NCBI GenBank assembly: GCA_977016875.1
Contig: CDRNST010000062.1
Coordinates: 4,154,001 to 4,218,000, forward strand
Source of the DNA: Pavona decussata
Lineage: Eukaryota
Direction of reading: 5' to 3'
Length of the DNA stretch: 64,000 nt
The position numbers and the translations under genes are program-made. The notes under the pieces are model-generated. The model was given only the letters and a program-made list of their open reading frames with translations. It made no database searches and was not told the DNA's origin. Shown here piece after piece: positions 1-64,000 of this stretch. Each line of letters starts with the position of its first letter. Position 1 is the first letter of the stretch.

Positions 1-171
1 CAGACATTCAGCATGGCCAGATGGTGCATAGCGCTTGTTATAAGTGTGTCCCTGTAACTTCATGCCGGAGATTGGCAGCTGACGGGGTCCATTGCACTGC
101 TCAGCAGTTGAGGCTTTGTGAACCAGGCCAGTTACAGCGATCGTGAGGATGATTGGTGTAAACGCGGCCAT
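1..171 (-). CDS. Exon 1 (cut by the window edge) of a third PAN-EGF-TLDc family gene (B-type)
   Basis: ATG at 171-169 reads [57 protein letters not shown]. It is nearly identical to 56903-57073 (offset 56902), with one A/T amino-acid change in the signal peptide. Confidence 0.85.
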   Translation of the reverse strand, partial: MAAFTPIILTIAVTGLVHKASTAEQCNGPRQLPISGMKLQGHTYNKRYAPSGHAECL

Positions 172-3100
172 TGTATATGACTCGTCGGCAAAGGAAAACC
201 TACAATCGAAACATCAACAGGGGCGGTATTAATTTGTATCACAAATTTCGTCAAGTTTGCCATTGTCTTATTCAGTATGGATTATAAAATCCGCCCGCTT
301 ATTGTCACGGTTTCTTCAATTGATCGATAAATGAAAGGTCTGGAAACAAGATACACCATTGCGCGCAATAAACTAACAGCCATTATCCAGGGTGCAGATA
401 GAATGGTCATTCTTTCCTGCGCCTGTCCTTTTCCTTCATCGTTTTTGCAACGCGCGTACAACATTAGTGACCTTAAGATTCTAGGACAAGAACGAGTTTT
501 TCCAATAAGAGTGGGCTTGCGCGTGGACCAAGTGTCATTTTCGGGCGCGAAAAACAAGGTAACCGTTGACATTCAGGTGTCGCAACGGGGACGGCAAGGG
601 AGCTTGGGATGGGTTTTCGCGCTCAATGCGCGCTGAATCACTCAGCTCGATTTCCACTTTGGGTTGCTGCCACGAGATTCTTGAAGTGGTGCCAATACTC
701 ACGGTTCGTGTGTTTCGCAGTGACGCGTAATACTGCGTGGTGTGGCAGTATAGGGCGACACTCGTTTGACTCAGGGCTTAATTCGCTCGCGTGACTTACA
801 GCTTTTCTGCGGTTAAGACATTCGCACGAAATTCAAACGAACCGAAAACGAAAACTAATGCCTTATGTTTTCCCGTGTATATCACGAGGATGTATTGTAG
901 CCTAAATCCATCAATCCTAACACTGAAAATTCGGCACCTTGCATGATTGCGTAAATTTTTGAATGAAGGAAAATGGACAAAACTAAGCAGTTGAAAAAAC
1001 AAATTGTCATTTTTTTTTGTGTTTTGGAAGTTGGGCAAGTTCAAATGCAGCCCAATAATTAAATTTTTGACAAGTTTTAATAAAATTGTCTAGTTTATGA
1101 CGCCAATGGGACTTGCTGTCGGTATAAGCGCTAAGTGGTTGTTGGTGAAATATATTTTAGAACAAGAGTAATTAGGAACTCTTGAATATAAGCGATGGTT
1201 GGAACTCTTCAAGTACATCATAGTCCTTTCCACCATTTTAGTCATTTGAGCCAAAGGCACTTCCCCTTATCCTCTTCCTGTTCAGAACCTCTCAAATATA
1301 TTTTCTTGGAGTGCGCCCAGTTTCGAGTGCATTCCGGAGTAGTGGCCAATACGTAAGAGATATAAAACCGAGAACGGAGGTATTAATCCATATACATGGA
1401 TATACATGGATGTATATGGATTAATACTGACGTTCGAGGTATTTATCTGACTTATTTCATGAAATTATTCCTTTGTTCAAGGGGACAAACGCCGGCTAAT
1501 TAGTACCGTCACACTTAGGTGAGAAACGGAGAACAATAGAAGCAACCTGATGTGTGCGTTTCTCGCAGTGCTGCTAATGTAAATGAGGGATTTATCTGTA
1601 TAAATCCCTCGTTTCAGTTAGTTTAATATTCATGAAGGATGTAAGTTAAAAAAAAAGGATGTTGAATAACAAAAGAAAATGTGTGATTCATGAAATAATT
1701 TTAGAATAAATACTGAATTTGCTGTCAAGTTTTCTTTTATAATAACAAAGCTGAAAATCTGCCTGTTGAGTTAATTTCTGATGAATTAAAAATGAAAACT
1801 TATTTTTGTCAAAAGTTTTTTTTTTCATCAGTATTCAATCGAATTATTGATGAGCGCAAGCTTTTCCTTGTCCCATTCATATGTGAAAACGCATTTAAAC
1901 TTTTAAGAGCCCTACATGAAGACTCTTTGTCTCTTCCCATTTGTTGTGTTTCTCCCGCTATGTTTAAAATTCCAGTTTAGGATTAATTTTGAGCGAGCAA
2001 TTTTCCAGTATAAGCTACTGAAGCGATGAAAGTTGTTCTGACTTCACAACTGCGAACTCTGGCCATTTTATCTGAAACATTAATGGGAATCGAAACATTT
2101 TTCGAGAAAGTCAATGTTTCACTTACGTCCAGGAGCTAAGAATGCGTGTCAAAGTTTTTCCCTTGTCAGGATGTCAAACTCAAACAAAAACTAGCCGGCA
2201 GTAGGAATCCATTCACTCGCAGCATGCAAAGAAATTTCGGCTAGATTGCGGGAATGACTCTAGAGCAAAAAAATTTAAAAACTAAACAGCGTCCTATCCA
2301 AGATAAACAGCTTTCTGTTCAAAGCGATAAATTTAACATAGCTACTAGTAAAGAAAACTCTAGTTTTGAATCAGCCTTCTTTTAGTTGCATTCCTCTCCG
2401 ATTTTTTCAATGGATGAACGCTATTTGCTTGTGTTGTTAGGTGGAAGTATATAGGTAACTTAACTGGAAGTTTTTAGCTAACTAAAGCTAGGTGGAAAAG
2501 ATAACTATATTAGCAGTATGTCTAACGAAAGAGTCGTGTTAGAGAGTCTTGGTTCTTCTTGTTCAGACGAGAAACGAGTTTCTGTTTTATACATAACGGG
2601 AAGTTCGTCTTATATTAGTAAAGCACACGTTTCACTTCTCCTCTTCCACTTCCCGTAACTTTGTTTAATTTCCTTTAAGCAGACTTGTGGTTTTTGAAAA
2701 TTAATTATTAACCGCCCTAAATTATATCGCCTCTTCAATTTGAGGGTGTTTAAAAGTCCAAGGTCTTATTAGTTGTCACTGGAAGGAAAAAGTATTTCTT
2801 TGATTGAGTATCTGAGGCCTTTGCTGTGAAAAATTCCCTTGTTTAAATAGAATTTTTCAAACCCTTGACTCTTAATTACACTGAATACAACTATAGCGGT
2901 ATGTGGTTGAAAATACAATGAAAATTTCAGTTCTTTAGAAAAGCAGCTCAGAATAAATTCAAGGAAGAGTTAGAAGAATATCGAGGATCAAAACCCTAAT
3001 ACCCTTCCGAATCACAAGCGAATTTAAAAGGTTAATGAATGTCAATACTTATCTTTTTGAAGTTACTGTCGGATTTTATTGAAAAAGTCGTAAAAACCTG

Positions 3101-5279
3101 CGGATTTCTTAATTAGCGATTTCTATTAGCGGACGTGACAAACTTGTTCTAATTGAAACAAACTTTATTGCAAGACCGTCTTCCAGCTTAATTGAACTGC
3201 CCTATGTTGTCTTGACCAAAAATTCAAGAAATGTCTTGGGCAGGAAAAGCAGACGTTTATCTCAATTTCCCAGCGCAAGTTGTATAATATTTTGAAGCAT
3301 TGGTATAGTGGCTATTTATACTAATAGTACAGGTTGTTGAACAAATATGTCGCTTTACATCGAAAAGACTGCAAAGACATGGCTGTTGTTCTTGTCGGAA
3401 CTGAGAAAAGGAAGGTTTGTTTCCGGACAACGAAGACGTCCCGAAACATTTTCATGCTGCAACACCGAGTACAACTCGTAGTGTTCCAACAACTGGCGTT
3501 ATGTAATCTTTGCGTGCACAACTTTGCTTTGCACGGTTAGACAAATTGCTCACTGAGTTGCCTCACTTGAATAAACAAATGGCTCATTCGAAGAAAATAC
3601 ACTCTTATAAGACAGGCGACAATTAAGTTTTACTTTGGTGCCAAAAACCACCCTTTATTTCTGGCAAAGCGATGCAGCACGCTTGTGAAACTTCTGAAAT
3701 CGGTTTACATCCGGCATCTGGCCACTTACTCCGGGACCCTGGTCTCAAGGTCGGCGCAAGCGAGAGAGAAAACACATGGAGCTGCAAGGCATGGAAGATT
3801 ATGAGGGACAATTTCTCTCCATCTTGCAACGCATCTCGCAAAGTTTCGAAAAGAAGAGGAACTTGTCTACTTTTTCTGCAACCTGTAACGAAATTTTTAG
3901 TTACGAGGACTTCAAGAGGGGAAGTCATACGCGCAGTTTCGCTCTCAACTTGTTTCGCAATGGCGTTGCTATAATTTTCAGGAAAAACAGCCAGACGTAT
4001 AACAGTACTTTTAAGGAGAACTGCCGACTGTGCAGTGGTGTGAACAATCGCCCCTCACTTGCACTGCAGCTCGGGTTCGAATCCCGTATTTGTTATGTGT
4101 GGAGAGATGATGTTGTTGCTTTCTTCCTTGCTGCAAAGGTTGTTTTCTAGATTCTGATGTTTTTCTCCCTCCACAAAAACCATTACTGTCAATACCCTTA
4201 TGAAAGGCACCTGCGATATGCTTTTTTTCTAGGCCTTTGAAGTTCATAAAGTACAGTCACACCAAAAAAATCTACCCTAGATTTTACAATATTTTCGTCA
4301 AGATGGCTAAAAGTTAGAAGAATAGGATATTTTCCCTCACCTTTTCAAAAATGTACCTGATGCACTTTCAAGTCATAGACAAACTGTTATGTTAAGTAAA
4401 ACGACGGAACACTTTTAAAGAGTCGTGCAGGTGGCTGACATTGATAATCACAGTTGACAGGTGAAATACAGCTATCAGAATGCAAATAGCTAGGATGACT
4501 GCCTGACACAGCACGATTATAGGAAGTCAGTTATATAAATGAGAACAGTGTAATATTTCCTCCCTAGGTATTATTATTCATAAGGTATGGGGAATCGCTC
4601 TGGCCTTGGACTAACCCAGACCAGACGAAGGTAAATGTGGCAAGGCAAGGTTCAACCCAACTGACTCGAAGGGAGGGAAGGGTGGGCAGCTAAACATGAT
4701 TTGAGCTCGCGGCCTCAAGTTGAGTGACAGAGTGTGACACAATGCAATCTATTATATAGCATATTCAAATAATCCCAAGGGAGTTAATTACCAATGCAAA
4801 CTAAGTTTGCATAGTTACGGCCACCTGAGGCAAACCCCACTGGGAGCTAAGTACAAGAGGCAATTAGAACTAAACAAATATCACCGAACCAGAACCTTGC
4901 AAGCAAATTCATAAACACCTCTCACGGCTTTCGGCATCTCATCAAACAAATTCAAAACAATCCAAGACACCGCGTTTCGGTAAATCACAGTATATTACAA
5001 GAAAAAGGAGTCTCGTCGCAAAGACTTGTCAGAACAATTCTCAATAAAAGGGATAAAAAATTATTGCCCCCGCAGGGTTTTGGCCTAGAGGCCAAAACCC
5101 GAGGAGGCACCCTAGGATTCCCTGCGTGTATACATATAAGGAATTTCAAAATGTAAGAAAGTAAGTACTGTAAGTAAATTTGTTAGTATGCGAAAAAAAT
5201 CTCGATTTGATCAAACTAGGCGCGCACGGTCGTCTCGGGTAATATTTCAGCAAGCGCGAAAGGTGCTATCGGGTAGCTG

Positions 5280-5550
5280 TCATTCTGCAACCACGAGGTC
5301 TTCGAGCAGCGTTTGACGGTCTTGCGAGCAAGAGTTTGCGTTTCGTCGTCCTCAAGCAGCATTTCGAGTTCTTTCTAGCACTGTTTCAAGGTCTTGCAAC
5401 CACGAGTTCGCATTTCGCCATCATTTAGCAGCATTTCAACCACGAGTTCGCGTTTTGCCATCTTCTAGCAGCGTGTCAAGGTCTTGCAACCACGAAGTCA
5501 CGTCTCGCCATCTTCTGCATCTTTAGCAGCCTTTCAAACCACGAGTTCAC
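5280..5550. repeat. Degenerate AACCACGAGTTCGC minisatellite (copy at 62237-62510)
   Basis: About six variants of GGTCTTGCAACCACGAGTTCGC.TTTCGCCATC.T.TAGCAGC. Confidence 0.75.
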
Positions 5551-5906
5551 ATAATTATACATACAATACGTTGCTGTTTCACAAAACAAAACTGTATGAC
5601 TGTAATAGATTTCAATGTCAAATTTACAGAGAAATATGCTAACCAGTTACATGGATGTTAACTTCAATAAATATTCAAACGTTTCTTTTTTAACATTCGT
5701 ATGCACAGTGATTTATATCCAGTAAGAACCATATACAGGTGTTAAACAGATCTTGAAAAGCGATGGCAGGTCTAGTGAAAACTATTACTAGTTTTAAATT
5801 TTTTCAATAAAGCGCCAGGCAGCAGTACACATCACAGGTAAGTTCAACACGTGGAAAAAATCTCGCCACTACGACAAAACCACGTGCAAAAATATTCGCA
5901 ATCATA

Positions 5907-6093
5907 AGGCTGGTTTCCATATGATCGCGGATCGCAGATCGCAGATCGCAATAAGGTCTGCGATCGTCTGCGATCCTGCGATCGTGATCGCAGAAGATAG
6001 AACCATGTTCTATCTAAAGGCTGGTTTCCATATGATCGCGGATCGCAGATCGCAGATCGCAATAAGCGTCTGCGATCATATGGAAACCAGCCT
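5907..6093. mobile_element. GATCGCA-rich MITE (short or collapsed form)
   Basis: TIR AGGCTGGTTTCCATATGATCGC / GCGATCATATGGAAACCAGCCT, with a second left end at ~6018. Confidence 0.8.
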
Positions 6094-6134
6094 ATAGTCA
6101 ATATCAGCCTTTGCTTATTTAAAAAACAATTGTC

Positions 6135-6490
6135 ACGCCGCCACAAACGACACCACACAGGCAAGGCTAGTGAACACGTGAAAATACTTCAGCCAGTTAA
6201 GGCAAAACCACACAGGCAAAAAATCTCACAATTCCAGACGCCGCCACAGGCAACACCACACAGGCAATAAAAAAACCACACAGGAAAATACTGCCGCCAC
6301 TTCAGGCAAAAAAACCACACAGGCAATTCACGCAATTTCCAACGCCGCCTCAGGCAACACCACACAGGCAAATTTTACCCTACAGGTAATACTGCCACCA
6401 CTTCAGGCAAAAAACACACAGGAATTTAAGTAATTTCCAACGCCGCCCCAGGCAATACGGCACATAAGCAAATTTTACCCCACAGGTAAG
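6135..6490. repeat. CCACACAGGCAA / CGCCGCC minisatellite upstream of the MULE ORF (copy at 63380-63735)
   Basis: More than ten occurrences of CCACACAGG(C/A)AA interleaved with ACGCCGCC. Confidence 0.78.
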
Positions 6491-7999
6491 ACTAGCCGAC
6501 TAGAAACTATCCCGCCAGACAGTCAAACAAATTCTAGATACCTTACTGTTCATGCAAAAATGAACAAGCACAACTTGGGGGATCTCGCCACTACATGCAA
6601 ACTAAGAACAAACACGAGGAATTTAACTAGTCTGCGGCACAAAACGAGCTAAAGCTCCGAAAAGACTAAACGAAGGTGAGAACTTAACGTAACTCATCCT
6701 GAACTTGACCAGCGACAAGTTCTTTATTCCAGAATAAATGAATGAACTATTGAACTATTATCAAGACAAGAAGTTCAATATTTTATATTTAATGCTTCAA
6801 ATTTTCAATATTGACAGTCTACGTTTCTCGTTCATTCTTTAAGGGCCATCTCCAACGGTGACCTTGTACTTCAACGACAAGCAAGAGGTACCAATATTTG
6901 AATCGGGAAGAAAACAACGCTACCACACGAAACAAGCAGTGGATATACTATTTAGACAAGCCCCTCTTACCGAAATGTGTACAACACAACCTTTGGGCGT
7001 TCGCCAAAACATGTCCTTCCTTGTCAACGTCAGCAAGCTAAATAACTGGAGAGATGTCAAAGCAGACAGAAACGGAGTTTATGACCGTGTGTTACGATGT
7101 GGTGTTTGGACAGTGTCTTGTGATGTAAGCGAAAATGATACCAGTCTTGAAATCCTCGCCAGGAAGAAAGACAATTTAGGGAGTGACAGTCAGTACCACA
7201 TAACAATTAATTCCAAACGAAACAAGGCATCACCAACACTTGTTCGTTCAATGTTTCTCCTGACCAACAAGAGTGGGAAAATTGTCAATGATGCTTGCCT
7301 GCTACAATATCATATTATCGCATCGGGAGCGCGAGAAGACACCGTAGAAGTCCAAGTTCTACCCCACGGAAACCGAAAAGAAGGCCAATCGCGCCCCTTT
7401 CACCCAACAGCAAAAAGTACCATGGAGAAAATACACCAGGGCCTTACCGATAGTGGCAGTATTGCCAAGGTGTATCGCGGTATCATGAAAGCTACTGGAG
7501 GTCCGACTCACGCTTCCAATCCAAGTGTTCTTCCTAGAGGAAAGAAGCAAGTAAGCGATGTAAAGTTTGCAAGAAACAGTGCAGACGATCCAGTCAAGGA
7601 CCTGCTAGTTTATGCAAGACACAAAGAAAATTCTCCTGTCCTGCATCATTGTGATGTCCCGACTGATGCATGGGTTTTAGGAACCGAAGTGATGTGTTCA
7701 GATATCTCTCGTTTCACGACTTCTGAAAAGCTGAGCTACCCCCTGTCCATTGATCCAACCTTCAATATGGGCCCCTTTGGAGTTACCCCGGTTGTATACA
7801 AGCACCTATTTCTAAAATCCAGGCGGAACGGCGAAAATCCAATTTTTTTAGGACCTACTATGTTGCACCATCGAAAGACCGTAGAGAATTACCGAATTCA
7901 CTCGTCAGTGTGTGCGACCAACATCAAGAATCTGAATCAGGCCAAGGGGTTTCATGACTGACGGAGAAGAAGCATTGATTCATGCCTGGCCCGGGCCTG

Positions 8000-8238
8000 G
8001 CCCCAGTTGTTCAAAGGCCGGATAACTTTATCCTCTGGATAAGGTACTATTCGGGGTCTAAAATTTACTTCACGTTAAACGTTGTCCAAGGTTTTCGCAC
8101 ACTCCTAAACTAGACTGTGGTTAGAGTGGGCATATTTGCTTGTACACGATGAAATACCGAAATCTTTGCACAGATTGAAACTGTCGGATAGTGACTTATC
8201 CACCGAATAAAGTTATCCGGCCTTTGAACAACTGCGGC
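8000..8238. mobile_element. MITE with ~30-bp TIRs and CTG TSD (PIF/Harbinger-like), inserted in the MULE transposase
   Basis: GCCCCAGTTGTTCAAAGGCCGGATAACTTTAT ... ATAAAGTTATCCGGCCTTTGAACAACTGCGGC, with CTG at 7997-7999 and 8239-8241. Confidence 0.85.
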
Positions 8239-9129
8239 CTGGAGTGCAGACATGCCTAAGGCAAAACACCTACGCTGCTTCAAACACTTTGAGGGTAATT
8301 GTAAAGAGAAACTAAGGAAGATAGGTATCTGCAGCGCAAAAGACCAGAAAAAGTTTCTCAACAAGGTGTTTGGAGTCTACGGAAAGGAAGAAGTGATCCT
8401 AGATGCAGAGGATAAAAAAGACCTTAAGAGACGACTGTACGTATGCGTCGAAGGAAGAGCTAGAAAGAGAGGAAAGAGAAGTGCTTGGGTAGGACAGCAC
8501 ATACCAATGCAAGTTCTGGACATACCTCGAATCAAACTACGAGATGATGAAGAAAAACATGGTTGCAAAGGTTCGACGCCAGGGTGGGTTGAAAGACGGT
8601 CCTGATGGCAAACCAATCAGATCGTACACAAACCCTTCAGAATCCATGAATCACGTAATGTCTGCAGCGAAGAAGGATGTTGTTTCAAGTAAAAACGAGA
8701 AAGAATATGGTTTGACCAAGCTTGAATTCACCACTTCCGTGTTCGAAGAAATTTACCAGAAGCAGCAAGATGAATTACGTTTGGCCATCGCTGGAATAAG
8801 CGAAGAGTACGAACTTTCGGAGTTAGTGTCTCACCTTGAGGTCTCGATAGACACGTGGTTTCGCTGGTCAACCGAAGAAAGGGAGAAGTACGTCGCGGAC
8901 ATGAATAAATTGTCAGTGGAAGACGCACTGGGTAGGAAATCCATTCGTGAACCTGATATAACAAAACAGCCACCAGCGAAAGAATTCACCGAGTTGTCCA
9001 TAGATGTAGCCCAATTTCTGAAGCAAAATATGGGATACAAGTTGGTCACAGCAAAGGCATGTCGCGGAAAACGCCCGACTTTTAGTAAACCACCCACTTG
9101 CCATCCAGGAGCGACCAACCTTGCAACCT

Positions 9130-9247
9130 TCTTTATTTTTCAACCTTCTTTATTTTTATTTTTATTTATTTTTTTTTTTTGTTCTTTTTAATTTTCGAGG
9201 ACTCTTTTGTAAATCACTTATTAGTGAAATTGATTTCCTCAATAAAG

Positions 9248-9284
<37 letters not shown>
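9130..9284 (+). mobile_element. Short retroposed 3'-end fragment inside the MULE ORF
   Basis: T-rich tract, AATAAA at 9241 and an (ATT)12 tail separating ..PTLQP from KFEVAA... Confidence 0.6.
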
Positions 9285-9285
<1 letters not shown>

Positions 9286-12200
9286 ATTTGAAGTCGCTGC
9301 AATACGCGCCAAGAACGGTAGAGTACAGTGTACCGTTGACACAAATTTCGTGTCGTGCAATTGTCCCAGCTACAAATTTGACAATATTTGCAAGCATTCC
9401 ATTGCTGTCGCTCAGCTAAAAGGGTGCCTAGAAATGCACTTAAAATATGTTCACAACAAATCAAGGGCAAGGTTCCCCTAAACCGCTCTGGCAGAAGCCA
9501 ATGTGGACAAACAGCGCGCAGGGAAGAAAGTTTCGCCCCTTGAAACAACAAAGCGCACCAACTGAAGTTCCCTAAGGAAGCAGCAATGGTGTCTATACAG
9601 AATCACACCTCAACGACAATCCTTTCCTCACAATCCAATCCTTCCTGAAGAGGCAAAGAAGTGCAAAAGCTGCAATGTGGACTTCTGTCACTGCCAAAGA
9701 CACCTCCCGTTTGATTTGGTTCTGGAGCACAAAGAAAGGTGGTATTTTCCCGTAAATGGGGATTGGAAAAACAAAGTTCCGTCAAACAAAGAAGGATCAA
9801 GATTTTATCACGCCAACCTTCAGAAATGTCTCAAACCCAGGTTTTCATACATCTCGTCGCAGTATATACACATTCCAGAGGAAACGCTCCCAAAGCTGCA
9901 CGAATCACACAAGGAACTTCTCAGGCGGGAGTTTCAAATGGACATATCATAGAGATTGAGAATTGATAAACAAAGGAGTAGCAAATAAGCTCTATTTTAT
10001 GCCTCAACGGATGAACACTGAGAAATCGGACAAGGCATTTCGCCAATGTAATTCATTAATTTAACTTTAATGACAAGGCATTATGGACCCCTTGTCCTTT
10101 GGGCCTATATATGAAACATTGTTTGTATCTCACTGTTCCTCTCGTCACTGAAATTCACGATGAATACTTTAAGGAAAACCTGAGGACTAATAGTTTTAAG
10201 TGTGTGAGCTTCATCGGCGTCTTTTTCACCATGATTTAATTAAGAGCTGTTCAACAGTTAAAGGCGGACATTTCGCCAGATTAGACCTTCACTTTGTAGT
10301 GCTTGGAGAGTTTCATGTTCTTGTTGCGTTTGTTGTTGTTGTTTCCTAAGTTTGTCACAGTAGTGAAGAGCTGTCGATTTTGTGCGAATGGTACTTTTCA
10401 AAGCCACTGTTTAAATCTACTAGTAACTTTAATTGAATCTAACTATTGTATGTTGCACGTTCCAGTTTTTGGCATTCAGTGAGGCGCTTTCCATAAGTCT
10501 AGATGGATGTCATCGTCTCATTAGAAAGAGGTGAACAAAGGGTCACAACCTCCCGAATGTGTCAAATTTTTCCGTTTCAACTGGTTTGAACGGAGATCGC
10601 TAAAAGCGCCCCGTTTGAAAATCATATGCATGTTAATGTTATTTTTGAAATTTAAGAATAATATCAAATCTAAGGTAGTTTTGTTAGCAAAGGTTAATCA
10701 TAATTTTACATTTTATATTACAGATAAAACTAAGTCTTGACTGTCAGCGATTTCGTACCTTATATTAAACGAATCTGTTTATGTTTCTAGTTTGTACACT
10801 CTTGGCTTGCCTAATTACAACTTGTGTTGTAATTATTCCAAAAGTACATTGCTCGTGTATTCGACCGTGTTGGATACAGTTGAGCTACGTGCATACCACA
10901 GCACAGACCGAATTGTTATACATTTTATGATCTTTTTGACATAAACTCAATGTTTCAGCCTGAGGTATGTTCTGAACATATTCTTAACTTTTAGTCCCTT
11001 TTTAGCCTCAACGTTCTCATAAAAGAAAAAGAGTGTTAGTTCAATGAAGGATTAAATTTTCTTTTTAATTAGAATTTACCTTCTGAGGTATTTTCTCAGG
11101 GATGCGCGTTTTTCACCAATGGGACACCTTCCATGATGGTAGCATTACGATTTCTAAGGGGGGAAAAACCGCACTAAGAGACTTCTTTAACACAACTGTC
11201 TCGGCGGCGGGTTGGCCTGGTAACTTAGAATCGGCGGTAAAAACCTCGTGAATATCGTAAAGTGACATTCTGATTTCGAAAAAAAACACACACCGGGCAA
11301 TTTCAATGGATTCGACATGGACTTATCGAGCAGACAGGACGACGTGTGCAGGGAAACAATTGGAAATTCGCACTACTAAACTACCTGAATTAATGTGGGT
11401 AACTTTCGTGAGTTCTAATTGGTCCATGGTTTCCAAGGTAATCGTTAACCAATGGAATCTCACGAAATTTACCAAATAGAAATTTTTGTATATCGAACAC
11501 GAGTATTGTCAACCCACTCCTTCCCCTCCCAGGATTTGTAATGATACCTAATTTCCCCTAAATCGCAGTTTAATACAAATGCCGTCTTGTGTATGTCAAT
11601 ACTGACAAAGGCACACAGGCACTTGACAGAATTTGTTTTTAGGTCTTCCGCTAAACTCCACCGAGCTGAGGCGAAAGGGTCTTCGTTTTCGATGAGGGGG
11701 TCTTCGTTTTCGATCAGGGGGTCTTAGGTCTTCGGTCTTCGGCCCTCTCGCGCTTCCTCGCCCAAGATGACAGCAACGAAGGATTATTCAGCGCTCCCGC
11801 TCCAAAAATACGCCTGCATTGCAGGCTAACCGCCATGAGACTTGGTGATATGTGCGGTATATAAGAATTCATTCATTCATTCATTCATTGAAATCCAAAA
11901 AGAAAGAAAAGAAAGAAAATCCCAAAAAAAAAAAAGTATCAGTCAATCGAGCAGTTATGTTTTCGTTGTCCAATTTTCTTGTATCCGAGGTAATGCACCT
12001 GAGATATACTTGCCGGAGAAGTTCAAAGGCCTTTCTGTTTCATCAATTGCGTGACACTCAAAATGCTAAGCCCTAAAACAGTCACGACCTTCGAGAAGGC
12101 TCTTGGCCAATATTAAACTTGAGTCGGTGGCAATAAACATGCCTATACATAAAATAAGTCACAGTTTTTAATTAAGAGTTTCTCGGAAAAACAAGAAAAC

Positions 12201-13064
12201 GATGTCTTGTGGATCAGGAGGTCGACTAAACTAACTAACAACTCATGATCATGTAGCCAGATCTAGAGCCGTTATGTTTCATGAACAAAGGGTTGACTTT
12301 GGCAGTGAAATTGGTGCTGTGAAGCTAATTTCAGCATGTTGATTTATATGTCTTAGTTTGGAATATTGCATAACTTGGGGCGTGTTTTTGTGATCAAACT
12401 GAGTCAGCTCTTTTATTGTTTTCCTGTTTTTCCGGGAAATGTCCGTTAAAATCTGTGATGTGGGCACGTTTTCACCCGCTCTAATTAACCTCGGCTAGGG
12501 CCTCCTCGAAGGTTGGAATTGAAAAAAAATACTTTTAAGTATTTTTTTTTTTCAATACGTAGTTATTTTAATTTCCTTTCCCCCTTGCATACACAGACTG
12601 AGGGGACTGGCTAGGGAGATGTACACCTCCCCCACTAATGAGCACATGGAGTACTTGACTTCAAATATTTTAGGGATTAAAGAGGTCGGATCAGAATTTT
12701 GGAGTGTCAGGCACACTGGTAAAGCAAAGAGGCCTGAGACAACTATTTTTGAGAGAGTATATCTCAGGTGCATACTTCGGATTCAAGGGAATTGGACAGC
12801 GAAAGTATAACTGCCTGATAGACTGATAGATTGTTTGACATCACGTGATCAGTAGAGCAACAACTATAAAGAGTTGTAAGAAATTTTAAGCGTAATGGCA
12901 ATACCGGGCGCAGTTTGCTAGGCTAGAACTTGGAACTCAAAACTCAAACTCGTTGGGGATAAGACTTTGGTTATTTTTCATCAGATTTTTCATGGCCTAC
13001 AAACTTACAATAATACAAGAAAAAAAGGCTCAGTTGAACAAATAAGTGAAAAATTATACAGGAA

Positions 13065-13600
13065 GAAGATTGCGGATTGATTCCTTGATTTGCTGACACA
13101 GAAGGAGGGTTACATAACACACCTCTGTTGTCGTACTGCGTACGACAACATTTGGCTAAACCGCTCGCTATATCGTGATTTTCAAGCCTATTACGGGATT
13201 CTCACACGATGGTGATCTATGTTTATAAAGATTCAAAGTTCAAATGACGAACCTAAGACTTCTTCTGGCAATCAACACACCCTTACCCTCTATCACAAAT
13301 AACTGATTCATTTAGCCATGTGAAGCTCTGCGCAGAAGATCAAATTCCTAATTAGACATCATTCTAATTCAGAGATTTTCAGAAGCGCCAGGAAAGCTGA
13401 AACTCTGAAATCTTTGATAACTACCATAAAAAAATATTTAACTTTCTCTGTATACAAACAGCCTGATTGCAAAATAATTTTATGACAGAATTGACTTTAA
13501 GGAAAGTCAATAGTTTGTGTTAATTTTTTGTTGTTGCACAATCGACTTTGTTTTTTTTTTTTTTAGCGGTTCCTTTAAATCATTTTGGAAACACTGACAG
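13065..13600 (-). repeat. Inverted, diverged copy of ~20980-21530
   Basis: For example, AAGATTCAAAGTTCAAATGA..AACCTAAGACTTCTTCT (13228-13266) is the reverse complement of AGAAGAAGTCTTAGGTT..TCATTTGAACTTTGAATCTT (21288-21326); co-linear over ~500 bp. Confidence 0.85.
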
Positions 13601-16600
13601 GTGGTAGTGACAAGTTTTTTTCTCTCTAATTGTCAAAAGTCTGTTTTACGGAAAATACAGACTTTTAACACCGCACAAGGCTTGGTCAACTGTCTACGAT
13701 TCTTCAAACAGGGGTCATTGATTCATTGGCAGCTACAGAACTCCTTTGAGCACATGCGGTATTGTTTTTGAACGTGCTTTAAGACTTTATATGGCTAATT
13801 AAGTATCTTCACAACACTTAATTGGCCATAGCACGTTCAAACACATTCCTAACGGCTGCCTGTAACCCAATACCGCTTGCACTCAAACGTTATCGTCCCA
13901 CTAGTAATAAATCATTACAAGCATTCCAGTGACGCTAGCTTGGTTTGCCTGTGATTCAGCTATGAACGAAGGACAGGTCTGCACGCAGACAGACAACCCG
14001 TATAGCTGGTATATGAAACCAGGCGTCACCGTCTTGCACTAAGTGCTTTAAAAGAACACTTGAAGATTTCAGGATCAAATACAATGTTCAAGCAAAGGAG
14101 CGCTTTTAGAATGCTCCTACCTTTTCCAGCCAAAACATTTGAATATTTTCATGTTATATCACTTGAGTTTGTTGTCATTGCTGTTCAATTTTATATAGCT
14201 ATATTATAGAAAATAAACTTGTTGCGTTTGGTTTGCGTGGTTTCTCATCTTCATATATTCATATGTTTGTACTTAGCTGATAGCGATAACTTGTTTATAG
14301 AATACACGACAGTGAAATAGAGAGGCCTCTTGGCAGCCTTGTATAGAACGGAGTCGGTAAAACAGTGAAATATCTGGCTTTTACAAAATTTATTAACAGC
14401 TGACACAAAACGCTGTGTAATACAAGGCTTGTTATTACATCTTGCAACTACAGAAAAGCTTCAGATTTCAATACAATCTCCCGATTAATTGGCCTTTCTC
14501 TTCAGACTCAGTCTTAGAGTCATTTTGTTTACACTGCGGGACATCATAAACAGTGGGCATAGCACTGGGTTCACCCTCCATTATTATTACAAATTTGGTG
14601 GCACTTGCCGGCTAATCTTTCTATGCATTTCTGGTCATTAACTTCATTTATACCCTTTACAAATACCATAACCATGTCTTGATGCCATCATGCTTGGGTC
14701 CGGTAAAAGAAACATATCAAAATACTCTGGTAAGAGTTAAGCCGGCGTCAGTCTCCACATTCATTTAAGTGTAAGCAGGTTTGGTGATTAAAGGCGTAAC
14801 TTTCGAATCGGTGTAATTTAGAAGGTTGCCCAACCGATGAGGGGATACATAGGGCCCGGCAGTTATGTAAACAAAGTTTAACTTAGGCCGTGGCTTAAAG
14901 ACGATCAGGGGTTCTGCAAATCTGTTCATAAGTGTTTTATTTTAAGAACGAACAACTAAAGATGCGATATTTAGTGGAAGAAAAACAAAGAGCAGTTGAT
15001 TGGACAAGTAGGGGACATCATAACATTCAACACAAAAACGATTTGGTAAACAAAGAGCTATCTGAATGGGTCGTATGAACTCTTTCAAAGAACTGATTAT
15101 GTATTGTATTCCTATTCGTCTCGCAATCGAGGTTCTGCGGTGATAACTTTGCGAACTTTGTTATTTAACTAGAAGTCAGGAATACAGAAAAAAATACTGG
15201 CTTTTGCGAAGTCTATTGGAAATCAATAAATATCATAATGGTCAAACTGCTCTTAAATTTATTTTGTACCAAGCCTGAAATGCCAAGAAATGCAATCAAT
15301 AGATAGATAATTGTAAAGCTTTGCAAAACAAAACCTTTAACAAGATTTACTCATGCTAATAAACGTCAATTTGGATATCCCTTTTGATTAAATGAAAGAA
15401 AAATAACTTTTACCCGAACATAGGTTTTTCAATTCAAAACTTTCACACAAGTTTTAGCCTTGATACACATGGCTAACTGCCAAAACAGAATTAAAACTTT
15501 CTCGTCATTTTGCTTCGAAACATCCGGCGCTAGCACCTATAGCCTATTTCAAGCGGAATTCAGTTCGCCCCATTTTTCCATCGCTATCCCCAAGGTACCC
15601 AATGGTCCATTTCCGTGGATATTAAGCGCCTAAGAAATTCAGATTTAGTTATGAAGAAAATCGAAAGTTTTTTGAGCAAGATCTCAGCTTAAAAATTTCG
15701 TTTAACTCTGGAAACTAATTCCTTTCCTTTACGAAGGAAAAGGAGCAAATATGTTGTTATAAAATTCGGAAAAGGTCAGCTAACACTCTCGGAAAGCTTA
15801 CAACAGCTTGTAAATTCGGACAAGATTCCGTTCCCAAAAACTTTCTGCAACCAGTAAACTTTCAGCTTAAGCATCGGAAAAGATTAAACTGTCAGCAGCT
15901 TATACACTGATATGTTTCAAAAAGGGTATAAAACGATCTGGAAACACATGAGATAACATTTTAATGATCTTCTTGGGTGCCCCTGTACAAGATACACACC
16001 CAAGGCATGCAGAAGCGGTTTTTTTCCATCTTCCAACATGCTCTCACAGGCATGCATAAACTGAGTCTACACACAGACAATTGAGTCAATTGATTCATGA
16101 CAAAGATTAATGGTGGACGACGGCATCTTTATTGAAATCAAAAGTATAACTTTTTCTACAGTAACTCTGAATTATTTTTGCCTCTTAGTTTGAGAATAAT
16201 TCATTTAAGCTACTACAGGGCGTGTTTAATTTTATCCACAGTCCTTAACCTAAACCGACTGCTAAACGCCAAGGTGCCTTTTACATAATGATTATTTGCC
16301 ATGGTCGTTGTTTAAGGCGTGACGATCTCTTCACAAGATCTTGAAATTTCTGAAGTACATCACGTTCTTGTAACCATTTGCAACCAAAACACCACCACGT
16401 CGTTTGATTGGATAACGCGGATTGAATGACGTCACCAAGTTGCCTTTCAAGTACACCCTCACTTCCCCTGCTGGGGTAGCAGTTGAGACTGTCACCTTTA
16501 CGTTGAACCATTCAGCTCCCCTTGGGGGACCGGTCGGGCAGGTAGCTGACTTAGCTCCGTCAAATTTGGGTTGGCCTTTGTAAACGTAACCCGTTTGAAA

Positions 16601-16880
16601 GCATCCGCTGGCCGAGTGAGGCCTGTGAAATAAAAATAGGAACAGCGATATCTGTTGAAATTTAAACTGACAGCTTACTGGTTAAGTGTACGAGTCTATC
16701 ATAAATTCATGAAGAGGTTGTTATGTTGGGGAATGATGACCTAAGGGTGACCATAAAACTTGGAGGCTATTAAGCAGTATCTTGTCCTGGTACAGAACGT
16801 TGAGACCTTACAAAAAGAGGTCATTGGTTCCGATCAGGTTGCGGGAACTCTTATTTTATTTTTCCGAGCTTCCAGAGCAA

Positions 16881-16911
<31 letters not shown>

Positions 16912-18169
16912 TAACTTTATTTTCAAACCTGAAATAGACGAAATCATAGTTGTCCTTGATCTTCCGCGTTAAAGAACACTCCCGGATGTCCCTAGTTGAC
17001 TCCATCGTGTCCAATGAAGTTAAACAAATCAACCGAGAGCACATAACTTGTGCTTGTGTCATCATTTAAGAACGCAACCTGACAGAAGGCATCCTGTGGC
17101 CATCTTTCATGGTCGGCATCCATTTTGACATAACCTGGGAGCTCAACCACCTACACAGAAAAACATGATAACTGATCGTTTGTCTCACGTTTCGACTGCT
17201 ATACTGCTGGTCGTCATTGCCTGATGAATTAAAAAGACCAGCAGTATAGCGGTCGAAACGTCGCGATCCACATCTATGTGCCTCAATCGAAAGACAAACT
17301 ATTAGCTCAGCTATCATTTCAAACCACTATGACGAACACTTTTCATAATATTAACCAGAAAAACATATATACAGGTCTGCAGGGATTCACTCTTTTTATG
17401 GCATTAAAATACATTTCAAAAGCAGGTAAAAAGTGAACGCAGTTTTCCTCCATGTTCCTTGTTTTATGAACAAGCGACACATTTGACCTTCTCTATCATT
17501 TCATGAGGTATAGTAACGTTAAACGCCTTGGTACTTTCAATTGGAATATTAGTGATTCGCCACAACCTCGCCAGAAGGGACACTTGAATACAATTGAAAG
17601 GCTTTACAGTATGGCGTCGCTGTTAAAAAAAAATAGCTCATATTTGGAAGCGGTAAATCGAATCATTATGATACACATTTCGAACAAGTCATGACATTAC
17701 CTGCCTACACCTCTTGCTGACGGAAATGTGAGGGGCAATTTGGAACTTCCTGAAGAGGATCACGTTTGGTAACCATGGAAAGTGAATACGCCTCCCCGAG
17801 CTCTCAGAACAAAATGGGACGTAATAGTCGCCACCAGGACTCCACTGTGATAAATCTGCGCGGTTTGACCGTGGACTGTAACTGAGACTGGGAACCAGAC
17901 ACCACCTTTCGGGGGACCATTGGGGCAGGCTTTACTCTCAACAAAGTGAAAACTTCCACCGGCCATGTATCCGGTCTGATAACAGCTGGGTGTACTGTGG
18001 GGCCTAAACAGTTTCAATAGACACACGAGTTAAAGTTAGCCACACTAAGCATGGAGCTACCGACCTGGCAATTTATGTGTTGAATATCAGAATGTCAGCT
18101 TGACGAGCAACTCAATCAATTACGTTTTATCTCGATCAGTCGTTTTTTCAAGTTCGGTAATGAAAATGG

Positions 18170-18600
18170 AGCCAATCAATCATTAATCGGTCAGTCTGTC
18201 TGTCAGCCAGTTGGTCATCAGTCATTCATTCGGTGATCGTTCAGTAAGTCAGTCAGTCGGTCAAGCTATCGTCACTCTGTCAGTCAGCCCTTCAATCAGG
18301 CTATCGTCAGTTCTGTCAGTCAGCTGGTCATCAGTTACTCCGTTTGGTCATTAATCAGTCAGCCAGGCGATCGTCAGTCAGTCAGCCGGTCAGTCAGGCG
18401 ATCATCAATCTGTCAGTCAGCCGGTCATCATTAAGTCAGTTTAATACTCAACTGCGGTCATCGTTCAATCACTCAACCGACGGTCTTCACTCAGTCATTC
18501 AGCTGGCCATCAGTCAGTCAGTCGTCAGCCAGTTAGGCATACTTCCGACAGTTAGACACCCGGTCATCTTATCAGCCACATATCTAGTCTGCCAGTGAAT
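18170..18600. repeat. Degenerate (TCAG)n low-complexity tract
   Basis: Repeated GTCAGTCA/TCAGCC motifs. Confidence 0.8.
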
Positions 18601-18870
18601 TAATCGACCTATCAATGGAGGGGGGGGGGGGGGGATGAGACATTTGAGTTGCACAATAAGTCTTGGGTAATGGGCTCCAGATCTTGGTCAAAATGGGCCA
18701 ACCTGGGTCCTGAAATATCAGTAAAAAGAGGATGAAATTCCCCGATCCTGGGACGGCTAGCACTCTGAACAGTGAGGTAATGTTAGTAATCCAAAAGCAA
18801 CAATAACCTTTAAAAAGAGATATCTCTTAATGACATGCCATTAACATTTTGACAACATTTGGTATTTTTT

Positions 18871-19037
18871 CAAATACTTGTGAATTGTTCGTGGCTAGTC
18901 TGACGCGGTGTTTCGTCTCGGCCAAGAGACGTGATGCTCAACGAGTTTGCCTACAAATTCTAAAGGTCTCTGAAGAGTCTCTTGGCCGGGACGAAACGCC
19001 ACTTCAGACTATCCACGAACAATTCACAAGTATTTGA
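18871..19037. repeat. Long inverted repeat in intron 2 of the pseudogene
   Basis: CAAATACTTGTGAATTGTTCGTGG.TAGTCTGA ... TCAGACTA.CCACGAACAATTCACAAGTATTTG. Confidence 0.8.
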
Positions 19038-20381
19038 CAATTTTTCAATTCTTTATTGTATAAATTTGGTATTTTAACGTTTTTGTAACCGAAATGAACT
19101 CATGCTACCTTCGGTCTGACATTCGTATAATAATCAATATCAGCAGAGTTAACATAACTGTCGATCCAGAAACAACTGAACAATTATCAGACGAGATCAT
19201 GGACTCTTTCTTATCTTCATTTGCTGTAGGAGTTCATGATTGGAATCCGTCTGCTAAGTGCGTTTATATCAAAAGTGGTATATTAGTCCTTTGGGCTATC
19301 AGAACACTGACCGAGTGAAAATGAAGGGTTTTTTTCTTATTATCCTTTCAAATTTGGCTCTCTTCAACGGCACTCGGACAATTATCTTTCTCCTCTCTCT
19401 TCCTTTATTGTATATTCTCTAAAGATGAGTGATCATCTTTCAAAGAGCCGTATTGATATACGAAATTCGGCCTCAGTCCTTCTCAGAAAAGAAAAACACA
19501 TTACCCTGGGCCCAGAGTTTCAGTCAAATTCCCAAGGATTAGAATGGCAAGGGAGTGTAAATGTCCCACGTATGCCCCAGCCACTCCTCCCCGCTTCCTC
19601 GGGCTTGACCTTAATAGTTGCATATTGGACATTGTATCAATAAATTAATCCATTCAGCTATTAATCAATCATATATTAAATCTAACTAATCAATTAATGA
19701 ATCAGTTTAGAAAGGACAAGGGGAAAATGGCAAATGTACCTGAAGTAAACAAAATCGAAGTTGTTTTCATCAACAGCGTTGAACAGTAATCCAAGATGTC
19801 CGATGTTTACTCCCTGCCATCCCGCTTGGTTTTGGAGCTCCGCTGACACAGTATACGCCTGCGATTCATCAATGGGCTGAGCAACCGTGCGACACATTAG
19901 TCGAGTGTTTGAGCCGAGTGCATCCATTTTGTAGTGGTTGTCTGTGATGGACTTTACCAGGCTCGTGCATTGTGCTACAGCAGTGACAGAGAACTTGCTG
20001 CCGTCTTTTAAAGAGAAATTAATGAGAAAAAATAAGATTTTTATATAACACTTTCTGAGTATGAATAGAGGATAATGGAGGATTCGAAGTAAACGTTAGC
20101 GATGTGGCAAAAGGTTAGAAGTTAACGGTTAATTAGAATAACGGCTACAAAGTAAGATCAGCGCTACAGGTTCGGTAATGTTAAAGTTAAATAAACGTTT
20201 TCGTTTACGTATACACACATCAGCGATCACCGAGGTCCCTAAAACTGATTCAACATCGAGCGTGTGTAGACATTTTCCTTTTCTTAGAACGCACATATGA
20301 AACAAACTAGTAAATACCTAAGAAAAGAGTTTCCTCTTTCTGGTTATTATGCTATCGTTCTTTGTATTCAAACTATTCAAA

Positions 20382-20532
20382 NNNNNNNNNNNNNNNNNNN
20401 NNNNNNNNNNNNNNNNNNNNNNNNNNNNNNNNNNNNNNNNNNNNNNNNNNNNNNNNNNNNNNNNNNNNNNNNNNNNNNNNNNNNNNNNNNNNNNNNNNNN
20501 NNNNNNNNNNNNNNNNNNNNNNNNNNNNNNNN
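20382..20532. other. Assembly gap (151 N)
   Basis: Run of N within intron 1 of the pseudogene. Confidence 0.99.
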
Positions 20533-22617
20533 ACTTAGACAGGGAAAATTTCGTTGGGGGTCAACATGTTATACCAAACTTGGGCACAGTCCTGTTTATG
20601 ATTGTTGCTTGGATATGCATGAAGATTTGAAATCGTTTAATATTTTTTCTCGGGGATGGGGGGGGGGGGGGACATTCCATCCATTCAGCGCCTTCTCACC
20701 CTTTCCTACCACCCCTATTGGTCTGATTAGGGTTAAAGAGCTCACCGGGCGTTAAATGTCGCGTAAAGTATGTGACTGTTAAAATTCCTGGGATCTACTA
20801 AGAAGCCATGACACTTCTTTCATGATTATTATCCGTGAAATCAAACTTACTTTTTTTAATTTGTCATGAAGTGTGAGTTCTGTAGAACTAACACTTGAGT
20901 TTGAATTACGGCACATCATGTTGGCCAAGCCAACAGGTGCTTGACAATTAGAAAGAAAAACGTTGTCACTACCGCTCCCTGTGTTTCCAAAATGATTTTA
21001 AGGAATCAGCAAAAAACAAAGTCGATCAACAACAAAAATTAAGACAAACTATTGACTTTGTCAGCTTGGGTAATTTTGTCTTCAAATTATCCTGCAATCA
21101 GGCTGACCGAGAAAGTTAAATATGTTTTTTATGGTAGTTATCTGAGATTTTTATAGTTTCAGCTTCCCTGGCGTCTCTGTAAATCTCTAAAGAAGAATGA
21201 TGTCTAATTAGGAATTCAGTGATCTTCCGCGCAGAGCTTTATATGACGACTTTATTTGTGATATTGGGCAAGAGAGTGTTGAGTGCGAGAAGAAGTCTTA
21301 GGTTTCTCATTTGAACTTTGAATCTTCAGAACAATCGATCACCATCGTGTGAGAAACCCGAGATATGCAGAAAAATCACGATACCACGAGCCTTTTAGCC
21401 AAATGTTGGCGTACGCAGTAAAAATACTCATTTTCATACTTGGCGTAGATCCTTTAAAAGAGGTGTGTTCTTTAGCTCTCCTTCTCTTTCAAAAAACTCA
21501 GAACGATCAAGGAATCAATCCGCCTCCATCCCCATCTTCTGCCTGTGCAGAAGACTAATATCTGTGAATAAATCCTTCTTGAACGCGAAACTGATACTTC
21601 CGGTGGGATGATCGCCGTCTGCATCACCTGATACATCTGATCACCCTTGCTCTCTTAACTTAATCTGTGCCGCACATTTGTTTTTGCCATATAGTCTATT
21701 TAGTATTCCTTTGCGAACAAAGAAAAGTTAAATTTGAACTTAAATTTTGTTAGCTCAGGAAAGGTGTTGAGAACAATTAATCTTTTATCGTCCTCTTAAG
21801 TTCTTAAAGTGATTCAGTGTCTTTGAATAGTTCTACAGAAGTCTTCTGCGCACAACAAATTGTTCAATTTTACCAATCTCGCGAAAGACACGATTAACAC
21901 CGACAGTAGTTTTCGGCTTTGAGAATCAAGCCTTACTGAAGATTCGACATTACGCACGTTACCTTCAGTGCAGCGACCACCACCAAGAATTGCACTGTGT
22001 GCTTTCACTTTCTTCTCCAACCGAGCCTGTCTTTGTCGGATGTTATCCAGCACTCCACAAACGCTCCTAAGCGTACACTGTTGCTGGCTTGACACATTAC
22101 CTATGACTCCGTGAACAATCACCACCAAAAAGGTGCACACGACAAAGTAGACGAAGTGTTGCATGTTCTCCGCGCACAAGATCTGTTTCCGAGCAAATGA
22201 CCAGTTTAGTGATCCGACACGCCTTTTAATCCCCAGATGACAGTGATATCAGACTCCTTTTTTTCTATGCTCCAATCAGATACCAGCTCAGGTTCTGATA
22301 TGATGAAAGGCGCTGAGACGTCTCCTTTCTTGGAAGCGATTTGTTCCTGTTCGACCTAAAGTGCGTTTGTTACAACATCCGTTTTGTTTTGTTTTTGTAG
22401 ATTTCGTACCAGAAGGTTTTGACATTTTTTTCCGGCTTGAAAATATCAGTTTAATGTTACAAATCCACTAATGCAATAACGCTTAATGAAGAGCAATGAT
22501 CTTTTCTTTTTCTCCAACAACGATTTAGACCAAATGATGTTGATCATGGTTACGAGTTCAGCTTACTTTCTCAGTGTAAAGTAAGTGATGACGAGTTAAC
22601 CAAGCCAAAGACGTCGT

Positions 22618-22618
<1 letters not shown>

Positions 22619-22678
<60 letters not shown>

Positions 22679-22835
22679 TAACAATAACAATAACAATAAC
22701 AATAATAATAATAAATGGAATGATAACTTTATTATTTACAAGGATAAAATCTACTAGATACAGTTCAGGGGGATTCTATTAAAACCTGAGTGATGTTACA
22801 GTTTGCTGTCATAAATTTGTAAAATATCAACATCT

Positions 22836-22907
<72 letters not shown>

Positions 22908-22912
22908 TAATA
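22619..22912. repeat. Pair of (AAT)n/(AACAAT)n microsatellites; other (AAT/ATT)n at 25132, 45380, 45585, 51198
   Basis: Directly visible in the sequence. Confidence 0.95.
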
Positions 22913-24354
22913 ATTGCGTCGACGAAGGAGACGCTTCCTAATCGAGTCGTCCCAATACTGTCCATCATGCCCAGCGCTCGTATTCCTTAGCGCAAAAAAT
23001 CGAGAAAATATGTCGGTGCAAAATCGCACCGTCAGAATAGCATAATGAATATGACAGTCCATCATGCCCAGCGCGTTTCGTACCCAGTGCCTACCGCTGT
23101 AAATGTTCCTGAGCGCGAGTAATGGAGAAAAGAAGTTGTATATCGAATAGGATTGATATAAAAATAGATATAATAATGTTTTGAAAAAAAAAAACACACA
23201 TACACACACACACGCGCGCGCGCGCGCGTTTCGGGTATATAACCCTTTCTCAGTGTGGAGAAAACCGCTTTTCGTACTTAGAACCTACCTCTGTGCACTT
23301 GCATGTTATTAAGCGCGAGAAATCGAGAAAAGAGGTTGTGTATCAGATTTGATTGTTATAAAAATAAATATCAAAATATTAAAAAACATAGACGTTTTTT
23401 CAGTGTGGTCATGTCATGCATCTCCGAGGAACTTTTCTTTCACCGTTCATTATAAAAACGTCACAATAGCATCTTGACGTCCCGCGCGCGTTTCGTACCG
23501 TTCCTCGTGGTTTCGCTGCGAAAAGTACAAAACGAAAAGTACAAGACAAGGTAAGATCCTTTTCTTTCAGAAATATCCGCCGCATCCTTGGTAGGATGCC
23601 CTATAACCACCTGGGCCTGGTAGCATAAAATGTTTCTAACGGCTGATGACAATTGTTCCCAGACAATAACCTAATGTTTTGCAACTATACTTACAGGTTC
23701 CTGTAATCTTATCATGATTAATGCAACCCAGTAGTGAGCCTAAGGGCCCAAGTCGACGCACTATAATCTTCGATTACTACTAGTAATAATAATAAATGAT
23801 GGGATAGCGCAGCAAATATCTGCATATGCAAACTATCAGTCATCTGGTCGAGCCCGTTATCCGACACTACATGTAATCGCATTGAAGCGTCCAACCAGTT
23901 TGCGCTCCTAATCCCAATCTATCTTAGGTGGAGGCAACATTGCGCATAGACAGGAAGGCACGTAATACTGTCGTGGAGAATGGAGGCAACAACAACAACA
24001 ACAGCAAATTTTATTGTTATACCACACTAGAATACAGAAGAAATAAATGTAAACACTGGTTATGCAAGGTATAATGCTACCCAGAAAATAACTAACAAGG
24101 TAATCTGGCTAGGAGGGATTAAAATAACTATGGACTTAATTAGTAAATAAATGTATAAATGTCAAAAGTAGTCGTAACAGGGAGGCACAAGTATAAAAAT
24201 AAAAATAAAGCACACGCAAATGACTTTCTAAATTAATTGGTAAGGAAAGAATGAGAAAATGTTGAAAGAGTTAATATGAAGTAGTAAGAGCCTTTTTTGA
24301 GGAATTATAGGGAGTAAGGCTCTTTAAGGAGTCTTCAATATTGCAAGCACTCCA

Positions 24355-24845
24355 GTAACTCGACAGCTATCCTGCTGTACCTTTCAAGGAAGGACGAAAG
24401 GCGTGGAATGAAATCTGTTGAGCAAGAATACAAGTTAACTAAAATTAAAGCAGTCGTCAAAATGTATCAAAATCCAGATCCTACTATGAAGTTGGTGCTT
24501 GATTTTGAGGAGAGAGCAGCTTCCCAGGGAAACCAGTCTATGATTTTAGGAGCTTAGAAAATGGCGGGAGAACTTGTGATAGAGATTCAGTCAGCCTCTC
24601 ATCCGCGACACGGATGGACATGTGCTTCCTCCAGACAAGTTCAAAGGCCAACTAAAGAAGTCTACGAAAGAGGAATTATGTGAGACTATCAGGGTACAGG
24701 AGTGACAGGGCAAATTATTAAGCGTCTTATGTGGGATGACGAGGAGATTCGTACAAAGGAGTGTTTTAAGTGACTCACGAACTGGGCGGAGTGTACCACC
24801 CATACAATTGATGGAATTTTTGAGCTGATTGAGCAATTACTACAG
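24355..24845 (+). mobile_element. Decayed non-LTR retrotransposon fragment (post-RT region, R4/Dong-like); paralogous copy ~46205-46700
   Basis: LYLSRKD..RGMKSVEQEYKLTKIKAVVKMYQNPDP resembles the RLY..R..GGRGL motif; downstream W.GK..DEE..CF.W..CPTHTIAG with stops and frameshifts. Confidence 0.6.
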
Positions 24846-25131
24846 GGTAGAAATATGGTCGTTCGCTTGTTTCCTAGTAAAAGCGCTAGGCAAGGTAATT
24901 TTCTAAATTGTCCACGATTGTATGTTCACTAAGGAGACTGTTTTGTATGAAATCAAACCCTTTTCCTGGATGTTATGTTACCCACAGTTTTTTGTTAAAG
25001 TGACTGGAAAATAACATGGAAAAAATGTTCGACTCTTGTGGGAAAGAACTCGGATTAAGTTGTTGAATTTTTTTTTCCAATATGCCTGTGTCAGTTACTT
25101 TCACATTGAGTCACCAGGCTTAAAACACACC

Positions 25132-25186
<55 letters not shown>

Positions 25187-25610
25187 CTTTATTAACGTGT
25201 CAAGCAACAATGTAGTAGAGGGGATTCCCATTGCTAGTAAGGGACACCTAACTATCTAAAGTACAAAACGAATTAATGATAACTCACTTACATACCAACT
25301 ACTAAAACTCTATTCATAATTATCAAAATTCTAAAATCTTGTAATTAAAACCGTAATTACGAATTGCAAAGGTAGCAGCTACTACATCTATCTAGGATGT
25401 TATTTAGATCAAGACTGCGTATCCGGGTCTTAAACTGCTTAAGACTGGCAGCCGATCTTTGTTTGGTATCTTGCTCCAGAGTCTTGGACCTGTGTTAAAC
25501 CTAGGTTGATAAAAATCTTTCTGCCTTGAGTTGTAAGTGTGGCTGTTAGTCAGTAACATGTCACAAATAGTCCGCGGACACAAATTATGTTTAATCTTAT
25601 ACATTATAAT
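25132..25610 (-). mobile_element. 5'-truncated CR1/L2-like LINE 3' fragment with (TTA)n tail
   Basis: MYKIKHNLCP...HTYNSR...PRFNT..GPRLWSKIP followed on the minus strand by AATAAA and (TTA)n. Absent at paralogous ~46991. Confidence 0.72.
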
Positions 25611-26392
25611 ACATCACATTTCTTAGTGCACATACTCGGCAACACATCGACACCCAAGCCTTAGCAGTATGCAGGATGTTTATTTCATGCACGAATCTAG
25701 TTTAATCCGGAAAAGGAATCAAAGGTCATACGTTCGACGCCTGTTGGGAGAACTCGGAATTTGTTTTGTGGATTATACTTGTGTCACCAACTGAAATTTG
25801 TCTTTTACAAAAAAGAAATGTTTGAACTAAACTTTGGTCTTTGTAGCGCGCGCGATTTCTCAATAGATACTTATGTAGAAGGCCCATGATGAAAAGCACT
25901 TTGTAAACTAGCTTGTTCAGACTGCATTGGGAAAAGAATACTCTATTTTTTTAACGTTTTCGCAACCTTATGGACTTCACTTCTGGGTCATCCCATAAGC
26001 TTCCAAAAATGAAAAAGAATTTCACCTCGCTAATTCAATAACTCACCATTAACCAACTCACCAATAAAATAACAATCTATTTTTTTTAACGTTTTCGCAA
26101 GCTTATGGACTTCACTTCTGGCTCAGCCATTAGCTTCCAAAAATAAAAAAGAACTTCACCTCGCGCTATTAAATTCAATAACAAACATACATGTATTATT
26201 GGCGGCCGCGTATCACACAAATAATGATAAGAAGATTGAGTGTTTAACTCAGTTTTATTACAGCAGTTAACTGTCATATAGTTGACATCAAAGCAAATAC
26301 GATATATAAATGATGTATAACTGTTTCTCCTTACCGGTTAACTGAGTACTTTACAGGTGTGTTCTATTGTCATAAATATCTTAAAACCACTG

Positions 26393-26621
26393 ACAGTTTT
26401 CAATTGAGTGTCCTAAAGCCAAAACCAAAGTAATCACTCTGGCCAATCACAACAGACCAAACAGTGTAATGAACCAATCAGAACTCGAAGCAAAAACATG
26501 TAACCGGTGCCAAGCGCGGGAAAACGCGCGCAAAAAAGTGGCGCGGGTTTTTTCGACCAATCACAGAGCGTAGTAAAGCAAACACGAAATTACTTTCGAC
26601 ACTCAAATGAAAACCACTCTA
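26393..26621. mobile_element. CCAATCA-rich MITE family (other copies ~33797-34020, 36005-36248, 37457-37700, 47548-47774, 54110-54245)
   Basis: Inverted ends CAGTTTTCAATTGAGTGTC ... GACACTCAAATGAAAACCACTCT; shared core AACCAATCAGAA..GCGCGGGAAAAC..CCAATCA..GCGTAGTAAAGCAAA. Confidence 0.7.
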
Positions 26622-26983
26622 TGATGTAACACATATGGTGTGTCTAGAAGGAAGTTTTACAAAAGGCTTGTATTACTACCACCATATTCTCATCACCTGT
26701 CTGCTTGAAGATATATTGATAATGAAAGAAGAAATTACACACTGGATTTTAGCATAAATCTATGAGCTCCTGTAAATGATGACCTTCCTTCTTCTCCTAC
26801 ATACCGACAATGAATTTGCTTAGTAAGGAGAAATTATATGTAGATTGCTTACAGGAGCTCCTTCTATAGCTAGACAAAATCCCTTGGCTGATTATTTTCT
26901 TTATTCTTATTACCTATATGCTTAACAGCCTATTTACACTGTAAAGAGAATTTACATTTTAGTCACTCTACAAAATGAGAGCT

Positions 26984-27134
26984 CCGCCTAGATTGGGATC
27001 GCCACCTTGTCGTGGTGAGGCGGCTTGCGTGCTCCAGTGACCCCTAGAGCTATGTTGGCTGGAGTCTTGTACTCCTGGCAGGGACACCCATGCCAAACAG
27101 GTCAAAGGGTAGGGGCCAGACAAAGAGTGATCCC
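26984..27134 (+). ncRNA. Candidate structured 5' leader of the RTE (HDV-ribozyme-like pseudoknot topology)
   Basis: CCGCCT(26984-89)/AGGCGG(27018-23); GGGATCGC(26995-27002)/GTGATCCC(27127-34); CACC(27003-06)/GGTG(27014-17) closing a 7-nt loop TTGTCGT. Folded by eye; it has non-canonical features. Confidence 0.4.
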
Positions 27135-30100
27135 ACTGGCCCTCAAGGTTGGGGGTTGGGCAGAGGGCTGATAACCCTCTTCCGTAAAAAAACAATTATT
27201 ACAGAAACCAGAAGCAGAGTGAATTCACTATTTCAAAGGGGAACTGTGGCAGTACCTCATCGGAGAGAGTTAATGACGCACGGGAGCCAAAGCCAGCAGG
27301 ACGCCTCCGGGCTGATCAAGCCACTGATACACCCTAAATACACCATGAAGATAGGCAACTGGAACGTAAGGACGCTTTACAGGAGTGGCAACATTGCACA
27401 GGCCGCGAGGGAAATGACAAAGAGAGGTATAGACGTAATGGGCATCAGTGAAACACACTGGACAGGACAAGGAACAATGCGACTTGCAGAGGGTGAAACC
27501 ATCATTTACTCCGGAAGAGATGATGACAACCATAGAGAGGGAGTCGGCATACTGATGTCAAAACATGCAGCACAATCTCTGATGGAATGGACTCCGATCA
27601 GCGAAAGGGTTATTCAAGCCAGATTTTATTCCAAATACATAAAACTTACGATCATACATGTATATGCACCCACTGAAGATACAGATGAGCAGATAAAAGA
27701 TGAGTTCTATGGGAGGCTACAGGATGTGCTAGACAGTGTCAATGAGCATGATATGTTAATTGTCACGGGGGACATGAATGCTAAGGTTGGAAACGACAAC
27801 TGGGCGTATGAAAGTGTGATGGGTAAACATGGGCTGGGGCAAAGAAATGATAATGGAGAAAGGCTTTGCGATATGTGTGATATGAATGAACTAGTCATAA
27901 CAGGGACATTGTTTCCTCATAAGACCATCCACAAAGTAACGTGGGTTTCCCCCGATGGGAATACCATGAACCAGATAGACCATGTACTAATCAGCAGGCG
28001 ATTTAGGAATTCGGTGAAAGATACGAGAGTATACAGGTCTGCAGATATCGGAAGCGACCACCATCTTGTATGTACAGTAGTCAAGTTGAGATTGAGTAAA
28101 CAAACAGCAGGGAAGAAAAGATGTAGAGTCAAGTACGATACAGCAAGGTTGAGGAATGAAGAGGTGTTACGGCAGTTTAACGTTGCCTTGCAAAATAGGT
28201 ACCAAGTCCTGGAGAACGAGGAAACAGCAGTTGAAGAAAGCGAAGAAGTGGAACAAGACTTTGAGGTGATGAAGAAGGCATATACAGAGGTGGCGGAATC
28301 AGTCTTAGGTAGACCTCGGAAGAAGAAGAAGCCGTGGATAAGTGAGGAGTCATGGAGCCTCATAGACCAAAGAGAGGAAATTAATAGGAAGATCCTGGGA
28401 ACACGGTCAGAAAGGGTTAAGAAGCAGCTTAGGGCCAAGTATGCAGAAAAGAACAGGGAAGTGAAGAGAAGCATAAAGACAGACAGAAAGAAATGGATGG
28501 AGAAGATCACTTGTGAGGCGGAGGAGGCTGCAGGAAACCAACACATGAAGACACTATACGGGCTCACCAAGATATTATGCAATGAAAAACCTAAGCAAAG
28601 CACAGCAGTGTTTGACAAAAATGGAAACCTTCTCAATAAAAAAGGCGAAGTACAGGCACGATGGACGGAGCACTTTAAAGAAGTACTCAATAGAGATTAA
28701 CCAGAAAACCCAGTCTTAAGTGATGAGGTATATGAATTAGAACTAAATGACGTCATTGAAGAGATCTCAATCAGTGAACCAACTTTAGGTGAAGTCAAAC
28801 AAGCTATAAAAAGATTGAAGAATGGGAAAGCGCCAGGAACTGACTCTATCACGGCCGAACTATTGAAAGCAAACATAGAGTTTTCAGCAACAAAAATCCA
28901 TCAGTTGTTGGGAAAAGTATGGACGTTTGAGAAGATCCCCCAACCCTGGAAGCAAAGGCTAATTATCAAGTTGCCAAAGAAAGGGAATCTCAAAGAATGC
29001 AAAAATTCGAGAGGAATAACCTTACTGTCCGTTGTGGGGAAGGTACTCGGTAGAATCATCATAGAGCGAGTGAGAAATGGAGTGGATAGAAGGCTGAGGA
29101 AGGAACAGGCAGGTTATAGAAAGGGGAGGGGTACAACAGACCAGATCTTCATCCTGCGGAACATTATTGAGCAGGTCAGCGAATGGCAGGCAACCCTGTA
29201 CCTGAACTTCGTAGACTTTGAGAAGGCTTTTGATTCTATCCACCGAGAAAGCCTGTGGGTAATAATGGCTAAGTATGGAATCCCGGAGAAGATCGTGAAA
29301 ATGGTAAGAGTATTTTATGACGACTTCAAGTGTGCTGTAGAAGATCAGGGGGAAACATGTGAGTGGTTTGACATAAAAACTGGGGTAAAACAAGGATGCA
29401 ATATGTCGGGATTCTTGTTCTTGATTGTTATGGATTGGGTAATGCGAAGAGCGGTTGGCAGTGGTGAAAACGGTATTAGGTGGAAGTTTACTTCAAAACT
29501 GGATGACTTGGACTTTGCGGACGATATAGCTCTGCTTTCATCTACCAAGCAGCAGATTCAGGATAAAACGACAAGGCTGGACGAAGAGGCCAGACGGGTG
29601 GGACTCAAAATCAACGGAGAAAAGACAAAAACGATGAGGATCAATGCAAGGAACCAAGAAAACATCATAATAAATGGGCAGGATATTGAAGATGTCGAAG
29701 AGTTTGTGTACTTGGGGGCGAAAGTTTGTAAAGAGGGAGGCGGTATGAAGGACTTGAAGAACAGGTTATCGAAAGCCAGAGGTGCCTTTAACAAACTAAA
29801 GAAGATCTGGATCTCTAATAACATCTCGAGGAAAACAAAACTGAGGCTGTATAAAACACTGGTAGTGCCAGTGTTACTCTATGGATCTGAGACATGGAAG
29901 ATAAACAAAGGAGATGATAAAGCAGTGAATGTGTTCCATAATAGATGCCTACGTAAGATCTTCCGAATCCGATGGCAAGACCATGTCAGTACCAAAGAGC
30001 TACTGGAAAGAGCAAGCATGAAGCCACTGAGTGTGGAAGTGATGTCTCGAAGATGGAAAATGATTGGCCATATTCTTAGGAAAGATCGCAATGATGATTG

Positions 30101-30302
30101 CAATGTTGCCATGAGCTGGGCACCAGAAGGTAAAAGGAGAAGGGGAAGACCAAAAACCACCTGGAGACGGACAGTAGAGAAAGAAAGGCAAGAAGCAGGT
30201 TGGAGATCGTGGGAGGAGGTGCGGACCGCAGCAACCAATAGAGAGGAGTGGAGAAGCTCTGTGAAGGCCCTATGTGCCACGAGGCACGAAAAGGATATAT
30301 GA
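27090..30302 (+). pseudogene. RTE ORF (apurinic endonuclease + reverse transcriptase) broken by one in-frame TAA at 28698-28700
   Basis: APE motifs IGNWNVRTL, SET, GDMNAK, QIDHVL, SDHHLV. RT motifs KAPG.D, EQAGYRKGR, FVDFEKAFDS, GVKQG, LDFADD, YLG; C-terminal RRRGRPKTTW. ORFs 27090 and 28815 share a frame with no other stop between them. Confidence 0.93.
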
Positions 30303-30702
30303 TGATGATATGACAAAATGAGAGCTAGACCCATCTCACATAGGCTTGGTATGGTGCCCAGTCTATTATATGCTTATGTTTGCTATGTTTACGACGAACA
30401 TCGAGCGCTAAGCTACCAAGTTTTTTCATGTATTATTAATTTTTGATTTCTAGTTAGTAACTTTATAGTTTGATACTTCTTGTTAAGGGCTTTGGAGCCT
30501 TGTAGACCTTGTATTGAGCGCTATATAAATGGTGTATTAGTATATAAGTTGACCATTCTACTATTGTAGCTGCTATCCATTTGTGCTATCTTTACAAGCA
30601 ATAGTAGTGATAAAAATGACCCTTCTTTTGAGCCGTCAAACTTGAGGATTTCATGCACAAACTCAAAAGTTAGAACATTAAATGAACCGAAGTTTAACTC
30701 TG

Positions 30703-30924
30703 GGCTCAGTTGTTCGAAAATCCACGATTAAAATTTAACCGAGGTTTGTATCTCGCTCGTTAAAAAAGTTGATCTTTAACTGAAGGCAAAGAAAAGTCCA
30801 AGTCTAAAGTGAAGGGCAAAAATGTTTTGGAGAAATGCTTATTGGTTAGCGATAAAGCTGTAAGGTTATAATCAAACTTCCCGTTAACACAGATTAGTTT
30901 AATCGGGCTTTGAACAACTGGGCC
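30703..30924. mobile_element. Related MITE with CTG TSD
   Basis: GGCTCAGTTGTTCGAAA ... TTTGAACAACTGGGCC, with CTG on both sides. The paralogous site at ~48451 has a single CTG. Confidence 0.85.
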
Positions 30925-31914
30925 CTGGTTTTCAAAGGCTAAACTTTGAATCGATAAGCTTCGTACTATACAATAATATTTACAATAATGTCTTTTGAAT
31001 CAGGCCGACTCGGCTTTCACTGCCACGCTTCACCAACAGAAAAAGAAATTGGCCGACAAATTTTAGCGTGGTCCATGCAGCAGCCAAAAGAGTTTCCGTC
31101 TTCAATAATTTGTCATTGTCGTGCGCAGAGCTGCTGGAGCAGAAGATAAGTTTTTAGGAACTTAAAACCCCCACTTTAACAATTGCTTTTTGATCGACCA
31201 TTAATGTGGTCTTTTCAAGAATCTCTCTCTTCCATTTCTTACTAATAGAAAGTCTATATTGTTAACTAACTCATCCACCAGCGAATCTCTAATCTGCTGA
31301 AAAACGTATTTTTAGGCGATAATTGTATATTGTGTTTTTAACGGGTCCGCATCAAACTTTTGTGTATATGACGGCGCCTTCCCGATTACGCTTACACTGT
31401 ACTAAACCTAATTTCTTCTAATGGTGGCTAATCTAAAGTAGGAATTAAGATAGAACTATTCATGCTATTCTATACATAATACCACAAAATAGCAGCTAAA
31501 AAGCGGAACTTAACTACAACGCCTCCTCCTCTCTTCGCCTCACCCCCACCACCCACAAAAAACCGCGCTACGCAGGCAGCGTTCACGAAAGAAAATAAGA
31601 CCAGAAAATGTCCAAACTTGCACGGCTTACAACGTAAGTCAAGAAACTAAGAAAAAAAAAATATATATTTTTTTTAACTGTACCGTGGGGCATTTGAAAA
31701 GCTCGTTTGTACTCTGCCGTGTATGGCGCATTTACCTACTTTTTTTTTTTTAATCTTTTTGCCAGGAGGGGAGGTTTGGAACTGCTAGGAATGACTGATT
31801 AATTTGATCTTAAAAAAGGGAAAGAGATCTCATAACCTTGTCAAAGCTGCTTCAATTTGGAATCATGTTAATGTGAGCGCTGCCTGAACTACCAAAAAAA
31901 GCGTTTTGATATCT

Positions 31915-34900
31915 TCATGTTACCTCATAAAATACTTCAATATCACTCAGAGTAAAAGAGTAGCTTCCAGCAAACCACGTACATGAACGTCTTGACGAAT
32001 ATCCTGAGGGAATTGCATAGGCGTAGCCACAATAGGTGTGCCCTCTGTTACTTGCTGTGTAGATGTCGTGCCCGTTACCAAAGGTCGGGCCATAACTGCT
32101 AGAATCGTATATGGCGGAATTATGATGTCCTGACTTGAGCCCAAGCTTAAGAGGATGGTAACTGTAGATGTTGTACAGCGAGTAGAGAAATGCTGTACTG
32201 GAACTTCTGTAACTTGAAGCTGGAAGAAAGATAAACATGTTTTACATTGAAAAAGGAATCGAAAAAATAGATAACTAAAAAAAACTATAATACGATGATC
32301 TGTGCATGAGCACGAACCCCACTGGTCACCGTAAAAAACAAATTTGTACCGTCTAACTACTCATTCACCGAAGGTAGTTGACTATCCCTTCATACCACAG
32401 GTTAGCAAACCGCTGCCGAGAGCTTCTACATGTTATATCCCTATGACCAGAACGATAATACTTACCACTAGCCCAAGAGACATCTGTATATCCGCCAAAT
32501 ATGTAACTGCCGACTCTGATGATAGTAACAGTGGGTCCCTGTCTATCACATTTGCTATGGAATGTCGAGGACGCCCAGCCATGCGTAGAGGCCCGCCAAC
32601 ATAACACAAACCTACTACGGGCTGAACTCTGAAGTACTGGGTTCAAATATGAAATCAACTGGTCCACATACGAGCTACTCTTGGGGCTGAGAATGCTGGA
32701 TGTAGAGAGGCCACCTAAACGAAAGAAAAATTTTAAGGAGCAGGTTAAGTAGCAGTCTTGTCTCTAGCCGGGAATTTAAGATGATGGATTCGAAGTTGTC
32801 GTTCAACGCTCTCTAATTTCAAAATAAGAACATTATTATCCTGTAGCTATACATATTTGACCCTGAAGAGGATGTTTTGTTGCGGGCATGAAAACAGGCA
32901 GTGGTAACTCACGACCTTCAGGTAGGTGGGTGGCCCACTCTCAAACGCTGGACTTCCTTCTCTTTGTGAAACAAAATATCTCGGAGCCTCGACTCTACGG
33001 GCCTCGGTTTGGTGTAAAAAAAATAAGCCTGATGGGGAGGGGGTGGGGAGAGGAACCTTCCTTTGATCCACCAGCGAAAGGGATAGATGGTTTGAACAAA
33101 AAGCCTGTTATTGCGGGGAGACAATATCTAGTAAAGTGCAGTTTCGGGTGCATTTAACATGTCATGATGATATGCCTTTCTGTAAATTGGTTAATGACAT
33201 GTTATTTGCACTATTTACTTGACCACAGCATCAGCCGATCACCGCGATTAAGAGGAAAACTCACGTTTATATACGCAGTAGTGTCCGTTTCCATGATAGT
33301 TTGACTGACAAGCACAGCTGTAAGACCCCACGGTGTTTGTGCAAACGGCGTTCGCGTGACAATTGTGCGAGCCACTTGTACATTCATTGACATCTGAAAA
33401 TTTTGTTACATCGAAACAAAACTACTCAATGTCATGTTTGAATGTTTATCACATCATAACACAACTCATTATCTGATACCAGTACAAGACACTGCACTGA
33501 AACGCATGCGCTAGAGGATTTCCACGCATGCGCATAGCTCATTACCCTCAAATATCCTAATGTGAATAATTGTACAGCTGCCTTATTACGCAATTGCATA
33601 AATGCATATTTGTTAACTTGGTCCACGCAGCAGTGATTAAATTTTTTCTTAGGTAATCCTCGTTTTCAGTTTCACTATGGTTATCTGTAAATACCGTTGA
33701 GTAATATTGTGTGATTGCAAAAATACGCATTTTCGTATGCAATTGTACTGAACAAAGTTGTTTTCTTAAATCGTTTTAAAATATGTTCATTAGATTAGAA
33801 CAGTTTTGAATTGATCATGAGGGTGGAAAGTTAGTTCGCTTTTGTTATGGTTTTGCTTTACGGAGATCTTTGATTGGTTAGCAAAACTCGCGCTACTTTC
33901 TCAACAGATGAGAAGAAAAACCACCATTAACCAATCGCGACTTGTCCGTACTCGTTTTACCGTGTTTAACACCATTATAGTTACATGTATTTACTTTGAG
34001 TTCCGATTGGTTTATTGTATTTTTTTTTTATTTAAACATATTTTATTGTCAAAGTTTGCCCCAAGAGAAAAAAAACTCATCGAGAGGGCTCATTAACGCC
34101 TGTAGTGATTACTTCACGATACTCAATGAAAAAAACTGCTCTATTATACCATTTACATCGTCGTCATCATCACCATCATCATCATCATCATCATCATTAT
34201 TATTTCTACATGTACGAAAAGTCGTACCATTACATCAAATAGTATCCTATGAGCTGTTACCACAAGCAAAAGAACTCTTCCATTTCTTACCGCTGCAAGT
34301 TTTTCCATTTCCAGTAAAACCGGGTTTGCACGTACAAACATAGGAACCGATATTGTTAACACAATTGGCTTTGGCGTGACAAACTGCAGGAGAAGCGCTA
34401 CATTCATCAATGTCTGAGGAAAAACAATAGTAACAGACACTGAGTTAGTTCTATACACACACACACACACACACACACAAAAAAAAATTGCTAGGCTTTT
34501 TGAAACCGTATATGCTGACAGAAAACATCACGATTTTAGTTGGTGAACCTGTTACATGTTTTTTCTTTTCTCTTATAGTCTGTTTACAGGATTTCGTTCG
34601 TTTAACCTCATAGAAGAATAAAAGTAACTTTCTCTTGTTGATTAAGATACAGTCCATTATTAGTAGTAATAAATGAGCTACGATCGCAGTTAAGAACGAA
34701 AATCAGTGACTGTGATTGTCTCATTTATTTATTCTTTTATCCACTGTTCAAATATATGAACTGCATACACTCCACTTCCATCCCGGAGGTATGATAGGAA
34801 TTCACAAAATGACCAGCTTCCAGTTGGCTTGATAGCTCAGTTGGTAGAGATGATGTATCGTTATCACAGGGGCCATGGGTTCGAATCCCTTTTAACCCTG

Positions 34901-37900
34901 AAGTTTAAGAGGTTGTCGTATTTAAGTTGCTTAAGTTGGGTATACAACTTCGATGGTCGTTCACTTCTCAATTCGTTCATTCACAGTTCAACTTGTATAT
35001 GACTTTCATAGTCATGAAAGCCTATTACTCAGATTGCTCAGCTAACATAAATGCATTATTTTTGAGTTCCGTTTTCATTGTCCGCCCAATTTCAAGAATG
35101 GAAACGATTGAATGCGAGGTCTCCTGAGTAAAATTTACTGAAAATGCATTCATTTGCAATACGAAAACAACTTTTAAAATGCCGTTATTTGAAGCATGGT
35201 TAATGTAAAGGCTGAAGAATTTTACTTGTCTTGTGTCCCGACCGCTGGTCAATAGGAACGAAGACTTTGGGTACGAGATTGGCATCGACACTTGCATCCT
35301 TTTCTTGTTACGTGGACTACTTGACAACGATGATTCGTTTCGTCAAGGCCTGCTGAACGTGATCAAAATGGCTGTGCGATGCAAGGTATAACGCTATCCA
35401 GCGGATAAAATGTACTTCAACCAATACATTTTATCAGCTGGATAAAGTTATCTACTCTTTGAACAACTGAGGCCTAGCCGATAAATCGGTGGTACGTGTA
35501 AATTAGTCTTAAGACAACATTTTGTCCTCTTATTGACCAAGACTGTTCTACTAGTAAAATTGGCTTTGACATTCACTGTGCACTGAAAAGAAACTGCCTC
35601 TGCGTGGAAACAGGTTAATCTCTTTAAATTTAAATGGGAGAAAAAGAAACATGGAAATAGCTTAGTACTTTTATCAAAAATTCCGCGTAAAAGTTTTCCA
35701 TTCGGCCACGATCGCGATTTTTAACTTGTTTCAGGAATTGGCATAGCTTGGAATGATGCAAACAAGAGATGAGAGGGAAGAAATATGCAAGGCAATGAGT
35801 CTCCACGTTTTTCATGTTACAAGCCATCAAGTCTTTTCTGGTCACCCATGGCCAGGCACTTTTTAATAGCTCCAATGCACTAGCATACTAACTTGTAAGA
35901 AAACCGGTTTATTATATTTAGGTTTCCTTGGTGTAAGCGTGACTTTTCGTTTTTCGATGTATTACAAAAAATAGCTGACACGTTCCCTTGAATTAAAAAC
36001 CACTCTAGGATGGTTTACAATTAATTGTCTTAACACCAATCACAGCAAACGTAAACAGCACAATTAACCAATCGGAATTGCGGGTAAAGCGCGGGAAAAC
36101 GAGTGCGAGCAGGTCACAATTTGTTTGATTTTGCTTCTTATTGGTTGAAAAAGTGGTGCAAACTTTGCCAACCAATCAAAAAGCGCAGTAAAACAAAACA
36201 AAAGCAAACGCAAAATTACTTTCGAAACTCAATTTGAAAGCTGCTCTGCAGCATCTTAATGCACCAAATTTAATCCAACCAAACACAAATTAAAGTAGAC
36301 AATGTTTAGTCCGGATGGAAGCAACCTAACAGTTACCACAATGAAAAGAAATCATCTATTCCTTACCGCTGCAAGTTTTTCCATTTCCATTAAAACCGGG
36401 TTTGCAAGTGCAAACATAGGAACCAACGTTGTTACTACAGCTGGCTTTGGCGTGACAAACTGCAGGAGAAGCGCTACATTCATCAATGTCTGAGGAAATA
36501 CAATAATAACAGAAACTGAGTTAGTCTTTAGGTTCCTACAGAAGAAACAAAGAAACAAATTTGCTTGGCTTTTTAAAAACCATGTGATGACAGAAAACAC
36601 ATGACGATTTTGGAGACCTGTTACATGTGGTTTCTTTTCTCTTATAGTTTGTTTACAGGATTTCGTTCTTTAAACCTCATAGAAGAATAAAGGTCACTTC
36701 CTCTTGTCCATTATTTCTATCATCGCAGTTAAGTACGAAAATCAATAACTGTGATTGTCTCATTTATTAATTCTCTTGACAACGATGATTCGTTTCGTCA
36801 AGGTCTGCTGAACGTGATCAAAATGGCTGTGCGATGCAAGGTATAACGCTATCCAGCGGATAAAATGTACTTCAACCAATACATTTTACCAGCTGGATAT
36901 AGTTATCTACTCTTTGAACATGTGGGGCCTAGCCGATAAATCGGCGGTAAGTGTAAAGTAGTCTTAAGACAACATTTTGTCCTCTTATTGACCAAGACTG
37001 TTCTACTAGTAAAATTGGCTTTGACATTTACTGTGCACTGAAAGAAACTGCCTCTGCGTGGAAACAGGTTAATCTCTTTAAATTTAAATGGGAGAAAAAG
37101 AAACATGGAAATAGCTTAGTACTTTTATCAAAAATTCCGCGTAAGTTTTCCATTCGGCCACGATCGCGATTTTTAACTTGTTTCAGGAATTGGCATAGCT
37201 TGGAATGATGCAAACAAGAGATGAGAGGGAAGGAATATGCAAGGCAATGAGTCTCCACGTTTTTCATGATACAAGCCATCAAGTCTTTTCTGGTCACCCA
37301 TGGCCAGGCACTTTTTAATAGCTCCAATGCACTAGCATACTAACTTGTAAGAAAACCGGTTTATTATATTTAGGTTTCCTTGGTGTAAGCGTGACTTTTC
37401 GTTTTTCGATGTATTACAAAAAATAGCTGACACGTTTCCTTGAATTAAAAACCACTCTAGGATGGTTTTCAATTAATTGTCTTTACACCAATCACAGCAA
37501 ACGTAAACAGCACAATTAACCAATCGGAATTGCGGGTAAAGCGCGGGAAAACGAGTGCGAGCAAGTCACAATTTGTTTGATTTTGCTTCTCATTGGTTGA
37601 AAAAGTGGTGCAAACTTTGCCAACCAATCAAAAAGCGCAGTAAAACAAAACAAAAGCAAACGCAAAATTACTTTCGAAACTCAATTTGAAAGCTGCTCTG
37701 CAGCATCTTAATGCACCAAATTTAATCCAACCAAACACAAATTAAAGTAGACAATGTTCAGTCTGGATGGAAGCAACCTAACAATTACCACAATGAAAAG
37801 AAATCATCTATTCCTTACCGCTGCAAGTTTTTCCATTTCCATTAAAACCGGGTTTGCAAGTGCAAACATAGGAACCAACGTTGTTACTACAGCTGGCTTT

Positions 37901-51261: not shown

Positions 51262-51428
51262 CCTAATGCCCGGGTGGGGGTGAGGAGATGGGCACTGCTA
51301 GAGGTTACTGATGAATTAGTTCTGAAAAAGCGAAGGCGCCCTCATGACTTTGTCAAAGCTGCTTCGAATTGTAGCCATGTTAATGTGAACGTCGCCTGAA
51401 CTACCTAAAAAGCGCGTTTTTGATCACT

Positions 51429-54400
51429 TCACGTTACCTCATAAAACACTTCAATATCACTGGGAGTAAAATAGGACTTTCCAGCAAAAAACGCACATCG
51501 ACCAGATGAAGAATACCCTGGGGGGAGGGCATAGGAGTAGCCGCAAGAGGTGTGGCTATTGTATATCTGACTGTTAGGGTGTATGTAGATTCCGTGTCCT
51601 CTACCAAAAGCCGGCCCACGATCACTTCTTCTGTATGTGGCGTATCTATATTGTCCTGATTTGATCCGTAGCTTAACAGGATTGTACCTACGGTTGTAGT
51701 TGTACAGCGAGTAGATAAAGGCTTTACTGGAATAGGTGTAACCTGAATCTGGAACAAAGATAAACACGTTTTACACCTACATGGTATAACTAAAAAAAAT
51801 CTAAATGATTTAATTACTTTGGGTTAAGAAAAAAAAAAACAAAAAAAAAAAAAAAAAACAGGACATTCAGTTATTTATAAGAACATTTTTCAGATGGGAA
51901 ATTACAAACCCCAGTCCTTAAAAAATATAGTCGAGCACCACCATTGAGACTGTAGAGTAGACTAAAAGTAATCGTGTTTTATTCCACAATTGGAAAAATA
52001 ACTGAAGAATTATTGTCTTGAGTTAGTGCACGCTAGCTGCACAAGTAGCTTACTGAGGAAAACACAACAAGATAAGTGATAATTTAATAATCAAACTAAA
52101 GTGGAAAAGTGACGGGATGAAGAGCAAAGCCGGATACTTACTACTAGCCCAAGAGACATCTGTATATCCGCCAAATATGTAACTGCCGACTTTGATGATA
52201 GTAACAGTAGGTCCCTTTCCATCACATCTGCTATGGAATGTTGAGGACAGCCAGCCATGCGACGAAGCCCGCCAGCATAACAAAAACCTGCTACGGACTG
52301 AGTTACGAAGTACTGGGTTTAAATATGAAATCAACTTGTCCACATACGAGCTACTCTTGGAGACGAGAATACTTGATGAATAGTAGAGGCCACCTAAACG
52401 AGACAAAAATTTTAAGGAGAGGTTAAGGTGATTCCGCTGAAAAAGAAGGAGTATTTAAAATTGTCTAAGACTTGGTCCAGTTCATGACTATGTTATGAGC
52501 ATTACAAAAATGCAATAAAAAATGGGGGTCACCGTGCTCGTTTTTGTGCAACCTGGATGGCTATTATAGTAAATAGATGACCCACGAGGTTTATATTAGG
52601 AACGCTAGTAATCAGAAAAAGGAACTAACATTTCTAGAAAAATTAATTTCTTGCATAAAAATATCGAAGCAGTTCAACAAAATCTACTTTAATCTTACAC
52701 AACAAACTATTTTCATTGAACTGGAATTAAAACTATGAAAGAAATTAAAGATTTTGCTGTGTGCACGTAAGCAGCACTACCTAAATATGTGCTTTTTAAA
52801 GCATTCAAATAAAAGTATCTCATAGTAGAGTATTAAACTTTTCTTTAAATCGCGATATATAGTGGTCAACCGTATGACATTTAAATTGATTCATTAAAAA
52901 ATGGGGGTCACCGTGCCCGTTTAGAAGAAAAGGACCATTTATTTTCCTGCCGAGCTTAACCTCAATGAAATCCCGTAATGTTGTGCGCGCGCGCGCTCGT
53001 GCGCGCGCTAAATGACGCGAAAAATTATGGGCAGCAAGGATGCGCAATGCAATTCGATGGAATCACCTGAAGTAACAGCCTTGTCTCTACCTTGGAATTT
53101 AAGATGATGGATGCGACATTGTCGTTCAACGCCCTCTAATTTCAAAATAAGAACAGTATTATCCTGTAGCTATACTTATTTGACCCTGAAGAGGAGGTTT
53201 TGTTGCGGACATGAAAACAGGCAGTGGTGACTCACGACCTTCAGGTAGGTGGGTGGCCCACTGTCAAACGCTGGACTTCCTTCTCTTTGTGAAACAAAAT
53301 ATCTAGTAGCCTCGACTCTACGGGCCTCGGTTTGGTGTAAAAAATAAGATGGGGCGGGGGTGGGAAGAGGAACCTTCCTTTGATCCACCAGCGAAAGGGA
53401 TAGATGGTTTGAACACAAGCCTGTTATTGCGGGGAGACAATATCTAATAAAGTGCAGTTTCGGGTGCATTTAACATGTCTTGATGATATGCCTTTCTGTA
53501 AATTGGTTAATGACATGTTATTTGCACTATTTACTTGACCACGGCAGCAGCCGATTACCGCGATTAAGAGGAAAACTCACGTTTATATAAGCAGTAGTGT
53601 CCGTTTCCATGATAGTTTGACTGACAAGCACAGCTGTAAGACCCCACGGTGTTTGTGCAAACGGCGTACGCGTGACAATTGTGCGAGCCACTTGTACATT
53701 CATTGATATCTGAAAATTTTGTTACATTGAAACAAAACTGCTCAACATCATGTTTGAATGATTATCACATCATAACACAACTCATTATCTGATACCAGTA
53801 CAAGATACTGCACTGAAACGCATGCGCCAGAGGACTTTCACGCATGCGCATAGCCCGTTACCCTTAAATATCCTAATGTGAATAATTGTGCTGCTGCCTT
53901 ATTACGCAATTGCATCAATGCATATTTGTTAACTTGGTTTACGCAGCAGTGATTAAATTTTTTCTTAGGGGATCCTCGTTTTCAGTTTCACTATAGTTAT
54001 CTGTTAATACTGTTAGTAATATTGTGTGATTGCAAAAATGCGCATTTTCGTATGCAATTGTACAACAACGTTGTTTCCTTAAATCGTTTTAAAAAAATGT
54101 ATATTAAATTAGAACAGTTTTGAATTGATCATGAGGGTCGTAAGTTAGTTCGCTTTTGTTATGGTTTTGCTTTACGGAGATCTTCGATTGGTTAGCAAAA
54201 CTCGCGCTACTTTCTCAACAGATGAGAAGCAAAACCAACATTAACCATGCGAACGCGAAGTCGCGAAGTCGTACCATTACATCAAATGATTATTCTATGA
54301 GCTGTTAGCACAAGCAAAAGAACTCTTCCATTTCTTACCACTGCAAGTTTTTCCATTTCCAGTAAAACCGGGTTTGCACGTACAAACATAGGAACCGATA

Positions 54401-57073
54401 TTGTTAACACAATTGGCTTTGGGGTGACAAACTGCAGGAGAAGCGCTACATTCATCAATGTCTGACGAAACACAATAGTAACAGAAACTGAGTTAGTTTT
54501 TAGGTTCCTACACAATAAGCAAAGAAACAAATTTGCCAGGCTTTTTTTTAACTATGTGCTGACAGAAAACATCACGATTTGAGTTGGGGAACCTGTTACA
54601 TGTGTTTTCTTTTCTCTCGTAGTCTGTTTACAGGATTTCGTTCTTTTAACCTTATAGAAGAATGAAAGTAACTTTCTCTTGTTGATTAAGACACAGTCCA
54701 TTATTAGTAGTAATAAATGAGCTACGATCGCAGTTTAGTTCGGATATCCGTAACTGCGATTGTCTCATTTATTAATTGTTTAATCCACAGTTCAAGTATA
54801 TGAACTGCATACACTCTACTTGCATCCGGCTTCATTTCAACAGGTATGATAGGAATTTACAAAATGACCAGCTCCCAGTTGGCTTGATAGCTCAGTTGGT
54901 AGAGATGGTGTGTCGTTATCACAGAGGTCATGGGTTCGAATCCTTTTCAACCCTGAAGTTTAAGAGGTTGTCGTATTTTAATTGCTTAAGTTGGGTATAC
55001 AACTTCGATGGTCATTCACTTCTCAATTCTTTCATTCACAGTTCAACTTGTATATGACTTTCATATTCACAGACGCCTATTGCCCAGCTCACATAAATGC
55101 ATTATTTTTGAGTTCCGTTTTCATTTTCCGCCCAATTTGGAGAATGGAAACGATTGAACGCGAGGTCTTCTGATTAGAATTTACTGAAAATGCATTTATT
55201 TGCAATAAGAAAACAACTTTTTCAATGCCGTTATTTGAAGCATGGTTAATGTAAAGACCGAAAAATTTTACTCAGCTCTTGTTTCCTGATCGCTAGTCAA
55301 GGGGAACGAAGACTTTGGGTACGAGATTGGCATCGACACTTGCATCCTTTTCTTGTTACGTGGACTACTTGACAACGATGATTCGTTTAGTCAAGGCCTT
55401 CTGTACGTGATCAAAATGGCTGTGCGATGCAATTTTGAATCCGAAGGCAAGACTTCGTCACTTCGTTGTTATTGCCTTTACTTAAACAAGCGCATGTGCA
55501 AATGCATGATGGGTAAAGTACGATAAAAGATGGCAGCTTTTACCACAATGCCTTGCAAGCCGATCACAGCTTATAGGCTGCTTCCCGACCAACAACATTG
55601 TGTATGCTAAGTTTGAAGATTTTGGAACTTTTCTGTGCGTTTTAATGAGCTTTTATAGTGTTTTTGTACGCTAAGAACTATGGGTAAAAATATGAGCCGC
55701 CATGTTTTTTGGTACAGCGGATTATCATCACCTACGTTCAACTTTCTATGCCTCATGCTACACGCTTAACGTCCGGCTCCCTGCATTTTGATCCTCGCTT
55801 CATTTGCGCATTCTTTGCACTCACTCTACCCGCGCAACAGCCCAGTTAGCTTATAGAATCAAATCTGTGACCAGTCTTTTACACACCTTCGGTTGCCATG
55901 TTACAGTCAGCGAGGACATTCGTTCCTGGTATGATGGAGTAGAACCAGTATTTGCCACTGACAGCTTGTCCTCCTTCATTCGCTTTTATTTCTTTGCAAG
56001 ACTTGGCCGGGAGCTTAGAGATGGAGCCGAGAGGAACTGTGAAGATGAAGCCATTTAACAAAGTTAGCTCATTCTGAGTAGGAATATACATAGCTGTGGT
56101 GCTGTTTGTTATGTTATGAAGGTGTGCTTATTTTTGGGTCTGTGGATGAAATCCTATAAAGTGTGACCATTCAAATGAAAACTTCTGAGTAGTACGTTCC
56201 TGTGGTGCTGTTAATTATGCTGTATAAGGTGGTTCTAACTTTTGAGTCAATGGATGAAATCCTAAAGTGTGACCATTCAAATGAAAGCTATTGAGCAGTA
56301 CTTTTCTGTGGTGCTGTTTATTAGGCTATACAAGCTCACATGGTTCTAACTTTTGAGTCAATGGATGAAATCCTAACGTGTGACCATTCAAATGAAAGCT
56401 ACTGAGTAGTACTTTCCTGTGGTGCTGTTTATTATGCTGTACAAGCTAAGGTGGTTCTAACTTTTGAGTCAATGGATGAAATCCTAACGTGTGACCATTC
56501 AAATGAAAGCTACTGAGTAGTACTTTCCTGTGGTGCTGTTTATTATGCTGTACAAGGTAGTTCAAATATTTGAGTCTGTGGATGAAATCCAAAAGTGTGA
56601 CCATTCAAATGAAAGTTACTGAGTAATACTTTCCTGTGGTGCTGTTTATTATGCTGTATAAGGTGGCTCGAATATCTCAGTCTGTGGACGAAATCGCGGT
56701 TATTATTGAAATAAAAAAGAAAAAACATCTAAACATAACTTTAACTCATACCTCTCCTGACATCAAGCTTGACGTAATATCGATCAGGGTCCTTAACAAA
56801 ATTATCTGGACTTGCTTCCTTCGTGCGGTTGTTCCATTCACACACACTCTCCGAAACCACGAAGTTAAAACTTTGACAGACGTCTTCTTCTCTGCATACG
56901 AAGAGACATTCAGCATGGCCAGATGGTGCATAGCGCTTGTTATAAGTGTGTCCCTGTAACTTCATGCCGGAGATTGGCAGCTGACGGGGTCCATTGCACT
57001 GCTCAGCAGTTGAGGCTTTGTGAACCAGGCCAGTTACAGCGATCGCGAGGATGATTGGTGTAAACGCGGCCAT
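51429..57073 (-). CDS. Gene B: secreted signal peptide-PAN/apple-(fibrinogen/COLFI N-terminal-like module)-EGF_CA x2-TLDc protein, 6 exons, 431 aa
   Basis: Exons: 57073-56752, 56036-55887, 54461-54339, 53709-53581, 52393-52142, 51748-51429. All introns are GT-AG and phase 1; total 1296 nt, open to TGA. Same motifs as gene A. Confidence 0.9.
52427..53067. mobile_element. Non-autonomous DNA transposon in an intron of gene B, TTAA/TGAA flanks (Kolobok-like)
   Basis: Ends GGTGATTCC ... GGAATCACC; absent from the equivalent gene A intron (GGTTAAGTAGCAG at ~32743). Confidence 0.8.
56092..56692. repeat. Same satellite in intron 1 of gene B (~5.5 units)
   Basis: Unit starts near 56095, 56201, 56307, 56418, 56529, 56635 (106/111-bp spacing). 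Confidence 0.92.
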
Positions 57074-60000
57074 TGTATATGACTCGTCGGCAAAGGAAAA
57101 CCTACAATCGAAACATCAACAGGGGTGGTATTAATTTGTATCACAAATTTCGTCAAATTTGCCATTGTCTTATTCAGTATGGATTATAAAATCCGCCCGC
57201 TTATTGTCACGGTTTCTTCAATTGATCGATAAATGAAAGGTCTGGAAACAAGATACACCATTGCGCGCAATAAACTAACAGCCATTATCCAGGGTGCAGA
57301 TAGAATGGTCATTCTTTCCTGCGCCTGTCCTTTTCCTTCATCGTTTTTGCAACGCGCGTACAACATTAGTGACCTTAAGATTCTAGGACAAGAACGAGTT
57401 TTTCCAATAAGAGTGGGCTTGCGCGTGGACCAAGTGTCATTTTCGGGCGCGAAAAACAAGGTAACCGTTGACATTCAGGTGTCGCAACGGGGACGGCAAG
57501 GGAGCTTGGGATGGGTTTTCGCGCTCAATGCGCGCTGAATCACTCAGCTCGATTTCCACTTTGGGTTGCTGCCACGAGATTCTTGAAGTGGTGCCAATAC
57601 TCACGGTTCGTGTGTTTCGCAGTGACGCGTAATACTGCGTGGTGTGGCAGTATAGGGCGACACTCGTTTGACTCAGGGCTTAATTCGCTCGCGTGACTTA
57701 CAGCTTTTCTGCGGTTAAGACATTCGCACGAAATTCAAACGAAACGAAAACGAAAACTAATGCCTAATGTTTTCCCGTGTATATCACGAGGATGTATTGT
57801 AGCCTAAATCCATCAATCCTAACACTGAAAATTCGGCACCTTGCATGATTGCGTAAATTTTTTAATGAAGGAAAATGGACAAAACTAAGCAGTTGAAAAA
57901 AAAAATTGTCATTTTTTTTTGTGTTTTGGAAGTTGGGCAAGTTCAAATGCAGCCCAATAATTAAATTTTTGACAAGTTTTAATAAAATTGTCTAGTTTAT
58001 GACGCCAATGGAACTTGCTGTCGGTATAAGCGCTAAGTGGTTGTTGGTGAAATATATTTTAGAACAAGAGTAATTAGGAACTCTTGAATATAAGCGATGG
58101 TTGGAACTCTTCAAGTACATCATAGTCCTTTCCACCATTTTAGTCATTTGAGCCAAAGGCACTTCCCCTTATCCTCTTCCTGTTCAGAACCTCTCAAATA
58201 TATTTTCTTGGAGTGCGCCCAGTTTCGAGTGCATTCCGGAGTAGTGGCCAATACGTAAGAGATATAAAACCGAGAACGGAGGTATTAATCCATATACATG
58301 GATATACATGGATGTATATGGATTAATACCGACGTTCGAGGTATTTATCTGACTTATTTCATGAAATTATTCCTTTGTTCAAGGGGACAAACGCCGGCTA
58401 ATTAGTACCGTCACACTTAGGTGAGAAACGGAGAACAATAGAAGCAACCTGATGTGTGCGTTTCTCGCAGTACTGCTAATGTAAATGAGGGATTTATCTG
58501 TATAAATCCCTCGTTTCAGTTAGTTTAATATTCATGAAGGATGTAAGTTAAAAAAGAGGATGTTGAATAACAAAAGAAAATGTGTGATTCATGAAATAAT
58601 TTTAGAATAAATACTGAATTTGCTGTCAAGTTTTCTTTTATAATAACAAAGCTGAAAATCTGCCTGTTGAGTTAATTTCTGATGAATTAAAAATGAAAAC
58701 TTATTTTTGTCAAAAGTTTTTTTTTTCATCAGTATTCAATCGAATTATTGATGAGCGCCAATGTTCTCCAAGCTTTTCCTTGTCCCATTCATATGTTAAA
58801 ACGCATTTAAACTTTTAAGAGCCCTACATGAAGACTCTTTGTCTCTTCCCATTTGTTGTGTTTCTCCCGCTATGTTTAAAATTCCAGTTTAGGATTAATT
58901 TTGAGCGAGCAATTTTCCAGTACAAGCTACTGAAGCGATGAAAGTTGTTCTGACTTCGCAACTGCGAACTCTGGCCATTTTATCTGAAACATTAATGGGA
59001 ATCGAAACATTTTTCGAGAAAGTCAATGTTTCACTTACGTCCAGGAGCTAAGAATGCGTGTCAAAGTTTTTCCCTTGTCAGGATGTCAAACTCAAACAAA
59101 AACTAGCCGGCAGTAGGAATCCATTCACTCGCAGCATGCAAAGAAATTTCGGCTAGATTGCGGGAATGACTCTAGAGAAAAAAAATTTAAAAACTAAACA
59201 GCGTCCTATCCAAGATAAACAGCTTTCTGTTCAAAGCGATAAATTTAACATAGCTACTAGTAAAGAAAACTCTAGTTTTGAATCAGCCTTCTTTTAGTTG
59301 CATTCCTCTCCGATTTTTTCAATGGATGAACGCTATTTGCTTGTGTTGTTAGGTGGAAGTATATAGGTAACTTAACTGGAAGTTTTTAGCTAACTAAAGC
59401 TAGGTGGAAAAGATAACTATATTAGCAGTATGTCTAACGAAAGAGTCGTGTTAGAGAGTCTTGGTTCTTCTTGTTCAGACGAGAAACGAGTTTCTGTTTT
59501 ATACATAACGGGAAGTTCGTCTTATATTAGTAAAGCACACGTTTCACTTCTCCTCTTCCACTTCCCGTAACTTTGTTTAATTTCCTTTAAGCAGACTTGT
59601 GGTTTTTGAAAATTAATTATTAACCACCCTAAATTATATCGCCTCTTCAATTTGAGGGTGTTTAAAAGTCCAAGGTCTTATTAGTTGTCACTGGAAGAAA
59701 AAAGTATTTCTTTGATTGAGTATCTGAGGCCTTTGCTGTGAAAAATTCCCTTGTTTAAATAGAATTTTTCAAACCCTTGACTCTTAATTACACTGAATAC
59801 AACTATAGCGGTAAACCCTTGACTCTTAATTACACTGAATACAACTATAGCGGTATGTGGTTGAAAATACAATGAAAATTTCAGTTCTTTAGAAAAGCAG
59901 CTCAGAATAAATTCAAGGAAGAGTTAGAAGAATATCGAGGATCAAAACCCTAATACCCTTCCGAATCACAAGCGAATTTAAAAGGTTAATGAATGTCAAT

Positions 60001-62063
60001 ACTTATCTTTTTGAAGTTACTGTCGGATTTTATTGAAAAAGTCGTAAAAACCTGCGGATTTCTTAATTAGCGATTTCTATTAGCGGACGTGACAAACTTG
60101 TTCTAATTGAAACAAACTTTATTGCAAGACCGTCTTCCAGCTTAATTGAACTGCCCTATGTTGTCTTGACCAAAAATTCAAGAAATGTCTTGGGCAGGAA
60201 AAGTAGACGTTTATCTCAATTTCCCAGCGCAAGTTGTATAATATTTTGAAGCATTGGTATAGTGGCTATTTATACTAATAGTACAGGTTGTTGAACAAAT
60301 ATGTCGCTTTACATCGAAAAGACTGCAAAGACATGGCTGTTGTTCTTGTCGGAACTGAGAAAAGGAAGGTTTGTTTCCGGACAACGAAGACGTCCCGAAA
60401 CATTTTCATGCTGCAACACCGAGTACAACTCGTAGTGTTCCAACAACTGGCGTTATGTAATCTTTGCGTGCACAACTTTGCTTTGCACGGTTAGACAAAT
60501 TGCTCACTGAGTTGCCTCACTTGAATAAACAAATGGCTCATTCGAAGAAAATACACTCTTATAAGACAGGCGACAATTAAGTTTTACTTTGGTGCCAAAA
60601 ACCACCCTTTATTTCTGGCAAAGCGATGCAGCACGCTTGTGAAACTTCTGAAATCGGTTTACATCCGGCATCTGGCCACTTACTCCGGGACCCTGGTCTC
60701 AAGATTGGCGCAAGCGAGAGAGAAAACACATGGAGCTGCAAGGCATGGAAGATTATGAGGGACAATTTCTCTCCATCTTGCAACGCATCTCGCAAAGTTT
60801 CGAGAAGAAGAGGAACTTGTCTACTTTTTTTGCAACCTGCAACGAAATTTTTAGTTACGAGGACTTCAAGAGGGGAAGTCATACGCGCAGTTTCGCTCTC
60901 AACTTGTTTCGCAATGGCGTTGCTATAATTTTCAGGAAAAACAGCCAGACGTATAACAGTACTTTTAAGGAGAACTGCCGACTGTGCAGTGGTGTGAACA
61001 ATCGCCCCTCACTTGCACTGCAGCTCGGGTTCGAATCCCGTATTTGTTATGTGTGGAGAGATGATGTTGTTGCTTTCTTCCTTGCTGCAAAGGTTGTTTT
61101 CTAGATTCTGATGTTTTTCTCCCTCCACAAAAACCATTACTGTCAATACCCTTATGAAAGGCACCTGCGATATGCTTTTTTTCTAGGCCTCTGAAGTTCA
61201 TAAAGTACAGTCACACCAAAAAAATCTACCCTAGATTTTACAATATTTTCGTCAAGATGGCTAAAAGTTAGAAGAATAGGATATTTTCCCTCACCTTTTC
61301 AAAAATGTACCTGATGCACTTTCAAGTCATAGACAAACTGTTATGTTAAGTAAAACGACGGAACACTTTTAAAGAGTTGTGCAGGTGGCTGACATTGATA
61401 ATCACAGTTGACAGGTGAAATACAGCTTCCAATATCAGAATGCAAATAGCTAGGATGACTGCCTGACACAGCACGATTATAGGAAGTCAGTTATATAAAT
61501 GAGAACAGTGTAATATTTCCTCCCTAGGTATTATTATTCATAAGGTATGGGGAATCGCTCTGGCCTAGGACTAGCCCAGACCAGACGAAGGTAAATGTGG
61601 CAAGGCAAGGTTCAACCCAACTGACTCGAAGGGAGGGAAGGGTGGGCAGCTAAACATGATTTGAGCTCGCGGCCTCAAGTTGAGTGACAGAGTGTGACAC
61701 AATGCAATCTATTATATAGCATATTCAAATAATCCCAAGGGAGTTAATTACCAATGCAAACTAAGTTTGCATAGTTACGGCCACCTGAGGCAAACCCCAC
61801 TGGGAGCTAAGTACAAGAGGCAATTAGAACTAAACAAATATCACCGAACCAGAACCTTGCAAGCAAATTCATAAACACCTCTCACGGCTTTCGGCATCTC
61901 ATCAAACAAATTCAAAACAATCCAAGACACCGCGTTTCGGTAAATCACAGTATATTACAAGAAAAAGGAGTCTCGTCGCAAAGACTTGTCAGAACAATTC
62001 TCAATAAAAGGGATAAAAAATTATTGCCCCCGCAGGGTTTTGGCCTAGAGGCCAAAACCCGAG

Positions 62064-62096
<33 letters not shown>

Positions 62097-64000
62097 TAAG
62101 GAATTTCAAAATGTAAGAAAGTAAGTACTGTAAGTAAATTTGTTAGTATGCGAAAAAAATCTCGATTTGATCAAACTAGGCGCGCACGGTCGTCTCGGGT
62201 AATATTTCAGCAAGCGCGAAAGGTGCTATCGGGTAGCTGTCATTCTGCAACCACGAGGTCTTCGAGCAGCGTTTGACGGTCTTGCGAGCAAGAGTTTGCG
62301 TTTCGTCGTCCTCAAGCAGCATTTCGAGTTCTTTCTAGCAGTGTTTCAAGGTCTTGCAACCACGAGTTCGCATTTCGCCATCATTTAGCAGCATTTCAAC
62401 CACGAGTTCGCGTTTTGCCATCTTCTAGCAGCGTGTCAAGGTCTTGCAACCACGAAGTCACGTCTCGCCATCTTCTGCATCTTTAGCAGCCTTTCAAACC
62501 ACGAGTTCACATAATTATACATACAATACGTTGCTGTTTCACAAAACAAAACTGTATGACTGTAATAGATTTCAATGTCAAATTTACAGAGAAATATGCT
62601 AACCAGTTACATGGATGTTAAATTCAATAAATATTCAAACGTTTCTTTTTTAACATTCGTATGCACAGTGATTTATATCCAGTAAGAACCATATACAGGT
62701 GTTAAACAGATCTTGAAAAGCGATGGCAGGTCTAGTGAAAACTATTACTAGTTTTAAATTTTTTCAATAAAGCGCCAGGCAGCAGTACACATCACAGGTA
62801 AGTTCAACACGTGGAAAAAATCTCGCCACTACGACAAAACCACGTGCAAAAATATTCGCAATCATAAGGCTGGTTTCCATATGATCGCGTATCGCAGATC
62901 GCAGATCGCAATAAGGTCTGCGATCGTCTGCGATCCTGCGATCGTGATCGCAGAAGATAGAACCATGTTCTATCTAAAGGCTGGTTTCCATATGATCGCG
63001 GATCGCAGATCGCAGATCGCAATAAGGTCTGCGATCGTCTGCGATCATATGGAAACTACTTCTGCGATCGTCTGCGATCCTGCGATCGTGATCGCAGACG
63101 ATCGCAGAAGATAGAACCATGTTCTATCTCCTGCGATCGTCTGCGATCAATTGCCATTGTTTGCGATCTGCGATCCGCGATCATATGGAAACCAGCCTTT
63201 AGATAGAACATGGTTCTATCTTCTGCGATCGTCTGCGATCACGATCGCAAGATCGCAGACGATCGCAGAAGTAGTTTCCATGTGATCGCAGACGATCGCA
63301 GACCTTATTGCGATTTGCGACCATATGGAAACCAGCCTATAGTCAATATCAGCCTTTGCTTATTTAAAAAACATTTGTCACGCCGCCACAAACGACACCA
63401 CACAGGCAAGGCTAGTGAACACGTGAAAATACTTCAGCCAGTTAAGGCAAAACCACACAGGCAAAAAATCTCACAATTCCAGACGCCGCCACAGGCAACA
63501 CCACACAGGCAATAAAAAAACCACACAGGAAAATACTGCCGCCACTTCAGGCAAAAAAACCACACAGGCAATTCACGCAATTTCCAACGCCGCCTCAGGC
63601 AACACCACACAGGCAAATTTTACCCTACAGGTAATACTGCCACCACTTCAGGCAAAAAACACACAGGAATTTAAGTAATTTCCAACGCCGCCCCAGGCAA
63701 TACGGCACATAAGCAAATTTTACCCCACAGGTAAGACTAGCCGACTAGAAACTATCCCGCCAGACAGTCAAACAAATTCTAGATACCTTACTGTTCATGC
63801 AAAAATGAACAAGCACAACTTGGGGGATCTCGCCACTACATGCAAACTAAGAACAAACACGAGGAATTTAACTAGTCTGCGGCACAAAACGAGCTAAAGC
63901 TCCGAAAAGACTAAACGAAGGTGAGAACTTAACGTAACTCATCCTGAACTTGACCAGCGACAAGTTCTTTATTCCAGAATAAATGAATGAACTATTGAAC
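56903..64000 (+). repeat. Near-identical segmental duplicate of positions 1-~6760 (period ~56.9 kb)
   Basis: Identical ORF-track translations (282/57184, 331/57233, 3334/60288, 6189/63434). The copies are co-linear, with scattered SNPs and a few indels. Confidence 0.97.
62867..63338. mobile_element. GATCGCA-rich MITE, nested/expanded form
   Basis: Same TIRs, with a complete inner copy at ~62978-63198 between mirrored arms. Confidence 0.82.

What the first reader, a model, noticed from the sequence alone, without database searches (positions are those of the whole stretch)
31915..52393. Constant N-terminus, hypervariable TLDc tip: signature of diversifying selection
Manual A-versus-B alignment: exon 1 differs at 3/107 aa, exon 2 at 0/50, matched EGF exons at 1-3 aa, the first TLDc exon at ~16/84, and the last TLDc exon is only ~58/106 identical. 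The nearby intron (32760-33900 vs 53080-54230) aligns visibly better than this coding exon. Changes cluster between conserved core motifs ([69 protein letters not shown]), and B gains Arg/Tyr. Inference: a variable recognition surface, as in immune, allorecognition or toxin families.
Basis: partly seen in the sequence, partly recalled or inferred. Interest (0 to 1): 0.8.

Follow-up and report, generated by a model that had tools for sequence, protein, structure and literature searches.

The report
Fast-evolving tip on secreted coral TLDc
In a tandem family of stony-coral genes for secreted PAN-EGF-TLDc proteins, about a quarter of the codons in the last exon change amino acids several times faster than neutral DNA, but the sharp contrast between copies A and B also arises because that exon sits in an older, recombined-in block.

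Summary
Between A and B, amino-acid differences are 3/107, 0/49, 1/40, 3/42, 15/83 and 42/100 from exon 1 to the last exon.

- In the last exon (T2), dS (0.355) is as high as dN (0.329).
- The non-coding DNA next to T2 is as diverged as T2 itself (74% against 73.5% identity).
Upstream introns have p=0.117, so the T2 block is about 3x older.
- T2 forms two old lineages (A-type, B-type), and segment trees disagree: B, C and D carry an A-like body, T1 included, joined to a B-type T2.

Positive selection on T2 is nevertheless real:
- My codon site models give M1a/M2a 2dlnL=53 (p=3e-12), with omega about 5 at about 25% of codons.
- The result holds within each lineage, in each half of the exon, and without gap columns.
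- It is absent from exon 1.
- Within the A-type clade, dN (0.216) exceeds dS, intron and flank divergence (0.11-0.13).

The domain has a confident TLDc fold, and extracellular modules precede it. Not tested: whether the sites form one face, transcription of T2, and any ligand. This scan noted the same pattern before in a lectin-TLDc family of this genome (s1-501657).

The parts
40055..40376 (-). Gene A exon 1: start codon, signal-peptide-like hydrophobic N-terminus, PAN/apple domain (107 codons + 1 nt)
   Evidence: Pfam PAN_1 E=1.8e-6. Borders. Nearly invariant protein in 13 copies. M0 omega 0.24, no positive selection.
39324..39473 (-). Gene A exon 2: 50-aa 'SCKEIK' module, like the start of a fibrinogen-related or fibrillar-collagen C-terminal domain
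   Evidence: AG/GT borders. Weak COLFI hit, E=0.055. 0 amino-acid changes between A and B.
33265..37941 (-). Gene A's four calcium-binding EGF exons: 37819-37941, 36367-36489, 34291-34413, 33265-33393. The first two come from a 1452-bp tandem duplication.
   Evidence: Pfam EGF_CA/EGF_3 E about 1e-12. Borders. Duplication 35320-36777 against 36775-38229 at 98%. A contig of run X4 matches 36367-36489 exactly and leaves the genome at both exon ends.
32466..32714 (-). Gene A exon T1: linker plus the N-terminal half of the TLDc domain
   Evidence: Pfam TLD 48.4 bits, E=1.4e-12. A-B dN/dS 0.47. M2a weakly better, p=0.01.
31915..32219 (-). Gene A exon T2: the C-terminal half of the TLDc domain plus the stop codon. 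This is the hypervariable exon.
   Evidence: Pfam TLD profile positions 82-167. The frame is open in 12 copies. Spliced Montipora and Acropora proteins show the same T1-T2 junction. Site models.
31960..32169 (-). Span of A's T2 that holds the ten codons with posterior >0.95 for omega>1. In A's T2 they are residues 19, 33, 39, 53, 56, 62, 65, 76, 78 and 86.
   Evidence: NEB posteriors under M2a. Most map to DSSP loops of the homologue model.
51429..51748 (-). Gene B exon T2 (B-type lineage, 105 codons)
   Evidence: In the T2 tree it groups with C, D, P30, P31 and P25 at 100/100 support.
52142..52393 (-). Gene B exon T1. It is A-like in sequence although B's T2 is B-type. The recombination junction is inferred near its donor site.
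   Evidence: In the T1 tree B/C/D sit with P17 (93/95), and P30+P25 stand apart (100/100). B's T1-T2 intron is B-type: 89% identical to P30.
53581..57073 (-). Gene B 5' part: E1 56752-57073, E2 55887-56036, EGF 54339-54461, EGF 53581-53709 (two EGF exons only)
31741..31914 (-). 3' flank of A's T2, alignable to B 51248-51428 at 74% identity. It is the neutral yardstick for the T2 block.
32715..33264 (-). It is 92-94% identical to B's and belongs to the younger 5' block.
1..171 (-). 5' 171 nt of exon 1 of gene C (B-type copy). The rest of the gene lies left of the window, at C62:4148532-4154171.

Best explanation
The window holds part of a tandem array of stony-coral genes for secreted proteins. 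Their layout is signal peptide, PAN, a short SCKEIK module, 2 to 8 calcium-binding EGF repeats, and a TLDc domain split over two exons (T1, T2).

T2 encodes the C-terminal half of the TLDc beta-sandwich. An invariant core (including two invariant cysteines and the [10 protein letters not shown] end) alternates with patches in which about a quarter of the codons take amino-acid changes about five times faster than synonymous ones.

T2 exists as two old lineages, A-type and B-type, each present in both arrays. Recombination or gene conversion has moved the conserved 5' body between them. Copies B, C and D carry an A-like body, T1 included, joined to a B-type T2 with its own intron and 3' flank.

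The A-B contrast is therefore the product of three things:
- a T2 block about 3x older than the rest of the gene;
- strong purifying selection on the PAN, SCKEIK and EGF exons;
- recurrent positive selection on T2 patches.

Shown here: the gene structure, the fold, the mosaic history and omega>1.

Inferred: the variable patches form a ligand-binding surface of an extracellular TLDc, on a constant scaffold, that tracks fast-changing partners (microbes, symbionts or non-self tissue).
For: Architecture and fold:
- Pfam finds PAN_1, EGF_CA and TLD.
- Spliced coral homologues join TLDc to PAN/EGF, Ig or collagen modules.
- AlphaFold2 model of the closest spliced homologue: pLDDT 96.
- Foldseek matches TLDc structures 4acj, 6r82 and 8ar6 at TM 0.67-0.83.

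Selection on T2:
- M0 omega 1.27.
- M1a/M2a 2dlnL 53.1, M7/M8 54.1, M8a/M8 53.0.
- A-type clade alone 15.4 (p=5e-4). B-type clade alone 37.6 (p=7e-9). Gap columns removed 41.6.
- Each half of the exon on its own tree: 14.9 and 40.3.
- 16 simulations under M1a gave at most 5.7.
- Exon 1 control: 0.05.
- A-type clade tree: dN 0.216 against dS 0.127, intron 0.122, 3' flank 0.106.

Mosaic history:
- A-B dS is 0.04-0.06 in E2 and EGFc (0 in EGFd), 0.21 in E1 and T1, and 0.355 in T2.
- T2's flanks have K80 0.31-0.32, against a pooled upstream-intron p-distance of 0.117.
- Trees of T2, T1 and E1 disagree.
- T2 data reject the T1 grouping, AU p=7e-8.
- B against P30 shows the reverse contrast.

Family size: at least 148 TLD matches in this genome.
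Against: - No RNA contig covered T2 in the four runs laid. Transcription and the T1-T2 splice of these copies rest on homology to spliced NCBI models of other corals.
- The site models are my own implementation. Relative branch lengths were fixed from M0, and only 10-11 distinct sequences were used. Some are pseudogenes (A2, P31).
- Gene conversion is active in the family and can inflate such tests, although the subclade and half-exon runs argue against that.
- T1 and E1 data reject the T2 types only weakly (AU p=0.11 and 0.066).
- Selected sites are not enriched in DSSP loops (12/69 against 5/37).
- No coordinates were available, so 'one face' is untested.
- Nothing shows binding, location or an immune role.
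Confidence: 0.6

Rival explanations
1. Mosaic ancestry alone. T2 is simply an older exon block that evolves neutrally, or nearly so, while the 5' part was homogenised by gene conversion. There is no adaptive diversification.
For: - For A against B, T2 dN 0.329 is about equal to dS 0.355 and to flank K 0.31-0.32.
- Upstream introns are about 3x less diverged.
- Segment trees are discordant.
- P18 and P19 share a nearly identical upstream intron (K 0.002) while their exons differ.
Against: - Neutral drift cannot give 35-45% of codons with omega near 0 beside about 25% with omega about 5.
- Within the A-type clade, dN is 1.7-2.0x the three neutral proxies.
- The frame is open in all 12 T2 copies.
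Confidence: 0.15
2. Two-function split. A-type and B-type T2 diverged in one early adaptive burst after duplication, and each is now conserved for its own fixed ligand. Selection was episodic, not an ongoing arms race.
For: - There is a deep, fully supported A/B split in T2.
- An A-type T2 is present in a second assembly, L055, at 83% nucleotide identity. Types may therefore persist across species.
Against: - Positive selection is found separately inside each lineage.
- The same columns vary within both lineages.
- Pairs within the A-type have dN/dS 1.1-3.1.
Confidence: 0.15
3. Relaxed constraint or decay. The array is degenerating and T2 is losing function.
For: - A2 has a stop codon in exon 1.
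- A3 is cut off inside T1.
- P31 has a broken T1.
- T2 was not seen in RNA contigs.
Against: - A, B, C and D have open frames in E1, E2, T1 and T2 and the EGF exons align full-length; a complete open reading frame was checked for A only.
- The core motifs and both cysteines are invariant.
- M2a beats M1a, which already allows a neutral class.
Confidence: 0.05
4. Artefact: a wrong exon model, a wrong alignment, or assembly copies taken for paralogues.
For: - B, C and D are 98-100% alike and could in part be assembly duplicates.
- T2 has indels between the two types.
Against: - The same T1-T2 junction is present in spliced NCBI proteins of Montipora and Acropora.
- The result stands with gap columns and their neighbours removed and with the identical copy D left out; C and A2 (each one nucleotide from B or A) stayed in.
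- The TLD profile runs on from T1 to T2.
Confidence: 0.05

Closest known systems
Intracellular TLDc proteins (OXR1/Oxr1p, NCOA7, TBC1D24/Skywalker, mEAK-7), binders and regulators of the V-ATPase
   Same: Same fold. The model of the coral homologue matches 4acj, 6r82, 8ar6, 7obp, 7une and 7fde at probability 1.0, TM up to 0.72/0.83. The Pfam TLD profile is matched over its full length across T1+T2.
   Different: - Only 11-18% sequence identity.
- Here a signal-peptide-like N-terminus and the PAN and EGF modules precede the domain.
- It has four family-conserved cysteines.
- It sits in large tandem arrays (at least 148 TLD matches in the genome).
- Patches evolve under positive selection.
- By my own knowledge, the known members are cytosolic, few per genome and conserved.
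Diversified secreted recognition families of invertebrates (snail FREPs, amphioxus VCBPs, sea-urchin Sp185/333, Hydractinia Alr) - compared from my own knowledge
   Same: - Tandem arrays that include pseudogenes.
- A constant scaffold with one variable domain.
- Exon or block shuffling and gene conversion.
- omega>1 in patches of the variable domain.
   Different: The variable domain here is TLDc, not a fibrinogen, Ig or lectin domain. No somatic diversification, expression response or ligand is known.
Annotated but unstudied coral proteins: XP_068752406.1 (Montipora capricornis, PAN-EGF-TLDc) and XP_044164951.1 'hemicentin-2-like' (Acropora millepora, collagen-Ig-TLDc)
   Same: Same TLDc subtype (46-76% identity to the modelled domain). 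XP_068752406.1 has the same PAN-EGF-TLDc order.
   Different: The best T2 identity to A among the spliced NCBI models examined is 67%. The Montipora protein lacks the SCKEIK exon and has one EGF. No paper in the held library deals with them.
Lectin-TLDc tandem family of the same genome (earlier scan note s1-501657)
   Same: That note reports a hypervariable last TLDc exon on a constant secreted scaffold. This is an AI note that I did not check.
   Different: It concerns a different N-terminal scaffold (lectins and Kazal) and a different locus.

Membership tests
TLDc domain (Pfam PF07534) | Profile match above the curated cut-off | tested here: met
   T1 alone scores 48.4 bits (cut-off 24.5). 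T2 alone scores 19.8-21.4 bits and continues profile positions 78/82-167. Spliced homologues score 55-73 bits over positions 4-167.
TLDc domain (Pfam PF07534) | TLDc beta-sandwich fold | tested here: met
   AlphaFold2 model of homologue P0003:30-224: pLDDT 96.1, pTM 0.92. Foldseek top 15 hits are all TLDc structures. The window's own joined T1+T2 was not folded.
V-ATPase-regulating TLDc proteins (OXR1/NCOA7/mEAK-7 type) | Cytosolic location, with no signal peptide or extracellular modules | tested here: not met
   Exon 1 starts with a hydrophobic signal-like segment followed by PAN. EGF_CA repeats follow. No signal-peptide predictor was available, so this is by inspection.
V-ATPase-regulating TLDc proteins (OXR1/NCOA7/mEAK-7 type) | Binding to V1 subunits of the V-ATPase | not testable with these tools
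Diversifying secreted recognition gene families | Codon sites with omega>1 concentrated in one domain | tested here: met
   T2: 2dlnL 53, omega2 5.3 at 25% of codons. E1: none. T1: weak.
Diversifying secreted recognition gene families | Tandem multigene array with birth and death of copies and sequence exchange | tested here: met
   Six copies on C62 and seven on C46, including three pseudogenes. Segment trees are discordant.
Diversifying secreted recognition gene families | Variable residues form an exposed binding surface | tested here: inconclusive
   12 of 17 sites with posterior >0.8 lie in DSSP loops, but this is no enrichment (p=0.78).
Diversifying secreted recognition gene families | Binding of non-self ligands, or induction by challenge | not testable with these tools
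   The RNA contigs showed only an EGF exon and T1 fragments.

The most novel reading that the evidence does not exclude
Extracellular TLDc is an unrecognised variable recognition domain of corals. Old alternative last-exon lineages, each still diversifying under positive selection, are shuffled by recombination onto a constant PAN-EGF scaffold. This gives the animal a repertoire of secreted binders for microbes, symbionts or non-self tissue.
Probability: 0.3. Interest if true: 0.85.

Novelty: new variant of a known kind. Interest (0 to 1): 0.62.

Why it matters
TLDc has been studied only as a cytosolic module that binds the V-ATPase. Here the same fold is attached to secreted scaffolds, expanded to at least about 150 matches in one coral genome, and evolving with omega about 5 in patches. 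That points to a second, extracellular role and to a candidate coral recognition repertoire.

Coral immunity, symbiont choice and allorecognition lack well-defined variable receptors. This family gives concrete, testable candidates.

The case is also a caution. The naive contrast of a constant N-terminus against a variable tip was inflated about threefold by mosaic ancestry.

Tried and rejected
I used the +-1.5 kb loci returned by the genome search instead, so EGF exons of most C46 copies were not analysed.
- Word search with T2: it found only two unspliced ORF fragments. One came from the same assembly, 100% identical over 20 kb. The other came from a second assembly, L055.
- Full branch-length optimisation of the site-class models timed out. 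Relative branch lengths were fixed at the M0 estimates with one free scale.
- RNA support: contigs of four runs covered repeats, one EGF exon and parts of T1, but not T2. This shows neither presence nor absence of T2 transcripts.
- AU tests of T1 and E1 data against the T2 types: p=0.11 and 0.066, so not decisive.
- Loop enrichment of the selected sites: none.
- Is the C46 array the other haplotype of C62? A 4-kb right-flank probe found only repeats and no C46 match. Unresolved.
- Literature: three searches found no paper on secreted or cnidarian TLDc in the held library.
Exons were searched one by one by reference, and the fold used a database homologue.
- The N run at 20382-20532 was left alone.
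Full report
WHAT IS THERE

The window is C62:4154001-4218000 of a 602-Mb genome. Earlier scan notes call it a stony coral, and the nearest annotated proteins come from Montipora and Acropora. The genes lie on the minus strand.

I defined gene A from open frames and AG/GT sites. All introns are in phase 1, and the joined frame is open (508 codons, read inside a script only). Its exons are:
- E1, 40376-40055
- E2, 39473-39324
- four EGF exons, 37941-37819, 36489-36367, 34413-34291 and 33393-33265
- T1, 32714-32466
- T2, 32219-31915

Pfam finds PAN_1 in E1, EGF_CA in the EGF exons, and the TLD profile split over T1 (positions 10-85) and T2 (82-167).

Gene B has the same plan with two EGF exons:
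- E1, 57073-56752
- E2, 56036-55887
- EGF exons, 54461-54339 and 53709-53581
- T1, 52393-52142
- T2, 51748-51429

THE ARRAY

On C62 the copies alternate between two types:
- A2: A-type, with a stop codon in E1 and a 35-kb gap among its EGF exons.
- C: B-type.
- A.
- B.
- A3: A-type, cut off after 119 nt of T1.
- D: B-type.

B, C and D are 98-100% alike. A, A2 and A3 are about 99% alike.

A second array on C46 holds seven more copies:
- A-type T2: P17, P18, P19, P20.
- B-type T2: P31 (T1 broken), P30, P25.

The genome has at least 148 matches to the TLD profile, many in other arrays.

A-B amino-acid differences and NG86 values:

| Exon | aa differences | dN | dS | dN/dS |
|---|---|---|---|---|
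| E1 | 3/107 | 0.012 | 0.213 | 0.06 |
| E2 | 0/49 | 0 | 0.063 | 0 |
| EGFc | 1/40 | 0.011 | 0.039 | 0.27 |
| EGFd | 3/42 | 0.030 | 0 | not defined |
| T1 | 15/83 (+1 gap) | 0.099 | 0.212 | 0.47 |
| T2 | 42/100 (+5 gaps) | 0.329 | 0.355 | 0.93 |

The excess of replacement changes in T2 over E1 is far beyond chance (p=1.6e-18).

WHY THE A-B CONTRAST OVERSTATES THE CASE

For this pair that is what I find.

- The non-coding DNA that touches T2 is as diverged as T2. The last 55 nt of the T1-T2 intron are 74.5% identical, the first 173 nt of the 3' flank 74.0%, and the exon 73.5%. K80 is 0.31-0.33 for all three.
- The rest of that intron and the farther flank no longer align.
- The four upstream introns together have a p-distance of 0.117 over 3121 sites. 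That is lower than T2's synonymous p-distance (p=4e-4).
- So T2 and its flanks form a block about three times older than the body of the gene. The well-aligning intron belongs to the younger part.

Trees say the same:
- T2 splits into A-type and B-type with 100/100 support.
- T1 puts B/C/D with P17 inside the A-type copies (93/95) and sets P30+P25 apart (100/100).
- E1 mixes the types.
- T2 data reject the T1 grouping (AU p=7e-8). The reverse tests are weaker, at p=0.11 and 0.066.
- B's T1-T2 intron is of the B type (89% to P30's), while its T1 is A-like.

I infer that B, C and D are recombinants. They carry an A-like body, T1 included, joined near the T1 donor site to a B-type T2 block.

A recent conversion tract is also visible between P18 and P19. 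Their upstream intron has K 0.002, while their exons differ by 4-6%.

POSITIVE SELECTION IS NEVERTHELESS PRESENT

An exon-wide omega near 1, together with invariant motifs, already implies omega>1 at the variable sites.

I wrote a Goldman-Yang type codon likelihood with F3x4 frequencies. Branch lengths were fitted under M0 and then scaled. On 11 T2 sequences it gave:
- M0 omega 1.27.
- M1a against M2a: 2dlnL=53.1 (p=3e-12). The classes were 35% at omega 0.03, 40% at 1 and 25% at 5.3.
- M7 against M8: 54.1. M8a against M8: 53.0.

The signal survives these checks:
- Restriction to the A-type clade: 15.4 (p=5e-4).
- Restriction to the B-type clade: 37.6 (p=7e-9).
- Removal of gap columns and two neighbours on each side: 41.6.
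- Splitting the exon in halves, each on its own tree: 14.9 and 40.3.
- Sixteen data sets simulated under the fitted M1a gave at most 5.7.
- Controls: E1 gives 0.05 (M0 omega 0.24). T1 gives 9.2 (p=0.01, M0 omega 0.68).

A check that does not depend on site classes points the same way:
- In the A-type clade, summed dN is 0.216. Summed dS is 0.127, the T1-T2 intron 0.122 and the 3' flank 0.106.
- In the B-type subset, dN is 0.234, dS 0.173 and the flank 0.150.

Ten columns have posterior >0.95. They fall in patches between the invariant motifs, two of them just before the second of two invariant cysteines.

FOLD AND RELATIVES

A profile-free search with A's T2 found 1177 proteins at E<=1e-3. Among those I examined were spliced coral and sea-anemone models in which this TLDc subtype follows PAN-EGF, Ig, collagen-Ig or TRIM modules. 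They show the same T1-T2 junction as my exon model.

The closest spliced one (Montipora XP_068735669.1, 67% identical to A's T2) was folded with 53 aligned homologues. The model has pLDDT 96.1 and pTM 0.92. Its Foldseek hits are the solved TLDc domains.

Twelve of the 17 sites with posterior >0.8 lie in DSSP loops, but T2 is mostly loop, so this is not an enrichment.

A second assembly (L055, ERZ26692694) carries an A-type T2 at 83% nucleotide identity. Its dN/dS against the A-type copies is 0.66-0.96.

WHAT IS NOT SHOWN

Contigs of four RNA or RNA-like runs gave only two things:
- one contig that matches EGF exon 36367-36489 exactly and leaves the genome at both exon ends;
- fragments in T1.

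None covered T2. Secretion is inferred from the N-terminal sequence and the extracellular partner domains. The ligand and the role are unknown.

VERDICT

- The reading 'diversifying selection on the TLDc tip' stands, but on different evidence from that offered.
- The A-B contrast is inflated by an old, recombined last-exon block.
- The kind of evolution is familiar from invertebrate recognition families. TLDc as the secreted variable domain is, as far as the held literature shows, undescribed.
- This scan already noted the same pattern in a lectin-TLDc family of the genome (s1-501657).

Noticed in passing
window 35320-38229: A 1452-bp tandem duplication (98% identical) copies one EGF exon together with its intron. 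EGF number differs among copies: B/C/D have 2, A has 4, A3 has 5 and A2 has 8.
   Followed up: partly
window 2-6087 versus 56904-63056: About 6 kb is 98.4% identical at a spacing of about 56.9 kb. It is part of a segmental duplication that carries a B-type plus A-type gene pair. It could also be an assembly duplicate.
   Followed up: partly
C62:4138092-4138413 (L007) and C62:4223162-4231320 (L009-L010): A2 has a Trp-to-stop change in exon 1. A3 ends after 119 nt of T1 and has no T2. On C46, P31 has a fragmented T1. The array therefore holds pseudogenes.
   Followed up: partly
window 51874-51978 (-), and the same place in P30 and P31: B-type T1-T2 introns keep a 35-aa open stretch whose FSLLYSLN resembles the start motif of T2. 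It may be a relic of a duplicated last exon, or chance.
   Followed up: no
window 39486-40068 and 56157-56768: The E1-E2 intron holds tandem units of about 106-111 nt, 62-88% alike to the reference copy. Similar sequence sits on dozens of other contigs. It is a dispersed repeat or satellite.
   Followed up: no
window 39324-39473 (-): Exon 2 (the SCKEIK module) looks like the first 40 residues of a fibrinogen-related or fibrillar-collagen C-terminal domain (Pfam COLFI E=0.055). It is invariant between A and B and almost so among all 13 copies. It may be a stub left by domain loss.
   Followed up: no
C46 loci L018-L020, upstream of T1: P18 and P19 share an almost identical EGFd-T1 intron (K 0.002; P20 groups with them in the tree), while their T1 and T2 differ by 4-6%. 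This is a recent gene-conversion tract.
   Followed up: partly
window 20382-20532: A run of 151 N inside the long spacer between copies C and A. Left as it is.
   Followed up: no
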